Origin: Clostridia bacterium
GTDB taxonomy: Bacteria > Bacillota > Clostridia > Christensenellales > UBA1242
Assembly (NCBI GenBank): GCA_017619495.1
Contig: JAFZSF010000012.1
Coordinates: forward strand, 1-59,252
Direction of reading: 5' to 3'
Length of the DNA stretch: 59,252 nt
Translations under genes and position numbers: made by a program
Notes under the pieces: model-generated
What the model saw: the letters and a program-made list of their open reading frames with translations, nothing else
Databases searched by the model: none
What the model was told of the DNA's origin: nothing
In this document: one piece after another, positions 1 through 59,252 of the stretch
How positions within the stretch are numbered: the first letter of the stretch is position 1
How the letters are laid out: each line of letters opens with the position of its first letter

Positions 1-33
1 ATGAAAGTGTTATTGTAACTAAAAGGAGAAAAA

Positions 34-1017
34 ATGAAACTATTCGGTCGCATTTTAGTTGGCATTGTGGCTATGGTTTTGGCGGGACTGGCAGTGTATG
101 GTGTTGGCGTAGTGATAAAAAACAACAATGACAAAAACAGTAACAATAATAGTAATGTAACGCTTTCAATCCAAGAAGCGCGCGAATTGGTGGACAAAGC
201 GTACACCGCATGTAAAGGTGATTCAAGCTCTTTGTCAACGGCGGCATTAAAAACACAAAGTGCGGTCGAAGAAGATCAAGATTATAATTTGCAAAACACA
301 ATACAAATGTTATTAATGTCGAAAATTGTTTTACAACAGGGCGGTGGTAAAGATGTGGGATTTATTAAGGGTGATAAAAGTGACACTCAACAAAGTGTGT
401 TTTATTTTGGCTATCGTTTAACAGCCACTGGTGTGGAAGTTAATTTGACTCTTGATTATGATGATGCTATTGAGAGTGATGAAGTACAAGATTCTCGAAC
501 AATTTTCGAAATTTATTATTTAGATGCAAAGAAGGAAACTTGGCAGTTTTCTATGTATCTTGGAGAAGTAAATAATGAACTTGGGGATAGAGCTGGTAAG
601 TTGGCATTTAACGAAAGTAACGAAAGTGATTGGTTATTAACTGTTAATGGAAAAAATTTTAAATTGCTTAAAGTTAGTATGGATCAATTTAAATTAACCA
701 AATCTGTGTATAGTGATAATTTAAATGTTAGTGACATAGATTGGGTGATGTATCAATCTTTTGATTATGTAACTAAACCAACCAGTTATGTGGTAAAGAT
801 TTATGGTGCTACTCAAGAGAAATACGATTATGTCGAACAAAATTATAACTATCTAGCGGCTGCTGATATGCAAGAATATACCACAGAAGAATTAAACCAA
901 CTCTTGGTAAACTATCGTCAAAGATTAGTCAATGCGTATTCGCCAAACTTCTACGAAGTTACCTGTGTTGAATATGATATTTGGAAAGAAGTAGCTCGCA
1001 TATCAGGCTTAAACTAA
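34..1017 (+). CDS. hypothetical N-terminally membrane-anchored protein (327 aa)
   Basis: Long ORF with an SD (aaaaggag) upstream of the ATG and an N-terminal hydrophobic helix (ILVGIVAMVLAGLAVYGVGVV). A hairpin plus T-run follows the stop. No family recognised. Confidence 0.6.
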   Translation: MKLFGRILVGIVAMVLAGLAVYGVGVVIKNNNDKNSNNNSNVTLSIQEARELVDKAYTACKGDSSSLSTAALKTQSAVEEDQDYNLQNTIQMLLMSKIVLQQGGGKDVGFIKGDKSDTQQSVFYFGYRLTATGVEVNLTLDYDDAIESDEVQDSRTIFEIYYLDAKKETWQFSMYLGEVNNELGDRAGKLAFNESNESDWLLTVNGKNFKLLKVSMDQFKLTKSVYSDNLNVSDIDWVMYQSFDYVTKPTSYVVKIYGATQEKYDYVEQNYNYLAAADMQEYTTEELNQLLVNYRQRLVNAYSPNFYEVTCVEYDIWKEVARISGLN

Positions 1018-1034
1018 TTGCTAAGATAATAAAC

Positions 1035-1063
1035 AAAAGGTAGGGCGGAAGTCCTACTTTTTT
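1035..1063 (+). terminator. rho-independent terminator
   Basis: aaaaGGTAGGgcggaagtCCTACtttttt hairpin followed by a T-run, directly after the stop of the 34-1017 ORF. Confidence 0.6.
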
Positions 1064-1217
1064 GTTGTGGCTGGGGAGGTCGTCGTTGCGGTGGGTGCGT
1101 TTTTTGGGGTTGAGCGTGAAGCGGAAAAAGTGCCAGAAACGGCAGATTTTATTTGTCGTTTTTTGGGTTTAGTTATATAATAATTTTTATATAAAAAAGG
1201 AGAGAAAAAGATAAAAA

Positions 1218-2501
1218 ATGAAAATTGAAAAGATTGTTGCTAGTGAAATTTTAGACAGTCGTGGTAATCCGACCGTCACCGTTTGGGTCAATGGACACCA
1301 AGCTAGTGTGCCCAGTGGGGCTTCGACTGGTGAATGGGAAGCAGTTGAATTGCGCGATGGAGATAAAAAACGTTTCAACGGTAAAGGTGTTTTGAAAGCC
1401 GTAGAAAATGTTAATAAAATTATTGCGCCAGCATTTATTGGTAAAGATGTGAGCGAACAAATCAAAATTGACCGTGAATTGTGTCATTTGGACGGTACCA
1501 ACAATAAAGGCAAATTGGGTGCCAACGCGATCTTGGGTGTTTCTTGTGCTTGTGCTTATGCGGCAGCTGCCGATAAAGGTCAAGAACCATTTGAATACAT
1601 TGCCGATTTGTATGCAGAAGTCGGTGGTAAACGCGCACCGTTAGTTAAGGGTAAAGCTCCAGTGGTTAACACGATTCCTAGTTTTAACATTATTAATGGT
1701 GGTAAACACGCGGACAGCGGTATTGACTGTCAAGAATTTATGATTCAACCCATCAGTGGTAAAACCTTCGCCGACAAAGTACGTATGGCTTCCGAAATTA
1801 CGGCGGCTTTGAAAAAGATTTTGGCGGACAAAGGTTTGGTAACTGCGGTTGGTGACGAAGGTGGCTTTGCACCACGCTTGGACACTAAGAGTCCCATCGC
1901 TGGTGCGATTGAATTGATTGAAGCTGCGATTGAAAAAGCCGGTTATACTCCAGTGAAAGATGTTGTCGTAGCTTTGGATGTGGCTGCTTCGGAATTCTAT
2001 GACCGTGAAACTGGTCACTATGTCATGAAAGGTGAAAAACAAGATTTGCCAAGTGGTGAATATGTGGAATACATTGCTAACTTAGTTGAAAAGTATCCAA
2101 TCTTGAAATCCATTGAAGATCCGTTGGATCAAAACGACTGGGAAGGTTATGCTGCTTTAACCAAACGCATTGGTAACAAAATCACCATCGTGGGTGACGA
2201 TTTCTTCGTTACGAACAAGGAACGCTTGGCCAAAGGTATCAACATGGGCGCCTGTAACGCGATATTAATCAAATTGAACCAAATTGGTTCTTTGACCGAA
2301 ACTTTGGAAACCATCGCTTTGGCGAAAAATAATAACTACAAAGTAATGATTTCACATCGTAGCGGTGAAACCAGTGATACGATTATTGCGGATTTGGCAG
2401 TCGCAACCGACGCTGAATTCATTAAATCAGGTGCGCCAGTGCGTGGCGAACGCGTTTGCAAATATAACCGTATCATGACAATTGAACGCGGGATTCGTTA
2501 A
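1218..2501 (+). CDS. eno: enolase (phosphopyruvate hydratase)
   Basis: The 427-aa translation carries enolase hallmarks (ILDSRGNPTV, ILIKLNQIGSLTET, SHRSGETSD). A strong SD (aaaaggagag) lies upstream. Confidence 0.97.
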   Translation: MKIEKIVASEILDSRGNPTVTVWVNGHQASVPSGASTGEWEAVELRDGDKKRFNGKGVLKAVENVNKIIAPAFIGKDVSEQIKIDRELCHLDGTNNKGKLGANAILGVSCACAYAAAADKGQEPFEYIADLYAEVGGKRAPLVKGKAPVVNTIPSFNIINGGKHADSGIDCQEFMIQPISGKTFADKVRMASEITAALKKILADKGLVTAVGDEGGFAPRLDTKSPIAGAIELIEAAIEKAGYTPVKDVVVALDVAASEFYDRETGHYVMKGEKQDLPSGEYVEYIANLVEKYPILKSIEDPLDQNDWEGYAALTKRIGNKITIVGDDFFVTNKERLAKGINMGACNAILIKLNQIGSLTETLETIALAKNNNYKVMISHRSGETSDTIIADLAVATDAEFIKSGAPVRGERVCKYNRIMTIERGIR

Positions 2502-2521
2502 TCATTAACTGGTAAATTACT

Positions 2522-2552
2522 AAAAACACCGTCAAATTGGCGGTGTTTTTTT
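2522..2552 (+). terminator. eno terminator, an intact copy of the hairpin that is split at 2994/4631
   Basis: AAAAACACCGtcaaattgGCGGTGTTTTTTT: a perfect stem plus T7. Confidence 0.8.
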
Positions 2553-2619
2553 GTCGGGGTATTGACTTTTAATTTAAGTAGCATATAATAAAACCAAATT
2601 AGAAAGGAGAAGAACAAAT

Positions 2620-2982
2620 ATGCCAAATAAGTTGGGAGAAATGACTTTTGAAGAAGTGGTTAGTGAATTACAGTTGGCGAACCCCAAAGCTAACATAACT
2701 GTCAACATGATGAGTGATGGACCGGTTGGTATTGTCAGTAACTGTTCGGCGGTTAAACTTGCTTTGCCACGCGATTTTTATGTCACACGCGCTGGCAGTA
2801 TATCTAATTACGGTAATACCGAAAGTGGTAATTACCTTTCAATCAATGTAGCAGTCAGAAATACGGAATTGAATCAAACTAAATTAAGTAAATTAAAATT
2901 CTTTGACAAAATGAAATGTAAATTATTTGCGCGTAAGGCACAAGTTTCCGTGGCCGAAGAACAACATAATCGCGAAATGTAA
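2620..2982 (+). CDS. hypothetical protein (120 aa)
   Basis: ORF with a TTGACT/TATAAT promoter (about 2563-2592) and an SD (gaaaggag). No family recognised. Confidence 0.55.
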   Translation: MPNKLGEMTFEEVVSELQLANPKANITVNMMSDGPVGIVSNCSAVKLALPRDFYVTRAGSISNYGNTESGNYLSINVAVRNTELNQTKLSKLKFFDKMKCKLFARKAQVSVAEEQHNREM

Positions 2983-3007
2983 TTAAAACAATCAAAAACA
3001 CCGTCAA

Positions 3008-3070
3008 TAGTTAGTGCATTTTGAAACTAGCGGAATAAAAAGAACTCTACTGTTTAGTTGGGTTCTTTTT
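3008..3070 (+). repeat. left-end repeat copy A (terminus plus subterminal hairpin)
   Basis: TAGTTAGTGCATTTTGAAACTAGCGGAAT followed by the hairpin AAAAAGAAC...GTTCTTTTT. It matches copies at 17636 and 43412, and in inverted form at 4588-4612 and 19046-19071. Confidence 0.8.
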
Positions 3071-3144
3071 ATTGTGGGGTAATATTGACTTTCGATAACT
3101 TGATATGTTATCATTACAGTCAAATCAAAAAGGAGAATCATAAA

Positions 3145-3615
3145 ATGTCAAACGAGAAAAAAGGTGAATTGATTACATCGGTCAAATCTGGTAATGGATT
3201 AAAAATATTATCTGATTTAGAAGCACGAGCCAAGATGGATAGTTTCGGATTTGATAATTTGTATTACTTAGATATTGATTACAAAACCCAGGCACAAGCT
3301 GATTATATGCAAGAAAAGTATGGTAATGAATATAGTTATGGAAAAAACGAGTATATGCAATATTGGGGTTGTGTTAATGCAGAAACTGATAATCAAAAAA
3401 CTGGAAGTTTTATAACCACTGATAAAATGTTATTTAAAAATCTTGTTTATCACTTCATTAATGACGAAAAAATGACTGTATCAGCGTGGACAAAAAAATT
3501 TGCCAATAGTTATAATCCACAAGAAGATTGGAGCAACCTTCTCGGATGTCTTGTTAAGGATATGGCAGAAAGAAGAAATAAAATAAACACGGAATGTGCT
3601 AGTACAAACAAGTAA
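3145..3615 (+). CDS. hypothetical protein (156 aa), cassette cargo
   Basis: ATG preceded by an SD (aaaaaggaga). The longer ORF from 3058 would run through the promoter-like TTGACT...TTATCAT. AT-rich by eye. No family recognised. Confidence 0.55.
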   Translation: MSNEKKGELITSVKSGNGLKILSDLEARAKMDSFGFDNLYYLDIDYKTQAQADYMQEKYGNEYSYGKNEYMQYWGCVNAETDNQKTGSFITTDKMLFKNLVYHFINDEKMTVSAWTKKFANSYNPQEDWSNLLGCLVKDMAERRNKINTECASTNK

Positions 3616-3660
3616 TTATATAATAAAATGACCCGCAGTAATGGGTCATTTTTATTTGAA

Positions 3661-4470
3661 TTAGTTGTTAATCGCATTGACCAAATCGCTATGGATTTTC
3701 CCGTTCGTTACTAACATGGTATCGACATTTTCGCGTGGATTGCCTGCTAGATTGGTAACTTTGCCGCCGGCTTCTTGCACCAACAGTTTGCCCGCCGCCG
3801 AACTTAAACCAATACTGGGTTTTACATTCAAAACACCGTCTGTTTTACCCGCAGCACACCAAGCCAATTCAATTGCTGAAGAAACAATTAAGCGTAAACC
3901 ACGCACTTTAGGTGCCAATTTACCTTCAACATTTAATACATCTTGAATGTGTTTTTCGCTATAATGTGAAGTTAAACAAAATGACACAATACTGTCCTTT
4001 AATTGGGTAGTGCTAGAAACATGAATTGGTTTTTCATTGCAAAACGCGCCTTGTCTTTTGATACATGTGTAAACATCGTTTTGACTGTAATCATAAATCA
4101 CACCTAAAATTGCTTCACCATTTTTACGCAAAGCAACAGTAGTTGAAAACAATGGAATGCCAGCGGCAAAGTTAATCGTGCCATCAATTGGGTCAATTAA
4201 CCATTCGTATTCACTGTCATTTTTAATTTGTCCACATTCTTCGGCTAAAATCGAATGGGTTGGAAACCATTGTTTAATAGCATCAACAATTTTCTTTTCC
4301 ATAAAAACATCAACATCGGTAACTATGTCGTTCAATTCTTTGTTCTGGATATTTTTGTTTTTAATTGTTTGTGATTCTTGATAAGCGTTTTTAATCAAAT
4401 CAGCTAATTTTGTAGTGAGTTTGAAATCAATTTCCATATTTAATGGTATCATGAAATGATTATTAATCAT
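3661..4470 (-). CDS. inositol monophosphatase (IMPase/SuhB/CysQ) family protein, cassette cargo
   Basis: Contains LAEECG and WLIDPIDGTINF motifs and a C-terminal ...SSAAGKLLVQEAGG motif. The start is ambiguous (M1, M7 or M12). Confidence 0.8.
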   Translation of the reverse strand: MINNHFMIPLNMEIDFKLTTKLADLIKNAYQESQTIKNKNIQNKELNDIVTDVDVFMEKKIVDAIKQWFPTHSILAEECGQIKNDSEYEWLIDPIDGTINFAAGIPLFSTTVALRKNGEAILGVIYDYSQNDVYTCIKRQGAFCNEKPIHVSSTTQLKDSIVSFCLTSHYSEKHIQDVLNVEGKLAPKVRGLRLIVSSAIELAWCAAGKTDGVLNVKPSIGLSSAAGKLLVQEAGGKVTNLAGNPRENVDTMLVTNGKIHSDLVNAINN

Positions 4471-4485
4471 AATAATTTTTAATTA

Positions 4486-4587
4486 TGGCAGTTAAACATG
4501 TGCTTGTCTATATACAAGTGGCGTCGCTTCGCTCCGCTAAAGACAAGCACAAAAAGTGTGTGCTTGTAAACAAGCGCACGCACTTTT
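4486..4587. repeat. right-end internal module with CTTGT/ACAAG hairpins, shared with 18822-18863
   Basis: TGGCAGTTAAACATGTGCTTGT ... GTGTGTGCTTGTAAACAAGCGCACGCACTTTT. The same sequence, minus a ~53-nt internal expansion, occurs at 18822-18863. In both places it lies directly 5' of a minus-strand cargo gene. Confidence 0.7.
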
Positions 4588-4612
4588 CGCAAGTTTCAAA
4601 AGTTAGTGACTA
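4588..4612 (-). repeat. right-end repeat copy E (inverted terminus)
   Basis: The reverse complement TAGTCACTAACTTTTGAAACTTGCG aligns with the left-end copies and best with copy D. Confidence 0.75.
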
Positions 4613-4750
4613 TTGGGCGGTGTTTTTTTTTGTTAGGTAGCGTTTGGGGAGCATGATAAACTGGGGTAGTGAAAAAGAAACTAATTAAAGTTATTGTTGA
4701 AATTGTGATTGCCGCGGTTTTGTTAATCGTGGTAGCGACACATAAATAGT

Positions 4751-5377
4751 TTATTGTACAAAATTGGTAAAAGTGGTTTTGACTTGTGCTGGGGCGGTAA
4801 TGCCTTGTTGTTTGCCCGCAGCGATACATTTTAACAGCCACGCCATGTTATTACCGAGATGTGTTAAAACTTGTAAGCCTTCCGTGTCAGCGGTAGGAGT
4901 GCCGTTGGCGTCACGGTAAATTTGGTTCCAATAACTGGACGCGACAACGGGCATTTGGTTAATTGTAAAGTATTTATTAATGATATCCATGCTAGCGGTA
5001 GTGCCGGCGCGGCGGGCGGTCAAGACTGCGGCGGCAGGTTTGTGACGGAAAAATTGGCTGCCCGCGTAAAACATGCGATCCATCGCGGATAATAAAGCGC
5101 CAGTGGGGTGGGCGTAGTAAACGGGACTGCCAAAAACGAAACCGTCCGCAGCTTTGACTTTTTCCAGCCAAGTATTGACGCAATCGTCATGGAAAACACA
5201 GGCGGGTGTGCCTTTTTTGCAGCCACCACAAGCAATACAGTCGTGGACGGCTTGGGAGCCGATGGATAAAATCCCGGTGTCAATGCCTTGTTGGTTGAGA
5301 GTTTGCGCTACGATGTTTAGGGCTTGTGCGGTGCAACCGTGGGGGTGTGTGCTACCATTAAATAAAATTACTTTCAT
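4751..5377 (-). CDS. flavodoxin-like fold NAD(P)H-dependent FMN reductase / iron-sulfur flavoprotein family protein
   Basis: MKVILFNGSTHPHG N-terminus, a Cys cluster (CIACGGC...C) and a GSPVYY motif, all typical of this family. Confidence 0.8.
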   Translation of the reverse strand: MKVILFNGSTHPHGCTAQALNIVAQTLNQQGIDTGILSIGSQAVHDCIACGGCKKGTPACVFHDDCVNTWLEKVKAADGFVFGSPVYYAHPTGALLSAMDRMFYAGSQFFRHKPAAAVLTARRAGTTASMDIINKYFTINQMPVVASSYWNQIYRDANGTPTADTEGLQVLTHLGNNMAWLLKCIAAGKQQGITAPAQVKTTFTNFVQ

Positions 5378-5466
5378 AATAATTCATATTAGGCAGTCGC
5401 GCCGAAATTGTCAATCGTGGGTAATTTATGCCTTGTAAAATTTTGTCGAAGTGCTATAATGCCAAT

Positions 5467-6471
5467 ATGAATTGGCAATCAATGTGGCAGACAATGGTAA
5501 ATTTCTTCCGTGGCAATGTATGGAATATTGTGACCTTTATTGCGGTTTTAGTACTGGGCGTGGTCGCAATTAAATTGTTACTAAATATTATGAAGCGTTT
5601 ATTTCGTCGGACCCATTTAGAACCGATTGCGGTGGGCTTCATTATGGCAATCATTAAGTTCTTGTTGTATTTGATGCTAGTGATTGTGTTACTGGAAATT
5701 TTGGGCATTGGTATTACTTGGATTGTAACGGCATTTAGTGCGGTTTTCTTAGCGGTAGGTTTGGCGTTGCAAAACAATATTGCGAACTTAGCTAACGGAA
5801 TTATTATCGTTTCCAGTGGTATGTTCAAAAAGGGCGACTATATCGCGGTGGACGGAGTGGAAGGTTCGATTGCGCAAATCAATTTTCTTTATATTACTTT
5901 AATGACACCAGATAATAAACGCATTACGATTCCGAATAACAAAATTTTGAATGATATTGTCACTAATTATGACAGCAATAACACGCGCCGTGTAAATTTT
6001 GAATTTGAAGTTGGTTACGCAAATGATGTGGAATTAGTAAAAAATACAGTCATTGAATGTATGAAAAGCAATGGTATGGTGCGTTTGGAACCAGCGCCAT
6101 TTTGCCGTATGAAGGCAATGGGAGATAATAACTTGGTGTTTGTGGCGCGTTGCTGGTGTGACCGTGAAGATTATTGGAATGTTTATTATGACATGATGGA
6201 AACGGTTTTCAATGAATTTAAACGCCGCGGTATTTCAATTGACTATAACCAAATTGAAGTACGCGAACGCAATGACAATCCCGCTAATCCAGTAACTGGT
6301 AATGGTCTACCAGTGCGCGTAGAAAAACAACGCAAAAACAAACACCATTTTGATTTGGAAAATAGCGATTTAACCGAATTATTTCCGATTAAGCGTAAGT
6401 CCAAAAAAACTACTAAGACAACAGAAACGGTAACAACAAGTACACCGAAAGCATCAAATGTCCAAAAGTAA
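5467..6471 (+). CDS. mechanosensitive ion channel (MscS family)
   Basis: N-terminal TM helices followed by GDYIAVDGVEGSIAQINFLYITLMTPDNKRITIPNNKI, the MscS beta-domain signature. The start is set at the ATG 6 nt after TGcTATAAT (5452-5460). Confidence 0.85.
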   Translation: MNWQSMWQTMVNFFRGNVWNIVTFIAVLVLGVVAIKLLLNIMKRLFRRTHLEPIAVGFIMAIIKFLLYLMLVIVLLEILGIGITWIVTAFSAVFLAVGLALQNNIANLANGIIIVSSGMFKKGDYIAVDGVEGSIAQINFLYITLMTPDNKRITIPNNKILNDIVTNYDSNNTRRVNFEFEVGYANDVELVKNTVIECMKSNGMVRLEPAPFCRMKAMGDNNLVFVARCWCDREDYWNVYYDMMETVFNEFKRRGISIDYNQIEVRERNDNPANPVTGNGLPVRVEKQRKNKHHFDLENSDLTELFPIKRKSKKTTKTTETVTTSTPKASNVQK

Positions 6472-6511
6472 TTGATTGGACGGAGTACGCATTTTTGGCT
6501 ATAATTAAAGT

Positions 6512-7240
6512 ATGAAGATTTTTAGCATACGACAAACTATTGGTGCGGGGGCGTGTGATCCGAGTGGTCGCTTGTCTTTGGTCGGAGCGTTGACTTTAAT
6601 TGAAGATGTGGTGACCGCCACCATGGCAAAGTTGAAAATTGATGGTTTTACCGTGCGTCGCCAGTATGGTGCTTTGATGGTATTTTCCAAAAATCATTTG
6701 AAATTTTTGCAAGATATTAATTGGCAAGATAAAGTTGTGGTGTCATGTTACTTTACAATGCAGTCTGCCGCTCGTATGAATGCTGATATTTGCGTGAAAA
6801 AAGGTGGCAAAATAGCTTTATATGCGCGGACGGAAATTTGCGCGGTTGATGCTACGACTGGTCGCATTCGTCGTATGAATTCAGTGGGAGTTGATAACCG
6901 TGTAAAACTGGTTAAGGCACAATATGATTTGCCATGGAACGCCATGGACGGTGAAGGTGAATTAAAGGAAACGGCAACAGTGCGTACGGGAAATATTGAC
7001 TACGCAGGACACACGAATAATGTAGAATATATTCGTATGTTGCTGGATACTTTTACATTGGAAGAATGGCGTGGTATGGCACCGCAAGAATTACAAGTGG
7101 CTTATTTGAGTCAATCCTTTTTAGGAGACCAATTAGCCATTTGGGCGGTGGATAATCAGTTAGACGCTAATACGCACGAACGCATATATACGATTAAAAA
7201 AGACCAACAAGCTGTGTTACGCTGTGCAGTGCGTTGGTAA
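6512..7240 (+). CDS. acyl-ACP thioesterase family protein (hot-dog fold)
   Basis: Size and layout fit two hot-dog repeats (CDPSGRLSLVGALTLIED...; DYAGHTNNVEYIRMLLD), as in acyl-ACP thioesterases. Confidence 0.65.
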   Translation: MKIFSIRQTIGAGACDPSGRLSLVGALTLIEDVVTATMAKLKIDGFTVRRQYGALMVFSKNHLKFLQDINWQDKVVVSCYFTMQSAARMNADICVKKGGKIALYARTEICAVDATTGRIRRMNSVGVDNRVKLVKAQYDLPWNAMDGEGELKETATVRTGNIDYAGHTNNVEYIRMLLDTFTLEEWRGMAPQELQVAYLSQSFLGDQLAIWAVDNQLDANTHERIYTIKKDQQAVLRCAVRW

Positions 7241-7255
7241 GGAGAAAAGTAACTG

Positions 7256-8329
7256 ATGAAAATTATTCACTGTGCCGACTTACACCTTGACAGTAAAATG
7301 GAAACCAACTTATCGCTGATTAAGGCGCATGAACGCAAAATTGAGATTTTGCATACTTTTGAACGCATGGTGGATTACGCTGCGGAACACGCAGTGAATG
7401 CAATTATCATTGCTGGTGATATGTTTGACACCTCACGCGTGATGAATTCGACCAAAAACCGTGTTTTGAATACGATTAAAAAATACCCACAGATTGATTT
7501 CTTGTATTTAAGTGGTAACCACGATGAAAGTAATTTCATCGCGATGTTAGACGAAGTACCCGCTAATTTGAAAATTTTCGGGGAATCATGGACTAGTTAT
7601 GATTATACTGGGGTGACAATTAGTGGCGTAGTTTTAAGTAGCAGTAACCGTAAGACAATCTATGATACCTTGCGTTTGTCGAATGACCATTTGAACATTG
7701 TGGTGATGCACGGACAAATCGGGCAATACGACGCTAAAGACCAAGCCGAAGTGATTAACTTGAACCAATTAAAACACAAACATATTGACTATTTAGCGTT
7801 GGGGCATATCCATAGTTATACCCAAGGAAAATTGGACCAACGCGGAACATATTGTTATGCCGGTTGTTTAGAGGGGCGTGGTTTTGATGAATGTGGGGCA
7901 AAGGGTTTTGTCTTATTAGATACGGCGGGTGGTGTTATTAAAAGTAAATTTATACCTTTTGCCGCCCGACAAATGATTGAGTTGCCCTTTGATATAACAC
8001 CGTATGCTGATTGGTTTGCGATTGAAGATCAAATCTTAGCGCGAACAAAAGTTTTTCCCGACAGGGATTTAATCCGAGTGGTTTTGCAAGGTAAATACAA
8101 AATGTCTATGGAAAAACATTTGGGTATGCTGGAACAAAAACTCGACCGTTTTTATTGTGTCAAAGTTAAAGATGATTCGGTGTTAGATGTGACCGAAGCC
8201 GATGTCGCGCACGATATTTCTTTGCGTGGTGAATTTGTGCGTCAGGTATTGCAGAGTGACTTATCAGCAGAAGCAAAAGAACAAACCATTTTAGTGGGTT
8301 TGCGGGCTTTAAGCGGGGAGGATTTATAA
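7256..8329 (+). CDS. metallophosphoesterase, SbcD/Mre11-like DNA repair exonuclease (YhaO type)
   Basis: HCADLHLD, GDMFD, GNHD and GH motifs. It is translationally coupled to the downstream Rad50-like ATPase. Confidence 0.85.
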   Translation: MKIIHCADLHLDSKMETNLSLIKAHERKIEILHTFERMVDYAAEHAVNAIIIAGDMFDTSRVMNSTKNRVLNTIKKYPQIDFLYLSGNHDESNFIAMLDEVPANLKIFGESWTSYDYTGVTISGVVLSSSNRKTIYDTLRLSNDHLNIVVMHGQIGQYDAKDQAEVINLNQLKHKHIDYLALGHIHSYTQGKLDQRGTYCYAGCLEGRGFDECGAKGFVLLDTAGGVIKSKFIPFAARQMIELPFDITPYADWFAIEDQILARTKVFPDRDLIRVVLQGKYKMSMEKHLGMLEQKLDRFYCVKVKDDSVLDVTEADVAHDISLRGEFVRQVLQSDLSAEAKEQTILVGLRALSGEDL

Positions 8330-8330
8330 G

Positions 8331-10610
8331 ATGCAACTGGTACAATGTCACATTGAAAATTTCGGTAAGTTGCATGATTTTAATTACACTTTTACCGACG
8401 GCTTAAATAATTTGCCAGCGGCGAATGGTTGGGGCAAAAGTACTTTGGCGACTTTTATTAAAGCTATGTTTTACGGGTTGCCGGTTACGACAAAAAAAGA
8501 CTTGGACGAAAACGAACGCAAAAAGTATCAGCCTTGGCAGGGGGGTAATTACGGGGGTAACTTAGTTTTTAATGTTCACGGCAAACAATACAAAATTGAG
8601 CGGTTTTTTGGTAAAAAACAGGCTGAGGATAGTTTTAATCTGCTTGAAGTGAGTACCGGTAAGAAAAGCCATGCTTTTACGGAAAATCTTGGGGTGGAGC
8701 TTTTTGGATTAGATGTGGCAGCGTTTGAACGCAGTTCTTATATTCCGCAGAAAACCTTGGATTCTAATTTTAACGAAAGTCTGGCACAAAAATTAAATCA
8801 TGTTTTGCAAGGGGCGTCCGAAGATGAAAATCTTGAAAACGCACTGGCGCGGTTGGATAAAAAACGCGTCACTTTATCGAACAATAAAAAGACGGGTCAA
8901 ATCCAGGTTCTGGCGACACAACTTGATGCAGTTGCCACGCGTATGCATGAATTGGCAGGTGGCAGTCAAGCGATTAATGATTTACAGCGACAAATTGCGA
9001 TACAGGACGAAAAGTGTCGTGTTTTACGGGAGCAACAAACACAAATTCGACAACAGATTAAAGATTATGCCAAGTGGCAAGAAAAACAAGCCAATCAAGC
9101 ATTATATGCTGAATTAAACCGTAAAGTTATGGCAACGCAAACCGCGCTTAAAAACCGGCAGGCGGTTTTGCGGGGACACCAGACCAGTGTGACGGAAATT
9201 GACAGTTACATTGCTTTGGAAAAGACGGTTACTGCCAAAGCAAATGCGCTACAAATGAATCAGGGGGATTATGTGCGCGCGCGTAAACAAGCTTTGGAAA
9301 CTTATTTTAAGGGAAAAGTGCCGACGGCGGAAAAGGTTAAATCCATCTATGATGATGTGTTGCAGTATAATGCACTGCGCGCACAAACGGACAATTGGGT
9401 AGTGCGTAAGACACAAAAGCGTGGTCAGGCGCGTGGTTGGCGGTTAGGCCTGCTAGCATTAGCCTTGGTTGCGGTATTGAGCGGAGTGGCGCTTTGGACG
9501 GTACAACTCGGCGTGGCGGTCGCTTTGATCGTAGCTGGGGCGGGTGCGTGTTTAGGGGCGCTGTATTTATCCTTGGTTAATATGATTAACACTAAGACCG
9601 CGCTGCAGCCAAGTATTGATTACGAACGCTTAAAGGAAAACCAAACTTTAATGTTAAAGTTGCAGCAAAGCATCAGTGAATTTTTAAGTCCATACGAAAG
9701 CACAAATGATTATTTAACCGCCATTAATCATGTGCATAATAACTGGCGTGAATACGAAAATTTGCAAGCCCAATCAGTTTGGCAAGCACAACAAGCGGGG
9801 GCGTGGTCAGCTACAATTATGGCGGACCAGACCAAGTTACAAAACTATTTAGCGCAGTTCCAGTTAGACACCACCAACACGGCGTCAGAACAATTGGCAA
9901 CCTTAAAACAAGTTGTCATTGATTTGGCGAATTTGCAGACACAATTGACGGAGGACCAGCGCGCACTGGAACAATTTAAAACAGCGAAAAATTTTGATCT
10001 AAATGAAGCGGTGGTGACGGTGGATATTAATGAACTACAACGCACAGAGAATGATTTACAAACACAAATCGATGCCTATAATGCGGATAAGGCGCAGTTG
10101 ATTGCCAAAATTGATAAGATTCAAAATGAAATGTCCGAACTTGATGATTGTGAAGCTAGAAAGATTAATTTACAAACCGAAAAGCAAACTTTGGAAGCAT
10201 CATTAGCGGCGGTGCAATCCGCAATGCAATTTTTGCAAATGGCGAATGAGAGTTTGGCAACTAAATTTTTGGCTCCGATGAAAGCAGGTGTAAAAAAATA
10301 TTTACAGTTATTGACCGACCAGAATTTTGACAATCTGAATTTAGATACGGATTTCAAAATCAAATTTGAAGAATACGGCAAGTTGCGCGCGGTTGAACAT
10401 TACAGCCGTGGTTATCAGAACGCTATTGATTTAAGTATGCGCTTTGCGTTAATTGACGCGCTATATCAACAAGAAAAGCCGTTCATTGTCTTAGACGACC
10501 CGTTCATTAATTTGGACGAAGCGAAGGTGGCAAAAGCTAAATCATTTTTGCAGACTTTGGCTAAGGATTACCAACTGATTTATTTTACTTGCCACGCGTC
10601 TCGATGCTGA
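8331..10610 (+). CDS. SbcC/Rad50-like AAA ATPase (YhaN type) with a central hydrophobic hairpin
   Basis: Walker A (NGWGKST), long coiled-coil-like Q/E/K-rich arms and a C-terminal Walker B (FIVLDDPF). Two hydrophobic helices lie mid-protein. Confidence 0.85.
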   Translation: MQLVQCHIENFGKLHDFNYTFTDGLNNLPAANGWGKSTLATFIKAMFYGLPVTTKKDLDENERKKYQPWQGGNYGGNLVFNVHGKQYKIERFFGKKQAEDSFNLLEVSTGKKSHAFTENLGVELFGLDVAAFERSSYIPQKTLDSNFNESLAQKLNHVLQGASEDENLENALARLDKKRVTLSNNKKTGQIQVLATQLDAVATRMHELAGGSQAINDLQRQIAIQDEKCRVLREQQTQIRQQIKDYAKWQEKQANQALYAELNRKVMATQTALKNRQAVLRGHQTSVTEIDSYIALEKTVTAKANALQMNQGDYVRARKQALETYFKGKVPTAEKVKSIYDDVLQYNALRAQTDNWVVRKTQKRGQARGWRLGLLALALVAVLSGVALWTVQLGVAVALIVAGAGACLGALYLSLVNMINTKTALQPSIDYERLKENQTLMLKLQQSISEFLSPYESTNDYLTAINHVHNNWREYENLQAQSVWQAQQAGAWSATIMADQTKLQNYLAQFQLDTTNTASEQLATLKQVVIDLANLQTQLTEDQRALEQFKTAKNFDLNEAVVTVDINELQRTENDLQTQIDAYNADKAQLIAKIDKIQNEMSELDDCEARKINLQTEKQTLEASLAAVQSAMQFLQMANESLATKFLAPMKAGVKKYLQLLTDQNFDNLNLDTDFKIKFEEYGKLRAVEHYSRGYQNAIDLSMRFALIDALYQQEKPFIVLDDPFINLDEAKVAKAKSFLQTLAKDYQLIYFTCHASRC

Positions 10611-10685
10611 GAATTATGGTGCGATTTACATTTCAAATTTTATTAAACTATGTTATACTGTAACGAAACAAAAGGAGGCATTAAC

Positions 10686-11537
10686 ATGAAAAAGAAGTTG
10701 TGGTTGGTCGTAGCGTCTTTCGTGTTGTTATCCGTAATGGCTTATGCGGTCGTCGGGTGGACTTTCTTTTGGGGTAAACGGGAGCCTGCTGATGCGGTTC
10801 AAAATAGCACTGTTACCAAAGCTTTTTACACGGTTGATTTTGTAACTCATGGAACCACTACTATTAATTCACAAGCAGTGCCCCATGGACAGAAGGCAAC
10901 GAAACCAGTTGACCCGACTTTTGAAGGTTGTATTTTTATGGGGTGGTATTTAGATGCCAATTATAGTGGTGAGCCATTTGATTTTGATAAGCCGATTACC
11001 AGTGATATGACCTTGTATGCCTGTTGGAATGCGATTATTTATACGGTAACTTTTGACAGTTGTGGTGGCACTGCGGTCGCAGCAATCCCCGTGATGGAAG
11101 GGAAAAAAATTACTGAACCAACGACCGAGTGGACAGGATATGAATTTAGGGGTTGGTATACTGACGAAGCGTATAGTACCCCGTTTGATTTCGACCAAAA
11201 GATTACGCAAAATATTACTCTTTATGCCAAATGGTCGATTCGGTTTACATTGGCTCATGATGGGGAATCTTATGGGGTTACGGAATATGATGGTACCGCG
11301 TCAGCAATTACGATTCCCGCCATCTATCGTGGTAAACCGGTCACATATATTGGCAAGTGGGTTTTTGAAAATTGTCAAACTTTAACTTCGGTTGTGATTG
11401 AGGAAGGTGTTTTGCGCCTTGATCGCTGTGTGTTTTATGGCTGCAGTAATTTAATGACGATAATTATTCCGGTCAGTGTGATCGAAATTGATGAAGATGC
11501 TTTCCGTAATTGTCCAGCTGAAATTATCCGTAAATAA
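10686..11537 (+). CDS. surface protein with Listeria/Bacteroides-type repeats and a BspA-type LRR
   Basis: SD (aaaggagg), a signal-anchor helix, two repeats of the YTV.F...G......v..G.....P..P...GY.F.GWY type, and a C-terminal FENCQTLTSVVI / FYGCSNL LRR. Confidence 0.75.
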   Translation: MKKKLWLVVASFVLLSVMAYAVVGWTFFWGKREPADAVQNSTVTKAFYTVDFVTHGTTTINSQAVPHGQKATKPVDPTFEGCIFMGWYLDANYSGEPFDFDKPITSDMTLYACWNAIIYTVTFDSCGGTAVAAIPVMEGKKITEPTTEWTGYEFRGWYTDEAYSTPFDFDQKITQNITLYAKWSIRFTLAHDGESYGVTEYDGTASAITIPAIYRGKPVTYIGKWVFENCQTLTSVVIEEGVLRLDRCVFYGCSNLMTIIIPVSVIEIDEDAFRNCPAEIIRK

Positions 11538-11616
11538 TTAACCGACCCGCATAAAATACAAAACAATTATTCTTTACAAAAACGAAGTATTATTATATAA
11601 TGTGTTTTGTATTGAT

Positions 11617-11691
11617 AGGGGTATCGCCAAGCGGTAAGGCACGAGACTTTGACTCTCGCATTCGTAGGTTCAAATCCTGCTACCCCTGCCA
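11617..11691 (+). tRNA. tRNA-Gln (UUG)
   Basis: 75-nt cloverleaf folded by hand: acceptor AGGGGTA/TACCCCT, anticodon loop CTTTGAC, GTTCAAATCC T-loop, encoded CCA. Confidence 0.9.
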
Positions 11692-11852
11692 AATCAATCC
11701 ACATACACAATTATCCCTTGTTTGCCCAAATCATTGATGGTGATTTTTTTTGGACGTGGGCTTGGGATTGATGTAGTGCGCGGGGGTGGTAATAATCACA
11801 ATCGATAGTTCTTCTTGCAAAATAAAATTCGCATTGATATAATTAAGTATAT

Positions 11853-13454
11853 ATGAAAAAGAAGATAACAATTGTATCACTTATCATTTGTTCAGTTTTA
11901 CTTGTAATATGTTGCGTTAGTGTGTTTTTAATTAGCAAAGATAAACAAAACAGCACGACAACTTTAGAAACACTTAATATGAATTATTTTAAAAATCTTC
12001 AATTGGATATAGAAGATGTTAAATCATTGGGAATTAGTAATGAAAATTTAGAAAACGAAAAACAATTATCCACCGCAAGTATTCGCACGGCTGAAAGTAA
12101 TTCAAAAAATAGTCATTCAAAATATTTCTTATACGCAACGAAAGAAAATTCTAATGGTGAAATTAGATTTGAAAAAGTTAAATTCAAAAAACATAGTTCG
12201 ATTCAAGAAGATGTTTATGATGACAAAAATCAAAAAATTGATTATCAAATCACTCAAGATAAACTTAATACTCAAATAAATAAATTATATATCACCGAAA
12301 AATATACGTTTATTCAGTTCATTGCACTCGTTGCGGAAAGTGGTACATATTCTTATCAAGATGAGAATAAACAGGTGCATGAAGAATATGTAACTTTAAG
12401 ACCTAATGATTTAACATATAACAATGGAGTTTCCGATTTTGATACGATGGACTATTTCAGCAATCATTTTACTTATAGTTTCGTAATATCAAACGAAACG
12501 AATCATATTTATAAAATTACGGATTTTACCATTAAAAAAATTAAAGATGGTTTAGTTAGTGATGAAAATGGCTTGATTTACCAAATTTTAATTGATGAAG
12601 ACAATAATCTTCAATTTAACAGCCTTTTTAATAATCCCAATATAACTGTTTTAGATTGTTTTCAAGATACATATGGAAACAACTACATTAAAAATACTAC
12701 TGTTAATGAAATTGATGCAATCACGAATACGGTTTTTTATACCACAGGGTATTATCGAACTGTAGAAAATGTTGTTATAAAAATTGACGGAAATATTGGG
12801 TGGGACTCAAACACTCAAATCAATCGTATTGATATCTCCGCAGTTAAAAAAGTCGGTAAAAACTTACAATTAATGGATATTTTAGCTAATGAAAAGTTCG
12901 ATTTCGAAAATCAAAGAATTGCTGGCGAATACTATGATAGTTGGAATAAATTATCAAAAATCGAAAATGGAAAACTTTACTTGTTTGGGGCATCTGTTTC
13001 GTCTAAAGTATTATTTACGATTTATGATCTTGAGTTAAATTGCCAAAAGTCATATTACATTGTTAGTAATTACATATATCCAATATCAAATGATACAATC
13101 ATTCATTTTAGTAATGAAACAAACAAAGTTGGAAATTTATCTTATTTAATAATCAATTTTGAAGATGTTTCTAATTGGGATATGTCATATTCGGATGTCG
13201 ATTATTATTTAAGTAGTGAATCATTAGGAAATGAAGTTCAACTGCTTCTTGCAAACTGCTTATGGAATTATAAGTTTTTGACCAATGAAGAGTGTCAATG
13301 GAATAATTTCAGTATTGACACCATCGCCGCCAGAAAGGAATATACCGTCACTCAAGCCGATGATGGTACCGTGAAACTTGAATTAATTGATGATTTTACA
13401 TCGAACGGAAATATAATCATATCTTTCCAACCAATAAAAATGAGAAATGCTTAG
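11853..13454 (+). CDS. hypothetical secreted or membrane-anchored protein (533 aa), AT-rich
   Basis: Long ORF with an N-terminal signal-anchor (IVSLIICSVLLVICCVSVFLI). Codon composition is visibly more AT-rich than the neighbours. No family recognised. Confidence 0.6.
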   Translation: MKKKITIVSLIICSVLLVICCVSVFLISKDKQNSTTTLETLNMNYFKNLQLDIEDVKSLGISNENLENEKQLSTASIRTAESNSKNSHSKYFLYATKENSNGEIRFEKVKFKKHSSIQEDVYDDKNQKIDYQITQDKLNTQINKLYITEKYTFIQFIALVAESGTYSYQDENKQVHEEYVTLRPNDLTYNNGVSDFDTMDYFSNHFTYSFVISNETNHIYKITDFTIKKIKDGLVSDENGLIYQILIDEDNNLQFNSLFNNPNITVLDCFQDTYGNNYIKNTTVNEIDAITNTVFYTTGYYRTVENVVIKIDGNIGWDSNTQINRIDISAVKKVGKNLQLMDILANEKFDFENQRIAGEYYDSWNKLSKIENGKLYLFGASVSSKVLFTIYDLELNCQKSYYIVSNYIYPISNDTIIHFSNETNKVGNLSYLIINFEDVSNWDMSYSDVDYYLSSESLGNEVQLLLANCLWNYKFLTNEECQWNNFSIDTIAARKEYTVTQADDGTVKLELIDDFTSNGNIIISFQPIKMRNA

Positions 13455-13472
13455 GTTGTGTATTTGCAGTTT

Positions 13473-13484
13473 CTACCCCTGCCA
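13473..13484 (+). repeat. 12-nt direct repeat of the tRNA-Gln 3' end (CTACCCCTGCCA)
   Basis: Exact copy of 11680-11691, located just after the stop of the AT-rich ORF. Confidence 0.6.
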
Positions 13485-13847
13485 CCTGAACTGCCGGTTC
13501 TGATGACCGGCTTTTTTTATTAAATAGCAAGACATTTACCGGTTGTAATAAATAAAAAAGGGCACCGTTGCAGGCGCCTTTTTTGCTTGGTAGTTCCGAG
13601 GTAGAATTAACCTTAATTTTTATACAAGATATAGTAATTAGCTATAAAAAGATGTCTGTATATTGATTTAGTCATAGTTTTTGTCATAGTATTTTGGGTA
13701 TTTTTCTGTAAAAAACTTTATTATTGTAAAATATCGTGCAATGATACTTGATTTGGTAGTGGGAAATTTTGTCGAAGAAAAGATTTTTATAATTAGTGAT
13801 GTATGATACAATGTTGTATCAAATAATAATAATCAGGAGGATATGCA

Positions 13848-16800
13848 ATGAAAAATCTTCACATTTCCTTAAAAAATTTTTTAATGTTGTTGTGTCTGCT
13901 AGCGATGTTTCCGTTTGCAATACTGTTAACGGCATGTGATGGTGGGGGCTCAGGAACGGTGACACCGGACAGAACAATTATGGATGTGAGCTGCGCGATT
14001 CGTGATAGCAGTGTTAATTACACGTTTGTGAATGATTATGAAATTCGGATTGCACATGATGCGAATATTTACAGTCTCATTGGTAATCAGGATTTTATTG
14101 TGACAGTTTATTATTCGGATGGCACTAACGAGGTTGTTAATTTGGGTTATACCGTTAATATTGTCGACCATACTAGCGAAGGTATGTATTACGATTACAC
14201 AATTGAAGTTAGTTATTCGGGTATTGATTATACAATTTGTTCCATCAATGTAATTGTTGATGCAGAGATGTTGCCAATGTTTACAAACCTTTCTGCGATT
14301 GGTGATATTTATTCGGGTTATAATTTTACCGAAGAATTACGTTATACTGGTAATGAATACGATGTTTCCGAAATGATTGTTACCGGTGATGGTACAACCT
14401 TGGCAGAGTTAGTTGCGCAAAACAAAGTAACTTTGGATACTTCAAATTACGGTTGTGCTTTACCAACTTGTACCTACCAAACAACAAATCCAAATGTATA
14501 TTGTGGTAATGATCAATATGATAATTATTCATTTATCATCCGGGCGAACCGTGGTTATCAATGGGAAATTGAAGGACAAGCGGTTGATTCGTTAACCGTA
14601 AACTGGCAAATTAAACGTCAAATTATTGATACACCGGTATTAACTTCGGCAACTGAATTTACTTATCAACACCGTGCTGAAACAGTCAATGGCCAAACAA
14701 CTTATGTTGGTGTACCACAAAGTTTAACCTTTAATTATGGTAATGGGGCACTGTATGTTACTCCCGCGGATCAACAAACCGATCATGGAATGTACCAAAC
14801 TGTGTTGAGAGTGAAAGATGAATGCGATGAATTCTACACCTTTATGATTAATGGTGAAGAACGTGATTCAGTGTGGTTTGATTGGTCAATTACACCAATG
14901 CAATTAACACGACCGACCATTGCGCAAAATCATTATACTTATACTGGCAGCGAAATTAAACCAGCCGTAATTAGTGATTATTTGGATTTGTTTGACATTA
15001 CTTATCCAACTTGGTGTGTTGCAGCATCATCGGAAAATTCTTGGTACCAAATTGGTATTAGTTTGAAACCTGAATATTATTATTCGTACAATTATAATTT
15101 GGGTTATGATGAAAGTAATCCTGTTTATAACGTTAATCTAAATTACTACATTGATCCAGCATCATTCCCGACCGCAATCGCAACAGACCTTGATAATATC
15201 AACTTTGTTTTGGAAAAGGATTTGAATTACGACTATGGTACTTATGCGTCATCAATGACTTATGAAGAATATGTGAATGCTTTATATAAAGGTGATTTCG
15301 TTAATTCGGTTGTTGAGATGGCAGAATTCCAAGACCAATATGACAGTGAACGTTGGAGTAGATTTGAATTTGAATTACCTGATACTATGCCTGATGGTTT
15401 AACCGCCGACAGTTATCTTGATGCGAATACAACTACTGGTTATCCGGTTAAAGTTATGTACTGGTATGACCAAACAAATTATCAACCCTATACCTTTACG
15501 GCAATTTTGAAAATAAAACCAAAAGAAATGCCAATTAATACGACCTGGCAGCGTTGGATTTCTACCACAGGATACAGTGGATATATCAACACAGCAGACA
15601 GCGAAATCGTTTATGATCCGGAGGCAACATATGGTTATTACTTAAATAATTTCCATGAAATTGCAGTAAATTATACGATTTATTATGGTACAACGGAAAA
15701 CAATATCAATACACCTGTTAATGCTATGTCAAATGCAGGTTATTATCGTATCGTGGCAACTTTAGTGGCACCCAACAACAATAACACAAATAACTTCTTG
15801 ATTTATGATGAAGATGATAATAGTAAAACTCCAATTGCATCTTTAACATATCCAAACATTATACACATTAGCCCAAAACCGGTTTCATTCTGGGCTTACA
15901 GTGGTACAGTAAATTATGTTAATACTTGTGAAAATTATTACGTAGAGGGCGTGGCACGAAGCATTGATAAGCCAACCTTACATGACACTTTGGTATTACC
16001 TTATGTTGATGATCAAAATGACCAAGTGGAACGAGTAACATACTATCGTGCTAATCAAAATGCGGCTTGGACGGTAGCTGAAAACACGATTGATGTCGGT
16101 TATTATAAAACAGTGTTTACTTGGCATTTGAATGACCAATACAATGATGGTAACTATCAATTGGTATCGTTTGATGCCGATACTAATGCTAATGTCGACG
16201 GTGGTTTTGCAACGGTTGAATGGTATATTTACCCCAATACTTATGCATTACAAACCACAAACCCCAATGCAGATGGTTACATTGGTTGGTTGAATAATGA
16301 TGAATTTAGCGTGTATTATAATAATAACTACGATTGGTTTGCTGAATTGCCAGTTACAAAACCAGATGGTATCGGTATTGACTATATGTATGATAATGCT
16401 CATTACAATAGTGAAACCGGTGTGTGGCAAAGTTCTGGCAGTCAAAATTCGTCTAACCCGTCTGAAACGGGCGATTACTTGATGTATGCGAACTTCTATG
16501 TTAAAAACATCGCAGGTTGGGATCAGGTGACGGTAACAGTAGATGGTGAAGCGCGTATAATTAGTGAAGGCCATAAAATTATTTATTCTACAAATTCAAA
16601 ACATTTAGCCATTGTGGAGCAAACACCATCAAATATCGTCTTAAACAACAATGTGACATTTAACGTAGGTGGTTACAAATATTTCAGCTTTACCACGGGT
16701 GATGCTACGGAATATATGATTATTACCAATGAATCTAATGCAGTATTTAATCTTCGTTTAGCTAACGGAACGGACTATACATATTTACAAGGTGCAAGAT

Positions 16801-17384
16801 TAAACAATAGTCAATCTTATTACCTTTTACACGAATTGGAACCGAATACGAATTATGTTTTAAGGATTGGTCCAAATTCTAATTCTACTGAAGGCACACG
16901 TAGTTTCATGTTGATGGTATATCCGGAGCAATTAGATTTTGAATATTCAAATGCAGTTACGGTTTATGATTTTACTAATGGTACGACTACTAGTGGTGGT
17001 TTTGTAATTTCCGCCCATGATGTTAATGTTGGTGAAACGGTAACAGTTCCGGCAACAGTTTATGCCGGTGTACCAACCAATCCGGATGAACCGATGAATT
17101 TAACATATTCAGCACATGATGTTATTGCTATTACAGCTAATGGTTTTGAAAATAACACCATGACACGCATTGATTTACCGTTTATCAAAAACATCGGTGA
17201 CCACGCGTTCAAAAATTGTACCAATTTGCGTGAAATCCATTTTGCTTATTATAATGGTGATTGGAAGAATATAGTCTTTGGTAAAAATGCATTTGAGGGT
17301 TGTACGAATTTAACTTTGTACACTGGTAATGGTGGAATTTATCACGTTTCTGAAGATGGTTCAATTACCGAAATTAACGCCTAA
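13848..17384 (+). CDS. large surface lipoprotein with a C-terminal BspA-type LRR (1178 aa)
   Basis: SD (caggagga), a signal peptide with lipobox (AILLTAC), a Y/N/T-rich beta-type body and C-terminal DHAFKNCTNL / NAFEGCTNL LRR units. Confidence 0.75.
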   Translation: MKNLHISLKNFLMLLCLLAMFPFAILLTACDGGGSGTVTPDRTIMDVSCAIRDSSVNYTFVNDYEIRIAHDANIYSLIGNQDFIVTVYYSDGTNEVVNLGYTVNIVDHTSEGMYYDYTIEVSYSGIDYTICSINVIVDAEMLPMFTNLSAIGDIYSGYNFTEELRYTGNEYDVSEMIVTGDGTTLAELVAQNKVTLDTSNYGCALPTCTYQTTNPNVYCGNDQYDNYSFIIRANRGYQWEIEGQAVDSLTVNWQIKRQIIDTPVLTSATEFTYQHRAETVNGQTTYVGVPQSLTFNYGNGALYVTPADQQTDHGMYQTVLRVKDECDEFYTFMINGEERDSVWFDWSITPMQLTRPTIAQNHYTYTGSEIKPAVISDYLDLFDITYPTWCVAASSENSWYQIGISLKPEYYYSYNYNLGYDESNPVYNVNLNYYIDPASFPTAIATDLDNINFVLEKDLNYDYGTYASSMTYEEYVNALYKGDFVNSVVEMAEFQDQYDSERWSRFEFELPDTMPDGLTADSYLDANTTTGYPVKVMYWYDQTNYQPYTFTAILKIKPKEMPINTTWQRWISTTGYSGYINTADSEIVYDPEATYGYYLNNFHEIAVNYTIYYGTTENNINTPVNAMSNAGYYRIVATLVAPNNNNTNNFLIYDEDDNSKTPIASLTYPNIIHISPKPVSFWAYSGTVNYVNTCENYYVEGVARSIDKPTLHDTLVLPYVDDQNDQVERVTYYRANQNAAWTVAENTIDVGYYKTVFTWHLNDQYNDGNYQLVSFDADTNANVDGGFATVEWYIYPNTYALQTTNPNADGYIGWLNNDEFSVYYNNNYDWFAELPVTKPDGIGIDYMYDNAHYNSETGVWQSSGSQNSSNPSETGDYLMYANFYVKNIAGWDQVTVTVDGEARIISEGHKIIYSTNSKHLAIVEQTPSNIVLNNNVTFNVGGYKYFSFTTGDATEYMIITNESNAVFNLRLANGTDYTYLQGARLNNSQSYYLLHELEPNTNYVLRIGPNSNSTEGTRSFMLMVYPEQLDFEYSNAVTVYDFTNGTTTSGGFVISAHDVNVGETVTVPATVYAGVPTNPDEPMNLTYSAHDVIAITANGFENNTMTRIDLPFIKNIGDHAFKNCTNLREIHFAYYNGDWKNIVFGKNAFEGCTNLTLYTGNGGIYHVSEDGSITEINA

Positions 17385-17410
17385 TTAAAATTATTAAAAC
17401 AATTAGAACG

Positions 17411-17450
17411 CAAAAACAAAAGGCACAAAACATTGTGCCTTTTGTTTTTG
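17411..17450. terminator. bidirectional terminator hairpin
   Basis: CAAAAACAAAAGGCACAaaacatTGTGCCTTTTGTTTTTG: a long perfect palindrome between the lipoprotein gene and the 3' end of tRNA-Glu. Confidence 0.8.
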
Positions 17451-17525
17451 TGGTAGTCCCGATGGGAATCGAACCCATGATACCACCGTGAAAGGGTGGT
17501 GTCTTAACCGCTTGACCACGGGACC
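17451..17525 (-). tRNA. tRNA-Glu (UUC)
   Basis: 75 nt. The minus strand reads GGTCCCGTGGTCAAGCGGTTAAGACACCACCCTTTCACGGTGG...GGGTTCGATTCCC...CCA. A TTGCAA/TAAAAT promoter lies upstream. Confidence 0.9.
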
Positions 17526-17635
17526 AATACTTTTGTATTTTAACATAACAATGCGCGCTTTGCAAGCATAAAAAAATTAACTGCCCGTGCAATGTTAATT
17601 GGCCGTTTATAAAAGCAGACAAAAAAGCCCAAACA

Positions 17636-17690
17636 TAGTCAATGCATTTTGAAACTAGCGGAAAAACTCTCAAGTTATGAAAGTTTTTCC
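17636..17690 (+). repeat. left-end repeat copy B (terminus plus subterminal hairpin)
   Basis: TAGTCAATGCATTTTGAAACTAGCGG followed by the hairpin GGAAAAACT...AGTTTTTCC. Confidence 0.8.
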
Positions 17691-17693
17691 GTT

Positions 17694-18773
17694 TTATAGT
17701 TTTTTTTCAAATTCCGGTTTTTTATTTCTAACTGTTTCTTTAGTTAAGAATGGATAATCTCCCGAATAACAAGTTTTTTCAATATATGGTTTGACATTAT
17801 CGTAAGTTACATATTTATCTAACACAGACACAGGCAATGTGCTTAAATCCTTAACTCCTAATTTTTTTTCTAAATCTGTTTTGAAAGCATTAATTATTTC
17901 ATAGCAAAATAATGAATTATAAGATTTTTCTTTTACTGACGGTTCATCAGCAATTCCCATTAGTAAATTACCATATGCATCATTGACATGAGGTAATAAA
18001 GGCAACTTACAAGTCCCATTAAACCATTCTCTATGTTTTTGATAAATTTGAGTTATTAACTCAAACATAATATCAAAATTTTTTTCTGTGCAATACACAA
18101 GCATTGTGTCATTGCGATTATCTTTCGTATGAAATTTACAATATGGTCGATACATTTCATCATCAGGATGCATAGCACATTTCTTAAACAATTCAGTAGC
18201 TATGAAAGTTGCATTTTCTGGCGTAGTATTAATATAAATCCGTCTGTGAACTTCTTCAGGTTGTCCGAACGGATATAAATGAACAAAACCGTCAAGACCC
18301 AATTCCATATTCGCATATTTATTAATATTGTCTTTTGTTAATACCTTCATTGATCTATACATCGTTTGCAAGTATTCAAAATTTCTTCCACAGGATAATC
18401 CATCAGAACGAGAATAATGAAATGGATAATTTTTATCGTTCCGATCAGTAAGGAAGAAATTATAAGCCAGCACGGACTTTTCTTTTTGTTGGTTTGCCCC
18501 TAATTGTTGATACATAGAAAAGAATTCATTAACACCCGCATTGACTTGCTTGTGCCAATAATATGGAATCATAGTATCAGCAACATTGTGATAAAAAATT
18601 GCTAATTGCTTAACAGTTAATTCTTTTTGGGTGCCATTTGGATTATTTTGTAAAAAAAAATATTCATCTCTATGCGGTGTTTGGATACTACGCTTAATAT
18701 AATCAACAATACTTTTTTGGGTTGAATGCTGTTTGTCAGCCAATTCTATCATTTTTTTGATAATATCTTCCAT
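17694..18773 (-). CDS. hypothetical protein, possibly of the family databases label HopA1-like (from memory, unverified); cassette cargo
   Basis: The pattern RRIYINTTPENATFIATELF...KFHTKDNRNDTMLVYC...GIADEPS resembles the R.Y.N..pe.A...K.....R.D..VLY...AedP pattern I associate with that family. The start is set at MEDIIKK, 7 nt after a TATAAT. AT-rich. Confidence 0.5.
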   Translation of the reverse strand: MEDIIKKMIELADKQHSTQKSIVDYIKRSIQTPHRDEYFFLQNNPNGTQKELTVKQLAIFYHNVADTMIPYYWHKQVNAGVNEFFSMYQQLGANQQKEKSVLAYNFFLTDRNDKNYPFHYSRSDGLSCGRNFEYLQTMYRSMKVLTKDNINKYANMELGLDGFVHLYPFGQPEEVHRRIYINTTPENATFIATELFKKCAMHPDDEMYRPYCKFHTKDNRNDTMLVYCTEKNFDIMFELITQIYQKHREWFNGTCKLPLLPHVNDAYGNLLMGIADEPSVKEKSYNSLFCYEIINAFKTDLEKKLGVKDLSTLPVSVLDKYVTYDNVKPYIEKTCYSGDYPFLTKETVRNKKPEFEKKL

Positions 18774-18821
18774 CAGAAAAATTATAAACTTTTTCAAAAC
18801 AAAAAACAATAAATAATAATT

Positions 18822-18863
18822 TGGCAGTTAAACGTGTGCTTGTAAACAAGCGACGCACTTTTT
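18822..18863. repeat. right-end internal module (copy 2)
   Basis: TGGCAGTTAAACGTGTGCTTGTAAACAAGCGACGCACTTTTT. It matches 4486-4507 plus 4561-4587 and contains the palindrome GCTTGTaaACAAGC. Confidence 0.7.
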
Positions 18864-19045
18864 CTTTTCTTCGTTTGTTAGCGTAAACGGATATTCTTTG
18901 TTGTCAAGGTTAAAGTGAATATCTAACAATTACAAAATTTATACTAATCACGGTAACCTATGACAACGGCAGAAGTATCCGTTTAACAGTTTTAACAAGG
19001 GCAAAAGAAAACACCCTAACCAATTTGGTTAGGGTGTTGATTATT

Positions 19046-19071
19046 CTGCTAGTTTCAAAAGTCAGTGACTA
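19046..19071 (-). repeat. right-end repeat copy D (inverted terminus)
   Basis: The reverse complement is TAGTCACTGACTTTTGAAACTAGCAG. Going inward it is followed by the hairpin CACCCTAACCaaattGGTTAGGGTG (19007-19037). Confidence 0.8.
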
Positions 19072-19143
19072 TGATTGGGCTTTTGCTGATTAAAATTTTA
19101 TGCAGTGGTGGTCGTAGTGGACTGGTTGGCGTGAGCTAAATAT

Positions 19144-19398
19144 TTAACAAAGCGGGCAGCAAGGCGCTGTTTGATACGGTTGGTTAGTGAACGGAAACGC
19201 GGTAGGGCGTGGGGTACGAAAAAGGTTGGGGGTACGAAAATTATCGTCAAAATCGGGGCCAAAACCAAAACGGCGACGGCTGAGCAGGGCGTATAAGATT
19301 AACAGGATAGCGGTATTGTTAGCAAGGTTAATATTACAGTTGCGGGTGTAGCACCATAAGGCAATCAGGGCGACAATTAAATTACGATTTGAATTCAT
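19144..19398 (-). CDS. small membrane protein with a Cys-rich C-terminus (84 aa)
   Basis: SD (aaggag) upstream, two hydrophobic segments, an RRRFGFGPDFDD linker and a tail ending APCCPLC. Second gene of a two-gene operon. Confidence 0.6.
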   Translation of the reverse strand: MNSNRNLIVALIALWCYTRNCNINLANNTAILLILYALLSRRRFGFGPDFDDNFRTPNLFRTPRPTAFPFTNQPYQTAPCCPLC

Positions 19399-19409
19399 AT
19401 TTACTCCTT

Positions 19410-19979
19410 TTAATAAATTTTTCCGCGTGGGAAAAGCGGTTGGGTTAAGAAATTTTGCGCTTCGTTGTATTGGTTGTTTTCAACATTATTGACGGGGGCG
19501 TAACCATAACACGGGATTAGCAGGTCGCTGACGGCGGTGACGCGTACCAGGATTTTAGTGGTAAGATAGTTTAAAGTTAGCGTGTCCACAGTGGCAGTAG
19601 CACTGGCAAAACCAATGGCGCCCTCGGCGGTAATTGTATAGGGAAAAGCCGTGGGTTCAGGGATAAATAAAACGATGTTAAGATTTTTGGTTACACTGGT
19701 ATAAGTTTGGAATTGCGTGGCGTTAGCGTCGGTTATTGTTGCTGTAATAGGAATCGTGACTGTTGCCGTGACGCGAGCACAATGGGTGTTACCGTCGAGT
19801 GGAGTTATCACAATGTTTGTCATTTGTGTTTCGGTAGCGTTGGCTTGGACGCTTTGTACGGTAAATGGCGCAGTAGCGGTTGGTGGGATAGTGCCAACTG
19901 AAATCGGCAGTTGAGCATCTTGCGTCATAACCATCGCGCTATCCAAAACACGCGGTACAGAAATCACAACACGGTTCAT
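19410..19979 (-). CDS. hypothetical T/A/V-rich beta-type protein (189 aa)
   Basis: SD (aaaaggaga) upstream and a low-charge Thr/Ala/Val-rich sequence. No family recognised. Confidence 0.6.
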   Translation of the reverse strand: MNRVVISVPRVLDSAMVMTQDAQLPISVGTIPPTATAPFTVQSVQANATETQMTNIVITPLDGNTHCARVTATVTIPITATITDANATQFQTYTSVTKNLNIVLFIPEPTAFPYTITAEGAIGFASATATVDTLTLNYLTTKILVRVTAVSDLLIPCYGYAPVNNVENNQYNEAQNFLTQPLFPRGKIY

Positions 19980-20032
19980 GTTCTGTTCTCCTTTTATGTG
20001 CTTTATTTATGCGCCTAATAATTTTTGTGTGA

Positions 20033-21100
20033 ATGGAAGATAATAAGGTGATGAAAAAGTTTTTTTGGCGATTAAGTGCATTGGTGTTGGCGACAATTTT
20101 GTTGGCAGGTTTTTTTGCGGTCATTTGGTTGGCAAGTACCCGCGTAACTGCTTATGTTAATGCTGCAACTATAGGCGAAACTTCGGCACGCGCCATGTGC
20201 ACAATGGATGTGGCTACGGGACGAGTTTTGTTTACACATAATCCCGACCAGCCAATGGGTATGGCATCAACAACTAAGGTAGTGACAGCGTTGACAGTGT
20301 TGGAAAATTGTGAAGATATTGACACAAAAATTCGCGTTGCCGATGAGGCCATCGGTATAGAAGGTAGCAGTATTTATTTACAGAAGGGCGAACAGCTGAC
20401 AGTGCGTGAGTTGCTGTACGGGTTAATGTTACGCTCGGGCAATGATGCGGCAGTCGCATTAGCCTTGGCGGTAGCGCCCAGCGTAGCCGAGTTTGCGGAA
20501 TTAATGAACCAAACCGCGCAAAAATACGGCGCTAAAAATACGCATTTCGTCAATCCGCACGGCTTAGATGATCCTGACCATTACACGACGGCGCGTGACT
20601 TGGCGATGCTAAGCGCGGTTGCTCTGCGTAATCCCACCTTCGTGGAAATTTGTTCTGCCAAAGAAAAACGCATTGATGGTGTGGACGCACCGCGTTTGTT
20701 AATTAATAAAAATAAATTATTAAAAACCTTAGATGGTTGTATTGGTGTAAAAACTGGTTATACCAAAAAAACGGGGCGTTCCTTTGTGGGGGCGCGTGAG
20801 GTCGATGGACAAAAAATCGTTTGTGTGGTTTTGAATTGTGGTCCCATGTTTCCGGAAACGGTACAATTATTAAAGGACGCCGACGCGTTATATCATAACA
20901 AGCCGGTGTTAACGGCAGAACAGACCTTTGTTGACCAATACGGAGTGAAGGGGTTGGCTCTACAAGATTTCAGTTACCCGATGACCACCACTGAACACGA
21001 ACAAGTTGAAATGACGATTGTGGAAAATACGGTCTTGGTAAAATTGCACGGTGAAACCATTTACCATGGTGATTGTGTAAACTTAGGTATGGGGAATTAG
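20033..21100 (+). CDS. D-alanyl-D-alanine carboxypeptidase (serine type, PBP5/DacB-like)
   Basis: SxxK (ASTTK), SGN (RSGNDAA) and KTG (KTGYT) motifs behind an N-terminal signal-anchor. An alternative start is at 20051. Confidence 0.9.
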   Translation: MEDNKVMKKFFWRLSALVLATILLAGFFAVIWLASTRVTAYVNAATIGETSARAMCTMDVATGRVLFTHNPDQPMGMASTTKVVTALTVLENCEDIDTKIRVADEAIGIEGSSIYLQKGEQLTVRELLYGLMLRSGNDAAVALALAVAPSVAEFAELMNQTAQKYGAKNTHFVNPHGLDDPDHYTTARDLAMLSAVALRNPTFVEICSAKEKRIDGVDAPRLLINKNKLLKTLDGCIGVKTGYTKKTGRSFVGAREVDGQKIVCVVLNCGPMFPETVQLLKDADALYHNKPVLTAEQTFVDQYGVKGLALQDFSYPMTTTEHEQVEMTIVENTVLVKLHGETIYHGDCVNLGMGN

Positions 21101-21103
21101 GTC

Positions 21104-21132
21104 TTGAAACCCTAGTTCATATGTGTTATATT
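21104..21132 (+). promoter_or_regulatory. sigma-A type promoter ending 5 nt before the ATG (leaderless candidate)
   Basis: TTGAAA, a 17-nt spacer including TGt, then TATATT. The ATG is at 21138 and there is no SD. Confidence 0.55.
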
Positions 21133-21137
21133 TAAAC

Positions 21138-21722
21138 ATGAATAAAAAACAAGCTGCGGAAATTATTTCCGTCTTGCCAGATAAATTAGGACGGCAGGTT
21201 GTTAAAATTACGTTGGAGCCGAACAAGGATTTAGGTGAAACGGCTCGTGCGGTTTTAATTGTTTACGGGCAAGTGTTTGAACATTCACACGGGATTAATG
21301 ATAATCCAGAATCTGAAATGTATTTAGATGTGACGGAAAACATACAGAAAGGTATCACGAAAATGCAGATCCCGAAAATTGCGGGTGAAAACTCACCGAC
21401 AGAATTAAAAGAACATTCTGCCCAAGGTTTTCAGATTATTTTAGCAACTAAGAAAGGACAAGCGCCGGGATTGTGGCAAGATTTCAGTAAGGATTTTGTT
21501 CAGTATTCGAATAAGATGCGCTTTGGTTGTTCGAAAACTGGTGATCAATTTAACTTGATTTCACTTGGCTCGCTAGAAAAAGAAGAATTTGTTGTTTATG
21601 ATACCAAATCAAAACAAATTAGTTATTTGGGCGAATGTAAAGACTGGCGCAACAATGTTCAAGCCGAAGCAAATTTGAATGAATTATTGCAACTGAAAAA
21701 AGATTTAGGTTGTGAAATGTAA
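21138..21722 (+). CDS. hypothetical protein (194 aa)
   Basis: ORF following the promoter above, with a terminator hairpin (AAAAACACCCagacGGGTGTTTTTT) after the stop. No family recognised. Confidence 0.55.
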   Translation: MNKKQAAEIISVLPDKLGRQVVKITLEPNKDLGETARAVLIVYGQVFEHSHGINDNPESEMYLDVTENIQKGITKMQIPKIAGENSPTELKEHSAQGFQIILATKKGQAPGLWQDFSKDFVQYSNKMRFGCSKTGDQFNLISLGSLEKEEFVVYDTKSKQISYLGECKDWRNNVQAEANLNELLQLKKDLGCEM

Positions 21723-21752
21723 GATTATTAAAAACACCCAGACGGGTGTTTT

Positions 21753-22217
21753 TTAATAAATGATTTTGTCGGCTTTTTGTTCGTATTTTTGAAATAATTC
21801 TAAGCATGGTTCGTAGTCAATTTGAATCATGCGTTTTTTTAATTGTTTATCTGAAATGGAAAGATATTTGTAAAAAACTTCATCGCGGAAGCCGATAGCG
21901 TCATTGTCGGTAACGCTGCAACCGTAATAAATTTTGTTGATGTTCGCCCATAAACAAGCACCAAGACACATTGGGCACGGCTCCGCAGTTGTATAGATGT
22001 CCGCGCCAGTTAAATCAAAACTGTTGAGATGTTTACAAGCGTCCTGAATGGCGGCAATTTCGCCGTGGTAGGTCGGGTCTAGGTCTTTAACAACTTGGTT
22101 ATGACCGGAACCGATAACTTTACCATCTTTGACAATTACGGCGCCAAAAGGACCACCATGTCCCATGGCAATACCAAGTTCGGCTTCGTTAATCGCTAGT
22201 TTCATGTATTGATTCAT
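21753..22217 (-). CDS. CMP/dCMP-type zinc deaminase (guanine deaminase / nucleoside deaminase family)
   Basis: HGE ... PCPMCLGA zinc-binding motifs. The N-terminal part of the track ORF (to 22367) overlaps a tRNA gene, so the start is set at MNQYMKLAINEA. Confidence 0.85.
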   Translation of the reverse strand: MNQYMKLAINEAELGIAMGHGGPFGAVIVKDGKVIGSGHNQVVKDLDPTYHGEIAAIQDACKHLNSFDLTGADIYTTAEPCPMCLGACLWANINKIYYGCSVTDNDAIGFRDEVFYKYLSISDKQLKKRMIQIDYEPCLELFQKYEQKADKIIY

Positions 22218-22316
22218 TAGTAAAATATAGTACAAGACATAAAAAGTGTCACCAATTTTTTGTGGTGTAATAAACCAGATGGACAGTTGGTAAAGTAGTG
22301 TTTTGCGTAACAAAAT

Positions 22317-22393
22317 TGGTGCGAACGAGAGGATTTGAACCTCCAAAAATGCGCTTCTGAGACGCACGCGTATGCCAGTTCCGCCACGCTCGC
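22317..22393 (-). tRNA. tRNA-Leu (CAG), 77 nt, with a short 5-nt variable loop
   Basis: The minus strand reads GCGAGCG TG GCGGAACTGGCATACGC G TGCGT CTCAGAA GCGCA TTTTT GGAGG TTCAAAT CCTCT CGTTCGC A CCA. It has a Leu-type D-arm and A73. A TTGACA/TATGCT promoter lies upstream. Confidence 0.8.
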
Positions 22394-22485
22394 ATGTGGT
22401 ATAGCATAAATCATTTCGACCGCTTTGTCAAAACTTGTGTGAAAATGCGTTTGTCAAAAAGTGTGTTTATGTGTAATTTATAACT

Positions 22486-25062
22486 GTGGTATTAAAACGC
22501 ATTATGATGAATGGCTTTAAGTCGTTCGCCGACAAAATCGAAATTGATTTTGGCGCGGGTATTACGGGTATTGTCGGCCCCAATGGGTGCGGCAAAAGTA
22601 ATGTTAGTGATGCGATTAAATGGGTATTGGGAGAACAGAGTTACAAGGCTGTGCGTGGCGGATCCATGCAAGATGTGATTTTTAAGGGAACGGCTAACCG
22701 CAAAATGCAATCGTACGCCGAAGTGGCGTTAGTCTTTGATAACCATACTCATGTGTTTGAAATTGATGAAAGTGAAGTAACAATTTCGCGTAAGTTGTAT
22801 CGTGATGGTGAAAGCGAGTATGCTTTGAACGGACAACCGACGCGTTTGAAAGATATTAATAATTTGTTACATGACAGCGGTATTGACCGTGACGGTTTAA
22901 CAATTATTAGTCAAGGGCAGGTCGCGGATTTAGTTTCCGCTAAGCCGGAAAATCGCCGTGGAATTTTTGAGGAAGCCGCGGGCATTGCTAAGTTCCGTGC
23001 GCGTAAAGATGAAGCTGAGCGTAAGTTAGATCGTACAAGTCAAGAGTTAGTGCGCGTAAGTGATGTCTTAGCGGAAATTGAACGCAATTTAGGGCCGTTA
23101 ATGAAGCAAGCCGAAAAAGCGCAAAAGTACTTACAATTAAAAGAAGAATTAAAGCATTTAGAAATTAATTTGTTCATTTATAAATACGACCATGTCGCGG
23201 AAGAAAAGGCTAAAGCCCAAGCCGAAGCCGATAAATTGGATAAAGAACTGAAAGCATTGCAAGGTCAATTGGAAATGATGGACCGCGCGAGTGCGAATGG
23301 CATGCAAGAACTATCTGCGCTGGATAAAAAAGTGGCAGAATTGCGCGACCAAATTTTGGCATTATCTTTAGATAGTCAACGCCAAAGCGGCGAACAATTA
23401 TTATATCAAGCGACGGCGGATAGTTTGCACCAAGCCGAACTGCAACGCGAGCAATTACTGTCGAAAAAACAAATGATTGCCAATATTATTGATTCGGGCG
23501 AAGGTTTCAAATTCAGTGTGAAAAAGCTAATTGAAGAACGCAATCGTAACAGTGCGGTAGCGCGTGCGATTGTGGGTGTGGTGTCGCAAGAGTTGACGGT
23601 ACCGTCAGAATTAGAAACTGCGATTGAAATGGCGTTGGGGGCGGCAGCACAGAATGTGATTACCCACGATGAAGAAGACGCCAAGGAATTAGTGCACTTA
23701 TTAGCGAGTAAGAACTTAGGACGCGCCACATTCTTGCCGATTACCGCGGTTAAAGCACGCGACATTAAACCCGAAGAACGCGCAATTTTGCGCGGTATGG
23801 GTAAGCGTGTTTTGGGTGTCGCTAGTGAATTAGTTGAGTATAAACCGGAAATTGCCGGTGTAATTTCAAATTTATTAGGACGGGTGATTGTTTGTGATAA
23901 TTTGGACTCGGCAATCGCATTGTCGCGTCAGGCTCATTATGCTTTCAAAGTGGTCACCTTGGACGGTGATATCATTGAACCGCGTGGTAGTATTACCGGC
24001 GGTAGTAAAAACTCAGTAACCAATACTTTATGGCATACGAATAACTTAAAACAAATTGAAGCACAATTAGTTGAGGTCGATAAAAATATTGCCACCTTAC
24101 GGGAAAAACTGAGTCAATTAAAAGTTGATACTAAGGACAATCATCTAAGCGAAGCCCAAAAGCAATTGGAACATTTAAAAGACGAATTGGCGAAAACGCT
24201 TGCGGAACGCGATAATTTACACTATGCCACGGGTACTTCGGTTTCGGGTCGTACCGAGTTGTCAGAGCAGATTAATACTTTGCAAGTAAAATATTATTAC
24301 GCAACCAATTTGTTAACCCGCATGGACGCCGAAATTGAAAATTTAAGTCAGCGTATTGCCGATGAATATAATTTGAATTACAGTGCTTGTTATGAACAAC
24401 GCGATCCGGCGTTTAATCTTGAAACCGCTGAACCACGCGTTGATGAATTACGCCGTGCGATTCAACATCTGGGCAATGTTAACTTAGATGCAATTGAACA
24501 AGTTAAAACTGACAGTGAACGCTACGAAAGTTATAAAGCGCAAAGTGATGACTTGTTTGCGGCGAAACAAGATTTGGAAAAAGTCATGCGCGATTTGTCG
24601 CAACAAATGGAAAAGAACTTTAAAACGGCGTTTGAACAAATCAACAAAAACTTCGGCACTGTGTTCCAAGAATTATTTGGTGGCGGCAGTGCAAAGTTGG
24701 TTTTAACCGATGAAGAAAATTTCTTGGAATGCGGTATTGATATTATCGCTGAACCGCCGGGTAAGAAATTGGCTAACATTTCGTTAATGTCGGGTGGGGA
24801 AAAGGCTCTGACAGCGATTGCGATTTTGTTCGCTATCTTGAAATATAAAACGATGCCATTCTGTTTACTTGACGAAATTGAAGCGGCTTTGGACGATGCT
24901 AATGTTTCGCGCTTTGCCAGTTACTTGCATCGTTTCTCGGGTGAAACACAATTTATCGTGATTACGCACCGTAAACCGACAATGGAGTTGGCGGACCGTC
25001 TGTACGGTATTACCATGGAAGAGAAGGGTATCAGTAAGATTGTATCGGTCAAATTGGCATAA
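22486..25062 (+). CDS. smc: chromosome segregation protein SMC (short, 858 aa)
   Basis: GTG start giving MVLKRIMMNGFKSFADK. Walker A is GPNGCGKSN, the hinge spans about aa 340-505 (GRATFLP...GGS), the signature is LMSGGEK, and Walker B is LLDEIEAALD. Confidence 0.9.
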   Translation: MVLKRIMMNGFKSFADKIEIDFGAGITGIVGPNGCGKSNVSDAIKWVLGEQSYKAVRGGSMQDVIFKGTANRKMQSYAEVALVFDNHTHVFEIDESEVTISRKLYRDGESEYALNGQPTRLKDINNLLHDSGIDRDGLTIISQGQVADLVSAKPENRRGIFEEAAGIAKFRARKDEAERKLDRTSQELVRVSDVLAEIERNLGPLMKQAEKAQKYLQLKEELKHLEINLFIYKYDHVAEEKAKAQAEADKLDKELKALQGQLEMMDRASANGMQELSALDKKVAELRDQILALSLDSQRQSGEQLLYQATADSLHQAELQREQLLSKKQMIANIIDSGEGFKFSVKKLIEERNRNSAVARAIVGVVSQELTVPSELETAIEMALGAAAQNVITHDEEDAKELVHLLASKNLGRATFLPITAVKARDIKPEERAILRGMGKRVLGVASELVEYKPEIAGVISNLLGRVIVCDNLDSAIALSRQAHYAFKVVTLDGDIIEPRGSITGGSKNSVTNTLWHTNNLKQIEAQLVEVDKNIATLREKLSQLKVDTKDNHLSEAQKQLEHLKDELAKTLAERDNLHYATGTSVSGRTELSEQINTLQVKYYYATNLLTRMDAEIENLSQRIADEYNLNYSACYEQRDPAFNLETAEPRVDELRRAIQHLGNVNLDAIEQVKTDSERYESYKAQSDDLFAAKQDLEKVMRDLSQQMEKNFKTAFEQINKNFGTVFQELFGGGSAKLVLTDEENFLECGIDIIAEPPGKKLANISLMSGGEKALTAIAILFAILKYKTMPFCLLDEIEAALDDANVSRFASYLHRFSGETQFIVITHRKPTMELADRLYGITMEEKGISKIVSVKLA

Positions 25063-25364
25063 CATAATTGCATTGAAAAAGACGCAATCAACCAGCGTCT
25101 TTTTTGTGATGTGTTAATAGTCGAATTGGCGAATTTTGATATCATTAACAGTTCATTAACCATAAATTTATAACGAACGGAAAATTAGACTTGTAAGAAT
25201 TTAACGCTTATTATTTTATCAAAAAGATTTTTAACGCCATCAAAATTATGCTATTTATTTTAAGTTAACTTATAAGGTCTATCTTGATGAAAATGCATGG
25301 TGTTGTTAGATAGAAATTCTATTTCTATGTGTGTTTAATGGTAGTGATAAAGAAACTCAGTTGA

Positions 25365-26084
25365 CTAGCATATGTTTAGTGCGACTACATTACGCTGGAT
25401 AAGTTTATAATACGGACCAAAGAATTTTAAGTTGATCCCGTCGTATCTAATATATGAACCATTTGGTAAAGCGTAAATTAAATGTTTATCACTGTATGGT
25501 AAGATATAATCTTGAACTAAATTAGGGAAATCGGTATGGCCTTGATAAGTTAAAGTTTTACCGTCAAAATGCGGAATTAAGATTAAATCGACAATACCTA
25601 ATCCTTTAATAAAGCGTGGTTGAGCAAGTTCTTTTTCGTGTTCTGGAAAATTACAAATTATAGGGGTTAAACACATTGATGCCGCTGAAACTGTAATCAC
25701 AATACCACTGTAATTTTTAATTAATTCGTGGAAGTAAATTTGTTGCAAAAATTCTAATTGCCTAAGAATTTCGCCGCCACGCATAAAAATTAAATCAGCA
25801 TTTTGAATTAATGTTGCCGCTTGGTCACGAGTGCGATTATCTAAGACTTTGATTTCGTCAAATTTTTGATTGGTCATAACGAACGCTTGTCCTAAAACTT
25901 GCGCGACATTGTCGTTATCGGTATAATCACTAGGATCATTAGCAATAATTAATAGGCGTTGGTATCTGGTGATGTGTCGCTTAATTAAAGTTAAGATTCC
26001 ATTTTCATCGGGGATTTTACAAGGAATGCGTGTGCAATTTTCGTCTTTAACACAATACTCAAATTTGCTAGTAATTAAAAACAT
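25365..26084 (-). CDS. peptidase S51 (dipeptidase E-like) family protein
   Basis: MFLITS N-terminus, then ADLIFMRGGE..RQL, VSAASM and IPHFDG, consistent with the S51 Ser/His layout. AT-rich. Confidence 0.55.
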   Translation of the reverse strand: MFLITSKFEYCVKDENCTRIPCKIPDENGILTLIKRHITRYQRLLIIANDPSDYTDNDNVAQVLGQAFVMTNQKFDEIKVLDNRTRDQAATLIQNADLIFMRGGEILRQLEFLQQIYFHELIKNYSGIVITVSAASMCLTPIICNFPEHEKELAQPRFIKGLGIVDLILIPHFDGKTLTYQGHTDFPNLVQDYILPYSDKHLIYALPNGSYIRYDGINLKFFGPYYKLIQRNVVALNIC

Positions 26085-26169
26085 TAATTGATTATAAATC
26101 TTGTCAAACAACTTTCAAACAATTTTTAACAAAAAAGTCGGCATTAGTCGACTTCTTTTTGTTTCTAAT

Positions 26170-26244
26170 TGGTCGGGGATGTGGGATTTGAACTCACGGC
26201 CTCTTGCTCCCAAAACAAGCGCGCTACCCCTGCGCCAATCCCCG
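26170..26244 (-). tRNA. tRNA-Pro (UGG)
   Basis: The minus strand reads CGGGGATTGGCGCAGGGGTAGCGCGCTTGTTTTGGGAGCAAG...GTTCAAATCCCAC...CCA. There is one mismatch in the T-stem. A TTGCAA/TATATT promoter lies upstream. Confidence 0.85.
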
Positions 26245-26402
26245 ATAAGTTAATATAGGCTAAAACTTAAAAAATTGCAAGTGTTTCTTAATTTGTACAT
26301 GGAAATGGATAAGAATAGCTGTTGGTTTGCGGGTGCTAATTCGGGTCATTTTTTTATGGGTGGATATTGTAATCAATATGTTTTTATGTTATACATATTT
26401 AT

Positions 26403-27011
26403 ATGGGAAAAAAAGTAGGAAAGGTAAAAGATTTGAAATTAGAGCAGTTGAAATCAGATCAACTGAAAATAGTTGGTACAGTTAGTAAAATTTTGCGGGA
26501 AATCGATTATGTTAAAACGGATTGTGTAAGGTCAGATGATGACAATTTACTTAATCAAGGAAATACCTTTGAAGGTGTACTTGGCGCGAATGTATATTTT
26601 GTTGGTCATGATATGGTGATCGAGGGTGATAACGGCCTTTTAAAGCGTACGGAAGTTGAATTGCGTAAACATTCAGATGAAACTGGCCATGAGGATCAAA
26701 GTTTATGCCATATTTATCAGACAACTTGTTGGGATCGTAGTTTGTGTCGCCGGCCAAATGCTTTAAAAGATCTGTTAATTACACTCGTGACTCCGAACTG
26801 CCTTAAACAAGAGAAAAATACCCAGAAAATGGCAATTAAAACTAAAAATGGTTTATTAAATGTTCATTGTACAGCACAAGAGAGTCCCATTAACTTTGTT
26901 AATTATTTGTATAATACTGTGAGTAGTAGTATTCGTCATGTAGTATCAGAGCGTGAAAATTACGGAGCAGATTCAAACAAAATTTTAGATTTTGTAACAA
27001 AAGGTAAATAA
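26403..27011 (+). CDS. hypothetical protein (202 aa)
   Basis: The ORF starts 7 nt after TGtTATACA. No family recognised. Confidence 0.5.
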   Translation: MGKKVGKVKDLKLEQLKSDQLKIVGTVSKILREIDYVKTDCVRSDDDNLLNQGNTFEGVLGANVYFVGHDMVIEGDNGLLKRTEVELRKHSDETGHEDQSLCHIYQTTCWDRSLCRRPNALKDLLITLVTPNCLKQEKNTQKMAIKTKNGLLNVHCTAQESPINFVNYLYNTVSSSIRHVVSERENYGADSNKILDFVTKGK

Positions 27012-27075
27012 TGATCAGCAAAATAATTCCCTTGACTTATTGGCGTTTTGAAAAAATAATTTAATGTAGGTTTTT

Positions 27076-29262
27076 ATGGAACTATTAGCACCGGCGGGGG
27101 ATATTAAGAGTTTTTATGCGGCCATCTATAATGGCGCTGATGCGGTTTATTTAGGCTTACAAAATTTTAATGCACGGATTAAGGCCGATAATTTTACGGC
27201 GGATAATTTAGCTGATCTTGTTGCTTGGGCACATTTATATCATGTCAAAGTTTATGTCACGATTAATATTCTGATTAGTGATGATGAGGTCGACGATTTT
27301 TTGGCGACGGTGCGGGCTTGCGTACGGGCGCATGTCGATGCTTACATTGTTCAAGATTTCGGTATGGCGCAGTTGTTGCAACGGACTTTCCCCGGAATTG
27401 TGTTACATGCCAGTACACAAATGGGAATCCATAATTTAAGCGGGGCTAAGGTCTTGGAAAAATTAGGGTTTAAGCGGGTTGTTTTGGCGCGCGAAACTAA
27501 ATTGGACGATATTAAATTAATTCGTCAGCATACCAAGTTGGAAATCGAATATTTTGTGCAAGGGGCGTTATGTGTGGCGTTTTCGGGCAATTGCTATTTA
27601 AGTTCAATTAAGAACGGCAATAGTGGTAACCGCGGCAAATGTTTACAGTTATGTCGCTTGCCGTATCAAGTTTACGCCGGCGAAAAGTTATTGAACGCAG
27701 GATATTTCTTGTCAGCGAAAGATTTATGCTTAATGCAACGCTTGCCGGAATTAATTGCGGCGGGAGTTGATTGTTTGAAAATTGAAGGGCGTTTGAAACG
27801 CGCGAGTTATGTGGCGCAGGTAGTGAGAAGTTATCGCCAAGCACTCGATGATTGGGCTGGTACTGATGTTGCGGCGGAACAGCGTAAAATCAGTACTTTG
27901 TTTGCGCGGGGAGCTTTTAATGAAAATGCCTATTTACACCATAATTTTGCGATTATTAATCCGCAGGTTGGGCACCACCAAGGTAAGAAAATTGGTATGG
28001 TAGTGGATACGGTGCGGTTCAAAAATATTTTTAAAATTACTTTACAAATTGATGCACCAATTGGTCAAAACGATGCCATTCGTTTGGTACAAGGAAATCG
28101 ACAATTTAGTATTGGGGTTGGGAATGTTAATCAATTGAGCAACGGGTGCGTGGATATTTTTTCCAAACAAAATGTGCCGGCGGGGGCCGAGGTTTATTTG
28201 TTAAAAAGTGCCGCTAAGGAAAAAGTGCTGGCCGACTTTGTGCGTTATTTGCCCATTGATTTCTACTTTACTGGGCGCATCGGTGCCCCTGCACAGTTGG
28301 TTGCAAACCATGGTGCAGTTTCAGTTATGGTTAAGAGTGAACAGCCATTGGCGGCGGCGCGTACTGCGGGTCTGACGACTGCGCAAGTGCAAAAGCAATT
28401 GAGTAAATTAAACGATACGCCCTTTCGTTTGCACCATTTAGAAATTAATCTGGACGCTGTGTTTATGGCGGTATCTGCATTAAATGACCTCAGGCGTAAA
28501 GCTGTTATCGCGTTAAAACAAGCCGTGCTGGACCAGTATCATGCGGGTTTGCCCGCCATTAGTGAAACGAAGTGTGACCAGTTACCGGTGTTAAATACAC
28601 CCCCGCAAAATTTTTACCTTGTATCCGATGTGCGCGATTTACAACAGGTCGATTGGCATGACTATGGGGTAATAATTTGTCCGCGCGAATATAGTCTAGC
28701 GACGGTCGAACGCTTGGTGTCTGCTGTTGTGGCGTTAGGGGTGGAGCGCAAGTTGATTTATCTTAATTTGCCAGTAGTTGCCACCGAAGCCGAAATGGAA
28801 CTTTTAGATCATATTTTAAGCGCGCAAAAAATGGGGATTGTTGCTAATAACTACGCGCATTTGCGTTGGGTGCAACAGTATCCAACTGTCGCTGGAACAG
28901 GTTTGAATGTCTACAATCAATACACGGCAGCAGCGTTAATTAAATTGGGCTGTCAAAATATCATTTGGTCAATTGAGAAAACGCCGACTTGTGCATGTGG
29001 TAGTGCGTTAGTTAGTGGGTATCCAGCGTTAATGACTTTGTGTCATTGTCCCGTACAAACTGTTTACGGGTCAGACTGTACGCAGTGCCACTACCACAAT
29101 AATTTGATTTATCAAGACGAAAAGCAGAATCGCTACCGTTTTCGGCGCGTTAAAATTAGCCATTGCTATTTTGAACTATACAGTGAAGAGCGGTACGAAA
29201 AAGCCACCCCCACAGGTAAGATTTACGATTTAAGGAGTACGCCATGGAAAAGTATGAAATAA
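27076..29262 (+). CDS. peptidase U32 family protein (long form)
   Basis: MELLAPAGD...GADAVYLG...FNAR N-terminal signature and Cys-rich segments typical of the U32 family. Confidence 0.85.
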   Translation: MELLAPAGDIKSFYAAIYNGADAVYLGLQNFNARIKADNFTADNLADLVAWAHLYHVKVYVTINILISDDEVDDFLATVRACVRAHVDAYIVQDFGMAQLLQRTFPGIVLHASTQMGIHNLSGAKVLEKLGFKRVVLARETKLDDIKLIRQHTKLEIEYFVQGALCVAFSGNCYLSSIKNGNSGNRGKCLQLCRLPYQVYAGEKLLNAGYFLSAKDLCLMQRLPELIAAGVDCLKIEGRLKRASYVAQVVRSYRQALDDWAGTDVAAEQRKISTLFARGAFNENAYLHHNFAIINPQVGHHQGKKIGMVVDTVRFKNIFKITLQIDAPIGQNDAIRLVQGNRQFSIGVGNVNQLSNGCVDIFSKQNVPAGAEVYLLKSAAKEKVLADFVRYLPIDFYFTGRIGAPAQLVANHGAVSVMVKSEQPLAAARTAGLTTAQVQKQLSKLNDTPFRLHHLEINLDAVFMAVSALNDLRRKAVIALKQAVLDQYHAGLPAISETKCDQLPVLNTPPQNFYLVSDVRDLQQVDWHDYGVIICPREYSLATVERLVSAVVALGVERKLIYLNLPVVATEAEMELLDHILSAQKMGIVANNYAHLRWVQQYPTVAGTGLNVYNQYTAAALIKLGCQNIIWSIEKTPTCACGSALVSGYPALMTLCHCPVQTVYGSDCTQCHYHNNLIYQDEKQNRYRFRRVKISHCYFELYSEERYEKATPTGKIYDLRSTPWKSMK

Positions 29263-30386
29263 TTATTATTGGTGCTGGCGCCAGTGGTATCATGTGTGCT
29301 TTGAACACTAATCGGCAAGTTTTATTATTAGAAGCCAGTGACCGTGTGGGTAAAAAAATTTTGGTGACTGGTAATGGCAAATGCAATATTACCAACGACC
29401 ATGTGGTAGCTGCCTGCTATAATACACCTTTGGTAGACCGTTATTTGGCACAATTTAATTCCAATCAAACTTTGCAATATTTCACGCAATTGGGAATCTT
29501 TACTTATGCCGATGAACAGGGGCGTCGTTATCCGTTGTCAAATAGTGCTAATTCAGTATTAGACCTGTTATTTAAAGCATTAAGTTTGCGCCGTAATGTT
29601 AAAATTAAAGTTAACGCGCGACCACAAGTAGTGGCAAAGACGCCGCACGGTTTTACTGTTACCACCGAAGGTAGTACTTATCAGTGTGATAAATTGGTTT
29701 TGGCGACGGGCGGAAATAGTGGTACGCAATATTTGCAACAATTGCAAGTTGCTTATTGTCCATTTCGACCCAGTTTGATGGGGTTAAAGACAACTAAAAA
29801 CAAAGGTTTGGCTGGCGTGCGGGTAAGCAATGTACGCGTGCGTTGGCGTCACTTTGATGAAGTGGGTGAAGTTCTGTTCAAAGATGATGGAATCAGTGGA
29901 ATTGTAATTTTCAACTTATCGGCACATTTAGCGCGTAATAATATACGGGCAGGAAAGCTTAGCCTTGATTTATTGGCCGGGGTGGCAGAAGACCAATTAC
30001 TGGCAATGTTAAAAATCAGTGTCCAGCATAACCCTGCATACACTTTAAGTGAAATTTTAGCGGGTCTGTTACATAAAAGTTTGGCGCGCAATCTTGTTGA
30101 AAGATTGGGATTACAACAAAAGTTAGCGCAAGATTGTACGGAGTCTGATTTGCGTGGCTTAGTTAATGCGCTTAAAAATTACACAGTAGACTTTATTGGT
30201 TATGCGGATAATCAACAAGTACATACGGGCGGAGTAGACTTACAGGATTTAGATGGAAATTTACAGCATAAACAAGTGCGCAATTTGTATTTGGCTGGTG
30301 AAGTCGTGAATGTCGACGGTGTTTGCGGGGGGTATAATTTGCAGTGGGCGTGGACCAGCGGTAAAATTGTTGGTAATAATTTGTGA
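29244..30386 (+). CDS. NAD(P)/FAD-dependent oxidoreductase, HI0933/BaiN-like flavoprotein
   Basis: IIIGAGASG dinucleotide motif and the GKKILVTGNGKCNITN signature. SD (taaggag). The start overlaps the U32 gene by 19 nt. Confidence 0.85.
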   Translation: MEKYEIIIIGAGASGIMCALNTNRQVLLLEASDRVGKKILVTGNGKCNITNDHVVAACYNTPLVDRYLAQFNSNQTLQYFTQLGIFTYADEQGRRYPLSNSANSVLDLLFKALSLRRNVKIKVNARPQVVAKTPHGFTVTTEGSTYQCDKLVLATGGNSGTQYLQQLQVAYCPFRPSLMGLKTTKNKGLAGVRVSNVRVRWRHFDEVGEVLFKDDGISGIVIFNLSAHLARNNIRAGKLSLDLLAGVAEDQLLAMLKISVQHNPAYTLSEILAGLLHKSLARNLVERLGLQQKLAQDCTESDLRGLVNALKNYTVDFIGYADNQQVHTGGVDLQDLDGNLQHKQVRNLYLAGEVVNVDGVCGGYNLQWAWTSGKIVGNNL

Positions 30387-30440
30387 AATATTATGCGCTA
30401 AGTCTTGAAAACGGAATTGTATTTATGGTAAGCTGAAGCT

Positions 30441-31091
30441 ATGAAAAATTATATAGCGCGTAGACAAGCAACCAATTTGCAAATAGTTGAAAAAATTTTA
30501 ACTGATATTTACAGCCGTAAAAGGCCTGTGAAAGATGATAAGCCAACTGACAGCGACAAGAAAGGTCGTTTCTTTTGCAAGTTGGGTGAGTATGTTGCCT
30601 GTTATGGTAGTTGGACTGCGGCGGAAAATCAAACCAGTGAAGTGGTAGATAAGTATGCTAGTGAGCAGATCAAAATTTTAGCGCATGGTCAAATTATCGC
30701 TAATATTAATATTAAAAATGTGATGAATGATTTTGGTGGCAAACGCCAGCCGCTGCCGATGACCATTATGCAAGTCTTTTCGCCGAATTGTGGTGATCAA
30801 GGTCGTTTAAGTCGTGAAGCCGAAGGTACAAAACAGTTACAAGTATTCCACGCTCCGGACGAAAATATTGATGATGTGATTAACCGCTTGAACGACCAAA
30901 TTGCACACAGCAAAGCGGAATGGAGGTATCTAGATAAATTTCGTGATACAGCCAGCCTTGCGATGCGGTTAGCTCAAGACGGTCAGTCTGCAACCGATGA
31001 TTTTAAGCAATTCTGTAAATTAACTACTCCGGTTTGTAATTTTCAAGAAAAAGGTTTGAAACCTAAGTTACCTGATAGTGAAAAATACTAA
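30441..31091 (+). CDS. hypothetical protein (216 aa)
   Basis: The ORF begins 6 nt after a TTGAAA (30405) / TGgTAAGCT (30426-30434) promoter and is followed by a terminator (AACCCGCaccaGCGGGTTTTT). No family recognised. Confidence 0.55.
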   Translation: MKNYIARRQATNLQIVEKILTDIYSRKRPVKDDKPTDSDKKGRFFCKLGEYVACYGSWTAAENQTSEVVDKYASEQIKILAHGQIIANINIKNVMNDFGGKRQPLPMTIMQVFSPNCGDQGRLSREAEGTKQLQVFHAPDENIDDVINRLNDQIAHSKAEWRYLDKFRDTASLAMRLAQDGQSATDDFKQFCKLTTPVCNFQEKGLKPKLPDSEKY

Positions 31092-31134
31092 AACCATGAA
31101 CCCGCACCAGCGGGTTTTTGTTTGAAAAAAACTG

Positions 31135-31190
31135 GTTGCAATAGTAATTAAAATTGATTATAATAAATTGAATTCAATTAAATTGAATTA
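31135..31190 (+). promoter_or_regulatory. gpx-marR promoter with an AT-rich palindromic operator
   Basis: TTGCAA (31135-31140), an 18-nt spacer, TATAAT (31159-31164), then the perfect palindrome AATTGAATTCAATT (31166-31179) and a further AATTGAATT half-site (31181-31189). Confidence 0.6.
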
Positions 31191-31205
31191 AATTTAGGAG
31201 ATGAA

Positions 31206-31745
31206 ATGAACATTTATGATTTTACGGTCAAGGACCGCAACGGGACAGATGTAAAACTATCTGATTACCGTGGTAAAGTATTGCTGATTGTAAATACGGC
31301 AACGGGGTGTGGTTTTACACCGCAATATAATGCCTTGCAGGATATTTATACGGTACATCAAAAAGACGGCTTGGAAATTTTAGATTTTCCGTGCAACCAG
31401 TTTGGGGAACAAGCCCCCGGTAGTAACGCAGAAATTCACGAGTTTTGTACGCTGCGTTATCAAATAACTTTCCCGCAGTTTGCCAAAGTTGATGTCAATG
31501 GTGATAACGCGATTCCGTTATACCAATATTTAGTTGCCAATAGTAAGTTCCAAGGTTTTAAGGGTGTGGGCGGTTTAGTTATGTCGCAAGTGATTAAGCG
31601 TCAGGACAAGGACTACAAAAATAATAATAAAATTAAATGGAACTTTACCAAGTTTTTAATTAATCGTGCAGGTGAAATTATTGCGCGTTTTGAACCAACG
31701 GTTAGTATGAAAGAAGTTAGAAAACAAATTGAAAAAGTGTTATAA
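31206..31745 (+). CDS. glutathione peroxidase family protein (Cys type)
   Basis: NTATGCGFTPQY and FPCNQFGEQAPG motifs. Confidence 0.9.
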   Translation: MNIYDFTVKDRNGTDVKLSDYRGKVLLIVNTATGCGFTPQYNALQDIYTVHQKDGLEILDFPCNQFGEQAPGSNAEIHEFCTLRYQITFPQFAKVDVNGDNAIPLYQYLVANSKFQGFKGVGGLVMSQVIKRQDKDYKNNNKIKWNFTKFLINRAGEIIARFEPTVSMKEVRKQIEKVL

Positions 31746-31770
31746 TGATAACTAGCAAAAGGAGTAAACA

Positions 31771-32199
31771 ATGGATAAATATGATTGTTTGAAATTAGAA
31801 AATCAACTGTGTTTTCCGCTGTACGCTTGCGCCCGTGGTTTGGTTAAAAAGTATAACCCGCATTTGGCGGAATTGGGGTTGACCTATACCCAATACATTG
31901 CTATGATGGTGTTTTGGGAAAAGGGTAGTTGCAGTGCCAAAGCATTAGGTGATTTATTGTATTTAGATTCGGGAACTTTGACGCCGGTTTTGAAAAGTCT
32001 GGAACAAAAAGGTTTGGTAAAACGCGGTCGTTCTAGTACCGACGAACGCGTCTTGATGATTGAAATTACCGCGCAAGGTAAAGCGTTACAGGAGCGTGCC
32101 GTCGCAATTCCCGCTAAGATGGCGCCTTGTGTAAATTTAACGACAGAGGAGTCCAAAAATCTTTACCAAACTTTGCATAAACTTTTGGCGCAAATGTGA
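31771..32199 (+). CDS. MarR family transcriptional regulator, OhrR-like
   Basis: N-terminal LENQLCFPLYA carries the reactive-Cys context seen in OhrR. A winged-helix region (LDSGTLTPVLKSLEQKGLVKR) follows. Confidence 0.8.
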   Translation: MDKYDCLKLENQLCFPLYACARGLVKKYNPHLAELGLTYTQYIAMMVFWEKGSCSAKALGDLLYLDSGTLTPVLKSLEQKGLVKRGRSSTDERVLMIEITAQGKALQERAVAIPAKMAPCVNLTTEESKNLYQTLHKLLAQM

Positions 32200-32221
32200 A
32201 ATTGCTAAACTCTGACAGATT

Positions 32222-32252
32222 AAAAAAAAGCCCGTGTGATACGGGCTTTTTT
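32222..32252. terminator. bidirectional terminator
   Basis: AAAAAAAAGCCCGTgtgatACGGGCTTTTTT between convergent genes. Confidence 0.8.
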
Positions 32253-32265
32253 AATGACTAATTGA

Positions 32266-33117
32266 TTACATATTGTCGATAATAGATTTGCGTTTAGCGT
32301 CGTATTCGGCTTGGGTAATTAAACCTTTATCCAGCATAGTCTTGATTTTTTCCAATTGAGTTTCGGCGTCATCAGTTGATCTCTTGTTGGTTTCGGGTTC
32401 ATCTTCATCATCAAGATCCAAAATGCCGACATCACCACTTAATTTGCGGTTCTTAGCCAAAATCGCGTTGCGGACACGGCGTCGGCGTGAGCCGCTGATG
32501 ATACCAAAGAAGGCAATCAGATAAGCAACCGATAAAATAATTAAGGCGCGCACAATTGGATTGAAGAACAGTAAGTCGCGAACTTTGGTCGAGAAGTCAA
32601 TTGCGCCGTCTTGGATTAACACGCCAAAGAGTAGGGTTGACAAGTAGAAATCGACATAAGCCAAACTTAAATAAATGACAACTTGGAACGGAATGTATTT
32701 TTTGTAAAATTTGATGACGCAACTGCAAATACTGGACGCAATGATAACCTGCATTGACAGGAATAAAGTGATACGCACAAAGTGCAAAATGCCAAGGTCG
32801 CCGGTTTGTTTACGCAACGCCCCGAAAACAACCAGGGTAGCAATCTCCCATAACAGAATGCAGATCCCGGTGGCGATTAAGAAGGACAAGGAAAGAATTT
32901 TGTAACGATTTTGGTTGTAATAGTTAGCCCATGGTAAAATCAGCAAAATGCCGAAGAGAGCTAAGCCAACCATCGTGGTTAACTCGATGGCTACCATGGT
33001 GCGCGGTAGTACGCCAGTTATGAAAAGCGAAACTAAACCGATAACCAAAATTAGCCCTATCACAGCGATGTTTTGTAACAGTTTGAACAAGTTAAATTTG
33101 TTTTTATTAGTTTCCAT
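32266..33117 (-). CDS. polytopic membrane protein with a C-terminal SHOCT domain
   Basis: SD (aaaaaggag), about 7 hydrophobic helices, and a C-terminal LDKGLITQAEYDAKRKSII short oligomerisation motif. Confidence 0.7.
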   Translation of the reverse strand: METNKNKFNLFKLLQNIAVIGLILVIGLVSLFITGVLPRTMVAIELTTMVGLALFGILLILPWANYYNQNRYKILSLSFLIATGICILLWEIATLVVFGALRKQTGDLGILHFVRITLFLSMQVIIASSICSCVIKFYKKYIPFQVVIYLSLAYVDFYLSTLLFGVLIQDGAIDFSTKVRDLLFFNPIVRALIILSVAYLIAFFGIISGSRRRRVRNAILAKNRKLSGDVGILDLDDEDEPETNKRSTDDAETQLEKIKTMLDKGLITQAEYDAKRKSIIDNM

Positions 33118-33241
33118 TGATTACTCCTTTTTTATTAACTATATTAGTTTACCATTCTAAGTTTTGTAACGTCAAACTAAAACTAACGCCATAATTAATT
33201 GAACATTGCTAATTTGTGTAAGTAATGTTAAAATGATTATG

Positions 33242-34033
33242 ATGGAAAAAGTAAAAAACGCTTGGCAGCATCTGAAAGAAAAAATTGGTGCAAAATTAAA
33301 TCAAAAACCAACGACGGTTGAAGAACCAGTTAGAGATATCGAAAGCTGGGTAATTGTCAGTGATTTGGCGGTACAACAAGGCGCACCATGTAATCAACCA
33401 ACTGGAGACGAAGTGCTTGATCGCTATCACTGGATGAACCGGGCTGATTTGAAAGAATTATATCATATATCCAGCGACGGTACCCGGATTCCTAATTATT
33501 TTTTGGAACACCCCGTCGGTATGCGTCCCGTTTTGGAAAATGCTTTTTATCATAAATTACAGGTGCAGGGTAGTTTTTTAACTTATAATCAAGCATATGT
33601 TATGTTCCCGCAAAAACAGGTAGAGCCTGCATTAAGTGACCGTTTAACCCAATTAGCGTTAGGTAAAGTGGTGGTGCCGGAAAGTGAGTTCGGACCATTA
33701 AGTTACCGTATGAAACAGTATGGCAAGGAAAGACAACAAGGGATTGAAAATGCCAGTTACTACTACCAAGGACAAGCGTATTGTGCTCGTGTTGACCGTC
33801 AAAACCAAACTGCGCCGGTGCAATGGTTTCGTATCAGTCCGGTTATGGCGGAAAAGGTGGAGGATACAGTTTATTGTAGTGAAGTGTTAATCGCTGATAT
33901 TTGTTACCAACCAGATAAAATTTTGGACGACTTCAAAAACAGCGTTAGCATTAACCATGAAATTCCCTTAATGTATACAAAAACTCCGTGGTCGAAAGGT
34001 ATCGGTGACGATCCTAACGAAATGCAAAAATAA
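33242..34033 (+). CDS. hypothetical protein (263 aa)
   Basis: A TTGCTA (33206) / TGtTAAAAT (33226-33234) promoter lies inside the track ORF's N-terminus, so the start is moved to the ATG at 33239 or 33242. No family recognised. Confidence 0.5.
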   Translation: MEKVKNAWQHLKEKIGAKLNQKPTTVEEPVRDIESWVIVSDLAVQQGAPCNQPTGDEVLDRYHWMNRADLKELYHISSDGTRIPNYFLEHPVGMRPVLENAFYHKLQVQGSFLTYNQAYVMFPQKQVEPALSDRLTQLALGKVVVPESEFGPLSYRMKQYGKERQQGIENASYYYQGQAYCARVDRQNQTAPVQWFRISPVMAEKVEDTVYCSEVLIADICYQPDKILDDFKNSVSINHEIPLMYTKTPWSKGIGDDPNEMQK

Positions 34034-34039
34034 TTAATT

Positions 34040-34116
34040 TGGTGTCAGCGACAGGACTTGAACCTGCAAAAACTGGTTCCTAAGACCAGCGCGTATGCCA
34101 ATTCCGCCACGCTGAC
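34040..34116 (-). tRNA. tRNA-Leu (UAG), 77 nt, with a short 5-nt variable loop
   Basis: The minus strand reads GTCAGCG TG GCGGAATTGGCATACGC G CTGGT CTTAGGA ACCAG TTTTT GCAGG TTCAAGT CCTGT CGCTGAC A CCA. A tgTTATAAT promoter lies upstream. Confidence 0.8.
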
Positions 34117-34242
34117 AATAGGTCATTATAACAGATAAAGTTAATTCTGAAAACTGAATAGTTAAGAAAGCTTGCGGTCGCGGGCTTTTCTTTGTCAGTA
34201 CTTTAAAGACGGCGAGTTCGTTTTTACACTAATGGAAAGGTC

Positions 34243-34273
34243 TTTACAATTCGCTGGGGGGGGGGGGTATACT
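34243..34273 (+). promoter_or_regulatory. promoter with a G12 homopolymer in the -35/-10 spacer (phase-variation candidate)
   Basis: TTTACA (34243-34248), a 19-nt spacer that includes G x12 (34256-34267), then TATACT (34268-34273). It lies upstream of the LRR surface-protein gene. Confidence 0.6.
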
Positions 34274-34331
34274 GTAAGTAACCTTGGTTTAATTTTGTCA
34301 AAAAGTTAAACACTAACAGAGGAGGAAACTA

Positions 34332-35354
34332 ATGAACAAAAAAGCAATTATTGCGGTCTTAAGTGCCTTGGTCTTAACCGTGGTGGCATCGGTAACTTTA
34401 ATTTTAACGGTGGGACAAAAAGCCAGCGCGGATAGCGGTGATATCGCCGTTATGGAAGGTGAACAATATTTCAATATTACAACTAGTGTCATTGATTATG
34501 ACAGCGATTGGATAACTGAAGAAGGATGGAATTTTATTAACAATCATGACAAAGTGAAAATTGTTATTCCCGAAGGTGTTGTAGTACTTGACGGCTATGA
34601 GTATGATGGTGGTAAAACGAATGTTTTTAACAACAATCGTTCAGATAAAATTGTGTCGATCGTTTTGCCCAGTACGTTGATTCGAATTGGTGTAGCTGCA
34701 TTGTCTAATTTGGAAAATGTTTCCAGTATAGAAATTCCGGAAGGAGTAACAAGTATTCGCCGTTTTGCTTTCTCTGGTTGTGGAATTACCACCTTAAATT
34801 TACCGTCAACTTTAACAAGTATTGATAATGGTGCATTTGAGGATTGCCATAATTTAACAACTGTTTTTATTCCCAAAAGTGTAACTGAAATGGAAGGAAA
34901 CGTTTTTTGCCGTGGGGATTTCGGTGACTATAGTATGTGGCCGGAGATTACATACTATTTAGATAGTTTGTCTACTATTTATTGTGAAGCAGAGTCAAAA
35001 CCCGCAGGTTGGGATAATGATTGGTTGGTTGTTTATACAGAACCTTACGATTACATACGTACGCATGAGCAAGAAACTGTAGATGATGTTGAAGTTGTTT
35101 GGGGTTACAAGCCGCAAGGTACTAATCAGGAAGAAAACCCAAACGATGAAGAAAACAATCAACAAAGTGAAAACGAAAACAATACCCAAAGCGAAAATGA
35201 AAGTGACGATGTATCCGAAGTTGGTAATACTGTTACTCAAAACAATAATGGTAACGAGGTTAGAGCGGCTGCGGCTGCGGGAATTGGTAGCGGTGTAACA
35301 GGCGTTGCTTTAGGCAGTGTATTAGGTGTAGTCTTGAGAAGACGCCGTAAATAA
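34332..35354 (+). CDS. BspA-type LRR surface protein with a C-terminal membrane anchor
   Basis: SD (agaggagg), a signal-anchor, LRR units (GVAALSNLENVSSIEIPEGVTSI; FAFSGCGITTLNLP; GAFEDCHNLTTVFIP), an N/E/Q-rich linker, and a C-terminal hydrophobic helix followed by RRRRK. Confidence 0.75.
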   Translation: MNKKAIIAVLSALVLTVVASVTLILTVGQKASADSGDIAVMEGEQYFNITTSVIDYDSDWITEEGWNFINNHDKVKIVIPEGVVVLDGYEYDGGKTNVFNNNRSDKIVSIVLPSTLIRIGVAALSNLENVSSIEIPEGVTSIRRFAFSGCGITTLNLPSTLTSIDNGAFEDCHNLTTVFIPKSVTEMEGNVFCRGDFGDYSMWPEITYYLDSLSTIYCEAESKPAGWDNDWLVVYTEPYDYIRTHEQETVDDVEVVWGYKPQGTNQEENPNDEENNQQSENENNTQSENESDDVSEVGNTVTQNNNGNEVRAAAAAGIGSGVTGVALGSVLGVVLRRRRK

Positions 35355-35413
35355 TTAAGTTAAAATAAGCACGAAAAAACCGCTCTCGAATTTGTCGGGT
35401 TTTTCTTTTGGAA

Positions 35414-35797
35414 TTAAATTTCCACGGTCAGCAAGTACCTTGCGCCGTTAGGAAAGGTGATTTCGCAGTCGCGGACGGTCGCATTTAATAGGTTGTGGCA
35501 AATATCGTCCAAATATGCGCGACATTCTTCGGTGTTATGTAAGGTCAAAAGTTCATTGTGCGGTTGGCCATAATCATGTCGGTGGCGGTAATGGTAGGTA
35601 TGCGGGTGCTTGATTGCAGTAAACGCCGGCGTGTCGTTGTTACTTAATGACGCGGGGGTAACTTGCGGGGCACGAATTACAGCGTGGCTTTGGTCGGGAA
35701 AAGTAATGACCAAAGTTTGTTGGGTTAAAGTAAACGGGTTAGTAATTTCTAAGCGAAACGCGGCAAAAATCGCTTCGATAACGGGATTAGTAATCAT
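35414..35797 (-). CDS. hypothetical protein (127 aa)
   Basis: ORF downstream of ung on the same strand. No family recognised. Confidence 0.45.
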   Translation of the reverse strand: MITNPVIEAIFAAFRLEITNPFTLTQQTLVITFPDQSHAVIRAPQVTPASLSNNDTPAFTAIKHPHTYHYRHRHDYGQPHNELLTLHNTEECRAYLDDICHNLLNATVRDCEITFPNGARYLLTVEI

Positions 35798-35825
35798 AAA
35801 ATTATTATTTACTTCTTTTAGTAGT

Positions 35826-36500
35826 TTAAGCGTGGTTTAAATCCCAATCGATGGGTGGTTTGCCGTGTTGTATTAAATAAGCGTTGGTCTTAGAAAAATG
35901 CTTGCAGCCGGAGAAGCCGCGGTAGACCGATAACGGCGACGGGTGCGCGCATTGTAAAATCAAATGTTTCTGATTATCGATGAGCGGGGCTTTACTGCGG
36001 GCATTACCACCCCAAAGTAAAAAGACCGTGTTTTGCGTATGTTCACTAAGCAATTTGATGACGGCGTCGGTAAACCACGCCCAGCCACAATTGGCGTGTG
36101 AATTGGCTTGGTGGGCGCGAACAGTCAGGGTAGTATTCAAAAGTAGGACGCCGCGCTGGGCCCATTTAGTTAGGTCGCCGCAGTTCGGCTCCGTGATGCC
36201 TAAATCATCGTGGATTTCTTTGAAAATGTTTTGCAATGATGGTGGTAATGCCACCCCAGCTTGGACCGAAAAACATAGCCCGTGGGCTTGATTAGGTTCG
36301 TGGTAAGGGTCTTGTCCTAAAATGACACATTTGACTTGGTTTAACGGCGTTAAGCGGAAACAGTTATACAAATCGTACATGTCGGGGTAAATGGTGCGGG
36401 TCGCATATTCGGTTTTCAAAAAGTTACGAATGCGTAAATAGCGTTCGTCCCGAAATAACGGTGCCAATAATTCGTCCCAACCACCACCCAACGGTTGCAT
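35826..36500 (-). CDS. ung: uracil-DNA glycosylase
   Basis: GQDPYH and HPSPLS motifs. The start is set at MQPLGGGWDELL. Confidence 0.93.
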   Translation of the reverse strand: MQPLGGGWDELLAPLFRDERYLRIRNFLKTEYATRTIYPDMYDLYNCFRLTPLNQVKCVILGQDPYHEPNQAHGLCFSVQAGVALPPSLQNIFKEIHDDLGITEPNCGDLTKWAQRGVLLLNTTLTVRAHQANSHANCGWAWFTDAVIKLLSEHTQNTVFLLWGGNARSKAPLIDNQKHLILQCAHPSPLSVYRGFSGCKHFSKTNAYLIQHGKPPIDWDLNHA

Positions 36501-36610
36501 AAGGTAGTATAGCACGAAATAGTTCACTCAACAAATTGTCATAATGGGTATTGCGTGTCAATAAAAAAACCGCTCCATTGAGGGGCGGTTTTTGGTTTGG
36601 TTTTCCGTAA

Positions 36611-36835
36611 TTAGATGTTTAACAAACGGAAAATTTGGCGATTGATAATCATGAAGATTAAGTCCAAGATCCAAACGATGGTAAAGCCGAAGATTAAACG
36701 AATTAATCCAGCCACAATTTTACCTTCCATGAAACGGGTTACGAAACCGCAAACCCAAGCGGTGAATGGAATAATCGCCAAAATTAAACTAACGATGTAT
36801 CCTAAACCAAAATAGTCTTTACTTTTTTTTGCCAT
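36611..36835 (-). CDS. small membrane protein (74 aa, two TM helices)
   Basis: SD (aaaaggaga) and two hydrophobic helices. Family not recognised. Confidence 0.55.
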   Translation of the reverse strand: MAKKSKDYFGLGYIVSLILAIIPFTAWVCGFVTRFMEGKIVAGLIRLIFGFTIVWILDLIFMIINRQIFRLLNI

Positions 36836-36878
36836 TTTAATTTTTTCTCCTTTTGTATTTCATGTATATGCAAGATTT

Positions 36879-37151
36879 TTAGTAACTTGCGTTTTGAACT
36901 TCTTTACGTGGTGCTCGAACTTCGTCACCGATTTGAATGAAGTAGCGTTTGCCGTCACGGCTGTTGCAGTTCTTCAAGATGGTACGGATTGCGGTTACCG
37001 TAGCGCCACCTTTACCAATGACACGGCCCATATCGCCGTCAGCAACTTTAACTTTAACGGTAACATTGTCACCGTCAACGATGTCTTCCAAGACAACTTT
37101 GTCTGGATTTTCGACTAAACTTTTTACAATTAATTCAATTACTTGTTTCAT
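36879..37151 (-). CDS. KH domain RNA-binding protein (YlqC/UPF0109 type)
   Basis: GRVIGKGG (GxxG) KH motif and the conserved position downstream of rpsP. Confidence 0.85.
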   Translation of the reverse strand: MKQVIELIVKSLVENPDKVVLEDIVDGDNVTVKVKVADGDMGRVIGKGGATVTAIRTILKNCNSRDGKRYFIQIGDEVRAPRKEVQNASY

Positions 37152-37169
37152 TTTGATTCCTTTTATTGA

Positions 37170-37490
37170 TTATTTCTTTGCTTCTTCTGTTGTTTTTGGT
37201 TTTTGATTTTTTTTGACACGATTAGCACTGGGGGTGTATTTAGTTGGTTGCAAAACGCCAGCCATTTCTAACACTTTTTTCGCAGTGTCGGTTGGGGTAG
37301 CGCCTTTATCAAGCCAACTTTGTGCCAAGGCTTTGTCCAACTTCACTTCCGCTGGTTCTTTCAACGGATTGTAGGTTCCGATGACTTCCAAGAATTTGCC
37401 GTCACGCGGAGAACGACTGTCAGCCGCAACTACACGGTAAAAAGGATTGCCCTTATCGCCTAATCTTGTCAGTCTGATTTTAACTGCCAT
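37170..37490 (-). CDS. rpsP: 30S ribosomal protein S16 (with a Lys-rich C-terminal extension)
   Basis: [33 protein letters not shown] (aaaggagg). Confidence 0.95.
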
Positions 37491-37564
37491 GCTTTCTTTC
37501 TGCTCCTCCTTTCGTTAAAATTTTTATTTGGGACTTACAACCTTGCGGAATGCCCAATCGACTT

Positions 37565-38875
37565 TTATCTAAAACGGCGCATTTTGCCGCCACCGAATTG
37601 CTTCATTAACAGTTTACCTTGTTCAAATTGTTTTAACAATTGGTTCACTGCCTGAATTGAAGTTCCACTGCCGGCGGCAATGCGTTGTTTACGACTGGAC
37701 TTAATGATATCGGGGTTGACGCGTTCTTCCATTGTCATGGATTGGATAATGGCTTTGTTGCGCGCCATGGTTTGTTCGTCCAATTTACCAAATTTAATTT
37801 TACCACCCATGGCCCCACCGAGGTTTTCTAAAATATCGTCTAAGTTACCCATCTTGGCCAGATTGTCATATTGTTGTAGGAAATCGTCTAAGGTAAACGC
37901 GTTACGACGGAAAGATTCTTCCATGCGTTTCATTTCGTTTTCGGTAACGACGGCTTGGGCTTTCTCAATAATCGTTAAAACATCGCCCATGCCTAAAATA
38001 CGGCGGGCAATCCGGTCAGGGTGGAAAGGTTCAATATCGCCCATTTTTTCGCCAGTTCCGCTGAATTTAATTGGCTTACCGGTAACATAACGAATTGACA
38101 TGGCCGCACCACCGCGCGTATCGCCATCTAATTTGGTTAAAACCACGCCGGAAATATCCAGTTGTTGATTAAATTCAGTGGCGACATTCACGGCGTCTTG
38201 ACCAGTCATGGCGTCTACGGTTAATAAAATTTCGGTTGGGTTAACCGCTTTTTTAATCGCAACCAATTCGGACATTAAGTTTTCGTCGATATGCAGACGG
38301 CCGGCAGTATCAATAATTACGGTATCTAAGTTATTGGACAAAGCGTGTTTAATACTGTCTTTGGCGATTTTGACCGCGTCTTTATTGCCACCGTCATAGC
38401 AAGCAACACCAGCTTGTTTGGCAACAACTTTTAATTGTTCAATTGCGGCAGGGCGGTAGATATCATCGGCAACCAGTAAAACGCGTTTACCTTGCCCCTT
38501 TAACAGTTGACCTAATTTACCACAAAAAGTAGTTTTACCCGCACCTTGTAGACCGACCATCATAATAATGGTGGGCGGATTGGGGGCTACGGTAAGTTTA
38601 GTATTATCGCCACCCAAAAGTGCGGTCATTTGTTCGTGTACGATTTTAATAATTTGTTGTCCTGGGGTTAAAGATTGCATGACTGTTTCACCAGAACACT
38701 TTTCAGTTGTGGCAGCAATAAAATTTTTGACTACTGCAATATTTACATCGGCTTCTAATAAGGCTAATTTAATCTCACGCATGGCGGCTTTGATTTCAAG
38801 GTCTGTTAACTTGCCGCTTCGTGTCAACTTTGCAAAGATGTGCTTGAATTTTTCCGATAAACTTGAAAATGCCAA
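37565..38875 (-). CDS. ffh: signal recognition particle protein Ffh
   Basis: GLQGAGKTT, DTAGR and TKLDGD GTPase motifs plus a Met-rich M domain. TTG start (MAFSSL) with a GAGG SD. Confidence 0.95.
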   Translation of the reverse strand: MAFSSLSEKFKHIFAKLTRSGKLTDLEIKAAMREIKLALLEADVNIAVVKNFIAATTEKCSGETVMQSLTPGQQIIKIVHEQMTALLGGDNTKLTVAPNPPTIIMMVGLQGAGKTTFCGKLGQLLKGQGKRVLLVADDIYRPAAIEQLKVVAKQAGVACYDGGNKDAVKIAKDSIKHALSNNLDTVIIDTAGRLHIDENLMSELVAIKKAVNPTEILLTVDAMTGQDAVNVATEFNQQLDISGVVLTKLDGDTRGGAAMSIRYVTGKPIKFSGTGEKMGDIEPFHPDRIARRILGMGDVLTIIEKAQAVVTENEMKRMEESFRRNAFTLDDFLQQYDNLAKMGNLDDILENLGGAMGGKIKFGKLDEQTMARNKAIIQSMTMEERVNPDIIKSSRKQRIAAGSGTSIQAVNQLLKQFEQGKLLMKQFGGGKMRRFR

Positions 38876-39018
38876 ATCTAACCTCGCTCATATTTATTAT
38901 TAACTAAAAATATGTTTTTGTCAATCTGATAATCACGAATTATTAAAAGCTAAGCGCGAAAAGTAAAGGAAAGATTTATTTGATTTTATCGCCGTGCTGT
39001 GTTATAATTCCTTTATTC

Positions 39019-39092
39019 GCGGGTGTAGTTCAATGGTAGAACTCCAGCCTTCCAAGCTGATAGCGTCGGTTCGATTCCGATCACCCGCTCCA
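39019..39092 (+). tRNA. tRNA-Gly (UCC)
   Basis: GCGGGTGTAGTTCAATGGTAGAACTCCAGCCTTCCAAGCTGA...GGTTCGATTCC...CCA. A TTGATT/TATAAT promoter lies at about 38983-39011. Confidence 0.92.
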
Positions 39093-39214
39093 ATGAAATG
39101 CAGAGCGGTAAACGAACGCAGAGAGTATCAACCGCTCTAAACGCAATGTGATGGATAATCGGTGACATTTTATACTAAAATAATGTCAAATTTTGTCAAA
39201 TTTTAATTATTTAT

Positions 39215-39244
39215 TTGCAAGTAGTAAAAATTAAATGATATAAT
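39215..39244 (+). promoter_or_regulatory. promoter ending 6 nt before the ATG (leaderless candidate)
   Basis: TTGCAA, an 18-nt spacer including TGa, then TATAAT. The ATG is at 39251 and there is no SD. Confidence 0.55.
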
Positions 39245-39250
39245 TAGGGT

Positions 39251-39826
39251 ATGGAAAGCGAAAAGGAAATTGAAGATAAAGGTTTATTTCAAGTCGTTTT
39301 AGATGATGACGAAGAAGTCGTACAGGTGATTCGTCCACATAAAGGTCGCGCTTGGTTTGGTACCATTTTTACTTTTGTGGTTTTAACTTTGGTGATAGTA
39401 CCGTTTGCAATTATGATGATGGTTTTCCGCCAACAAGGTGACGGCGATTCGTTAGGTGCTGGCATCGGGGCTTTGGTGTTTTGGGCGTTGATTAGCGCGC
39501 TTGGTTTTGTGGCAACAGCATTGTGGAGTTGTAAAACCGTTTACGCTTGGACGAATAAACGCGTGTTAATTCGTACGGGTTACATTGGTGTCGATTACAA
39601 AAGTTTGGATTTGAACATGGTGGGGGCTTTATCAGTTAATGTTACCATGGTCGATAAACTTTTGCGTCGTAATACGGGAACCATTGCTTTCGGTAGCATG
39701 GCTAGTCCAATGACAACACAAAATGCTTCTAAATTTAATTTTGCTTTTGTTTATGACCCGTACCGTGTTTACAAAGAAGTTAAAGGTTATATCGACCAAA
39801 AGAAAAGCGCACAAGTCGCAAAATAA
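39251..39826 (+). CDS. membrane protein with a bacterial PH (bPH_2/YdbS-like) domain
   Basis: Two TM helices followed by YAWTNKRVLIRTGYIGVDYKSLDLNMV, typical of the bPH_2 fold. Confidence 0.6.
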   Translation: MESEKEIEDKGLFQVVLDDDEEVVQVIRPHKGRAWFGTIFTFVVLTLVIVPFAIMMMVFRQQGDGDSLGAGIGALVFWALISALGFVATALWSCKTVYAWTNKRVLIRTGYIGVDYKSLDLNMVGALSVNVTMVDKLLRRNTGTIAFGSMASPMTTQNASKFNFAFVYDPYRVYKEVKGYIDQKKSAQVAK

Positions 39827-39871
39827 AAATTGATGATGAAGGTCTACCACAGGGTAGACTTTTTTAATGAA

Positions 39872-39947
39872 TGGAGCTGATGGCGAGACTCGAACTCGCG
39901 ACCTTTTGATTACGAATCAAATGCACTACCGACTGTGCTACATCAGC
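39872..39947 (-). tRNA. tRNA-Thr (CGU)
   Basis: The minus strand reads GCTGATGTAGCACAGTCGGTAGTGCATTTGATTCGTAATCAAA...GAGTTCGAGTCTC...CCA. Confidence 0.9.
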
Positions 39948-40009
39948 GTGCGTTAAGTTTATCACAAAAACGGTGGGTAAGGCAAGCCGAATTCGCCGTA
40001 TACATAACT

Positions 40010-40618
40010 ATGCGCAAGGGTATGAAACGATTATGGCGTTTAATGGCCGTGGTTACACTTTTAAGCATTTATTTAGTTCTGGTAGTTAATCCGGTTGTAT
40101 TTAATTATGCTGATGCCGTAGTGAACGCAGTGACGGTACAGGCGGTTAGTAGTGGGATTGCCGATGTCGTTAAAACGGATACTTACAGCAGTTTAACCGA
40201 TATTCGCCGTGATACCAATGGTACGATTACCAGTATTAATGCGGACGCCTTGGCTATGAATGTGTTGGCGGCACAGGTTTCCGCCCGTGCGCAATCATAT
40301 TTAACTGACCGTAGTATGGAAGGTATTATGGTGCCGATTGGAACCTTTTCCGGAGTGCCTTTTTTAGTGGGACGCGGTGTACCAATAAAGTTAAAACTGC
40401 AATTAATTGGTGCCGTGAATTGTAATTTTGAATCGGAATTTAAGTCAGCAGGAATTAACCAAACCGAACACAAAATTACTTTGCGTAGTTATGCGACGGT
40501 GGATGTGATTTTACCATTGTATTCTAAGCGCACTAATGTAGTAATTGAAATGTTGTTTTCAGACAGTATAATTGTGGGCGAAGTACCAGAATTTATGTTA
40601 ACGCATACAATGAATTAA
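40010..40618 (+). CDS. yunB: sporulation protein YunB
   Basis: A signal-anchor plus FKSAGINQTEHKI...IIVGEVPEF, matching the YunB family pattern. The track ORF's N-terminus overlaps tRNA-Thr, so the start is moved to MRKGMKRLW. Confidence 0.8.
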   Translation: MRKGMKRLWRLMAVVTLLSIYLVLVVNPVVFNYADAVVNAVTVQAVSSGIADVVKTDTYSSLTDIRRDTNGTITSINADALAMNVLAAQVSARAQSYLTDRSMEGIMVPIGTFSGVPFLVGRGVPIKLKLQLIGAVNCNFESEFKSAGINQTEHKITLRSYATVDVILPLYSKRTNVVIEMLFSDSIIVGEVPEFMLTHTMN

Positions 40619-40658
40619 AGGAAGCCGGACAGGCAACCTTGCAAAGGAGGAAAACACA

Positions 40659-40832
40659 ATGTGGTATTATTCAATGAATGTTGATGCATTTTATCAACCG
40701 AACATGAATTACCTATGGGAATATAACAATTATTACAATTACAACCAGTGGAACTATGCAAATCGCAGTAATTTAGCTAACTATAATTATTACAATCACA
40801 TGCCACACGCTATGTTCTTTATGGTCGGTTAA
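40659..40832 (+). CDS. Tyr/Asn-rich micro-protein (57 aa), not in the ORF track
   Basis: Strong SD (caaaggagga) 7 nt upstream of the ATG and a terminator immediately after the stop. The translation is MWYYSMNVDAFYQPNMNYLWEYNNYYNYNQWNYANRSNLANYNYYNHMPHAMFFMVG. Confidence 0.6.
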   Translation: MWYYSMNVDAFYQPNMNYLWEYNNYYNYNQWNYANRSNLANYNYYNHMPHAMFFMVG

Positions 40833-40833
40833 T

Positions 40834-40862
40834 AAAAAATGCGGAGGTCGTCCGCATTTTTT
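40834..40862. terminator. bidirectional terminator
   Basis: AAAAAATGCGGAggtcgTCCGCATTTTTT between convergent genes. Confidence 0.8.
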
Positions 40863-40881
40863 ATTAAGGTAATGACAGTTA

Positions 40882-41961
40882 TTATTTTTCAGTAGTTAAC
40901 GCCATGTTTTTGAGGCGATTATATTCTTTAAGGAAATCAAATAATTCACGGGCGAATTTATTTTGCCCGACTTCAGCTCTACGCGCTATCATGCAGATAT
41001 GTGCACATTTACTAGATAATTGGGGTTTAGCACCTTTTTTAAGATATTCTTTGTAAATATCCATAACTGCCTCCTTGTATCGGTCGAAATCGTTTTTTTG
41101 GAAACCAGCTTGACAATAGGTCTTTATTTTTTCGTCAATGATTTTTTTGCGAATACCTTCGGGTGATCTTTCGTCAAGTGATTTATTATTGTAGGCATGA
41201 TAGCGAATATCATCCAATTTCTTCATTTGTAAGTTTTCCATGGTATTAATTTGAATTTCAACATTAACGCCTTGGTATTGAAAGTTTATATGAATGGCTT
41301 GGTAGGCATCTTTTTCACGAATTCTCACTCTGCCACCAAATTGTCCTAATAAAGCACTAACTAATTCAGGCGCATCGGCAAATTTTTCAAGCACAATAGT
41401 AAAGCGCATATAGTCGTTAATGGTGTTGAGTAATTTAGCTGGTTGATTATGAAATTTTAAATCAATAACTTCAGCCATGCTGAGATTATTGTCTTTAATC
41501 CGTCCGATTTTTTCTGTTAAGTTACCAAAATTTTTCGGGCCGGGATTGATGATTCCAAATTTACCAAGCATTAAAATCTTATATTCATCGCGGTTGATAG
41601 GGTTATAACCGGTATCACTTTTTCGCACCATGGTTAATGGTTTGGGTACAATTTTAATTAAGCGGTTTTCAATTAAATTATATTTAACATGGTCATTAAT
41701 CGAGCGATCTTCGTTTAAGATTTTTTCTTTGTTATGATCATTCCTTTGGATAAAACCTTTTACGAATTCATTAAAATCTTTGGTGCCATATTCAATTGTT
41801 TCGTTAATGGTACCATCGGGATTTTTTAGTCTAATTAATTCGGGATGTGTGATTTTTACATAGTCTTTAATTATGTCAGATTTGTTAAATTCGGCATAAA
41901 AATCGGCAGCTTCCGGGGCAACAGCAAGTTCCACCGGCTTGGTGTTAATTTGTTCGTTCAT
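40882..41961 (-). CDS. divergent RelA/SpoT-like (RSH synthetase-fold) nucleotidyltransferase domain protein
   Basis: At aa 150-245, GRIKDNNLSMAEVI ... DYMRFTIV ... AYQAIH ... VEIQINT aligns with the small-alarmone-synthetase motifs R.K....S / D..G.R / Y...H / E.Q.RT at matching spacing. The flanking N- and C-terminal regions are unrecognised. AT-rich. Confidence 0.5.
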   Translation of the reverse strand: MNEQINTKPVELAVAPEAADFYAEFNKSDIIKDYVKITHPELIRLKNPDGTINETIEYGTKDFNEFVKGFIQRNDHNKEKILNEDRSINDHVKYNLIENRLIKIVPKPLTMVRKSDTGYNPINRDEYKILMLGKFGIINPGPKNFGNLTEKIGRIKDNNLSMAEVIDLKFHNQPAKLLNTINDYMRFTIVLEKFADAPELVSALLGQFGGRVRIREKDAYQAIHINFQYQGVNVEIQINTMENLQMKKLDDIRYHAYNNKSLDERSPEGIRKKIIDEKIKTYCQAGFQKNDFDRYKEAVMDIYKEYLKKGAKPQLSSKCAHICMIARRAEVGQNKFARELFDFLKEYNRLKNMALTTEK

Positions 41962-42107
41962 TTTCTTAATTCTATACTCCTCTTGTTTTTGTGGCTAACT
42001 GGCTACAAATGATTATCCAATATATATCTTATATATGCGGAGTGTCAAGTATTATTGATTTTTGTTTTTTTGTTAATCATGTTATTATGAGTTTTAGTTG
42101 GCGGCGT

Positions 42108-43400
42108 ATGTTTGAATCTAAATCTCAGAGAAATTTAACACGGGTGATTTTGCATTGCGATTTAAACAATTTCTTTGCGTCGGTGGCAATGAAGTTACAC
42201 CCCGAACTGCGTGGTAAATACATTGCGGTTTGTGGTAACCCCAGTCTACGCAAGGGTATCGTATTAGCCAAAAGTGAGAACGCCAAAAAGATGGGTGTTA
42301 AAACTGGTATGCCAATTTGGCAAGCACGTCAGGTTTGCCCGCAAATTGAAATTGTACCGACTGAGTACCAAGCATATGAAACTTACAGTAAGAAAGTACA
42401 AGCAATATATTACAGCTTTACCAATCAAGTGGAAAGTTTTGGAATTGATGAATGTTGGTTAGATGTGACACACAGCAAAAAAATGTTTGGAAACGGTATG
42501 CAAATTGCCAACCAAATTCGCCAAACGGTTAAAGCGGAATTAGGTTTAACCATTTCTGTGGGGGTTTCATTTAATAAAACTTATGCCAAATTGGGCAGTG
42601 ATTTAGCGGAGCCGGACAGTGTCATGGCAATTACTTTGGACAATTACCAACAATTAATTTATCCGATGCCGTTAAGCAATCTGTTATTCATTGGTAAAAA
42701 AACACAGTTACTGTTAACTAAATTGAATTTACACACGATTGGTGATTTAGCTAATTATGATGTTAAATTGTTGAAAAGTTTTATGGGTATTAATGCCGAA
42801 AAATTAATTGCGGCGGCGCGTGGAGAAGATTACAGCGATGTTAGTGATTATTTATCCCATGAAATACCGCGTAGTGTGGGTAACGGAACGACAGTACCAT
42901 TTGATTTGACCAGTAAAAGGGAAGTGGAATCAGTTTTATATTTGTTGGCAGAAAAAATTGCTTATCGTTTAAGGGAACAGAACTTAGAGGGCTATACGAT
43001 TCATTTATCAATTAAAGATACTATGTTGCATTGGTGCGGAGCTCAAACCAGTTTGCCGTATCCGACGCACGCGGTCATGACGATTCGTCAGACCGCAAGT
43101 GCAATTTTTGACCAGTTATGGGTGCAAAAGCCTTTCCGTCCAGTACGGGCTTTACGCATTGCTGTGGCGAACCTAACCGATGCTCCCAATCTGCAAACCA
43201 ATTTATTGGCGGAACTAAACGACGAAGCCAAACACCAAGCATTGGATAATGCGTTTGATAAAATCCGTCGTAAGTATGGTACTACGCAAATTATGTTAGG
43301 TGGTACAGCGGAAAGTTACCAAAAACTGGGTTTTGCTTTACATATGTATGATTATGATAATGTGGAAAATTTGACCAGCGATGATGATTTAGTTGAATAA
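42108..43400 (+). CDS. dinB: DNA polymerase IV (Y-family)
   Basis: ILHCDLNNFFASV and GIDECWLDV motifs. The N-terminal 39 codons of the track ORF look non-coding, so the start is set at MFESKSQ. Confidence 0.9.
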   Translation: MFESKSQRNLTRVILHCDLNNFFASVAMKLHPELRGKYIAVCGNPSLRKGIVLAKSENAKKMGVKTGMPIWQARQVCPQIEIVPTEYQAYETYSKKVQAIYYSFTNQVESFGIDECWLDVTHSKKMFGNGMQIANQIRQTVKAELGLTISVGVSFNKTYAKLGSDLAEPDSVMAITLDNYQQLIYPMPLSNLLFIGKKTQLLLTKLNLHTIGDLANYDVKLLKSFMGINAEKLIAAARGEDYSDVSDYLSHEIPRSVGNGTTVPFDLTSKREVESVLYLLAEKIAYRLREQNLEGYTIHLSIKDTMLHWCGAQTSLPYPTHAVMTIRQTASAIFDQLWVQKPFRPVRALRIAVANLTDAPNLQTNLLAELNDEAKHQALDNAFDKIRRKYGTTQIMLGGTAESYQKLGFALHMYDYDNVENLTSDDDLVE

Positions 43401-43411
43401 AAAGACCGCCA

Positions 43412-43468
43412 TAGTTGCAGCATTTTGAAACTAGCGGAATAAGAACTCAAAATGCGAGTTCTTTTTTT
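43412..43468 (+). repeat. left-end repeat copy C (solo) plus a terminator hairpin
   Basis: TAGTTGCAGCATTTTGAAACTAGCGGAAT followed by AAGAACTCaaaatgcGAGTTCTTTTTTT, starting 12 nt after the dinB stop. Confidence 0.8.
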
Positions 43469-43549
43469 GAACAAAGATTACAGTAATGTAATATTCAGTT
43501 AGTTTCATTTTATTTGTGGATATGTTAAAGTATACGCAAGGGGTAAAAT

Positions 43550-44068
43550 ATGGAAGAGTTATTAGACACTTTTGATATCAATGGTAACTTTCTTGGAATA
43601 AAAACTAAAAGTTTTTGTCATAGTGAAACTCCTGGAGTTTACCACAAACCTGTATGGATATGGATTATGAATAACGAAGGTGAAATTCTTGTCCAAAAAC
43701 GTGCATTAGCAAAGAAAAAAAGCCCAGGTAAATGGGATATGCCGTCGGCTGGGCATGTTGAGGCTGGCGAAAGTCCTGTTCAAGGATGTGTGAGAGAAAC
43801 AGAAGAAGAACTGGGAATTAAATGTAAGCCGAAAGATTTTATATTTCTAAAAGAAATTGTTAATCAGCACGGCTGGGAACTTGCGCAAGTTTACCTTCTT
43901 AAAACGAACACGAAAATTAAAGATATGAAATTACAAAAAGCAGAGGTTGAACAAGTTAAATGGTTAAAATATGCTGACTTTGTTAAACTTTTTTATTCAG
44001 ACGAGTTTTGTGAACATGAAAAGAGTTACAAAGATTGGGTTTGTGATGTTTTGAAAAGATATCAATAA
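43550..44068 (+). CDS. NUDIX hydrolase
   Basis: Nudix box GHVEAGESPVQGCVRETEEELGI (GX5EX7REUXEEXGU). Confidence 0.9.
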   Translation: MEELLDTFDINGNFLGIKTKSFCHSETPGVYHKPVWIWIMNNEGEILVQKRALAKKKSPGKWDMPSAGHVEAGESPVQGCVRETEEELGIKCKPKDFIFLKEIVNQHGWELAQVYLLKTNTKIKDMKLQKAEVEQVKWLKYADFVKLFYSDEFCEHEKSYKDWVCDVLKRYQ

Positions 44069-44121
44069 TTTTGGTGCAACAAAAGGTGTTAACTGTGTCA
44101 ATCCCACGGGTTGGTTTGTAT

Positions 44122-44196
44122 TGGAGGCACGGGCCAGAATCGAACTGGCGCATAACGGTTTTGCAGACCATCGCTTTTCCACTTAGCAACCGTGCC
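44122..44196 (-). tRNA. tRNA-Cys (GCA)
   Basis: The minus strand reads GGCACGGTTGCTAAGTGGAAAAGCGATGGTCTGCAAAACCGT...CAGTTCGATTCTGG...TCCA, with a U73 discriminator. Confidence 0.9.
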
Positions 44197-44298
44197 ACAG
44201 AATAACTTATTATATACAAAAGTATTGTGTTTGGCAACCATAATCTATTTGGCAAAACTTAATTTGCAAAAGCGGCGGTGGTGTAGTTATAATAAGGT

Positions 44299-45159
44299 AT
44301 GGCACAAATTATTGACGGGAAGTCGTTAGCGGCCGTAGTACGCGCGCGTGTTGCGACTGAGGTACGACAAATTAAGGCGCAGGGCGGAACGGTGCGCTTT
44401 GCGGCGGTATTGGTAGGGGAAGATCCCGCCAGCCAAATTTATGTGCGTAATAAACAACGGGCTTGTGAAAAAGTTGGGATTGAATTTGAATTACACACTT
44501 TACCTGCGAATTGTCGTTATGAAGATTTGACGGCGTTAATTTGTCGCTTGTCAGCAGATAAAACCATCAACGGTGTTTTATTGCAGTTACCAGTACCACC
44601 GGCGGTGGTGGGTGACCGTTTGACTGAGGTTTTGAATTTGATTGACCCGCAAAAAGATGTGGATGGTTTGACGATGGCTAATTTAGGAAAATTGGTTGAC
44701 GGTGGTCATGGTTTGATTCCGTGTACGGCACAAGGAATTTTGTATGCGATCCAAAGTGTTTGTCCGGATTTAACAGGCAAGAAAATTGTTATGGTTGGTC
44801 GTAGCCGGATTGTTGGCCGTCCGACCAGTTTATTATTAACTAATCATGATGCAACGGTTACGGTTTGTCACAGTCGGACGCGCAACTTAGCAGAGCACAC
44901 ACGCTCCGCGGATATTGTGGTGGTAGCAACAGGTTGCCCACACTTATTAACCGCGGATATGGTCAAAAAAGACGCGATTATCATTGATGTCGGCATTAAC
45001 CGACTACCTGATGGTAAACTGGTCGGCGATGTGGATTTTGACCGTGTATCCAAAATTGCATCAGCGATTACACCGGTTCCCGGTGGTATTGGACCATTGA
45101 CGGTGGCATTTATGTTAAAGAATATTGTGGCTGCGTATTGCCGACAACACGGTGGTTAA
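44299..45159 (+). CDS. folD: bifunctional methylenetetrahydrofolate dehydrogenase/cyclohydrolase
   Basis: MAQIIDGK..., GRSRIVGRPTSLLL and PVPGGIGPLTVA motifs. A TATAAT ends 5 nt before the ATG. Confidence 0.95.
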   Translation: MAQIIDGKSLAAVVRARVATEVRQIKAQGGTVRFAAVLVGEDPASQIYVRNKQRACEKVGIEFELHTLPANCRYEDLTALICRLSADKTINGVLLQLPVPPAVVGDRLTEVLNLIDPQKDVDGLTMANLGKLVDGGHGLIPCTAQGILYAIQSVCPDLTGKKIVMVGRSRIVGRPTSLLLTNHDATVTVCHSRTRNLAEHTRSADIVVVATGCPHLLTADMVKKDAIIIDVGINRLPDGKLVGDVDFDRVSKIASAITPVPGGIGPLTVAFMLKNIVAAYCRQHGG

Positions 45160-46188
45160 GGCAGTTAAAAAAGTTTTAATGTCCGCCAAAGTATTATTCA
45201 TACTAAGACTGATGCGGAGAACTTGTTTTTGTGCTTTGGGGGTTAATTTCATGGCGTCCAGTGTGCGATTACCTTTGGCATGTGCGGCACAAGCTGAACC
45301 TAAGCCAACATAAATTTCTTGGGCTGATAGGGCATTTAAGACGGTTTCACCGAAAACATCAGGTAATGAAAGATTGGTAATGTACGGATTATTATTAATT
45401 CCATTAACATGACAGCCGGCGGGTAAATGTTGTACTAAATAGTTGTGTAGTTCTGTGACCTGTGGGCAGGCAAAGTTTTCGGCAGCGGTAGCTAAACCCA
45501 CAATGGCGGCGTTGTTTAAGGTGCCGTGTGGTGGTTCAATATTGATACCGGAGCGTACCCACAAAGCGGCGACACCTTTGGGACCGTGAATTTTGTGACC
45601 GCAGATGGTAACACTATCTAAACCCAGTTGAGTCACATCAAAATCAAATTTACAAAAAGCTTGTGCCGCATCAGCGTGAATGTGGGTGTGTGGGTTACGA
45701 GCGCGTACTGCTGCAACAACGGCGGCTGCGTCTTGGTAAGTACCAATATCACTATTGACAAGACTGAAAACAAACAGGGCGGTTTGCGCGGTAATTAATT
45801 GTTCCAGCGCGGAAATATCGATAGTGCCGTCGCGTTTCAATGGAGCCGTAGCAACGGTGTAGCCTTGGTCGGCACGGGCTTTGGCGTACAGATAGACCGA
45901 ATTGTGGTCACCAGCAGTAATGACCAAATGGTGGTTGGGACGGCGGATACAGTGGTCCATGATTAAATGGTTGGCTTGGGTGGCGGTGTTGGTGAAAATC
46001 AGTTGTCCACCCGTTGCGTGCAATTTTCGCATTAAACTGGTGCGGGCTTGATCAATGGCTTGTGCCGCGCGAATGCCACCTAGATAGAGTGTATTAGCGT
46101 TAAAAAAATTAGTTTGTTCCATAGCTTGCATGGCTTGCCAAGCAACTGGATTGATTTGCGTAGTAGCGGCATTGTCTAAATAAATCAT
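45115..46188 (-). CDS. cysteine desulfurase (class V aminotransferase, NifS/IscS-like)
   Basis: MIYLDNAATT N-terminus, the PLP-Lys context GHKIHGPKG and the active-site Cys loop GSACA. The 3' end overlaps folD by 45 nt (convergent). Confidence 0.88.
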   Translation of the reverse strand: MIYLDNAATTQINPVAWQAMQAMEQTNFFNANTLYLGGIRAAQAIDQARTSLMRKLHATGGQLIFTNTATQANHLIMDHCIRRPNHHLVITAGDHNSVYLYAKARADQGYTVATAPLKRDGTIDISALEQLITAQTALFVFSLVNSDIGTYQDAAAVVAAVRARNPHTHIHADAAQAFCKFDFDVTQLGLDSVTICGHKIHGPKGVAALWVRSGINIEPPHGTLNNAAIVGLATAAENFACPQVTELHNYLVQHLPAGCHVNGINNNPYITNLSLPDVFGETVLNALSAQEIYVGLGSACAAHAKGNRTLDAMKLTPKAQKQVLRISLSMNNTLADIKTFLTALTTVLSAIRSHNIL

Positions 46189-46205
46189 GATGATTAAATT
46201 ATAAT

Positions 46206-46227
46206 GTTTGACGGAATTTCGTCAAAC
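46206..46227. promoter_or_regulatory. perfect 8+8 palindrome in a divergent promoter region
   Basis: GTTTGACGgaatttCGTCAAAC lies between TATAAT boxes at 46200-46205 and 46231-46236. Confidence 0.4.
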
Positions 46228-46234
46228 ACATATA

Positions 46235-46870
46235 ATGGATTTTGTGTTAAAGATAGCATATGTGAACGGATACCAGGTGGGGGAAAAGGTAGAACTTCCC
46301 GTGGCAGAAAGTCTGCTATCTGGCTATAATGATTTTTTTGAATCTAACCGTGAATTCTACCAGGGACGCTTGAAAAGACATGATGCCGTAGAAAATGAAG
46401 TAGTTGCGGCGGAAGACGAACAAAACGAAGTCGAGGCTAAATTAGAAAAACAAATGGACAGTGAATCCCAAGCCTTCATTAAAATGTGGGGCAGTTTAGA
46501 TTTTGCCACCGCCACTTTGGTGGGGTTAGATATTGATTGGGACGCCATTCAAGAAAAAATTATGGCAGAGCAAGAAAAAAACATTTTGCCATCACAAAGT
46601 CAGTTGGTGGATACGGCTAAACAATTGCGTAATGTTGCTAGTGTTTTGGCTTACTCGGAACGCATCGTAACGCGGTTGCATCGTAAAGCGGTTGATCAGG
46701 AAATGATTGATTTAATGGTGCAGGGCTTTGAAACTTTATTGGCGCAAGTGGTTAATCGTAATATTGAAGTGCCAGAATTAGATGGCGTGGAAAATAAAAA
46801 ACTAATGAAGTTAAAAACCGTCGATGCAATTTTGGATTATGCCAAACATCTATTTATTTTAGGGAGGTAA
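46235..46870 (+). CDS. hypothetical protein (211 aa)
   Basis: ORF upstream of and co-oriented with the LOG-family gene. The start is uncertain (TTG 46208, ATG 46235 or GTG 46244). No family recognised. Confidence 0.5.
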   Translation: MDFVLKIAYVNGYQVGEKVELPVAESLLSGYNDFFESNREFYQGRLKRHDAVENEVVAAEDEQNEVEAKLEKQMDSESQAFIKMWGSLDFATATLVGLDIDWDAIQEKIMAEQEKNILPSQSQLVDTAKQLRNVASVLAYSERIVTRLHRKAVDQEMIDLMVQGFETLLAQVVNRNIEVPELDGVENKKLMKLKTVDAILDYAKHLFILGR

Positions 46871-46874
46871 TTAA

Positions 46875-47444
46875 ATGAAAGTTTGTGTTTGTGGAGGAAC
46901 TAATCCCGCGACGAATACAAAATTTTTAAATAGTATGCGTCGCATTGGTGAATTGTTTTGTGACAACGATATTGAATTAGTATGGGGTGGAAATCAATAT
47001 GGCGTTTTGGCAGCAATTCACCAAGTGTATGTTGAGCGTAAGAAAACCAATACTTTGTATTTGCCAAAAACTTACATTGACGATTTGAATGGTATGACGA
47101 CGGATAAAGTTGTGATTACGGAAACAATTCCGGAACGCCAAGATGCAATGATGAATAATAGTGAAGCTGTGGTTTTTGTCCCGGGTGGCATCGGTACTTT
47201 ATACGAATTTTGGTCAGCGGTTGAAGCATTGCGTTCGGGAGAAATTACTAATAAATTGTTCTTATATAATTTTGAGGGTTTCTGGAATAAGCAAATTGAG
47301 TTTTTTGATTTTATCAACCAAAACGGTTTTACTAAAACCGGAGTAGGTGGTAGTCCATATAAAGTTAAACCAGAAGATTTATTTATCGTGGTAGATACGC
47401 CGGAAGATTTAATGGCAGAATTGTTGAAAATAAAAAGACAATGA
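46875..47444 (+). CDS. LOG family protein (TIGR00730-type nucleotide phosphoribohydrolase)
   Basis: VWGG.QYG and PGGIGTLYEF motifs. SD (agggagg). Confidence 0.85.
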   Translation: MKVCVCGGTNPATNTKFLNSMRRIGELFCDNDIELVWGGNQYGVLAAIHQVYVERKKTNTLYLPKTYIDDLNGMTTDKVVITETIPERQDAMMNNSEAVVFVPGGIGTLYEFWSAVEALRSGEITNKLFLYNFEGFWNKQIEFFDFINQNGFTKTGVGGSPYKVKPEDLFIVVDTPEDLMAELLKIKRQ

Positions 47445-47493
47445 TACGAAAAAGCCCCTGCGAAGGGACTTTTTATTTGCGAGGGGTAGATAA

Positions 47494-47733
47494 TTAGCAG
47501 CAAGATGTGTTACGGAATTTGCACATAATGTCTTTGCCGAAAACGATGAACAAGATAATCAAGGTGCAAAGATCCAAACCGAAGAAGCCACCTTTCAATA
47601 CGACCATTAATAATACAATGATCCATAAAACATCACAGCTGGTGCTACATTTCTTGGGTTTCGGTTTTTCGCAGTTGCAATCACAGCCACATTGACCGTT
47701 CAAACCCAAGCCTTTGAACATTTCATCTAACAT
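47494..47733 (-). CDS. Cys-rich small membrane protein (79 aa)
   Basis: Strong SD (taaggag), GQCGCDCNCEKPKPKKCSTSC, two hydrophobic helices and a tail ending TSCC. Confidence 0.6.
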   Translation of the reverse strand: MLDEMFKGLGLNGQCGCDCNCEKPKPKKCSTSCDVLWIIVLLMVVLKGGFFGLDLCTLIILFIVFGKDIMCKFRNTSCC

Positions 47734-47876
47734 TTTATAATCTCCTTATTGCTATGTTCGGACAACCGGCGCGCCTTCTTTTGTGAAATTTTGTTGTCCT
47801 ACCTCATGATATGGAAAGGGTATAGAATTTGTTAAAATACCTTGCAATTTGTCAAGAAAAAATGTTATCATATAAC

Positions 47877-49019
47877 ATGAATAAAATTTGGAACACAATG
47901 GTTGATGCAATGGATCAGCTTTGGGATAAAACAATTAGGTTATTGGCTAAGCTAAATACATGGATTCCGTTGTCCGCAGTACTAATTGCGGGGTTGGGTT
48001 TACTCAGTGTGGTTTTGATTTTAGCTATTTGCGGTTGTGTCTTGCGTAAACGCTTGGTTCCGCATTGGTTAATTTGGACCTACTTTACTTTCGCTATCAT
48101 TATCATTATGGCTCATACTGGAAATAATTTGGCGGCAATCGTTGAAGCCGTAGAAATTCCAGTATTGATTATTTTATGCTGTTATATTTTGTTATTGCTG
48201 TTCCGTCGTCGTCCGCGCTATGTTTATGTGGAAAAAAATGTTTATGAACGCCAATTGGCCAAAGGCCGTGTTTATCAGGTTAGTGCCGACGGTCAAGTAA
48301 TGGAAAAACAAGACAAAAAAAATAAGAAAAATAAAAAAGATGCTGCCGCGCGTGAAGTAGAATATGAACTCGAAACAGAGAGTGTAGTTGAAACGAGTGA
48401 AGAAAAGGCTGATGCCAAAGTTGGCAATGAAATTAACGAACAAAAAACAGCAGCATTTGAAGTAGAAAAAGTTGAGGCCGCAAAATTGGCCGCCGCCGAG
48501 GAAGCTGCGCGTGCTGCCCGTGAAGCGGAAAAAGTAGCCGAACGCAAAACTGCGGAACAAGCCGTCCGTGCGATGGAAACAAACCAACGCGAAATTGAAC
48601 CAGTGAAGCGCGTAGACAAAAATGATTTCTTGACCGCACGCACAGTGCGTCCAACCATGACTTCGTCGACCGCAACTGTTACCGTTGATTTACCGACAGT
48701 TAATCCGATTCCGGATAAATCCTATGAACCAACCCGCGAGCCTACCATTGTTACGCGTCCGATTTCGCAAACGATTCCTGGCTTAAAAATGACCGGTTCG
48801 TCTACGACGACGCGTTATAGTAGTACTGCCAACCGTCCAACAATCACTACGGCGGCGCGCCCTTCAACTTATACAATAACCCGTCCAACGACAACAACCA
48901 GTACATTTAATCGTACTACCAGCAGTACAGCGTCCAAAACTCCAACTACATCAACAACCCGTTCGACCGATGATATTATGGCAGCAATTGAACGCTTGCG
49001 TAACAGTATGAAAAAATAA
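47877..49019 (+). CDS. membrane protein with a charged coiled region and a T/S/P-rich tail
   Basis: The start is 5 nt after TGtTATCAT (47863-47871). It has three TM helices, a K/E/A-rich segment and a Thr/Ser/Pro-rich C-terminus. No family recognised. Confidence 0.55.
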   Translation: MNKIWNTMVDAMDQLWDKTIRLLAKLNTWIPLSAVLIAGLGLLSVVLILAICGCVLRKRLVPHWLIWTYFTFAIIIIMAHTGNNLAAIVEAVEIPVLIILCCYILLLLFRRRPRYVYVEKNVYERQLAKGRVYQVSADGQVMEKQDKKNKKNKKDAAAREVEYELETESVVETSEEKADAKVGNEINEQKTAAFEVEKVEAAKLAAAEEAARAAREAEKVAERKTAEQAVRAMETNQREIEPVKRVDKNDFLTARTVRPTMTSSTATVTVDLPTVNPIPDKSYEPTREPTIVTRPISQTIPGLKMTGSSTTTRYSSTANRPTITTAARPSTYTITRPTTTTSTFNRTTSSTASKTPTTSTTRSTDDIMAAIERLRNSMKK

Positions 49020-49034
49020 TCTTAGTCGTAAACC

Positions 49035-49068
49035 AAAAAAAGGAACGCTAATCAGTGTTCCTTTTTTT
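49035..49068. terminator. bidirectional terminator
   Basis: AAAAAAAGGAACgctaatcagtGTTCCTTTTTTT between convergent genes. Confidence 0.8.
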
Positions 49069-49081
49069 ATCAGGGGACGGG

Positions 49082-50467
49082 TTAATTTTTGGTCAAGGTG
49101 TAACCATTCGGCGTATCATTGATTTGGTAGCCTGCAGCGATGATTTCCGCGCGTAGTTTATCGGCGGTTGCCCAGTCGCGTTGTTGTTTGGCGTTTAGGC
49201 GTTGTTTGGCCATAGCGATAATAGTGTCGGGTATGGTTTCTGTTTGCGGTTCGCTTCGTGCGGCTTGATCTAAAGATAAAGATAATACTTGATCAAAAAC
49301 TTTGGTAACTAATTGATAAATGTCAGGGGAATCCGGCTGTTTTAAGGCTTGATGTAGAACCGCCAAAGCAACGGGTGTGTTTAAATCGTTGTTTACGGCA
49401 TCGGTAAACGCTTGGCGCAAATCGGCAAGGATTTTAGGATTTGTATGCGCGGTAGCAGTGCGGTGATGGCGTAAAGCATTAATTATGTTGCGGTAGTTTT
49501 CACGCGCTGCGTCCAAAGCTGGAAAGGTAAAATTCAAAACTGTACGATAAGTTGTTTGTAAAAACAACAAACGCAAATGCATGGGGTCATAGCCACGGTC
49601 AATAATGTCAGCCATAGAATAAACATTGCCGAGGCTTTTGCTCATTTTGCCACCATCAATTTTCATAAATTCATTATGAAACCAGAAATTACACATTTTC
49701 TTGCCGGTTGCGGTTTGTGTTTGGGCGATTTCGTTGGTGTGGTGAATGGGAATATGGTCCACGCCACCCGTATGAATATCAAATGGTACGGGTAAATATT
49801 TCATTGAGATGGCGGAACATTCAATGTGCCAACCTGGACAGCCAATGCCCCAGGGGGAGTCCCATTTTTGAATAGTATTGGGACCTACAAATTTCCATAG
49901 AGCAAAATCGTTAGCGTTGCGTTTTTCGCCTAGCGCGACCCTTGCGCCACCGATGTTACCGGCCAAACTGCCTTTGGACAGTTGAAAATAATCGGGAAAA
50001 GTAGATGCGTCAAAGTAAATACCGTCACTGGTGCGGTAGGTGCAACCTTTTTGTTCCAGTGTTTTAACCAATGCAATCATTTCGTTAATACAATGGGTGG
50101 CGGGAACAATATGTTTGGCGGGGGTGATATTTAGTAAGCCAATGTCATGCATGAAAATATCGGTAAACTTTTTAGCAATTTCTAACGGGTGTACCCCCAT
50201 TTTACGCGCGGTAGTTTCGACTTTATCTTCGCCAGTATCGCCGTCGCCGACCAAATGTCCCACATCGGTAATATTCATAACATCTTCAATTTGATAGCCA
50301 TTAAAGCGTAAAGTTTTTTTTAAAATATCGCCACAGACATAAGCCCGTAAGTTGCCAATATGGGCGGTGTAGTAAACGGTTGGTCCGCAAGAATACATTT
50401 GGACCACCCCAGGTTTGACTGTGTAAAATTCCTCTTTTTGCTTGGATAAGGTGTTGTAAAGTTTCAT
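49082..50467 (-). CDS. cysS: cysteine--tRNA ligase
   Basis: HIGNLR (HIGH) and KMSKS motifs. The start is set at MKLYNTLS because the upstream 18 nt contain a TATAAT 6 nt before this ATG. Confidence 0.93.
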   Translation of the reverse strand: MKLYNTLSKQKEEFYTVKPGVVQMYSCGPTVYYTAHIGNLRAYVCGDILKKTLRFNGYQIEDVMNITDVGHLVGDGDTGEDKVETTARKMGVHPLEIAKKFTDIFMHDIGLLNITPAKHIVPATHCINEMIALVKTLEQKGCTYRTSDGIYFDASTFPDYFQLSKGSLAGNIGGARVALGEKRNANDFALWKFVGPNTIQKWDSPWGIGCPGWHIECSAISMKYLPVPFDIHTGGVDHIPIHHTNEIAQTQTATGKKMCNFWFHNEFMKIDGGKMSKSLGNVYSMADIIDRGYDPMHLRLLFLQTTYRTVLNFTFPALDAARENYRNIINALRHHRTATAHTNPKILADLRQAFTDAVNNDLNTPVALAVLHQALKQPDSPDIYQLVTKVFDQVLSLSLDQAARSEPQTETIPDTIIAMAKQRLNAKQQRDWATADKLRAEIIAAGYQINDTPNGYTLTKN

Positions 50468-50495
50468 ATCTTCATTATATCTCATATGATAAAGT

Positions 50496-50759
50496 ATGGA
50501 AAATGAAAAAAGCGATTTGACTTTGTTGAACCGTAATCAACTCAATGTCACAGGGGTTAAAAAAATTAAAAGCAGTGAACCCGAACAAATTGTTTTAATT
50601 TTACATGATGCGGCTTTAGTAATTTGTGGCGTGAATTTGTTTGTCGTTGCGGCCAGTATACAAACAGGAGAGGTGTCAATCGGCGGATTAGTAAAGTCGT
50701 TACGCTATACTGGGGTTAGCGATAAACGCAAATTCTCGTTCAAAAACATGTTTCGTTAG
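50496..50759 (+). CDS. yabP: sporulation protein YabP
   Basis: LNRNQLNVTGVKKI..SEPEQIVL....ALVICGVNL pattern typical of the YabP family, and followed by a YabQ-like ORF. Confidence 0.75.
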   Translation: MENEKSDLTLLNRNQLNVTGVKKIKSSEPEQIVLILHDAALVICGVNLFVVAASIQTGEVSIGGLVKSLRYTGVSDKRKFSFKNMFR

Positions 50760-50773
50760 ACATAGTCATAGAT

Positions 50774-50974
50774 GTGTTAACTTTAATGGCCAACACCGCC
50801 TTGGTGCAAATTTTGCAGTTTTTGGTGCTAGGCTTTTTCGTATGTGTGGTGGTAGCGGCGTGGAGTGCCCGCATACATTTACCGAAAACTAAATGTGAGA
50901 CATTACTTGATATTTTATCCGTAGTAGTGTTGTTTATCTATGCAGTGGTATTGAAAATAATGTTCTCGACATAA
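50774..50974 (+). CDS. yabQ: YabQ-like small membrane protein (spore cortex biosynthesis), tentative
   Basis: A 66-aa two-helix membrane ORF directly after yabP. The call rests mainly on synteny. Start is GTG 50774 or ATG 50786. Confidence 0.4.
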   Translation: MLTLMANTALVQILQFLVLGFFVCVVVAAWSARIHLPKTKCETLLDILSVVVLFIYAVVLKIMFST

Positions 50975-51004
50975 TGCTGTTAATTGGTTATAATAAATTT
51001 GAAC

Positions 51005-51781
51005 ATGGGGATAACCACACAACTTTTGGCATCATATAGTGGACAGCAATTCATTAAAGACTTGTCATGGCTTGTGGTGATTTTGGTTAGTATCGCGGGT
51101 GCTTTGTGTACGCTTTACGCGGTTTATATTGCGTATTTGTTTTTTACTGCCAGCGACCCCACTAAACGCAAAGCGGCCAAAGATCGTTTAATTAAAGTTG
51201 TCTCTTCGGCGCTGATTATCTTTGTGCTGGCTGGCATTTTAAGGTTAATCGATGTAAATTTTATTTCCCAAACTGGTAGTTACGGCGGAAGCAATAGTAA
51301 TTTTACTTCAACGATCACTAATTATAGTGACGCAGTGGAAATGACTTTAAAAGCGGAAGATATATATAGTAATGGTGGTACTGTACCAAGGGTACAGTCG
51401 GTTAAAATTACCGGAAGTTTTGCACTGCATGGTTTTAGAATCAAAGGAGAAAATGGTACACCAATTGACGGGACAGGCAAGAGTGTTGAATTTAAGTCTT
51501 GTCGGGTCGCGTCACCAAAAGGTTGGGAAGGTGTTAAGTTTACTTTTAGTAATCAAGGAAGTTATACTGATGTGAAAATGGAAGTTACGGAACAGAATGA
51601 GGGTTCTTTCTATGCTGGTAAGGTCACATTGCCGGTAGTATCGCTTGATCCGAATAAGATTACGGTAATTGTAGGATATAATTATAATGATGCTAATGGA
51701 GAAAAACAATCCGGTTCTGCGATGGTTGATGTTCTTTTGACGACAAACAACAACAAGATCGAATTTAAACTAGGTGCCTAA
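51005..51781 (+). CDS. membrane protein with a T4SS-pilin-like (TrbC/VirB2-type) N-terminal hairpin and a C-terminal beta-rich extension
   Basis: Two TM helices joined by FFTASDPTKRKAAKDRLIKVVSSALIIFVLAGIL. This resembles the ..GDP.K..KAK..L......GL.I pattern of Gram-positive/CPR T4SS pilin-like proteins (from memory). Confidence 0.4.
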   Translation: MGITTQLLASYSGQQFIKDLSWLVVILVSIAGALCTLYAVYIAYLFFTASDPTKRKAAKDRLIKVVSSALIIFVLAGILRLIDVNFISQTGSYGGSNSNFTSTITNYSDAVEMTLKAEDIYSNGGTVPRVQSVKITGSFALHGFRIKGENGTPIDGTGKSVEFKSCRVASPKGWEGVKFTFSNQGSYTDVKMEVTEQNEGSFYAGKVTLPVVSLDPNKITVIVGYNYNDANGEKQSGSAMVDVLLTTNNNKIEFKLGA

Positions 51782-51787
51782 GTTTAT

Positions 51788-51816
51788 TTGACGATAAAAT
51801 TGTGACATGTTAGAAT
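51788..51816 (+). promoter_or_regulatory. acpP promoter ending 6 nt before the ATG (leaderless candidate)
   Basis: TTGACG, a 17-nt spacer including TGt, then TAGAAT. The ATG is at 51823 and there is no SD. Confidence 0.6.
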
Positions 51817-51822
51817 AGCTGC

Positions 51823-52071
51823 ATGGAAAAGAAGAACGAAAATTTAACAAATGAAATTTGTGCGGCGATCGCTAAGCAATTACGCAAACCGGTAACTGAG
51901 GTTACCTTAAATAAAAGATTAAAAGAAGATTTAAATGCTGACAGTTTGGATTTGGTCGAATTAATGATGAATTTGGAAGAGCAATATCATATCACAATTG
52001 CCGATGAAGATTTGGTTAAAATGCAGACCATTGGTGATGTGGTTAATTACATTACGAAAATTATGCAATAA
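51823..52071 (+). CDS. acpP: acyl carrier protein
   Basis: LNADSLDLVELMMNLEE, containing the phosphopantetheine Ser motif DSLD. Confidence 0.9.
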   Translation: MEKKNENLTNEICAAIAKQLRKPVTEVTLNKRLKEDLNADSLDLVELMMNLEEQYHITIADEDLVKMQTIGDVVNYITKIMQ

Positions 52072-52100
52072 TTATTTGGCCGTTTGACATATGGATAAAT

Positions 52101-52970
52101 GTGTCAGCGATAATAATTGAGTTTATAATTGGCAGCGGGCTTTTGATGCTCGGTGCCTTTTTTCTTTGGCGTGAAATTGGTAAGCGTGGTGGTATGGGTG
52201 CGTTAAGTGCGGCGGTTTTACCGGTCGGGGCCGTAATGTGTGTAGCCGTGATATTAAGGCAGGTGGAAATTGTGCTGGGCGTGATGTTTGGTGTCGTGGC
52301 GGTACATTTGGCAGTGTTAGCGTTACTGGTGATTAGCAGTCGGCAACGGGCAGTCGGCGCCGACGGCATCATAACAGGCTGTTGGATGTTATGTGGCTTG
52401 GTAGCGTGTTTGGTGGCAGGACAGCATGGTGTGATGGGCCGCTTTGGTGGCTTGGGTTTATTATGCGCGGGGTTGGTGGTCATAGTGCAGATGTTTAATC
52501 GTCCCAAAAACTTGTCACATGTGGCTTTGGGCATGGTCCGTTGGTGGTTAGTTTTGCTGGCGGTAATGGGTGTGGTTAGTGGTGCTTGGTTAATGGTAAG
52601 GCGGACCGAAACTATATCAGTGTTGCTGAATCTATCGACGGGAATTTTTAGTCAAGTAGTCTTGGCGCCTTGGAGCGGTTTATGTGCGTTATTGGGAATA
52701 CGCTACCAAGGTAAATGGCAAGTAAAAGAAGTTTGCACGGGATTAATATGGGGTAATGCAGTGTTGGTAACCGCAGGATTAGGATTAACAGCGTTGTGCT
52801 TAGGCACAGTGCATATAGCACAAAAATTACTGAGTGTGACTTTGCCGTGGGTAAGTGCATTGTTAGTTTTGGCGGTAGTGGGCATATATTTACCAGCAAA
52901 AACCGCCCGTTGGTGGGGCGGTTTACTGTTGATTTTGTTGGTGGGCTATGGACTTAGTTTGCTGTGGTAA
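52101..52970 (+). CDS. polytopic membrane protein (289 aa), family not recognised
   Basis: GTG-initiated ORF that is almost entirely G/A/V/L-rich hydrophobic helices. The start is uncertain. Confidence 0.5.
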   Translation: MSAIIIEFIIGSGLLMLGAFFLWREIGKRGGMGALSAAVLPVGAVMCVAVILRQVEIVLGVMFGVVAVHLAVLALLVISSRQRAVGADGIITGCWMLCGLVACLVAGQHGVMGRFGGLGLLCAGLVVIVQMFNRPKNLSHVALGMVRWWLVLLAVMGVVSGAWLMVRRTETISVLLNLSTGIFSQVVLAPWSGLCALLGIRYQGKWQVKEVCTGLIWGNAVLVTAGLGLTALCLGTVHIAQKLLSVTLPWVSALLVLAVVGIYLPAKTARWWGGLLLILLVGYGLSLLW

Positions 52971-54219
52971 GGTAATGAGCTAAAGCCTTGATATCGTTTA
53001 ATACAAAATCAGTTTGTGTACCGGTACTCATATTTTTGACGCGTATGCGTCCGCTGTTGATTTCGTCCGCACCAACTACCGTTGTATATGGAATTTGCGT
53101 CGCTGCCGCGTATTCCAATGCTTTCCCGACTTTGGGTTTGGCAGTCCACAACATGGTAGGAATCCCCAGTGCGCGTAATTGATTAGCAAGCGCATGACAC
53201 TGCGGGGCGGTATCCATGGGAATTAAAAGTAACTTAATGGGATTGGTGATTGCTTGGGCGGAAAGCAGTGTACTAATTGGTTCCAAACCAAATGATAAAC
53301 CAACCGCCGGGTAAGCCACACCGGAACCAACAAAGTTGGTAATGATTTGGTCGTAGCGTCCTCCGCCTCCTAGGGAAGAAGTATAGCGACCTTGGGCGTC
53401 AAAGACTTCCCAGACTGCGCCAGTGTAAACATTTAAGCCACGGGCTAGTGCGGGTGTGAAAATGCAATATTGTGACAAACCAAGAGCGGTTAATTGTGAC
53501 CATAGGTCTTTAATTTCAGCAATCCCTTGGTTGTTAGGTAACATTGATTCCAAAGACGGTAAATCTAAGACTACGGCTTCTAATAACAGCGTGGACTTGT
53601 CGGCGGGTAAAAATTTGCTTAATTCGGTTAAAATTTCAGCGCGGGTAATTTTTTTGATTTTATCCAAAATACCAATAATGGCATCATGATTAGTAGTTAC
53701 GCCGAAGTGTTGTAATAAGCCGGTTAAAATTTGGCGGTGACCAATTTGAATTTGTGGTTTAATGCCTAGTTGTAGGTAGCAGGTAATCGCCAGTTCCAAT
53801 AATTCAACTTCAATGGCGCGGCTGCTGTCGCCCACAACATCGACATCACATTGAATGAATTCGCGCAAACGACCGGCTTTGACTGGACCATTGCGGAAAA
53901 CTTTACCAATTTCATAGCGTTTGAATGGCAACTTTAAACTGCGGTTTAAAGCGATGTATTTACAGAAGGGAACTGTTAAATCAAAGCGTAAGCCTAAATC
54001 GCGGGCACCTTGGTCGGATAAACAATAAATTTCTTTGACAATTTCGGCTTGTTCGCCGTATTTATAGGTCAATAAATCGCGATAGTTGAGCATAGCGGTA
54101 TCCAATGGTTGATAACCGTATAGTTCAAAGTTGCGGCGTAAGGTGTCCGTAATGTGATTGCGTAATGTCATGACAGCGGGGTCAAAATCCGTAACCCCTT
54201 TCAAATTGTGAATTACCAT
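52954..54219 (-). CDS. hisS: histidine--tRNA ligase
   Basis: Class II motifs, including the FRNGPVKAGRLREFIQCDVD region and GGGGRYD. The start overlaps the metG stop by 7 nt. Confidence 0.93.
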   Translation of the reverse strand: MVIHNLKGVTDFDPAVMTLRNHITDTLRRNFELYGYQPLDTAMLNYRDLLTYKYGEQAEIVKEIYCLSDQGARDLGLRFDLTVPFCKYIALNRSLKLPFKRYEIGKVFRNGPVKAGRLREFIQCDVDVVGDSSRAIEVELLELAITCYLQLGIKPQIQIGHRQILTGLLQHFGVTTNHDAIIGILDKIKKITRAEILTELSKFLPADKSTLLLEAVVLDLPSLESMLPNNQGIAEIKDLWSQLTALGLSQYCIFTPALARGLNVYTGAVWEVFDAQGRYTSSLGGGGRYDQIITNFVGSGVAYPAVGLSFGLEPISTLLSAQAITNPIKLLLIPMDTAPQCHALANQLRALGIPTMLWTAKPKVGKALEYAAATQIPYTTVVGADEINSGRIRVKNMSTGTQTDFVLNDIKALAHYLTTAN

Positions 54220-55796
54220 TTGCGTTCTTTTACCTCGTTGATATCAAGTTTTTTGTACAAGACACTGATTGTGTCGAGCGTTTTGTTGGCTAACCATTGT
54301 TCAACTTTGGCAGTACCAACTGGAATGAAATATTTTAACATAGCGGTCGCAGCGCGAATAATCGTGACACATTCGGCGATGATTTGTGGGTCAAGGGTTT
54401 TCCAGGGAGTGTGATCGCTGAACCATTTATTACCAAAAGCGACCAAGGACATGGCGCTGGCCAGGGCTTTACTGCACGCACCAGCTTCGACCAAAGTGTT
54501 AAATTCGGTTTGTGTGCGTTCAATCGTTTGCGTAATGGTTGGGTTAGGTTGCATAGCGGGAATTACGCCGTTAAATTTATTTTTAATAAAACTTAATGTG
54601 CGGTTAACTAAGTTACCGTAATTGTCAATTAATTCGCCGTTAACGGTGTAGACGAAATCTTCGAAAGAAAAGTTAGCGTCTTTTTTGTCGTTAGTATTGC
54701 GTAAGAAATAATAACGAATCATGTCGACATCAAAATTATCAATCAATTGGCGGGCACTGATATAGTTACCGGAAGATTTGGAAATCTTTTTGCCGTTCAT
54801 GTTTAAATATTCACTGCTGATAATATAGTCGGGTAAGTGCCAATGGTGCTTGTTTTCAGCTAACAATAAACCCGGTAAAATTACACTATGGAAGGGGATA
54901 TTGTCTTTGGCGTGGACATAGTAGTGGCGCTTGGTAGTTTTTTTATCGTCCAGTAAGAAATCTTCCCAGTCCGGTTTAATGGCCTTGGTTGCGGATAAAT
55001 AACCCAAGACATTTTCCGCCCAAATGTAAACGCGTTTGTCGGTGGTGTCGCCCAATAACTTGGCAGCGTTATCCGGCAAAGGGACACCCCAGGTGATATT
55101 GCGGGTAATGGCGCGGTCAACCAAACCTTCGTGTAAATATTTATTTGTCATGCCAACGGCGTTGTTGGTCCATTGATTTTGTTTGGTGTGCAAATTCTGT
55201 TCAATTGCGGATTGAAATTTACTTAAACGCAAATAAATTTGTTTAGTATCGCGTAATTCAGGAGTGGCACCGCATAACTTGCAACGCGGGTCTTTTAGGT
55301 CTTCGGGTTCCAAAATTTTACCGCAATGGTCGCAAGAATCGCCTTTGGCATGTTCGCCACAGTGTGGACAAGTGCCTTCAACATAGCGGTCGGGTAAATA
55401 TTGTTGACAATGGTTGCAATACAATTGTGGAACGGTTTTAACAAAAACATTGTCAGTGTTGTACATGTCAGCGTGAAATTGTGACGCAAAGGATTGGTGG
55501 GCTGGATTCATAGTGGCGGTGTAGTTATCAAAGGTAAACGCTAAATCGGTAAAATCGCGTTTATGGCTGGCAGAATATTTTTCTGCGATTTGATTTGGGG
55601 TTAAGCCTTCGGCTTTGGCGGTAACCAAAATTGGTGTGCCGAAACAGTCGCTACCACTGACAAAACTGACCGCAGCTCCGTGGTCACGGTAATAACGGGC
55701 CAAAACATCAGCGGGTAATGATGACGCGATGTGTCCCAAATGTAATTGGCCATTAGCATATGGCCAAGACAATCCAATTAGTACATTCATTTTCAT
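54213..55796 (-). CDS. metG: methionine--tRNA ligase (short form)
   Basis: PYANGQLHLGH, the zinc knuckles CPHCG/CDHCG, and KISKS. TGcTACAAT ends 7 nt before the ATG. Confidence 0.95.
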   Translation of the reverse strand: MKMNVLIGLSWPYANGQLHLGHIASSLPADVLARYYRDHGAAVSFVSGSDCFGTPILVTAKAEGLTPNQIAEKYSASHKRDFTDLAFTFDNYTATMNPAHQSFASQFHADMYNTDNVFVKTVPQLYCNHCQQYLPDRYVEGTCPHCGEHAKGDSCDHCGKILEPEDLKDPRCKLCGATPELRDTKQIYLRLSKFQSAIEQNLHTKQNQWTNNAVGMTNKYLHEGLVDRAITRNITWGVPLPDNAAKLLGDTTDKRVYIWAENVLGYLSATKAIKPDWEDFLLDDKKTTKRHYYVHAKDNIPFHSVILPGLLLAENKHHWHLPDYIISSEYLNMNGKKISKSSGNYISARQLIDNFDVDMIRYYFLRNTNDKKDANFSFEDFVYTVNGELIDNYGNLVNRTLSFIKNKFNGVIPAMQPNPTITQTIERTQTEFNTLVEAGACSKALASAMSLVAFGNKWFSDHTPWKTLDPQIIAECVTIIRAATAMLKYFIPVGTAKVEQWLANKTLDTISVLYKKLDINEVKERKW

Positions 55797-55913
55797 ATAG
55801 GGAATTGTAGCATAATTTTGGGCAAGTCACAATTATAATTAGTGATATAATTGACAAACCGGAGGTAAAATATTAAAATATGGCATAGAAATCATTAATG
55901 GAGGTAATTAATT

Positions 55914-56915
55914 ATGCCTAGTGGACATAGTGGTGGCAGTAGTAGCGGTGGACATTTTGGTGGGGGTGGTTTCTCCCATAGTGGTGGACATTTCAGTGGT
56001 AGCCATTCATCATCTTATAGTGGTGGACATTTCGGTGGTACTAGTACTAGTCGTGTTGGTGGTACTGGTCGTGCCGTTGGTTTTACTCCGCGTCCGCATC
56101 GTCCGTTTTATCAACCACGCGTAGTAGTGTTTGGTGGTCGCCAAGTTTATTTGGGAACCGGGCGTGCCAGTGCGGTTTCGGTTTTAGGTATCCTGATTGC
56201 AATTGCTGTGATCGTAACTATCTTTTTGGGAATTGGTTGGGCAAATAGCAATGACAATGATTACTTAGAATACGAGGCTGAAATTAATGCGATTAAAACT
56301 GATTATAATAAATACCAAGCCATGGCGAAATATGCTAGTGAAAATGTTGGCTATACGGTGCATGGTGATGTGCTTTATAAAGAAGAGTTTGAAAATTCGG
56401 GCAAGTATTGTATTAAATACACTTTTGATACGCTAGCGGGAAAAGTAGATAATGGTTTCTCGTTTTATGTTTACACACGCGAACAAGCGATCGAATTGGA
56501 AGAAAATGGCGTGGTCTTAGCTTTGGAAAAACCGTGGTTAAGCGCTAATAAATTTACCGATTCAGTGCCGTTGAATTATTATGGTACTGCTTTGGAAGAT
56601 GATGCAGAATATCTTTATTACTGTGACTTATATAATAAAGCCGTCGCCGAACAAGATGATTCTAAAAATTTCATGCGCGGAGCGTTCTTGACCAGTGTTG
56701 GTATTACCGTTGGTTTAATTGTACTATATGTGTTAGTGAACGCAACCGCGAAAAAGGCAACCGCTGAGCAAATCGCAGCCGACAAGCAAGGAACGACAAC
56801 CAGTGCGGATAATAAGACAATACCGACAGGGACTTGGCGTTGTGACTATTGCAGTACTTTGAATGATAATGCGAAAGAACGCTGTGACGGCTGTGGTGCC
56901 AAACGCCAGAAATAA
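55914..56915 (+). CDS. membrane protein with a Gly/Ser/His-repeat N-terminus and a C-terminal zinc-ribbon
   Basis: SD (atggagg), SGGHF(G/S)G repeats, one TM helix, and a C-terminal WRCDYCSTLNDNAKERCDGCGAKR (CxxC...CxxC). Confidence 0.6.
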   Translation: MPSGHSGGSSSGGHFGGGGFSHSGGHFSGSHSSSYSGGHFGGTSTSRVGGTGRAVGFTPRPHRPFYQPRVVVFGGRQVYLGTGRASAVSVLGILIAIAVIVTIFLGIGWANSNDNDYLEYEAEINAIKTDYNKYQAMAKYASENVGYTVHGDVLYKEEFENSGKYCIKYTFDTLAGKVDNGFSFYVYTREQAIELEENGVVLALEKPWLSANKFTDSVPLNYYGTALEDDAEYLYYCDLYNKAVAEQDDSKNFMRGAFLTSVGITVGLIVLYVLVNATAKKATAEQIAADKQGTTTSADNKTIPTGTWRCDYCSTLNDNAKERCDGCGAKRQK

Positions 56916-56953
56916 TTTGGTGAAAACAGGGTAATCTGCTAGGATAAAAAAAT

Positions 56954-57847
56954 ATGGCAACAGACATTGATCAGTGGTTGAAAAATAATACACACGATTT
57001 GCAAGGTAAAGTAGTAGTGATGACGGGGGCAACCGGGGGTTTGGGTCGTCATGTCGTGCGCGACTTGTTAAAGTGTAATGCTAAAATTATTATGTTAGAC
57101 CGTGATATGGCAACCATGAATGATTTTAGTAATCAATTGCGTAATGAATTTCCGCAAGCACAAATTGAAAATATTGTGATTGACCTGAATCAAATAAGAT
57201 CAGTTGATGCAGCAGTAGAGCAATTGATTGACCAAAATATTGACTTTTTAATTTTGAATGCTGGGGTTTATAAGGTGCCGGTGGTTAACAGTCAACTGGG
57301 ATACAATAATGTTTTCCAAATTAATTTTATCAGTCAATACTATTTGGTGCAGCAGTTATTACCAGCATTACAACGCACGAATGGTAAAGTGGTGGCAGTA
57401 ACCAGTCTGGCTTATAATTATGGTAAGTTGAACGAAGACGATATTGATTATAGTAAGCAGGCTAAACACGCGTCAAAAGTTTACGGTAATGCGAAACGCT
57501 TTTTAACATTGGCTTTGTCGGAATTCTTCCAAGACCGTGACGATGTGCGTCTGGCGTTAGTACACCCTGGGATTACTTTAACACCGTTAACCAATAGCAA
57601 GCATAATGGCTTGACCGCCTCGACGATGAAACTACTTTTCCCGCGACCGGAAAAGGCGGCGTTAAATATTATGCACGGTGTCTTTACTGATATTGCTTGT
57701 GATGAATGGATTGGTCCTAAGGTGGCAAAAATTTGGGGCGTACCAACGGTTAGTAAATTACCAGTGGCAACCGCCGAGGAACGCGCGAAAATTTATAATT
57801 TGGCGGAAAATATTTGTAAGTTGATTGAAAAATCCGCCATGTTCTAA
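56954..57847 (+). CDS. SDR family oxidoreductase
   Basis: TGATGGLG dinucleotide motif and the YGNAKR (YxxxK) catalytic motif. Confidence 0.85.
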   Translation: MATDIDQWLKNNTHDLQGKVVVMTGATGGLGRHVVRDLLKCNAKIIMLDRDMATMNDFSNQLRNEFPQAQIENIVIDLNQIRSVDAAVEQLIDQNIDFLILNAGVYKVPVVNSQLGYNNVFQINFISQYYLVQQLLPALQRTNGKVVAVTSLAYNYGKLNEDDIDYSKQAKHASKVYGNAKRFLTLALSEFFQDRDDVRLALVHPGITLTPLTNSKHNGLTASTMKLLFPRPEKAALNIMHGVFTDIACDEWIGPKVAKIWGVPTVSKLPVATAEERAKIYNLAENICKLIEKSAMF

Positions 57848-57966
57848 GTAAAGATTGATTTATCGTCTCATTTAATGTGAGGCGTTTTTTTGTTTGTGCT
57901 GGTGGCAATGGTTTGGTAAACTAATAATAGTTAGCTTAAATAAAATAAAAAAAGGAGATGGTATAT

Positions 57967-58725
57967 ATGTTTAATTTGAAAGGAAGAGTAGCGGTAATTT
58001 CGGGGGCGTCCAGCGGTTTAGGTCGTCAAATGGCAACGGCTTTTGCTAAGCAAGGTGCGGACTTGGTGATTTTGGCGCGCCGTTTAGAACGCTTGGAACA
58101 AGTCAAAAAGCAATTGGAAGACTACGGCGTTAAGGTTTTGCCGTTGCAATGTGATGTAACCAAAACTCAAGAAATTGACGATGCGGCAAAAATCGCGGAA
58201 AAGACTTTTGGTAAAGTTGATATTTTGGTAAACTGTGCGGGTTCGTCCAAAGATGCCGGTGTGTTAGCAATGGACGACGAGCAATGGAACTTTACCATTA
58301 GTACGGATTTAACTTCGGTTTTCAAAATGACGCGTGCGTTCGCGGCAATCATGATGAAACATGGTTATGGTCGCATTATTAATATTGCCTCAATGTATGG
58401 ATTGGTTGGTAATACAGAGATTCCAACGATTGCTTATCACTCGTCCAAAGGTGGGGTGGTAAACTTTACCCGCGCTACAGCGGCGGAGTTGGCACCGTTC
58501 GGTATTACTTGTAACTGTATTTGCCCCGGTTATTTCTATACTGAATTAACGACGGCGGTTTTGGATACGGAAAAATTCCAAGCATTTGCGAAATCACATG
58601 TACCAATGCAGCGTTATGGTAAGGAAGGTGAATTAAACGCTGGTGCGATTTTCTTGGCCAGTGATGAGGCTTCTTATGTTAACGGCGCCATCTTGCCAAT
58701 CGACGGCGGATATACTTGCATTTAA
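57967..58725 (+). CDS. SDR family oxidoreductase (FabG/gluconate-5-dehydrogenase-like)
   Basis: SGASSGLG, NCAG and YHSSKG motifs. The start is set at the ATG that is correctly spaced from the aaggag SD. Confidence 0.88.
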   Translation: MFNLKGRVAVISGASSGLGRQMATAFAKQGADLVILARRLERLEQVKKQLEDYGVKVLPLQCDVTKTQEIDDAAKIAEKTFGKVDILVNCAGSSKDAGVLAMDDEQWNFTISTDLTSVFKMTRAFAAIMMKHGYGRIINIASMYGLVGNTEIPTIAYHSSKGGVVNFTRATAAELAPFGITCNCICPGYFYTELTTAVLDTEKFQAFAKSHVPMQRYGKEGELNAGAIFLASDEASYVNGAILPIDGGYTCI

Positions 58726-58761
58726 GTCGAAAATCAAGCAAAAAAAAGTTTGAAAAAACCC

Positions 58762-58790
58762 TTGACAATGAATATTCACTGTGCTAGATT
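58762..58790 (+). promoter_or_regulatory. rRNA operon promoter
   Basis: TTGACA, a 17-nt spacer, then TAGATT, about 140 nt upstream of the 16S 5' end. Confidence 0.6.
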
Positions 58791-58822
58791 ATGGTTATCG
58801 CGTTCAGAAATGGGCGCGGTGG

Positions 58823-58837
58823 TGTTCATTGAAAACT
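58823..58837 (+). promoter_or_regulatory. boxA-like antitermination element in the rRNA leader
   Basis: TGTTCATTGAAAACT resembles the Firmicute rrn leader boxA (TGTTCTTTGAAAACT). Confidence 0.55.
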
Positions 58838-58930
58838 TAATACTTTGTACACATTTGTATAAGATTGTAGGTTTAATAAACACTATATCTTTGTCAATTT
58901 ATGTCAGTCAAGAACTGAGTTTATCAAATT

Positions 58931-59252
58931 TAATATTAGAGTTTGATTCTGGCTCAGGACGAACGCTGGCGGCGTGCTTAATACATGCAAGTCGAACGGA
59001 TATGTAGCAATACATATTAGTGGCGGACGGGTGAGTAACGCGTAACCAACCTGCCTTTTACAGGGGAATAACACTTGGAAACAGGTGCTAATACCGCATA
59101 TGACCACAACGCGGCATCGCGAAGGGGTAAAAGTTTTATCGGTAAAAGAGGGGGTTGCGTATCATTAGCTTGTTGGTGAGGTAACGGCCCACCAAGGCGA
59201 CGATGATTAACCGGCCTGAGAGGGTAAATGGTCACACTGGAACTGAGACACG
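58931..59252 (+). rRNA. rrs: 16S ribosomal RNA, 5' part (runs off the window)
   Basis: AGAGTTTGATTCTGGCTCAGGACGAACGCTGGCGGCGTGCTTAATACATGCAAGTCGAACGG at 58938 onward. The exact 5' end is estimated. Confidence 0.95.

Follow-up and report, generated by a model that had tools for sequence, protein, structure and literature searches.

Cassettes lodged in terminator loops of uncultured gut Clostridia, with a large serine recombinase as their proposed mover

Among the large serine recombinases (LSRs), TnpX and TndX are the transposon-type enzymes of Tn4451 and Tn5397, and the CcrAB LSRs move the SCC of staphylococci, where many ccr-less pseudo-SCC depend on recombinase supplied in trans, the cargo is variable, and one fixed attB in rlmH receives the units and has arrays built at it. 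Inverted pairs of sites are also known from pdif/Xer sites, which are 28 bp long and in which a 6-bp spacer separates the XerC arm from the XerD arm. Multi-targeting LSRs exist as well, integrating at many sites that share a 2-bp core within a loose AT-rich motif; DUF4368 is common in the multi-targeting clade, whose LSRs occur at more than three unrelated target loci, and the paper that describes them mentions neither terminators nor palindromes (Durrant et al. 2022, PMC10083194). Extragenic palindromes are entered by IS1397 and ISKpn1 (IS3 family) and by ISPpu9/IS1111-type elements (IS110 family), which insert in REP sequences (PMC12288879).

The cassettes described here come from a 59,252-nucleotide contig of a Clostridia bacterium (assembly GCA_017619495.1, contig JAFZSF010000012.1), this whole stretch being called the window below, and from related loci, which carry numbers beginning with L. 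Their family has in common with the multi-targeting LSRs and with TnpX/TndX the use of many sites and element ends that would be two attP half-sites; here, however, the targets are dyad-symmetric intrinsic terminators, insertion is in the loop, DUF4368 was not detected in the LSR, and a large population of recombinase-less cassettes exists alongside. Compared with SCC, the sites are dispersed terminators, and the units, far smaller at 0.7-3 kb, have near-perfect inverted repeats as ends. Like MICs (e.g. MIC231 of the Bacillus cereus group; ISfinder category MIC) and MITEs, the cassettes have short inverted ends and passengers, carry no transposase and would rely on an enzyme acting in trans, but MICs derive from DDE insertion sequences and have target duplications of several bp, whereas here the enzyme would be a serine recombinase and the junctions have at most 2 bp in common. 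The REP-targeting insertion sequences likewise use the loop or centre of extragenic palindromes and avoid gene disruption; they are, however, autonomous elements with DDE or DEDD enzymes, are not known to have such passenger-only derivatives, and target REPs where ours target functional terminators. Integron cassettes also form a pool of small, mostly single-gene, promiscuous units whose recombinase is encoded elsewhere, but the present units have two inverted ends in place of one attC, neither tyrosine IntI nor attI array, no integrase in the window, their own promoters and terminators, and a dispersed distribution over the chromosome. Morons are comparable as self-contained promoter-gene-terminator units with a terminator near the element end that insulates from outside transcription; they lack ends of their own, whereas here both ends bear terminators that would replace the destroyed host terminator. 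Group IIC introns insert just after a terminator stem and not in the loop, and neither an Rfam intron match nor a reverse transcriptase was found. Full-text literature searches returned no account of terminator-loop cassettes or of terminator-targeting LSRs, their coverage being incomplete and an earlier description possible.

The window cassette, its split hairpin and two further copies

A low-GC two-gene unit occupies positions 3007-4613 of the window and interrupts a terminator hairpin, the halves of which, AAAAACACCGTCA (2994-3006) and TGGGCGGTGTTTTTTTTT (4614-4631), give -15.6 kcal/mol (z -5.7) when rejoined. The original prediction, made from the letters of the window, had described these halves, and every sequence that it quoted was found where it had been placed. 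The left half (plus strand) consists of an A-run and a half-stem and is the proposed B arm of attL, and the right half with its T-run (also plus strand) is the proposed B' arm of attR. Between them stand inverted ends of about 33 nt with the pattern ATAGT-N7-TTTTGAAACTWGC: the left end ATAGTTAGTGCATTTTGAAACTAGCGGAATAAA (3007-3039, plus strand) is the proposed P' arm, its first AT being the proposed crossover dinucleotide, and the right end ATAGTCACTAACTTTTGAAACTTGCGAAAAGTG (4581-4613, minus strand) is the proposed P arm. The inverted termini are real, since 3007-3039 (+) and 4613-4581 (-) fall in a 31-nt repeat (I9) with 77% complementarity, and the core TTTTGAAACTWGC occurs five times in the window against 0.59 expected, at least five occurrences being reached in 0 of 100 shuffles. 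Inward of each end lies a hairpin, as had been claimed, at 3034-3073 (-16.1 kcal/mol, z -5.5) and at 4590-4546 on the minus strand (-18.2 kcal/mol, z -2.7), both with a T-run on the 3' side. The first belongs to an inward-facing terminator module, T-c (3040-3073, plus strand), which would block transcripts coming from orf120 and is also present in L007, L009, L020, L022, L025, L027 and L054; the second, T-b (4550-4587, minus strand), faces inward as well, would block transcripts from the FMN reductase side, and recurs in L011, L019, L020, L025-L028, L032, L038-L040, L042 and L043.

As first read, the cargo consists of a 156-aa ORF and an IMPase-family gene. The ORF (3145-3615, plus strand) lies 3' of a promoter-like site, TTGACT-18-TATCAT with a TG (3085-3114, plus strand), and encodes a protein confined to the lineage: among 1.84 billion representatives it has five relatives, neither Pfam nor PADLOC matches it, and its structure model, of low confidence (pLDDT 62), has no significant fold match. 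A bidirectional terminator (3625-3652) separates it from the second, convergent gene (3661-4470, minus strand), an inositol-monophosphatase-family phosphatase (Pfam Inositol_P, E 7e-51) that is the sole gene of the cassette in L028 and L043. Beside this gene lies a shared promoter module (4475-4549, minus strand) made up of TAGACA-17-CATAAT (4510-4482) and an upstream hairpin, and homologous to the stretch between the recombinase gene and the cargo in two larger relatives, L009 and L054. The AT-richness of the cargo was borne out by a GC of 0.339 in the cassette, against 0.397 in the window, 0.431 in eno and 0.491 in the FMN reductase gene. The same arrangement is present in scaffold_1668 of the independent assembly ERZ28653682; thus, the window cassette is not an assembly artefact.

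An intact hairpin 3' of eno (2522-2552, plus strand; -16.0 kcal/mol, z -4.7) had been put forward as an empty-site model, and this bidirectional terminator, with AT at its loop centre, is indeed a paralogous model of the unoccupied site. Between this full hairpin copy and the half copy at the cassette sits an accessory unit (2553-2993, plus strand) with orf120 (2620-2982) and a promoter (2562-2589). The unit is missing in L020 and L049, the region 5' of orf120 is homologous to the left promoter module of the cassette (score 66, shuffles 22.8 +/- 4.1), and the whole is probably a decayed cassette.

The same termini recur, as the original prediction had also seen, at a second locus of the window, where the ends at 17635 and 19072 fall in a 44-nt repeat (I1) with 86% complementarity and again split a hairpin, AAAAAAGCCCAAAC standing on the left and GATTGGGCTTTTG on the right. 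With its split hairpin this complete second cassette spans 17621-19085 (GC 0.306) and comprises a half-stem (17621-17634), the left end (17635-17667), a terminator (17660-17695), cargo on the minus strand (17694-18809), a promoter with a piece apparently derived from the region upstream of the recombinase (18815-18916), a second terminator (19010-19038), the right end (19072-19040) and the other half-stem (19073-19085). Its cargo is 54% identical to that of the L021 cassette. A third copy, missed by the original prediction, is one-ended (43398-44068, plus strand): its half-stem (43398-43410) comes straight after the dinB stop codon and next come the end (43411-43443), a terminator and, as cargo, a Nudix gene (43550-44068). 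Between 44069 and the tRNA at 44125-44196 no right end was found. When ten cargo proteins were searched with PADLOC, this Nudix protein was the sole match (candidate family PDC-S07), and Rfam on the window and five loci returned tRNA, rRNA and SRP RNA only, with nothing inside the cassettes.

Related ends, empty sites and exchanged cargo

The end motif is present in 19 genome loci and 19 metagenome loci, and about 57 non-redundant ends from roughly 45 related loci (gut and rumen Clostridia MAGs and metagenomes) have one common anatomy, with an A-run and a GC-rich half-stem outside each end and, inside it, the cassette's own terminator, then a promoter, then variable cargo. An A-run ends 6-12 nt outside the junction at 48 of the 57 non-redundant ends but at 8% of random positions, the GC of the spacer that leads from the A-run to the junction is 0.59, and a T-run lies 20-90 nt inside the junction at 55 of 58 ends, a stable hairpin being predicted in most of the 55. 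Conservation of the end itself extends over about 30 nt and is two-part, with a terminal ATAGT and an internal TTTTGAAACTAGCGG. Nearly all ends have AT at both junctions, L054 has AA at both, and in a few ends AA, GT or TT replaces AT; the junctions have in common at most a 2-bp palindromic repeat (AT or TA), and because AT is palindromic it could equally belong to the inverted repeat or stem from a TA duplication. Flank sequence and spacing (6-11 nt) both vary, which is unusual for attB sites of LSRs. Dispersed over dozens of terminator sites, the cassettes carry diverse cargo that is always below its surroundings in GC and is drawn from a pool of phosphatases, Nudix hydrolases, a radical-SAM and ATP-grasp pair, an ABC transporter, restriction-modification genes and many proteins annotated without a function. 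In scans of IMG/VR the strict motif had no match and a looser one had a single match due to chance, so the elements are not phage-borne.

The ends occur mostly as inverted pairs around variable cargo, and in about 11 of 18 pairs the outer flanks rejoin to a hairpin. Rejoined flanks reached -8 kcal/mol or lower in 10 of the 18 pairs, against 12.7% of mismatched controls; the rejoined L042 site gave -14.9 and the rejoined L054 site, with its junction corrected, -14.8. Seven pairs have mutually unmatched flanks and would therefore require secondary rearrangements between cassettes. The sites are also polymorphic. In L049, which is from a related species with about 85% nucleotide identity in eno and not from a sister strain, eno is followed by a single empty hairpin and then by the convergent FMN reductase gene, the loop of this hairpin differing from that of the window and having no central AT. 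In L020 a different cassette sits in the same hairpin, and homology to the window ends exactly at 2535 and restarts at 4460. The IMPase cargo itself is found elsewhere: in L016 it is 97.7% identical over 1487 nt (97.4% at the amino acid level for the IMPase protein) between different flanks, and in L028/L043 the IMPase gene has yet another flank, which makes at least three different flanks in all. Exact-protein look-ups for strain-level empty sites of the second and third cassettes returned only contigs ending at the cassette border. That the cassettes are mobile and lodged in terminator loops is well supported, and the original reading of a non-autonomous cassette aimed at terminator loops gains support from both the pairing of the ends and the empty-site comparison.

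Two other readings bear on the same observations. The motif could be a conserved terminator-proximal or 3'-UTR regulatory element, as the original prediction had considered; the cassettes would then be ordinary genes between two such elements and the differences between genomes gene loss. The part of this reading that stood is that each end carries a terminator, a hairpin and T-run following every end, and that every end lies directly 3' of a stop codon or half-terminator and so would be transcribed into 3' UTRs. It leaves unexplained, however, the split hairpins with rejoining halves, the empty site, the different cargo at one site, the 97.7%-identical cargo at different sites and the lower cargo GC; it is contradicted by the site polymorphism, it has no Rfam family match, and we find it hardly tenable. 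The cassette could instead be an invertible segment, that is, a phase-variation switch flipped by a recombinase at its inverted ends. Self-contained cargo units with promoters and terminators on both sides argue against such a switch, since their inversion would alter nothing obvious, as do the cargo and site polymorphism, which indicates insertion and excision, and the single orientation that the cassette has at its site in two independent assemblies; its inverted sites, the association of the family with a serine recombinase and a palindromic AT core that would permit flipping are in its favour. As the primary function, inversion was not supported, and we hold it to be highly improbable. It may take place as a side reaction, because the sites used by the proposed enzyme, a serine recombinase, have a palindromic core.

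A large serine recombinase in larger relatives

The absence of a transposase or recombinase from the window, noted in the original prediction, held when ORFs of at least 150 aa were searched for such domains. The cassettes encode no transposase and, since it has no LSR gene, the window cassette is non-autonomous. A recombinase was found in larger relatives bearing these ends, L009, L054, L067 and L059, each with an LSR gene of about 500 aa located 50-260 nt from a cassette-type end. The LSR of L009 (Resolvase, Recombinase and Zn_ribbon_recom) lies about 250 nt inside the end and is oriented towards it; the LSR of L054 is 86% identical to it, and L067 and L059 represent two more lineages, each 73% identical to the L009 enzyme, with a variant end and A-run flank 50-110 nt past the LSR stop codon. 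The position and orientation of the LSR beside the end are fixed in the four lineages, which occupy different sites, L009 beside an SDR gene, L054 beside def, and L067 and L059 at two further places. L054 is a complete 7.7-kb element with the two end types at its borders and, around them, a split hairpin whose halves match, AAAAATCACAGC on one side and AGGCTGTGATTTTTT on the other. Gene calling there gave hsdR, a 211-aa gene that no Pfam family matches, hsdM, a mazE-like gene and the LSR, the sole recombinase of the element. For the L059 and L067 elements, a search over 10 kb did not turn up the far end. The LSR is at most 38% identical to the integrases in a phage collection, and a PDB sequence search with it gave the catalytic domain of TP901-1 integrase as best match and TnpX as a weaker one.

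Cassettes and LSR elements are linked by more than their ends. The noncoding right side of the cassettes (window 18815-18916 and L016) is homologous to, and collinear with, the LSR-upstream region and cargo promoter of L009 and L054, and the L014 cassette end is identical at 29 of 29 positions to the end of the L009 LSR element in the same MAG, including a variant unseen elsewhere. As in elements of the serine-integrase type, autonomous relatives with the same ends encode an LSR with Resolvase, Recombinase and zinc-ribbon domains, the end half-sites (P and P') are inverted, and the flanks (B and B') are complementary in 11 of 18 pairs. We propose, with a probability of roughly 60%, that the window cassette belongs, as a non-autonomous member mobilised in trans by an LSR, to a family of site-specific integrative elements of uncultured gut and rumen Clostridia, and we infer that the LSR of this family is the mover of the cassettes.

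A different enzyme would be needed if the cassettes were MIC- or MITE-like derivatives of a DDE insertion sequence, for instance an IS630/Tc1-like one with a TA/AT duplication, whose transposase acted in trans and favoured hairpin loops as IS1397 does with REP loops. The ends, as terminal inverted repeats with two-part conservation (ATAGT and TTTTGAAACTAGCGG), the 2-bp palindromic repeat as all that the junctions have in common, and the lack of any enzyme inside the cassettes would suit such an origin. Yet the window, all cargo and the surroundings of every end (about 70 loci) yielded neither a DDE transposase nor a cognate DDE insertion sequence sharing these terminal inverted repeats, the LSR is the sole recombinase that recurs just inside the ends and its upstream region is kept by the cassettes, and the conserved end reaches about 30 bp, the length of an attP half-site. 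With the link to the LSR the stronger, we rejected an IS630/Tc1-like or other DDE origin as unlikely. The cassette end may resemble the inverted repeats of IS26/IS6 (GGCACTGTTGCAAAGTTAGCG), a likeness to which we give no weight.

By analogy with pdif, the LSR might also be a passenger, or serve in resolution or inversion, while a host enzyme such as an Xer-like tyrosine recombinase moved the units. This would accommodate a window free of LSR genes, units between inverted sites that recall pdif modules, and the two LSR elements whose far ends were not located. It is decidedly unlikely, however, given that the 11-6-11 dyad core typical of Xer sites is missing from the end consensus ATAGTCACTGACTTTTGAAACTAGCGGAATAAT, that the LSR gene keeps its position and orientation beside the end in four lineages, and that the LSR is the only recombinase of the complete L054 element. 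Xer/dif-like and Hin-type sites were likewise discarded, the end consensus showing no convincing dyad.

A proposed route of movement and its meaning

In the LSR model that we prefer, the autonomous members would be those with the LSR of about 500 aa just inside one end, and the cassettes would be deletion derivatives that have lost this gene and retain both ends, the inward terminators, the recombinase-upstream region, a divergent cargo promoter and a small cargo. Supplied in trans, the LSR would synapse the joined ends of an excised circle, which would form attP (...CAAAA-N10-AT-N10-TTTTG..., with P and P' arms of about 28 bp), with a degenerate attB, namely the duplex DNA of a bidirectional intrinsic terminator, laid out as an A-run, a GC-rich arm of 6-11 bp, AT in the loop, the complementary arm and a T-run. 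Strand exchange would occur at the central AT. The mechanism would leave mutually inverted flanks (B and B'), mutually inverted ends (P' and P) and a direct repeat of only 2 bp, just the arrangement that is seen, and for the window cassette it predicts the circle junction ...GCAAGTTTCAAAAGTTAGTGACT-AT-AGTTAGTGCATTTTGAAACTAGC... and the restored site AAAAACACCGTCA-AT-TGGGCGGTGTTTTT. A palindromic AT core would leave orientation uncontrolled, which counts against the LSR model. So do the window without a recombinase, the empty site that comes from a related species and has no central AT, the seven pairs with unmatched flanks, the variability of the flanks, the ends with AA, GT or TT, the far ends missing for L059 and L067, and the LSR without DUF4368. 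Because insertion destroys the host terminator, each end would bring a terminator of its own; these would restore termination for both neighbouring genes and insulate the cargo, which would be expressed from the promoters of the cassette. The attP/attB geometry, the crossover at AT, mobilisation in trans and insulation by the terminators are what we infer from the arrangement of the sequences.

More tentatively, and at somewhat less than even odds, an LSR lineage may have evolved to use the dyad geometry of terminators (A-tract, arm, AT, arm, T-tract), a mimic of attP, as a degenerate attB, and to serve a dispersed, integron-like pool of recombinase-less cassettes. Since each cassette would bring replacement terminators and its own promoter, any genomic terminator would become a neutral landing pad.

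If the model is true, serine integrases would gain a structural, palindrome-based target rule beside their known specificities, and with it a population of recombinase-less cassettes comparable to MITEs and MICs. Genome engineering could find a practical use for an enzyme of this kind, with its short, predictable class of targets and with ends as compact as about 30 bp. For the organisms themselves, the cargo is a lineage-specific gene pool that is evidently exchanged, and the small genomes of uncultured gut Clostridia would gain and swap single accessory genes without harm to genes or to the termination of operons, with terminators as the landing sites and the damage repaired by the cassette's own terminators.

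Structure of cassette 1 and its relatives in the window

All sequences quoted in the original prediction were found at their positions, and they describe a two-gene cassette inside a split terminator hairpin. The left half-hairpin, AAAAACACCGTCA (2994-3006), and the right one, TGGGCGGTGTTTTTTTTT (4614-4631), enclose a segment of 1,607 bp (cassette 1, 3007-4613); when rejoined they fold at -15.6 kcal/mol (z -5.7), and the intact eno terminator at 2522-2552 (-16.0 kcal/mol, z -4.7) is nearly equal to them. The outermost ~33 nt of the segment are indeed inverted repeats (repeat I9), the left end reading ATAGTTAGTGCATTTTGAAACTAGCGGAA and the right end, on the minus strand, ATAGTCACTAACTTTTGAAACTTGCGAAA. 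The hairpin expected inside each terminus is stable and is followed by a T-run (left, 3034-3073, -16.1 kcal/mol; right, 4590-4546 on the minus strand, -18.2 kcal/mol), and since both hairpins face inward, they are predicted to stop transcripts coming from outside. Promoter-like sites lie at 3085-3114 (TTGACT-18-TATCAT) and 4510-4482 (TAGACA-17-CATAAT), and a predicted bidirectional terminator at 3625-3652 separates the two convergent cargo genes, a 156-aa ORF without known family and an IMPase-family phosphatase. The low GC content of the cassette was also confirmed (0.34; window average 0.40, neighbouring genes 0.43-0.49). The same arrangement is present in an independent assembly, so it is not chimeric.

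The core TTTTGAAACTWGC occurs five times in the window, where 0.59 occurrences are expected by chance. As anticipated, the termini recur at a second locus with different flanks: the ends at 17635(+) and 19072(-) enclose 1,438 bp (cassette 2; GC 0.31) with a single 371-aa ORF on the minus strand, without Pfam match; this unit splits the hairpin AAAAAAGCCCAAAC|...|GATTGGGCTTTTG, whose rejoined flanks fold at -13.3 kcal/mol. A third, one-ended copy occupies 43398-44124: a half-hairpin starts at the dinB stop codon, the end follows at 43411(+), and inward of it come a predicted terminator, then a promoter region and the gene of a Nudix protein; neither a right end nor the other terminator half was found before the next tRNA (44125-44196). 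The Nudix protein matches the PADLOC candidate family PDC-S07 (E 1e-13). No window ORF of at least 150 aa contains a transposase or recombinase domain, as the original prediction had held.

The promoter module of cassette 2 (18823-18865) resembles a deletion variant of that of cassette 1 (4475-4587): the first half of the T-b hairpin, the right-hand inward-facing terminator module of cassette 1 (4550-4587, minus strand), joins the ACAAGCAC...TTTAACTGCC promoter part directly, as if the loss had occurred by recombination between repeated ACAAGCAC words. The protein family of the cassette-2 cargo (17694-18809, minus strand) is small, with 11 clusters, and lineage-specific. An AlphaFold model of this cargo (pLDDT 83) gave modest best matches (Foldseek E about 4e-4, TM 0.3-0.5) to two effectors of Pseudomonas syringae, 4rsw and 4rsx, and to the LxmKY dehydratase chain 9dk3_B; class III lanthipeptide synthetases and OspF/SpvC phosphothreonine lyases are among the matches further down, which are not significant. 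The host, a Clostridia bacterium related to Christensenellales, has a small, low-GC genome (0.40). Its features in the window (58931-59252; 10650-17384; 34332-35354; 50984-51781) comprise a 16S rRNA gene start, a T4SS-pilin-like protein and sporulation genes (yunB), and there are eight tRNA genes and several surface proteins with BspA-type leucine-rich repeats, of which one has 1,178 aa.

Distribution and polymorphism of the cassettes

Exact scans with ATAGT-N7-TTTTGAAACTWGCRRAA identified 19 loci in species-representative genomes, all of them MAGs, and 19 metagenome contigs, with no match in IMG/VR. The genome loci are labelled Clostridia, Eubacteriales or Clostridiales, one being 'Candidatus Onthoplasma' (Christensenellales), except for one labelled only 'uncultured bacterium'; judged by their names and sources, the metagenomes look mostly like rumen or herbivore gut. 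Five short contigs from other samples (L002, L003, L050, L052, L053) carry proteins identical to those of the window and stop at or just outside a cassette border, which fits assembly breaks induced by repeats or strain heterogeneity.

With a profile search we collected 57 non-redundant ends, whose inner consensus is ATAGTCACTGACTTTTGAAACTAGCGGAATAAT. An A-run ends 6-12 nt outside the junction in 48 of the 57 (8% of random positions), separated from it by a spacer of GC 0.59, and a T-run lies 20-90 nt inside the junction at 55/58 ends; most inner stretches fold into a stable hairpin, and they come from few recurrent modules. Such a setting had left room for a competing reading in which the motif is a terminator-proximal or 3'-UTR element. 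The ends form 18 inverted pairs, as a mobile cassette predicts, enclosing 0.7-7.7 kb. Flanks rejoin into a strong hairpin in about 11 of these, compared with 12.7% of mismatched left/right combinations; the remaining 7 pairs each have two unrelated half-terminators, from which we infer recombination between cassettes at different sites. The cargo is diverse and its GC is always below that of the surroundings: it includes the IMPase gene on its own, histidine phosphatases, an ABC transporter with an AbrB-like protein, a radical-SAM and ATP-grasp pair, a GIY-YIG-like protein, an XRE-type helix-turn-helix protein (assigned by visual inspection, not by a domain search) with a 209-aa protein, and many proteins without known function. 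A transposase was never found as cargo among the cassettes examined.

Three states of the orthologous eno-FMN reductase interval are known. In L049, whose eno is 96% identical to that of the window in amino acids and 85% in nucleotides, the interval is empty: only one intact hairpin (-19 kcal/mol) separates eno from a convergent FMN reductase gene. In L020 (eno 97% identical in amino acids) the loop of this hairpin holds a different 1.2-kb cassette with the XRE-type and 209-aa genes, and homology to the window breaks off exactly where the left half-stem ends (2535) and restarts at 4460, within the shared right-end module. The window holds orf120 (2620-2982) and cassette 1. Conversely, the same cargo occurs in different flanks. 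Locus L016 is 97.7% identical in nucleotides to window 3103-4587, and its right flank, AAAAAAGCACAGCA, adjoins hsp20 and tRNA genes and its right-end module is that of cassette 2; L028 and L043 carry the IMPase gene as sole cargo in the hairpin AAAAAAGACACCAGGTA; the left end of cassette 1 is preceded by AAAAAAACACCAGC in L037; and a 54% identical homologue of the cassette-2 cargo lies in the L021 cassette, in another split hairpin. The three site states and the exchange of flanks around one cargo bear out the original prediction of mobility and exclude a purely regulatory 3'-UTR motif. We put the probability that cassette 1 is mobile and has inserted into the loop of a terminator at roughly 0.9.

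The orf120 product, a 120-aa protein without Pfam match, is missing from both related species, L020 and L049. Its gene is flanked by a complete and a half copy of one hairpin (2536-3006), and its promoter and 5' region is homologous to the left promoter module of cassette 1 (score 66, shuffles 22.8 +/- 4.1). The orf120 unit has the appearance of another cassette inserted at this hotspot, one that has since decayed and no longer has end motifs.

An associated large serine recombinase and a proposed mechanism

Locus L009 has one end with the flank AAAAAACACACT|, the same terminator module inward of it and, about 190 nt further in, a 500-aa gene reading outward to the end. Its product contains Resolvase, Recombinase and Zn_ribbon_recom domains and is therefore a large serine recombinase (LSR). 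The DNA past its start codon comprises a noncoding region with secondary structure, the shared promoter module, and genes for an AbrB/MazE-like protein and for type I restriction-modification. An 86% identical LSR lies in L054, where the whole element is visible (about 4083-11763, 7.7 kb) between a 416-aa gene and def. It has a second-type left end (AAGGGTTATAAACTTTGACACTAGCAAAAAAAAGG plus hairpin), a first-type right end and flanks, AAAAATCACAGC|...|AGGCTGTGATTTTTT, that fold at -14.8 kcal/mol when rejoined; gene calling gave hsdR, an ORF of 211 aa without Pfam match, hsdM, a mazE-like gene and the gene of the LSR, with no second recombinase among them. Two more LSR lineages, L067 and L059, each 73% identical to that of L009, show a variant end and, behind it, a half-stem and A-run, 50-110 nt past the LSR stop codon (TTAGTCTATGCTGTTTGAAACTAGCAG and AGGGCTATAAATTTAGAAACTAGTT, respectively).

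The region upstream of the LSR is conserved in all four lineages. Cassettes keep it, in collinear order, on their noncoding right side, where the same predicted cargo promoter comes after it (window 18815-18916, L016). By this sequence comparison, cassette 2 thus resembles an L009-type element that has lost its recombinase gene. Moreover, in one MAG the ends of the L014 cassette and the L009 element are identical at 29/29 positions and share the variant CACTCAA, found in no other end. The LSR family is large (3,455 matches at E below 1e-40) and only distantly related to characterised integrases: the best PDB sequence match is the TP901-1 integrase catalytic domain, TnpX being weaker, and identity to integrases in a phage collection is 38% or less.

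Two noncoding structures accompany the LSR gene. A conserved ~180-nt stretch from its stop codon to the end-proximal terminator (L054 11510-11690; L009 1690-1870) is predicted to form a long hairpin (-53 kcal/mol, z -5.5), perhaps acting as an RNA or as a binding site for a protein. Just upstream of its start lies a conserved nested palindrome, GTCTTTCG...AAACGAAAA...TTGTCAAGGGT...ACCCTTGACAA...TTTTCGTTT...CGAAAGAC (L009 3380-3500; L054 9850-9995; L059 and L067 9815-10000), remnants of which are kept in recombinase-less cassettes and at which the recombinase may be regulated. In L059/L060 (1-16000) the 73%-identical LSR sits within a defence-type island, directly downstream of a REP_ORF2-G2P replication-initiator-like gene; the island also contains type I R-M with several hsdS genes and fragments adjoining a tyrosine integrase (shufflon-like), genes for an IMPase-family and an MGMT-like protein, and another integrase accompanied by a methylase-helicase pair.

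It is well established for LSRs that integration joins attP (P-core-P') and attB (B-core-B'), and that in each site two half-sites, imperfectly inverted relative to each other, surround a crossover of 2 bp. Such chemistry predicts mutually inverted ends, mutually inverted flanks and a junction repeat of only 2 bp, all as seen; the repeat is AT in nearly all copies and AA at both L054 junctions. Given the observed anatomy, site polymorphism and physical association with the LSR, we lean towards this recombinase as the mover of the cassettes, on which it would act in trans. Joined ends would read CAAAA-N10-AT-N10-TTTTG, and rejoined targets read A-run-N6-11-AT-N6-11-T-run, so that a bidirectional terminator would mimic attP geometry with its A/T tracts a few bp nearer the centre. 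Such mimicry would explain terminators as landing sites. Selection against gene-disrupting insertions may contribute to the pattern; alone, it cannot explain insertion at the loop centre.

A DDE-derived mobile insertion cassette (MIC) was rejected on its defining test, as no cognate transposase was found in the window, in any cargo or in about 70 loci, and an integron cassette, a pdif module and a group IIC intron were each rejected on theirs. A full-text literature search found no description of such elements. They resemble multi-targeting LSRs (PMC10083194) in their way of working, ccr-less SCC cassettes as recombinase-dependent cassettes without their own recombinase, MICs and MITEs in appearance, and integron cassettes in ecological role. 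They differ from all of these in targeting intrinsic-terminator loops at many dispersed sites, in their near-perfectly symmetrical sites and in their predicted self-insulating design. An insulating terminator of similar function is reported for Tn916 (PMC11658703). In the present family the end-proximal terminators would insulate the cargo and would stand in, for both neighbours, for the host terminator destroyed by insertion.

Follow-up and report, generated by a model that had tools for sequence, protein, structure and literature searches.

Comparison of sequences indicates that the segment at 17,635/17,637-19,070/19,072 of the window (the whole 59,252-nt stretch of DNA analysed) is a real mobile gene cassette, one of a large family in gut Clostridia that is apparently undescribed. 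This segment, termed cassette 2, is 1,436 bp long, has 26-nt imperfect inverted ends, and splits an A-tract/stem/T-tract palindrome precisely at the centre of a terminator hairpin. We consider it probable (about 0.8) that it is a non-autonomous integrative cassette, from a family of small elements that a large serine recombinase (LSR) mobilises.

Cassette 2 and the terminator that it splits

The flanks of cassette 2, GACAAAAAAGCCCAAACA at 17618-17635 and TGATTGGGCTTTTG at 19072-19085, pair with each other, and the segment between them begins with TAGTCAATGCATTTTGAAACTAGCGG and ends with CTGCTAGTTTCAAAAGTCAGTGACTA; what the first-pass annotation had said of these letters and their pairing all holds on recheck. 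The clearest notation for the junctions is flank-AT-(AGTCAATGCA...GTCAGTGACT)-AT-flank, in which the two AT copies occupy 17635-17636 and 19071-19072, and an inverted-repeat search returned 44-nt arms, 17623-17666 and 19041-19084, that are 86% complementary. When re-joined, the flanks form a minus-strand terminator (fold -15.3 kcal/mol, z -4.2, then a U-run) placed 59 nt past the stop of the 19398-19144 ORF, in keeping with its earlier assignment as the terminator of the 19979-19144 operon. The parts of the cassette and its target are as follows.

17618-17634, no strand: left part of the interrupted target, A-tract and stem (GACAAAAAAGCCCAAAC), one arm of a bidirectional terminator and proposed attB; joined directly to the right part in L341, the strain with the empty site
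17635-17636, no strand: junction dinucleotide AT, left copy, the proposed crossover core; a single AT in L341
17637-17661, plus: cargo-distal end (B side), AGTCAATGCA + TTTTGAAACTAGC + GG, a proposed attP-derived half-site; its 13-nt core is near-invariant in 265 ends
17657-17699, plus: inward-facing terminator hairpin inside the left end (GCGGAAAAACTCTCAAGTTATGAAAGTTTTTCCGTTTT); the whole 85-nt left-junction construct that includes it folds at -19.2 kcal/mol, z -3.4
17694-18773, minus: cargo ORF, 359 aa, from ORF translation
18774-19009, minus: conserved leader from the cargo-proximal end to the ATG, defined by alignment with L335, L336 and L329, blastn to LSR loci and the motif survey
19010-19045, minus: inward-facing terminator hairpin inside the right end (AACACCCTAACCAAATTGGTTAGGGTGTT + TTCTTTT), from the terminator scan; the whole 94-nt right-junction construct that includes it folds at -28.4 kcal/mol, z -4.8
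19046-19070, minus: cargo-proximal end (A side), AGTCACTGAC + TTTTGAAACTAGC + AG, a proposed attP-derived half-site, from sequence and the family survey
19071-19072, no strand: junction dinucleotide AT, right copy; a single AT in L341
19073-19085, no strand: right half of the split target (GATTGGGCTTTTG), contiguous with the left half in L341

The hairpin inside the left end can halt transcription coming from the left and also closes the cargo gene region; the one inside the right end is predicted to stand in for the split host terminator of the 19979-19144 operon. Interruption of terminator sites would do no harm, since the cassette brings new terminators with it. Within the leader, a TATAAT box lies immediately ahead of the cargo ATG and 18826-18870 is the remnant of a structured 70-nt motif. 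An Rfam search of cassette 2 gave no match.

Ends of the same kind recur in the window. The left-end motif GCATTTTGAAACTAGCGG is found at 3016, 17644 and 43420 and once more, inverted and degenerate, at 19046-19063 (4 matches where 0.06 are expected, and none in 100 shuffles), and the right-end motif at 4592-4612, 19051-19071 and 17636-17656 (3 matches against 0.00 expected), so that the likeness of left ends to left ends and right ends to right ends noted at first reading is confirmed. The further claim, that flanks are specific to each locus and self-complementary within it, stands for cassette 1 (AAAAACACCGTCA / TGGGCGGTGTTTTT) and cassette 2; of the third copy (43411...), the window contains a left end only. 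The sibling sites are these.

2522-2552, no strand: intact terminator, AAAAACACCGTCAA-AT-TGGCGGTGTTTTTTT, fold -16.0 kcal/mol, z -5.0
3007-4613, no strand: cassette 1, with AT junctions and as cargo a 156-aa ORF (plus) and an inositol-monophosphatase-family ORF (minus), from its ends and ORF annotation
43410-44100, plus: cassette 3, left end only (AT-AGTTGCAGCA-TTTTGAAACTAGCGG), from the motif match

The hairpin at 2522-2552 is a near-identical paralogue of the one split by cassette 1 and, to judge by its letters, shows what an unoccupied target looks like. Cassette 1 has the full structured motif, at 4487-4569 on the minus strand. Cassette 3 begins directly past the stop of the 41991-43400 gene, with a NUDIX cargo gene at 43550-44068; no right end was found for it within the window. 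The three cassettes, at 3007, 17635 and 43410, are scattered among housekeeping genes.

Empty site and alternative cargo in other strains

The contigs that show the site in other states were obtained by exact-protein look-up with the 84-aa neighbour; look-ups with the cargo or the 189-aa neighbour returned the same organism again and no other. In one of these contigs, L341, whose flanks are 95.5-97.6% identical to the window, the hairpin GCCCAACC-AT-ATTTGGGC is uninterrupted, an 18-nt palindrome from which exactly 1,436 bp are missing, in the context ...CAGCAAAAGCCCAACC-AT-ATTTGGGCTTTTTTGTC... with the tRNA-Glu promoter directly after. The insertion of cassette 2 is thus precise to the base, since L341 holds the uninterrupted hairpin at that very position. 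The empty site has one copy of AT only, as against one at each junction of cassette 2. Its length is that of the joined hairpin predicted by the first-pass annotation, and two SNPs directly beside the core distinguish it from the occupied allele.

A third sample, L342, has the site, the end and the leader in common with cassette 2 and a different cargo gene: it matches the window from 19697 to 18836 at 98.8% and then continues into another gene. It keeps the full structured motif, which in cassette 2 has been deleted to the remnant. Empty site, same cargo elsewhere and other cargo at the same site together bear out the earlier proposal that members of a single element family were inserted independently into palindromic (terminator) targets that differ from one another.

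Inversion of the 1.4-kb segment had also been suggested, and a phase-variable segment flipping between inverted repeats might be imagined from the near-identical ends and the palindromic AT core, which a serine recombinase could in principle align either way. The occupied site nevertheless has one and the same orientation in all four independent assemblies (L121, L337/L338-type contigs, L342); the polymorphism actually seen is one of presence or absence and of cargo replacement, and a cassette with its own promoter and terminators would be little affected by flipping. Inversion is without support, and we regard this explanation as very improbable.

Wider searches for the empty site gave less. 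The nine terminators that a metagenome scan for its predicted form turned up are unrelated and show no homology to the window, and an all-against-all search for joined flanks among the fetched loci gave approximate empty sites only, in L146 and L247. At the orthologous loci of other species (L314-L319) the cassette is absent, in intergenic DNA too diverged for base-precise comparison; two of these loci carry other, unrelated inserts.

A family of cassette ends in gut Clostridia

A first scan of the genome collection with a 14-base core gave mostly chance matches in unrelated phyla, yet revealed the members in Clostridia. The family is widespread in gut Christensenellales-like MAGs, with 224 distinct strict ends, 186 of which (83%) have a run of at least five A outside, compared with 10% of background windows. 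Most members are single-gene cassettes of 1-2 kb; the first survey yielded 40 paired elements of 0.8-7 kb. At either end the near-invariant 13-nt core is set back by an equal distance, 10 nt plus the 2-nt core. Flank stems of 73 candidate pairs match at a mean of 6.8 of 9 positions, and at 7-9 of 9 in 48 of them, whereas re-paired controls gave a mean of 4.8 of 9 and a maximum mean of 5.2. An ORF reading toward the junction ends less than 100 nt from it at 55 of 94 flanks. Target half-sites show hardly any sequence conservation besides the A/T tracts and the central dinucleotide: the 186 distinct ends have only A-tract and core in common. That the motif might simply be a common terminator-associated sequence, the alternative held out at first reading, is contradicted by its occurrence in inverted pairs around variable cargo and its linkage to a recombinase in larger members.

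The ends are mostly of two differing types, A and B. The junction dinucleotide is AT at 22 of the 186 strict ends with an A run (31 of all 224) and TT/AA at most others; most pairs have TT at one end and AA at the other, that is, a direct TT repeat, while a minority subfamily has AT at both. The two ends of AT-subfamily members hardly differ, which, with the palindromic core, leaves the polarity of recombination undefined by sequence. Four head-to-tail tandem joints are present on chromosomes, each with an exact 11+2+11 spacer (L209 is one of those seen). A scan of viral contigs for the attP-like joint gave 0 matches, and no excised circle or free attP was seen.

Imperfect 26-nt terminal inverted repeats, an interior lacking a transposase and junctions that, in the copies within the window, can both be read as TA are also what a MITE or MIC would present: a non-autonomous DDE transposon, IS630/Tc1-like for example, that duplicates TA and prefers hairpin loops. 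Duplication of TA predicts an empty site of 20 nt, however, and the one observed is of 18 nt, as for one copy of AT; most members repeat a non-palindromic TT at junctions, between two different ends; and the tandem joints have the exact 11+2+11 geometry. Moreover, the scanned ORFs of L106, L234 and L236 include no DDE transposase (those of L137 and L063 were partly scanned), and the larger members instead have an LSR at a fixed distance from end A. The DDE explanation is very improbable and largely refuted, its IS630/TA-duplication form being ruled out by the 18-nt empty site and the TT-core members. The repeated 2-bp junction dinucleotide and the 11+2+11 joints fit instead an attP x attB reaction by an LSR.

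A large serine recombinase gene linked to the ends

Larger members, of 4-10 kb, contain a gene for a 500-aa LSR that ends 67-280 bp (about 665 bp in two) from one end; the 500-aa protein in L106 has Resolvase, Recombinase and Zn_ribbon_recom domains. In a set of 80 LSR loci, about three-quarters of the homologues of at least 65% identity have an outward-facing A-type end 67-280 bp past the stop codon, and those without one are mostly interrupted by contig ends; near LSRs of about 44% identity in this set the end motif is absent. At nine loci (L234, L235, L236, L240, L241, L243, L248, L252, L273) a B-type end is found 4-10 kb upstream, with a matching flank stem. Flank stems differ at every locus of the LSRs of at least 65% identity. 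Closely related LSRs occur with either core, TT or AT, as expected if the core need only match between partner sites.

Cassette 2 fits into this series. Its ends are common to the AT-core LSR elements L234, L235 and L310, and by blastn its leader, notably a TTGACA-containing block at about 18880-18920, shares homology with the DNA that precedes the LSR gene of autonomous members, which makes the cassette look like an LSR-deleted derivative. No LSR gene is present in cassette 2 or anywhere in the 59-kb window. With the recombinase absent from the cassette and present in larger relatives with the same ends, we have filed it as a non-autonomous derivative.

Tyrosine recombinases use an overlap of 6-8 bp, and a shared core of 2 bp is a hallmark of serine recombination; hairpins are targets also in attC and IS1111-type systems. 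The cassettes themselves have no recombinase, and Xer and integron systems too use palindromic sites with a central spacer, so that the LSR might be merely a frequent cargo and the mover a different enzyme, of tyrosine or Xer type, as for dif modules or integron cassettes. Against this, the position and orientation of the LSR gene relative to end A are constant in roughly 30 loci from different species, the motif is gone in the clade of 44% identity, and the scanned elements showed no tyrosine recombinase. The 2-bp core likewise speaks for the serine enzyme, and we judge movement by another recombinase to be quite improbable.

Annotated phages and plasmids contain no close relative of the LSR, their matches staying below 40% identity. 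Its NCBIfam scores are below cut-offs, the IS607 model giving 36 bits against a cut-off of 110, and TnpX is a distant match through the N-terminal domain only (E 1.5e-4).

Proposed mechanism and present mobility

The first-pass annotation had named no mechanism; the evidence here points to an LSR acting in trans. The circular form of an element would contain a palindromic attP of about 48 bp, GCTAGTTTCAAAA-N10-XX-N10-TTTTGAAACTAGC, the predicted joint for cassette 2 being ...TTTCAAAAGTCAGTGACT-AT-AGTCAATGCATTTTGAAA.... The LSR would recombine this attP with a chromosomal site having the same central dinucleotide XX (AT here, TT in most others), the target being an A-tract, short palindrome and T-tract centred on XX, a degenerate attB in the form of a bidirectional intrinsic terminator that is presumably recognised by its A/T tracts and symmetry. 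After integration the halves of attP would be the inverted ends, the halves of the terminator the locus-specific complementary flanks, and XX would stand at both junctions. Such a cassette would have lost the LSR gene, depending on one encoded elsewhere in the genome, and have retained the two ends, an inward terminator inside each, a leader with its own promoter and one cargo gene, the inner terminators functionally replacing the interrupted host terminator.

Several properties of the family agree with what is usual for such systems. The core at the two junctions is identical, 2 bp long and single in the empty site, and the ends jointly form an imperfect palindromic attP of about 50 bp, as in LSR architecture; the cassette has the ends of the autonomous element, has lost the recombinase and is otherwise homologous, as for att-bounded non-autonomous elements; and more than 10 distinct attB sites share only a short motif, as for the multi-targeting class of LSR. 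The target half-sites are looser than for well-studied LSRs. Also on the debit side of the LSR model are the LSR-free window, the lack of any circle or free attP, the lack of a close characterised relative and the SNPs adjoining the core.

Cassette 2 might have been inserted in this way and now be a fixed relic, immobile here for want of a cognate LSR or through decay of its ends. The window has no LSR, cassette 3 has one end only in it, the structured motif of cassette 2 is deleted and the right core of cassette 1 has a mismatch. Yet both 13-nt cores of cassette 2 are perfect, near-identical strains differ in presence, absence and cargo at its site, and the closest sampled relative genome, JAHAXB01, has both cassette and LSR (L223, L258, L314). 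We consider the relic explanation somewhat unlikely, and cassette 2 may well still be mobile in this genome.

Relation to known systems

Tn4451/Tn4453 (TnpX) and Tn5397 (TndX) are cut out as a circle by a serine recombinase, which then integrates the circle at any of several joint-like sites, with a 2-bp core repeated at both ends. The cassettes resemble these elements in serine recombination with a 2-bp core at both ends, and differ from them in that Tn4451, Tn4453 and Tn5397 are autonomous and larger, have a GA core and do not target terminators. PsiSCC (SCC without ccr) and CIMEs are bounded by att repeats, served by a recombinase in trans, and form tandem arrays by accretion. Tandem joints occur in the cassette family too, but psiSCC and CIMEs use one fixed site (the 3' end of rlmH, a tRNA or another gene), in contrast to hundreds of terminators and single-gene units of 1-2 kb here. 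MITEs and MICs (MIC231, Correia elements) have terminal inverted repeats and no transposase, MICs carry passenger genes, and they often sit in or supply terminators; they are derivatives of DDE transposons with target duplications, whereas the autonomous members here encode an LSR and the empty site agrees with a crossover core and not with a TA duplication. Members of the IS607 family have a small serine recombinase (a core of about 190 aa plus an N-terminal HTH), usually with TnpB, in contrast to the 500-aa LSR.

Integron cassettes are likewise small and mostly single-gene, have a recombination site without a recombinase, carry diverse cargo including defence genes, and are moved in trans. 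They depend, however, on the tyrosine recombinase IntI and a folded single-stranded attC, form ordered arrays at attI and are usually promoterless, whereas the family described here is dispersed on the chromosome, has its own promoter and terminators, and is linked to a serine recombinase. No attC or IntI features were found, and a GTTRRRY core is absent from the ends.

Multi-targeting LSRs have been described by Durrant et al. 2022, among them one with 21 attB sites in which the core is TT and the ends are enriched in T/A (PMC10083194). They are like the present LSR in their Resolvase, Recombinase and Zn-ribbon domains, in the many attB sites per enzyme cluster and in the TT core with its A/T pattern; terminators, hairpins and palindromes have 0 occurrences in the text searched, which describes no recombinase-less cassettes (PMC10083194). 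IS1111/IS110 elements are found in REP sequences, as ISPpu9 is (PMC12288879). Elements of the ISPpu9 type and class C group II introns resemble the cassettes in using palindromic non-coding "safe" sites at gene ends, with entirely different enzymes (DEDD transposase plus guide RNA; reverse transcriptase/ribozyme) and end structures. A literature search for the end motif returned one unrelated sgRNA paper only, and the literature on terminator-targeting serine recombinases and recombinase-less LSR cassettes, as covered outside subscription journals, contains no description of the family.

If the mechanism holds, the family would stand beside MITEs and integron cassettes as their equivalent based on a serine recombinase, with a large stock of one-gene units exchanged between terminators, and would account for part of the strain-level variation in gene content, and of the contig breaks, in MAGs of a poorly cultured and abundant gut order. 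It would also offer synthetic biology a recombinase whose natural landing pads are the generic intrinsic terminators of every bacterial genome, with the central dinucleotide as selector. We put forward tentatively, as a proposal with rather less than even chances, that gut Christensenellales carry a dispersed integron-like cassette system, in which an LSR goes by the general shape of a bidirectional intrinsic terminator (an A-tract, a short palindrome and a T-tract, with a matching dinucleotide at the centre), not by a specific sequence, and mobilises in trans hundreds of single-gene cassettes. Each cassette would bring a promoter, terminators to replace the interrupted one and a conserved hairpin module with GCGAAGC that is covarying and strand-specific, maybe an origin of single-strand replication or transfer. 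The conserved structured module is a separate lead to a new RNA or single-stranded DNA element.

The cargo of cassette 2

As noted at first reading, the cargo is one AT-rich ORF of 359 aa (17694-18773, minus strand), at 32-34% GC against 44-47% in the right-hand neighbour genes (19.2-21 kb). The protein has no match in Pfam (E <= 0.01), NCBIfam or PADLOC, and its homologues form 9 clusters among 5.8e9 proteins. Its AF2 model (pLDDT 73) finds 9dk3_B (E 1.5e-4) and 4rsw/4rsx (E 2-3e-4) by Foldseek, at TM 0.3-0.4, a link to HopA1 and phosphothreonine-lyase-like proteins that is one of fold similarity only; the model thus hints weakly at a rare protein family with a HopA1/lanthipeptide-lyase (phosphothreonine-lyase-like) fold.

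Homologues of 55-60% identity (L335, L336, L329/330) are found in cassettes of the same family at other loci and in other genomes, inside different split palindromes. On the A side, the 12 nt from the junction AT through the inner arm (ATAGTCACTGAC) and the 13-nt core of cassette 2 are identical to those of the L335 cassette. For the L223 homologue (61%) the cargo-proximal end alone is seen before the contig stops, and several others are on contigs of about 1.3-1.4 kb, broken at the cassette ends. Cargo of the family as a whole includes restriction-modification systems, NUDIX and phosphatase enzymes, and the HopA1-like protein.

Structure of cassette 2

Cassette 2 is an AT-rich segment of 1,436 bp flanked by GACAAAAAAGCCCAAACA (17618-17635) and TGATTGGGCTTTTG (19072-19085). 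Imperfect inverted repeats form its ends, TAGTCAATGCATTTTGAAACTAGCGG on the left and, as reverse complement, TAGTCACTGACTTTTGAAACTAGCAG on the right; with the flanks, the inverted repeat measures 44 nt at 86% complementarity. The first-pass annotation had described these flanks, ends and segment correctly, and its proposal that the re-joined flanks form a minus-strand terminator is borne out by a computed fold, a hairpin then a U-run (-15.3 kcal/mol, z -4.2), 59 nt beyond the stop codon of ORF 19398-19144. Flank-AT-[element]-AT-flank is the best notation for the junctions. The end motifs are found again at 3016/4592 (cassette 1, a sibling at 3007..4613) and at 43420 (cassette 3, left end only), and a stop codon lies at most 60 nt upstream of all three copies. 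End-motif matches in the window, 4 against 0.06 expected and 3 against 0.00 expected, are far above chance. Terminator scan and folding place an inward-facing hairpin inside each end of cassette 2:

17657-17693, plus strand: hairpin and T-run inside the left end
19010-19038, minus strand: hairpin and T-run inside the right end

Empty and re-occupied states of the locus

Two informative contigs, L341 and L342, were found via an exact-protein look-up of a neighbouring 84-aa ORF. L341 (Logan SRR33322346) aligns to window 21737-19070 at 95.5% and then straight to 17639-17481 at 97.5%, without the 1,436 bp of cassette 2; its site has the sequence CAGCAAAAGCCCAACC-AT-ATTTGGGCTTTTTTGTC, and the tRNA-Glu promoter and gene come directly after. 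This palindrome, in which two SNPs adjoin the centre, is 18 nt, exactly as predicted for loss of the cassette together with a single AT copy; a TA target duplication predicts a 20-nt empty site and was rejected. The main interpretation in the first-pass annotation, insertion of an element family into palindromic targets, was right, and the empty site exists, as an uninterrupted hairpin with a single AT. Inversion of the 1.4-kb segment, also suggested there, is unsupported.

L342, from another sample of the project that also gave L337, a second scaffold with this region, is 98.8% identical to window 19697-18836, with flank, end and leader in common. Beyond the leader follow a complete structured motif and, on the opposite strand, a different gene (L342:831-1230 versus window 18836-17637). 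L341, L342 and the window therefore present three states of one locus—empty, occupied by the cassette of the 359-aa gene, and occupied by a cassette with other cargo. Cassette 2 is mobile.

Homologues of the 359-aa protein lie, in every readable context, in cassettes of the same family inserted at other sites:

L336: AT junctions, flanks AAAAGCCACTTA on both sides
L335: AT junctions; the 12 nt from junction AT through inner arm (ATAGTCACTGAC) and the 13-nt core (the conserved block within each end) match the window copy at every position
L329/L330: TT junctions, flanks AAAAAACACC
L223: cargo-proximal end only, the contig stopping inside the cargo

One 574-aa cargo homologue, present in two different metagenomes (L331:137 and L329:3633), has a common right end and right flank and differing left end and left flank, which suggests exchanged ends or an adjacent second insertion.

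At orthologous loci in other species (68-89% protein identity) the operon, terminator and tRNA-Glu lie within 230-390 bp, or are separated by other, unrelated inserts. The intergenic region between operon and tRNA-Glu is highly variable in related species (L314:3250-3520, L315:6900-7700 and L318:7030-8130, orthologues of window 17440-19140): L314 and L315 have tRNA-Glu in inverted orientation, L314 also has a tRNA-like fragment, a histidine-phosphatase-like gene is inserted in L315, and L318 holds a 1.1-kb insert without family ends, in which lie an XRE-type regulator and two small zinc-ribbon-like ORFs.

A family inserted in terminators

Scanning one genome per species with TTTTGAAACTAGCRGAATAA returned at least 117 loci. 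Nearly all those among the matches listed are in gut MAGs labelled Clostridia, Christensenella/Christensenellaceae, Ca. Onthoplasma (placed in Christensenellales) or similar. Many contigs stop at the end motif, as expected of a dispersed repeat. The matches listed include 40 inverted end pairs that enclose 0.8-7 kb, in most cases 1-2 kb and a single ORF. The two ends are unlike in most genomes:

End A (cargo-proximal in cassette 2): TT-AGTYnnTnAn-TTTTGAAACTAGCRGAATAA
End B (cargo-distal in cassette 2): AA-GGGCTATAAA-TTTTGAAACTAGCAAAAAA

With TT at end A and AA at end B, a direct TT repeat therefore brackets the element on one strand; a minority subfamily, the window included, has AT at both ends. 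An A5+ run lies within 22 nt outside 186 of 224 strict ends, versus 10% of background windows, and the junction dinucleotides of these 186 are AA (79), TT (78) and AT (22). The stems between A-run and junction are locus-specific. Across 73 candidate pairs the stems on the two sides agree at a mean of 6.8 of 9 positions (48 pairs at 7-9), against an average of 4.8 of 9 in re-paired controls; most low-scoring pairs are ~103-bp tandem units, where the supposed 'flank' on one side is the end of the neighbouring element. An ORF of at least 80 aa reads toward the junction and ends no more than 100 nt away in 55 of 94 flanks. From the A-runs, paired stems and converging ORFs it follows that the targets are bidirectional intrinsic terminators. 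The window itself offers a natural picture of an unoccupied target, possibly a local duplication:

2522-2552: intact terminator AAAAACACCGTCAA-AT-TGGCGGTGTTTTTTT with AT at its centre, 470 bp upstream of a nearly identical hairpin, the one interrupted by cassette 1

Cargo is varied. Restriction-modification is represented, for example, by a HaeIII-type system in L137 and a complete type I system in L234; other members carry kinase-like proteins or an ABC transporter, and the window copies inositol-monophosphatase-family and NUDIX proteins. One end region of ~190 bp is nearly identical in eight contigs from eight MAGs of the one-genome-per-species collection (L143:1925-2178, L144:7704-7957, L132, L186, L199, L232, L216 and L005); it comprises, in order, a B-type end, a terminator and an internal attP-like inverted site TAGTTTCAAAAATTATAGAC-AG-ATTAAATACTTTTGAAAC. 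These findings suggest very recent between-species spread and nested or accreted sites.

Association with a large serine recombinase

A large serine recombinase of 500 aa (LSR; Resolvase 5.6e-28, Recombinase 3e-18, Zn_ribbon_recom 2e-6) is encoded in L106, a member of 6.8 kb, and a search for relatives of this protein gave 80 loci. About three-quarters of homologues with at least 65% identity have an A-type end 67-280 bp beyond the stop codon (~665 bp in L247/L248), pointing outward and followed by A-tract and stem; those without one are mostly cut by contig ends. A B-type end with matching flank stem lies 4-10 kb upstream of the LSR at nine loci (L234, L235, L236, L240, L241, L243, L248, L252 and L273), and the 'autonomous' members are little more than LSR plus cargo. 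The end motif is absent near LSRs of ~44% identity in the same bacteria. Junctions are AT, as in the window, in L234, L235, L310 and L239, and TT in close relatives. Serine integrases do not read the central dinucleotide, partner sites needing only a matching one, and the mixture fits this rule.

The window leader block (~18880-18920) has homologous counterparts in L234, L235, L236, L240, L273 and L310, located 120-160 bp ahead of the LSR start and divergently oriented; the cassette therefore has the appearance of an element that lost its LSR gene by deletion. Four head-to-tail chromosomal joints have an exact 11+2+11-nt spacer between 13-nt cores, the sequence expected of attP and evidence for tandem accretion:

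L209:6083-6250
L139:2380
L215:6631
L219:2840

Same-orientation end pairs of ~100 bp are seen in L129 and L229; among all these head-to-tail arrangements are 'empty' mini-elements of ~100-120 bp, scarcely more than an A end plus a B end.

No LSR gene lies within the 59-kb window, and annotated phage and plasmid collections yielded no close LSR relative. Several sampled genomes combine cassettes with an LSR element, e.g. CAMRSX01 (L166, L236), CARNVA01 (L133, L208, L310) and JAHAXB01 (L223, L258); among the genomes sampled, JAHAXB01 is also most closely related to the window organism (L314, 89%). That an LSR acting in trans would be the mover of the cassette is well supported by these sequence comparisons.

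The mechanism we propose starts from base-precise presence or absence at the hairpin centre, with one core copy (the junction dinucleotide) in the empty site, and from the inverted ends, the conserved 13-nt block 10 nt from the core, the linkage to the LSR gene and the tandem joints. An LSR dimer would bind the ~48-bp palindromic joint of the circular element, and also a degenerate attB (A-tract, 7-9 bp, core, 7-9 bp, T-tract), cutting both at the 2-bp core before strand exchange; gene-less cassettes would be recombined in trans. Compared with the element arm, the target has its T-run ~3-5 bp nearer the centre. In LSR structures shifted zinc-ribbon contacts tell attB from attP, a shift that this offset recalls. 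The inward hairpins inside both ends would still stop transcription from either side, so that terminators would be tolerant landing sites. One member has a rolling-circle Rep-like gene (REP_ORF2-G2P, 5e-11).

In function the system resembles the clostridial TnpX/TndX transposons and the multi-targeting LSR elements, among which PMC10083194 describes one that combines a TT core with A/T-rich flanks. psiSCC and CIMEs are likewise recombinase-less elements bounded by att sites. Integron cassettes and MICs are similar as populations of single-gene units but differ in enzyme class, and the layout here is dispersed. We found no description of LSR targeting of terminator centres or of LSR-dependent mini-cassettes in the literature covered, subscription journals being outside its scope.

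Leader motif and cargo

A conserved, structured motif of ~70 nt recurs among cassettes and autonomous members, GGCGTGTGCTTGTC-[inner hairpin]-ACTTGTATAAG-ACAAGCACACGCC-TAAATGCC:

4487-4569, minus strand: full copy in cassette 1, where the IMPase-family gene lies downstream
18826-18870: remnant in cassette 2
Elsewhere: 60 distinct copies, e.g. L137:3275-3363 and L336:3875-3963

The inner hairpin has tandem G-A positions, a GCGAAGC mini-hairpin and compensatory changes at 6 of 9 pairs (e.g. C-G 23, U-A 15, A-U 2), a level of covariation reached in 0 of 500 shuffles; G-U pairs are confined to the cargo-sense strand. In TT-core cassettes the motif is found ~330 nt from end A and ahead of the cargo promoter; in autonomous members it separates LSR and cargo. 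It has no Rfam match at gathering score. The motif may act as a structured RNA, or else as an origin or nick site on single-stranded DNA. The same-site cassette of L342 retains it intact; the window copy, where only a remnant is left, seems to have lost it through deletion between two ACAAGCAC repeats.

The 359-aa protein belongs to a very rare family (9 clusters among 5.8 billion proteins) and has no match in Pfam, NCBIfam or PADLOC. An AlphaFold model built with 8 homologues (pLDDT 73, pTM 0.74) was searched against the PDB with Foldseek, all TM-scores being only 0.3-0.4:

9dk3_B, LxmY lyase subunit of a lanthipeptide dehydratase: top match, 1.5e-4
4rsw and 4rsx, Pseudomonas syringae effector HopA1: 2-3e-4
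Class III lanthipeptide synthetase lyase domains: match
OspF/SpvC phosphothreonine lyases: weaker match

The predicted lyase/HopA1-like fold is a lead, not an assignment.

Other features of the window

43410-44121: cassette 3, with a perfect left end directly past the stop of the 41991-43400 (IMS-family polymerase) gene

The NUDIX cargo of cassette 3 matches PADLOC candidate PDC-S07 (1e-13), and tRNA-Cys comes next. No right end or matching flank was found within the whole window; cassette 3 is either a relic with a single end or the result of rearrangement.

Almost all 600-nt bins of 1-59252 have positive GC skew, whatever the gene strand, and cumulative skew climbs steadily; the window therefore lies inside one replichore. 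Its right edge cuts off a 16S rRNA gene after 322 nt (58931-59252), and it contains eight singly scattered tRNA genes. Immediately left of tRNA-Glu is a 1,178-aa ORF (13848-17384) with a BspA-type leucine-rich repeat at its C-terminus. The stretch 11853-13454, with a GC content of only 27-28% and an ORF without Pfam match, may be another foreign segment.

Follow-up and report, generated by a model that had tools for sequence, protein, structure and literature searches.

Conserved type I tRNA-Leu genes with a five-nucleotide variable loop on the chromosome of a gut Clostridia lineage

According to the textbook view, bacterial tRNA-Leu is always a class II tRNA. The single characterised exception is tRNALeu(CAA) from Streptomyces coelicolor, whose biochemical study in 2019 described its recognition as a rare mechanism (Fan, Huang, Ji & Wang, NAR; PMC6614811). 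[quoted passage not shown] The Streptomyces type I tRNALeu is not a substrate for E. coli LeuRS (PMC6614811), so that acceptance of such a tRNA depends on the enzyme. A mycobacterial tRNA cluster was noted, also in 2019, to include a tRNA-Leu(TAG) with a short loop (PMC6582537). The anticodon plays no part in recognition by bacterial LeuRS, and the arm a small one. With the LeuRS of Aquifex, removal of the variable arm mainly lowers affinity while deletion of U48 abolishes charging, and the identity set of bacterial LeuRS has been summarised as A73, U8-A14, A15-U48 and G18/G19 with the T loop (PMC2377443). These studies agree with what a first-pass annotation of the DNA described here had put forward, namely that the long arm is dispensable for bacterial LeuRS (PMC6614811, PMC2377443). 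Leucine tRNAs are also carried by long tRNA arrays. In Anabaena, 23 of 26 array tRNAs are aminoacylated in vivo, a figure given without the share of short-arm Leu tRNAs (PMC8421152, PMC4758250), and the short-arm feature of Leu tRNAs is not treated in the cited literature on tRNA arrays.

Here we describe two tRNA-Leu genes of this kind in a 59,252-nucleotide stretch of DNA from a Clostridia bacterium (GCA_017619495.1, contig JAFZSF010000012.1), which was analysed as a whole and is referred to as the window. We consider it likely that both encode working type I leucine tRNAs, charged by LeuRS, which serve rare CUN codons and have arisen by deletion of the variable arm. The window is an ordinary piece of bacterial chromosome with ~40% G+C and the standard code, and its genes include enolase, SMC, CysRS, HisRS, a class I aminoacyl-tRNA synthetase, a D-Ala-D-Ala carboxypeptidase and a 16S rRNA gene. 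The features relevant to this study are the following.

22317 to 22393, minus strand: tRNA-Leu(CAG) with type I architecture (ARAGORN, Rfam, sequence, covariation).
34040 to 34116, minus strand: tRNA-Leu(UAG) with the same type I architecture as tRNA-Leu(CAG) (ARAGORN, Rfam, sequence).
22403 to 22431, minus strand: promoter-like TTGACA-17 nt-TATGCT, 9 nt 5' of the mature tRNA-Leu(CAG) end (consensus scan, 10/12).
34125 to 34153, minus strand: promoter-like TTTTCA-17 nt-(TG)TATAAT with an extended -10 TG, 9 nt 5' of tRNA-Leu(UAG) (consensus scan, 10/12).
22241 to 22267, minus strand: terminator-like hairpin with a T-rich tail, ~50 nt downstream of tRNA-Leu(CAG) (consensus scan).

Both genes are 77 nt long, the encoded CCA included. 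On the minus strand, from 22393 to 22317, tRNA-Leu(CAG) reads GCGAGCG-UG-GCG-GAACUGGCAUA-CGC-G-UGCGU-CUCAGAA-GCGCA-UUUUU-GGAGG-UUCAAAU-CCUCU-CGUUCGC-A-CCA, i.e. it has a 7-bp acceptor stem, a 3-bp D stem with an 11-nt loop, the T arm GGAGG-UUCAAAU-CCUCU and the discriminator A73. Stems of 7/3/5/5 base pairs, G18G19 and a TTCAAAT T loop give both tRNAs a canonical bacterial core. The anticodons, CAG at 22359-22357 and UAG at 34082-34080, fill positions 34-36 in a loop of 7 nt that has U33, and in tRNA-Leu(UAG) G36 is followed by G37. The long variable arm of class II tRNAs, a stem-loop of more than 10 nt, is absent from both genes. Its place, flanked by the stems of the anticodon and T arms, is taken by five nucleotides, UUUUU, which map to 22349-22345 in tRNA-Leu(CAG) and to 34072-34068 in tRNA-Leu(UAG).

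ARAGORN assigns both loci to tRNA-Leu, (cag) and (tag), with the anticodon at raw position 35. Rfam RF00005, which is a general and not an isotype-specific tRNA model, scores tRNA-Leu(CAG) at 54.5 bits and tRNA-Leu(UAG) at 61.0 bits, the gathering score being 29. A pattern combining the Leu D-arm, a short spacer and the T-loop matches these two genes only within the window, where 0.00 matches are expected from 100 shuffles. The minimum free energy (MFE) fold of tRNA-Leu(CAG) is unremarkable (z = -0.86); weak MFE z-scores are common for tRNAs, and MFE folding alone is uninformative for these two. The first-pass annotation is borne out on several of these points. Its sequence and hand fold for 22317-22393 match the minus-strand sequence exactly, its call of a 77-nt tRNA-Leu(CAG) is repeated by both programs, and the five U residues that it saw in place of the long arm lie at 22345-22349 (plus-strand coordinates). 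The Leu-type D-arm and A73 that it named are both present, as is the encoded CCA in both genes, and the second isoacceptor that it placed at 34040-34116, with the same architecture and a compensated sequence, was recovered by the tag call and the Rfam score. The TTGACA/TATGCT promoter that it proposed was likewise found at 22431-22403, as a predicted site.

The same two genes occur in independent ENA, NCBI MAG and Logan assemblies. The source sequence is present in public runs of gut metagenomes, sheep and bovine ones among others. The labels of related MAGs are 'Clostridia bacterium', 'Eubacteriales bacterium' and, where binning went wrong, 'Prevotella sp.'; MAGs of the clade comprise GCA_964370495.1 and the assemblies with the contigs JAEEMI010000017, CAPRTS010000001, CAMOZC010000006 and JAFYKU010000109. 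In the related loci L031, L064, L077, L085 and L090 tRNA-Leu(CAG) is 95-100% identical to the window gene while the surrounding DNA is 74-83% identical, and the synteny of this gene with SMC is kept in five related MAGs. For tRNA-Leu(UAG), L078 carries a gene identical to that of the window and L035 one that differs at a single position, with flanks that are 64-71% identical. Conservation far above that of the flanks is a clear sign of purifying selection on both tRNA genes. Across ten sequences of the lineage 99.2% of stem cells are paired and both sides have changed in 9 of the 20 pairs, a level that was not approached by any of 500 shuffles (0/500) or by any register shift. The only variants of the variable loop in relatives are UUCUU and UUUCU, i.e. 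U-to-C changes at internal positions, and the length of the loop and U48 are thus constant.

The two isoacceptors differ in their distribution. In GCA_964370495.1, whose SMC is 72% identical, the UAG gene is present and the CAG gene is absent at the syntenic site, so that the CAG isoacceptor is dispensable or mobile within the family. The UAG form is the more widely conserved of the two, and it may also be the older one.

Both promoter-like sites are consensus matches only, and the terminator-like hairpin 3' of tRNA-Leu(CAG) has a weak stem of 5 bp. If it acts as a terminator, tRNA-Leu(CAG) would be monocistronic, ahead of the deaminase gene. In metatranscriptomes the genes are covered by a small number of contigs of low depth, which include flanking sequence, belong for the most part to relatives and could stem from carry-over of DNA. 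Both Leu genes are solitary: the nearest tRNA genes are 3.8-5 kb off and there is no dense co-oriented run of tRNA genes. The 8 tRNA genes of the window are scattered over 59 kb, single-copy and distinct in their anticodons, and all have an encoded CCA. The neighbours of the Leu genes code for SMC, a TadA-like deaminase, a D-Ala-D-Ala carboxypeptidase, a glutathione peroxidase, an LRR surface protein and proteins of unknown function. No mobility domains (homing/HNH endonuclease, integrase, transposase or phage genes) were found beside either Leu gene.

The portion of the genome covered amounts to ~74 kb, comprising the 64-kb source contig k141_876919 of ENA assembly ERZ27256909, of which the window forms the first 59 kb, and 10 kb from a second assembly. 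Beyond the window this adds one tRNA-Ala(CGC). These ~74 kb contain no additional tRNA for Leu, Ser or Tyr, and leuS, the gene for LeuRS, was found neither there nor in any locus of the lineage. An apparent LeuRS gene beside SMC in a relative (L127/L128) was identified as ValRS by its PPPNVT...HIGHA motif. The runs X9 and X10 ('organism A'), considered as possible isolates, contain several strains of the lineage as well as other taxa and are unfit for a per-genome inventory.

We then asked how common the short-arm form is elsewhere. A scan of a one-genome-per-species collection, in which a Leu D arm and the T loop had to be 26-28 nt apart, gave at least 119 stretches, and the same pattern is present in at least 120 viral contigs. 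The listed stretches belong to Acidobacteriota, Flavobacteriia, Nostocales and other cyanobacteria, Clostridia and Proteobacteria, and also include a Mollicutes MAG and the 0.2-Mb endosymbiont Nardonella. In view of these numbers, the Streptomyces tRNA (PMC6614811) and the mycobacterial cluster (PMC6582537), the belief of the first-pass annotation that animal mitochondria are the main known source of short-arm tRNA-Leu is out of date. At 91 of the 119 listed loci there are at least four tRNA genes within 8 kb, and such loci are the mobile long tRNA arrays described before (PMC8421152, PMC4758250). Among the 51 densest listed array loci, the additional Leu genes comprise 65 short and 9 long forms (65/74 short), while the long arm is kept in 54/54 tRNA-Ser and 41/43 tRNA-Tyr genes. 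When the spacer was left free, the short arm was the minority form, with 2/120 metagenome and 5/116 viral matches among those listed. Together this suggests that short-arm tRNA-Leu is the default in mobile arrays and is carried by many phages, whereas tRNA-Ser and tRNA-Tyr keep their arms. The selective reason for this preference may lie in the compact form, or in the evasion of toxins or nucleases directed at tRNAs with a long arm.

This raises the question whether the window genes are functional but supernumerary, i.e. copies derived from arrays or phages that coexist with long-arm CAG and UAG tRNAs doing the routine decoding. The prevalence of the short arm in arrays and on viral contigs speaks for such an origin, as do the horizontal transfer of long tRNA arrays, by which extra tRNAs are added (PMC8421152), and the absence of the CAG gene from the syntenic site of one relative. 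However, both window genes are solitary, each with its own promoter-like site and free of adjoining mobile-element genes; they are 95-100% identical over a family-level clade in conserved housekeeping neighbourhoods, and all tRNAs in the ~74 kb are single-copy with distinct anticodons. A search of GenBank phages with the window tRNA returned one weak, unannotated match only, and no specific donor emerged. In addition, outside the variable region both tRNAs are 81-83% identical to cellular long-arm tRNA-Leu and at most 77% identical to type I tRNA-Leu from arrays or phages among the matches listed, a comparison that is biased by the search patterns used. Taken together, we regard the supernumerary origin as unlikely and favour working cellular tRNAs.

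The usual explanation for an armless 'tRNA-Leu' is a shift of the anticodon from another isotype (PMC8450103), and the absent long arm is the usual warning of a conflict between isotype and anticodon. The window genes could accordingly be tRNAs of another class I isotype with a shifted anticodon, or could carry another amino acid and so reassign CUG and CUA. The body of the tRNAs argues against this. Their D arm, UGGCGGAAYUGGCAUACGCG, is of the Leu type, with a 3-bp stem and the 11-nt loop GAAYUGGCAUA, and the exact 21-nt D-arm string is also present in at least 118 canonical long-arm tRNA-Leu genes from metagenomes; among the listed metagenome matches with this D arm the long arm is found in 118/120 and the short arm in 2/120. 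Both genes contain the whole published Leu identity set (A73, U8, A14, A15, G18G19 and U48) together with the TTCAAAT T loop, U48 being the last U of the UUUUU loop. When compared with tRNAs of at most 80 nt from the loci examined, the nearest 40 neighbours are all Leu tRNAs, and the best non-Leu tRNAs score far lower, at 27.5-28 against 41-43. An anticodon shift from another isotype is thus all but ruled out by the Leu-specific D arm, the body of the tRNA and its nearest neighbours.

UUA and UUG make up 78% of the Leu codons in the window and the four CUN codons together 22% (15,246 codons in all). In SMC all CUG and CUA codons (n=11) fall on leucine or hydrophobic columns of an alignment with 46 homologues: leucine is found in 42-46 of the 46 homologues at the CUG sites 662, 775 and 839 and in 36 of 46 at the CUA site 348. 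No in-frame stops or other signs of a variant code were detected in 41 ORFs. These data show that CUG and CUA mean leucine here, and we consider a non-leucine identity of the two tRNAs very improbable. Still less credible are decaying pseudogenes or an arm lost as an assembly artefact, for although repeats can be collapsed or truncated in MAG assemblies and folding energy alone does not set the CAG tRNA apart, every stem is intact with compensatory changes, the genes are conserved far better than their flanks, and the recovery of identical 77-nt genes from different samples, assemblers and databases excludes an assembly error, which the first-pass annotation had named as a refuting outcome.

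The loop of exactly five nucleotides, the restriction of its variants to internal U-to-C changes and the rarity of the codons served fit a role of the window tRNAs as short-arm CUN isoacceptors. As working leucine tRNAs, each would be expressed from its own promoter, as a gene that stands alone in the chromosome, and the transcript would mature to 77 nt with the encoded CCA at its 3' end. Leucine would be attached to both tRNAs by the one LeuRS of the cell, an enzyme of the bacterial type. This enzyme would read A73 and the shape of core and elbow, as defined by U8-A14, A15-U48 and the interaction of G18/G19 with the T loop, as well as the Leu-specific D arm with a stem of 3 bp and a loop of 11 nt, and would ignore the anticodon and the long arm. 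The five-U loop would supply the minimum length and the position-48 nucleotide needed by the core. In decoding, the CAG anticodon would serve CUG, and UAG would serve CUA and probably the other CUN codons.

With respect to their origin, we propose that a tRNA-Leu with the usual long arm lost its variable stem-loop by deletion in an ancestor common to this gut 'Clostridia/Eubacteriales' family, which is found in ruminants and other animals. Deletion in situ is favoured by the similarity to long-arm tRNA-Leu. An outgroup in which a long-arm tRNA occupies this site was not found via SMC homologues (50-72% identity) or TadA-like homologues (64-69% identity), where synteny is not conserved, nor via the 275-aa neighbour of the UAG gene, whose four homologues are all on 1-kb contigs.

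Relatives provide a view of the other Leu codons. L125, whose SMC is 67% identical, has a canonical 87-nt long-arm tRNA-Leu(UAA), and another relative has a long-arm tRNA-Ser; these genes favour a mixed set. Among the listed metagenome matches to the D arm there is no UAA or CAA gene of this lineage. Most likely, long-arm UUR and short-arm CUN tRNAs coexist in one cell, as in Streptomyces. It is possible, although we remain somewhat doubtful, that in this gut family the whole CUN box is read by short-arm tRNAs only, with no long-arm back-up. If true, no cellular lineage before it, organelles and mobile arrays aside, would have shown a class switch of housekeeping leucine decoding for a complete codon box, and its LeuRS would be adapted to short-arm CUN and long-arm UUR tRNAs together.

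The known reading of the genetic code is unchanged by these findings. For tRNA annotation they imply that isotype models may mark short-arm tRNA-Leu genes as conflicts or pseudogenes. For the co-evolution of LeuRS and tRNA the question is which features of LeuRS permit dual recognition, and in synthetic biology such molecules could serve as compact orthogonal Leu tRNAs.

The window genes are a further example of the known, rare bacterial type I tRNA-Leu and not a new kind of molecule. With the S. coelicolor type I tRNALeu they share the location in the chromosome, the 5-nt loop that replaces the long arm and the assignment to rarely used Leu codons. In contrast to the actinomycetotal tRNA, which has the anticodon CAA and the loop ACAGC, those of the window belong to gut Bacillota ('Clostridia') and combine CAG and UAG with UUUUU. 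Streptomyces has one type I tRNA among five isoacceptors, whereas in the window at least two isoacceptors are available for a whole four-codon box. The determinants may also differ: LeuRS made no use of A73 in Streptomyces, where C74 was important; the window tRNAs carry A73. Beyond general Leu features the sequences are unrelated, which suggests an independent origin. The gut lineage provides a second, phylogenetically distant case after Streptomyces, with two conserved isoacceptors that look like housekeeping genes.

The tRNA-Leu genes of arrays and phages resemble those of the window in the Leu D-arm, a variable loop of 4-6 nt, A73 and an often encoded CCA. However, the former are supernumerary genes, spread by horizontal transfer and tightly clustered, whose expression is often poor, while the window genes are solitary, preceded by promoter-like sites, embedded in housekeeping synteny and conserved across the clade. 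In this one respect, as genes that are no array passengers, they are unusual. Animal mitochondrial tRNA-Leu(UUR/CUN) are likewise of class I length, lack the long arm and are served by a bacterial-type LeuRS. Mitochondrial tRNAs are organellar and AT-biased, and their D and T loops are often degenerate, whereas the window tRNAs have a canonical bacterial core and are encoded on a bacterial chromosome together with 16S rRNA and housekeeping genes. Finally, arm-deleted substrates show that bacterial LeuRS relies for recognition on A73 and the tertiary core, the main contribution of the arm being binding energy. While the Aquifex mutants without the variable arm and the minimal substrates of E. 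coli LeuRS were made in the laboratory, the window genes occur in nature and have been maintained in evolution.

In both window genes, tRNA-Leu(CAG) and tRNA-Leu(UAG), a 5-bp anticodon stem-loop is followed at once by five U residues (window 22345-22376 and 34068-34089), an arrangement that resembles a weak intrinsic terminator lying inside a tRNA gene. A terminator scan made no call at this intragenic element in either gene, and in those relatives that have UUCUU or UUUCU the U run is interrupted. The tRNA-Leu(CAG) gene has A37 after G36 (window 22356), while tRNA-Leu(UAG) carries G37, presumably the expected TrmD m1G37 site. A37 is likewise present in several metagenomic tRNA-Leu(CAG) genes with long arms, so it is probably a normal variant. 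In contigs of two public sequencing runs (X24 and X25; sheep-gut and other metatranscriptome assemblies) aligned to window 34039-34116, relatives of the UAG gene have a D loop that is one U shorter, GGAAUGG versus GGAAUUGG. Judged from these alignments, D-loop length therefore differs by one nucleotide within the clade.

Three further features of the window are:

21753-22208, minus strand, CMP/dCMP-type zinc deaminase, 151 aa; the best NCBIfam match is TadA at 71.6 bits, under the 150-bit cut-off
22486-25062, plus strand, SMC protein, 858 aa; the SMC model matched in three stretches
58931-59252, continuing at 13018-14531 of L123 (a second assembly that extends the window), complete 16S rRNA gene, 1511.8 bits

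The deaminase gene comes immediately after tRNA-Leu(CAG), in the same orientation. This pairing is limited to the closest relatives; in a relative at 64% identity a long-arm tRNA-Ser(CGA) is found upstream of the deaminase instead. With 858 aa the SMC is short, as are those of its closest relatives (848-883 aa); most Clostridia matches measure about 1190 aa. The three separate stretches of the model match suggest that the SMC coiled coil is shortened in this clade. The sequence after the 16S gene contains protein-coding genes together with a tRNA-Ala(CGC) on the opposite strand, and since no 23S gene is present within 3.5 kb of it, the rRNA genes appear to be unlinked.

Short-arm tRNA-Leu genes, i.e. 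with a variable loop of 4-6 nt, also occur in bacteria with small genomes:

L091 (Candidatus Nardonella dryophthoridicola), 5664-5739, tRNA-Leu(UAG), solitary, variable loop UAUUU, without encoded CCA
L109 (Mollicutes bacterium MAG), 3612-3689, tRNA-Leu(CAA), six-U variable loop

The Nardonella gene is flanked by tRNA-Gln and tRNA-Met in a complete, extremely reduced endosymbiont genome of 200 kb, and presumably encodes a housekeeping tRNA. The Mollicutes gene shares its D arm with the window Leu genes and shows that the short-arm form exists for a UUG decoder too, in a small-genome Bacillota-like lineage.

Short-arm tRNA-Leu genes were further found on at least 120 viral contigs of IMG/VR (L253-L372), often within phage tRNA clusters and mostly with the anticodons CAA, UAG or UAA. 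Among the matches listed, the Leu genes at these loci comprise 158 short versus 39 long forms. Among the tRNA-Leu genes with this Leu D arm on viral contigs, about 4% were of the short-arm form when the spacer was left unrestricted.

In the genome scan, tRNA-Leu was generally short-armed where tRNA genes are packed into dense mobile arrays, as in Acidobacteriota, Nostocales, Flavobacteriia and others (for example L002, L012, L039, L041, L083 and L107). At 51 array loci among the matches listed (L001-L119), the additional Leu genes are short in 65 of 74 cases, and long arms are kept by tRNA-Ser (54 of 54) and tRNA-Tyr (41 of 43). The papers on tRNA arrays that we consulted make no mention of this short-arm bias.

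The opposite oddity is seen in the arrays as well, where ARAGORN reports long-arm tRNAs whose anticodons (UAU, GCA, CUA, CAU) belong to class I isotypes:

L002, L004 and L040, Ile(tat), 90-93 nt
L006, L013, L038, L050 and others, Cys(gca), 83 nt
L075, Pyl(cta), 97 nt
L105, Met(cat), 97 nt

These long-arm tRNAs with class I anticodons appear to resemble the published allo-tRNAs.

Follow-up and report, generated by a model that had tools for sequence, protein, structure and literature searches.

In the 59,252-nt stretch of DNA analyzed here, which we call the window, a leucine tRNA gene with the anticodon UAG has five unpaired U residues in place of the long variable arm (a stem-loop of >10 nt) of class II tRNAs, and we judge, at a probability of about 0.8, that its product works as a leucine tRNA on the minor CUN codons. 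Read in this way, it would be a functional chromosomal gene whose leucine-accepting product decodes these codons with its class II arm lost.

Structure and genomic setting of the tRNA-Leu(UAG) gene

ARAGORN calls a 77-nt tRNA-Leu(UAG), encoded CCA included (Table 1), and the Rfam model RF00005 aligns with positions 34043-34116 from end to end (model positions 1-71) at 61 bits, more than double its gathering score of 29 (E = 8.5e-11 for the whole window). Read on the minus strand, the 5' half is GUCAGCG-UG-GCGG-AAUUGGCAU-ACGC-G-CUGGU-CUUAGGA-ACCAG, and the 3' half, from the variable loop onward, is UUUUU-GCAGG-UUCAAGU-CCUGU-CGCUGAC-A-CCA. The acceptor stem (7 bp) and the anticodon stem (5 bp) pair perfectly, the T stem has 5 bp of which one is a G49-U65 wobble, and the D stem consists of 3 bp and G13/A22, as in ordinary tRNALeu. 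This is the fold that a sequence-only reading of the window had proposed, with all stems paired, both the anticodon and the acceptor stem perfect, and G37, A73 and an encoded CCA in place, and it agrees in each respect with the minus-strand sequence. The unconstrained minimum-free-energy (MFE) fold differs from the cloverleaf (z = -2.15), a result that carries no weight against the call, since non-cloverleaf MFE folds are usual for tRNA transcripts.

A consensus scan predicts a sigma-70-type promoter upstream of the gene, with 10/12 consensus matches and a -10 element that ends 8 nt from the mature 5' end. The -10 hexamer that had been pointed out earlier proves to be TG-extended, and a -35 element is present as well.

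Table 1. Coordinates of the two arm-less tRNA-Leu genes and their promoters in the window
Feature	Position	Strand	Basis
tRNA-Leu(UAG), class I (type I)	34040..34116	-	ARAGORN, Rfam, conservation, pairing
Anticodon UAG of the UAG tRNA	34080-34082	-	sequence
Variable loop of the UAG tRNA, UUUUU, 5 nt	34068-34072	-	sequence
Discriminator A73 of the UAG tRNA	34043	-	sequence
Predicted sigma-70-type promoter of the UAG gene: TTTTCA (34153-34148), 17-nt spacer, TG-extended TATAAT (34130-34125)	34125..34153	-	consensus scan
Class I tRNA-Leu(CAG), 77 nt, UUUUU loop, A73, encoded CCA, A37	22317..22393	-	ARAGORN, Rfam 54.5 bits
Putative promoter of the CAG gene: TTGACA (22431-22426), 17-nt spacer, TATGCT (22408-22403)	22403..22431	-	read from sequence

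The window belongs to a cellular genome: it contains the 5' end of a 16S rRNA gene (58931-59252) and, by Pfam, smc and ffh, with rpsP and a Spore_YunB gene nearby, and it uses the standard code, with no in-frame stops in 46 ORFs. ARAGORN finds eight tRNA genes in it (Gln, Glu, Leu, Pro, Leu, Gly, Thr and Cys), and a 10-kb extension of the scaffold on the rpsL-rpsG-fusA side (L324) yielded no further tRNAs. The UAG gene is solitary: its neighbors are ffh, rpsP, UDG and genes for LRR and SHOCT proteins, and the nearest tRNA genes are those for Gly (39019), ~4.9 kb away, and Pro (26244), ~7.8 kb away. There were no phage hallmark hits and no integrase near the gene, and a prophage context was rejected.

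Several features of the window are recorded here in their own right. Eight solitary tRNAs in 59 kb represent a high density for an unclustered layout, most genes lie on the plus strand, and GC skew is positive throughout. Three regions (10650-11537, 13848-17384 and 34332-35354) encode BspA-type leucine-rich-repeat proteins (LRR_5, Flg_new), one of them 1178 aa long, and the gene at 34332-35354, which adjoins the UAG tRNA, is absent or moved in some members of the lineage defined below. The SMC protein (22486-25062) has only 858 aa, with both head halves and the hinge detected; bacterial SMC proteins usually have ~1,180 aa.

The host lineage and its samples

The scaffold that includes the window comes from a gut metagenome (sample SAMN15830091), and the runs containing the window are sheep, goat, bovine and other gut metagenomes. 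A search with Ffh recovered 16 genomes at 84-97% identity, after which identity drops to 65% or below (Christensenella, Pumilibacter muris and Ca. Fimadaptatus). By "lineage" we mean these ~17 species-level metagenome-assembled genomes (MAGs), that of the window included, at 84-97% Ffh identity, a grouping roughly at the genus to family level that appears to be a Christensenellales-like, uncultured group of ruminant-gut Clostridia. All 16 relatives are MAGs labelled "Clostridia" or "Eubacteriales bacterium", except for three labelled Prevotella, whose lineage contigs are L022 and L246 (CAZXAV01), L025 (CAYJJH01), and L053 and L248 (JAMPCO01). The Ffh proteins of these three are 92-93% identical and their tRNAs are identical, and the MAGs look mislabelled, either through wrong taxonomy or through mis-binning.

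In the run from the source sample (X1), summed contig depth reaches ~1146 over the UAG tRNA as against 8-9 in the flanking genes, and a variant of the tRNA with a 1-nt deletion in the D-loop co-occurs; many co-resident relatives appear to carry the same UAG tRNA sequence. Two organism-labelled runs (X9 and X12) were considered as single-genome sets for counting Leu tRNAs and were set aside as complex, multi-strain assemblies.

Conservation, covariation and promoter retention

From the lineage we recovered 13 UAG and 10 CAG copies, all of which have a variable region of 5 nt. The UAG gene is 95-100% identical across 10 lineage loci, whereas its flanks are unalignable (36-39% identity over the upstream 200 nt and 25-35% over the downstream 200 nt). 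The CAG gene is 99-100% identical in nine lineage loci, with a mean of 63-64% (range 33-88%) over the upstream 200 nt and 29-31% over the downstream 200 nt. The promoters persist in these surroundings: all orthologous UAG loci have TATAAT or TATACT together with an upstream TTGCC, TTGCA or TTTTCA at a constant distance within flanks that are otherwise unalignable, and all nine CAG orthologs keep TTGACA and a -10-like hexamer in position (TTGACA-17 nt-TATGCT or similar). The synteny of both Leu genes is also maintained across the ~17 species. A tRNA-Pro(UGG) gene lies ~3.7 kb from the CAG gene in the window, and the same two genes are neighbors, 2.7-3.6 kb apart, in L022, L103, L251 and L255.

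The few changes seen inside the UAG gene are neutral or compensatory, and such as a functional tRNA could tolerate. The D-loop varies in length by 1 nt (AAUUGG vs AAUGG), the acceptor stem of L250-L252 has the compensatory replacement of C6-G67 by U6-A67, and the variable loops read UUUUU, UUUCU or UUAUU in UAG copies and UUUUU or UUCUU in CAG copies, with U44, U45 and U48 fixed throughout the lineage. Every one of the eight distinct sequences in the alignment has standard pairs at 20/20 positions of the cloverleaf, and seven pairs have changed on both sides, one of them within the UAG orthologs and six between the UAG and CAG paralogs; when the 3' partners were slid by 1-3 columns as a control, pairing fell to 28-51%. 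The sequence-only reading had anticipated both that the stems of the two paralogs differ while remaining complementary, which holds for 100% of the pairs, and that the two copies have the UUUUU variable loop in common. The CAG tRNA has A37 (anticodon loop CUCAGAA), not G37; G37 is the m1G37 site expected in CUN-reading tRNAs.

These observations bear on whether the gene is merely a decaying tRNA-Leu pseudogene with a deleted variable arm. The deletion of the arm is a plausible lesion for a pseudogene, and the MFE fold is not a cloverleaf, but decay is extremely improbable given a gene that is so highly conserved between unalignable flanks, that has a compensatory pair and all pairs intact in every variant, and that retains its promoter and CCA, the same state being fixed in two paralogs across ~17 species. 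We excluded this explanation on three grounds: helices are intact, conservation exceeds that of the flanks, and the promoter is kept. The claim made from the sequence of the window, that the gene is functional and not decaying, was upheld by the contrast with the flanks, the constant promoter position and the compensatory substitutions; so was the claim that the design is lineage-wide, the arm-less state being fixed in both UAG and CAG genes. Metatranscriptome contigs from X22 and X23 overlap the UAG gene but are continuous with a convergent ORF, and we did not count them as evidence of mature tRNA because they could represent read-through or DNA.

The same conservation weighs against a role outside translation, as a tRNA-like integration target or a regulatory RNA. 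Although tRNA genes are frequent attachment sites, and gene order beside the UAG gene differs in L244, L256 and L257, we regard such a role as very improbable: conservation extends to all tRNA tertiary nucleotides, the anticodon loop, the promoter and the CCA, neither an integrase nor a direct repeat of the 3' half lies nearby, and a normal tRNA suffices to explain the data.

Leucine identity and the meaning of CUN codons

Apart from the variable region, the UAG tRNA has the body of a leucine tRNA. Its D-arm, GUGGCGGAAYUGGCAUACGCG, is identical in at least 120 type II tRNALeu genes, as found by a scan that allowed any arm length and whose listed matches all come from taxa outside the lineage (Lachnospiraceae, Patescibacteria, Chloroflexota and others), and with the variable region set aside, its body shares 81-88% identity with long-arm tRNALeu from other bacteria. 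It keeps A73, U8-A14, A15-U48, and G18G19 with U55C56, all of them invariant in the lineage alignment, and G3-U70 is absent. The leucyl-tRNA synthetase (LeuRS) determinants considered here were taken from two studies (PMC2377443; PMC6614811). In Aquifex tRNALeu, deletion of the arm only lowers affinity, whereas deletion of U48 abolishes charging (PMC2377443), which matches the retention of U48 without an arm in the UAG tRNA. For the type I tRNALeu of Streptomyces coelicolor, the minimum loop is five nucleotides including nucleotide 48, and it is length that counts, not base identity (PMC6614811); as far as can be read from the aligned genes, the variation of the loop within the lineage, at 5 nt and with nucleotide 48 fixed, agrees exactly with this rule.

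The meaning of the CUN codons was read from ffh in the 17 species of the lineage. At the 43 CUN columns, the residues in 64 outgroup sequences are Leu in 65%, Ile in 11% and Met in 9% of cases, and at the 50 UUR columns they are Leu in 62%, Met in 12% and Ile in 10%. All four CUN codons are seen at columns that are Leu in 64/64 outgroup sequences, and they interchange with UUR within the lineage. Because CUN codons occupy invariant-Leu columns and have the same profile as UUR, CUN means leucine and the genetic code is unchanged. Among the Leu codons of the window, CUN makes up 22% (CUU 7.9, CUC 1.9, CUA 5.0 and CUG 7.5), UUA 44% and UUG 34%. Synonymous bias is strong in window ORFs of at least 150 aa: UUA and UUG together represent 78% of Leu codons, and AGU alone 39% of Ser codons.

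A switch of identity, in which another synthetase charges the arm-less tRNA and CUN is reassigned or ambiguous, would draw on this rarity of CUN and on the altered architecture of the tRNA, and codon rarity often precedes reassignment. We give it hardly any probability, because CUN sits on conserved Leu columns just as UUR does and interchanges with it where leucine is invariant, because A73 and the Leu-type D-arm are kept while G3-U70 is lacking, and because both SerRS and bacterial TyrRS require a long arm. Reassignment was rejected on the Leu profile that CUN and UUR columns of ffh have in common.

Extent of the arm-less state among leucine isoacceptors

The arm-less genes coexist in the lineage with leucine tRNAs of the usual kind. 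A sister species (L244, contig JAHAXB010000031.1; Ffh 97% identical in amino acids), which is collinear with window positions 39092-35408 at 65-83% nucleotide identity (83% over 3.3 kb), has an ordinary 87-nt class II tRNA-Leu(CAA) adjoining a tRNA-Met. The type II CAA gene is known from this sister species, the window's own genome being covered over 59-78 kb. In L244, tRNALeu(CAA) and tRNA-Met (13917-14173) occupy the place taken in the window by an LRR_5 gene and tRNALeu(UAG), a local change of gene order beside tRNA genes.

A complete scan of 185,579 species genomes returned arm-less UAA or CAA genes with this kind of D-arm at nine loci, none of them from the lineage. Arm-less GAG genes from the lineage were likewise absent among the matches listed by the strict-pattern scan, which cover about two-thirds of the collection (six of the nine UAA/CAA loci were already among them) and in which the lineage gave CAG and UAG only. 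The type II CAA gene of L244 and the failure to find arm-less UAA, CAA or GAG genes in the lineage, each within the scope just given, indicate that the arm-less state is confined to the minor CUN box; and because the nearest outgroups (L259 and L260, Ffh 65%) carry a long-arm tRNALeu(UAG) of 83-85 nt, this state is derived. The class I-like tRNA-Leu design put forward by the sequence-only reading thus stands for UAG and CAG and fails as a general rule. Of the three further isoacceptors that it had named for comparison, CAA is long-armed in L244, UAA, like CAA, is without an arm-less counterpart in the lineage by the complete scan, and GAG did not appear among the listed matches. Nor is the trait the lineage's own, since arm-less tRNALeu recurs in many phyla and in phage contigs.

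Whether the two arm-less tRNAs are the sole decoders of the whole CUN box in the lineage is a tentative proposition, to which we give somewhat less than an even chance: a long-arm tRNALeu(NAG) elsewhere in the genome may make the UAG/CAG pair redundant.

Arm-less tRNALeu genes in tRNA arrays and phages

The strict arm-less pattern matches at least 118 loci in genome contigs from many phyla, among them Acidobacteriota (paired CAA and UAG), Nostocales and Acaryochloris (GAG, UAG, UAA and CAA), Chryseobacterium and Epilithonimonas (UAG), Burkholderiales (CAG), Elusimicrobia, Polyangia and others. Among the matches listed, 80/119 arm-less loci lie in dense tRNA arrays (5-31 tRNAs within 8 kb), in which several Leu isoacceptors of one array are often all arm-less; examples with mostly U-rich loops of 5-6 nt are L002, L010, L012, L029, L034, L045 and L085. 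Long arms are retained by the Ser and Tyr tRNAs of those arrays that we examined, a difference that fits the known arm-independence of LeuRS. In IMG/VR, at least 119 viral contigs match the pattern, those among the matches listed including 47 UAA, 37 UAG and 28 CAA genes, with UUUACU, UUUCU, AUUUU and UUUUU as common loops, and phage tRNA sets seem commonly to include arm-less tRNALeu. The tRNA arrays themselves are known (Tran et al., 2016, PMC4758250); their arm-less Leu tRNAs are an observation of the present analysis that the tRNA-array papers do not discuss. A passing remark gives the variable loops of cyanobacterial tRNALeu as 5 to 18 nt (PMC6933170), and our literature search found no explicit earlier account of arm-less tRNALeu in arrays or phages beyond that remark and PMC6614811. 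The pattern hints that mobile tRNAs lose the arm for a selective reason, which could be compactness or the evasion of nucleases specific for class II.

The UAG and CAG genes might then be dispensable accessory tRNAs of phage or array origin, with long-arm NAG tRNAs responsible for the bulk of CUN decoding and the arm-less copies persisting to supplement them, or serving as decoys or escape variants where nucleases target class II tRNAs. The arm-less tRNALeu of arrays and viral contigs share with them the short U-rich loop, the Leu anticodon and often the GGCAUACGC D-loop. Moreover, the bodies of the UAG and CAG tRNAs are 0.82 identical, above the identity of either to the type II genes (0.67-0.68 to the lineage CAA and 0.72-0.78 to the outgroup UAG, which have a different D-loop in common, GGCAGACGC, and a different anticodon stem). 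This likeness is compatible with joint acquisition, and would fit equally well a single loss of the arm followed by duplication and a change of anticodon. Array and phage genes, however, are at most 82% identical to the window genes among the matches listed, and lie in dense arrays or on viral contigs as presumably accessory tRNAs, whereas those of the window are solitary, have promoters of their own and are syntenic across ~17 species in a core-genome setting of ffh, rpsP, smc and tRNA-Pro. No phage or integrase genes are nearby, the best match among the listed viral contigs, which we searched for a recent phage donor, is only 82% identical, and near-perfect conservation is what would be expected of an essential decoder. 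We consider an accessory role unlikely, if appreciably less so than the alternatives weighed above, and retain as our preferred reading that of a working chromosomal tRNA.

Proposed function

As a working leucine tRNA, the UAG gene would be transcribed alone from its TG-extended sigma-70 promoter, starting a few nucleotides before the mature 5' end, and its transcript would be trimmed to the encoded CCA and adopt the standard cloverleaf of class I. Since the anticodon is not read by bacterial LeuRS, nor strictly speaking is the arm, leucine would be attached to the tRNA through those elements used by LeuRS that it retains: A73, U8-A14, A15-U48, the G18G19-U55C56 contacts and a 5-nt loop ending in U48. 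Once charged, it would certainly read CUA and CUG, and perhaps also CUU and CUC by wobble at U34, alongside a sister tRNA-Leu(CAG) of the same build. The major UUR codons would be served by long-arm tRNALeu, namely CAA, as seen in one member of the lineage, and UAA, which is presumed, and a lower efficiency of charging would be tolerated since demand for CUN is low. Charging could require an adapted LeuRS, because E. coli LeuRS cannot charge the type I tRNALeu of S. coelicolor (PMC6614811). A six-frame search for KMSKS motifs across all lineage loci detected CysRS only and no LeuRS; the KMSKS enzyme of the window itself is a putative CysRS by its motif context.

Comparison with known systems

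The closest counterpart is the type I tRNALeu(CAA) of S. coelicolor, which occurs alongside four type II isoacceptors and receives leucine from the single LeuRS at about half the type II efficiency, the leucine-specific domain being decisive (Fan et al., Nucleic Acids Res 2019, PMC6614811). That study describes almost all bacterial tRNALeu as type II and presents its own case as the first of its kind. Like the genes of the window, it concerns a bacterial cytoplasmic tRNALeu with a 5-nt loop and long-arm isoacceptors in the same lineage. S. coelicolor, however, belongs to the Actinomycetota and has one such isoacceptor (CAA) with the loop ACAGC, whereas the present lineage, in Bacillota/Clostridia, has two (UAG and CAG) with U-rich loops (UUUUU in the window), and A73, which is not used as an identity element in S. 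coelicolor, is retained here. In our lineage as in S. coelicolor, the arm-less tRNALeu serves minor codons, since UUG is rare in high-GC Streptomyces.

Canonical class II tRNALeu differ from the UAG tRNA in having a variable stem-loop of 13-17 nt instead of five unpaired U, and resemble it in the D-arm, the 3-bp D-stem with G13/A22, A15-U48, A73, G37 and the body at large. Animal mitochondrial tRNALeu are also of class I and are charged by a bacterial-type LeuRS, and their D and T loops are degenerate. The UAG tRNA, in contrast, has a canonical elbow (G18G19, U54U55C56 and A58) along with the bacterial Leu D-arm, and the two are unrelated by descent.

Significance

To our knowledge, a long variable arm is treated in textbooks as the universal mark of tRNALeu outside animal mitochondria, and the only characterized bacterial exception is a single S. 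coelicolor isoacceptor. The present pair joins that rare, S. coelicolor-like kind, and the trait is neither unique nor new; the lineage nonetheless constitutes a second, independent natural case, in Clostridia, involving two isoacceptors under clear purifying selection, and thus allows a natural comparison of the ways in which bacterial LeuRS manages in the absence of the arm. In practice, genes of this type should not be marked as pseudogenes by annotation pipelines or isotype models. The wider survey, in which arm-less tRNALeu recurs in arrays and phages across phyla, is possibly of more weight than the lineage itself. If the two tRNAs were indeed the sole decoders of CUN, the lineage would be the first free-living bacterial group to entrust a complete Leu codon box to core-genome class I tRNALeu, its LeuRS would have to be co-adapted to charge both architectures, and the genes themselves might have been captured from the phage or tRNA-array pool, with nucleases directed at class II tRNAs as a possible selective pressure.
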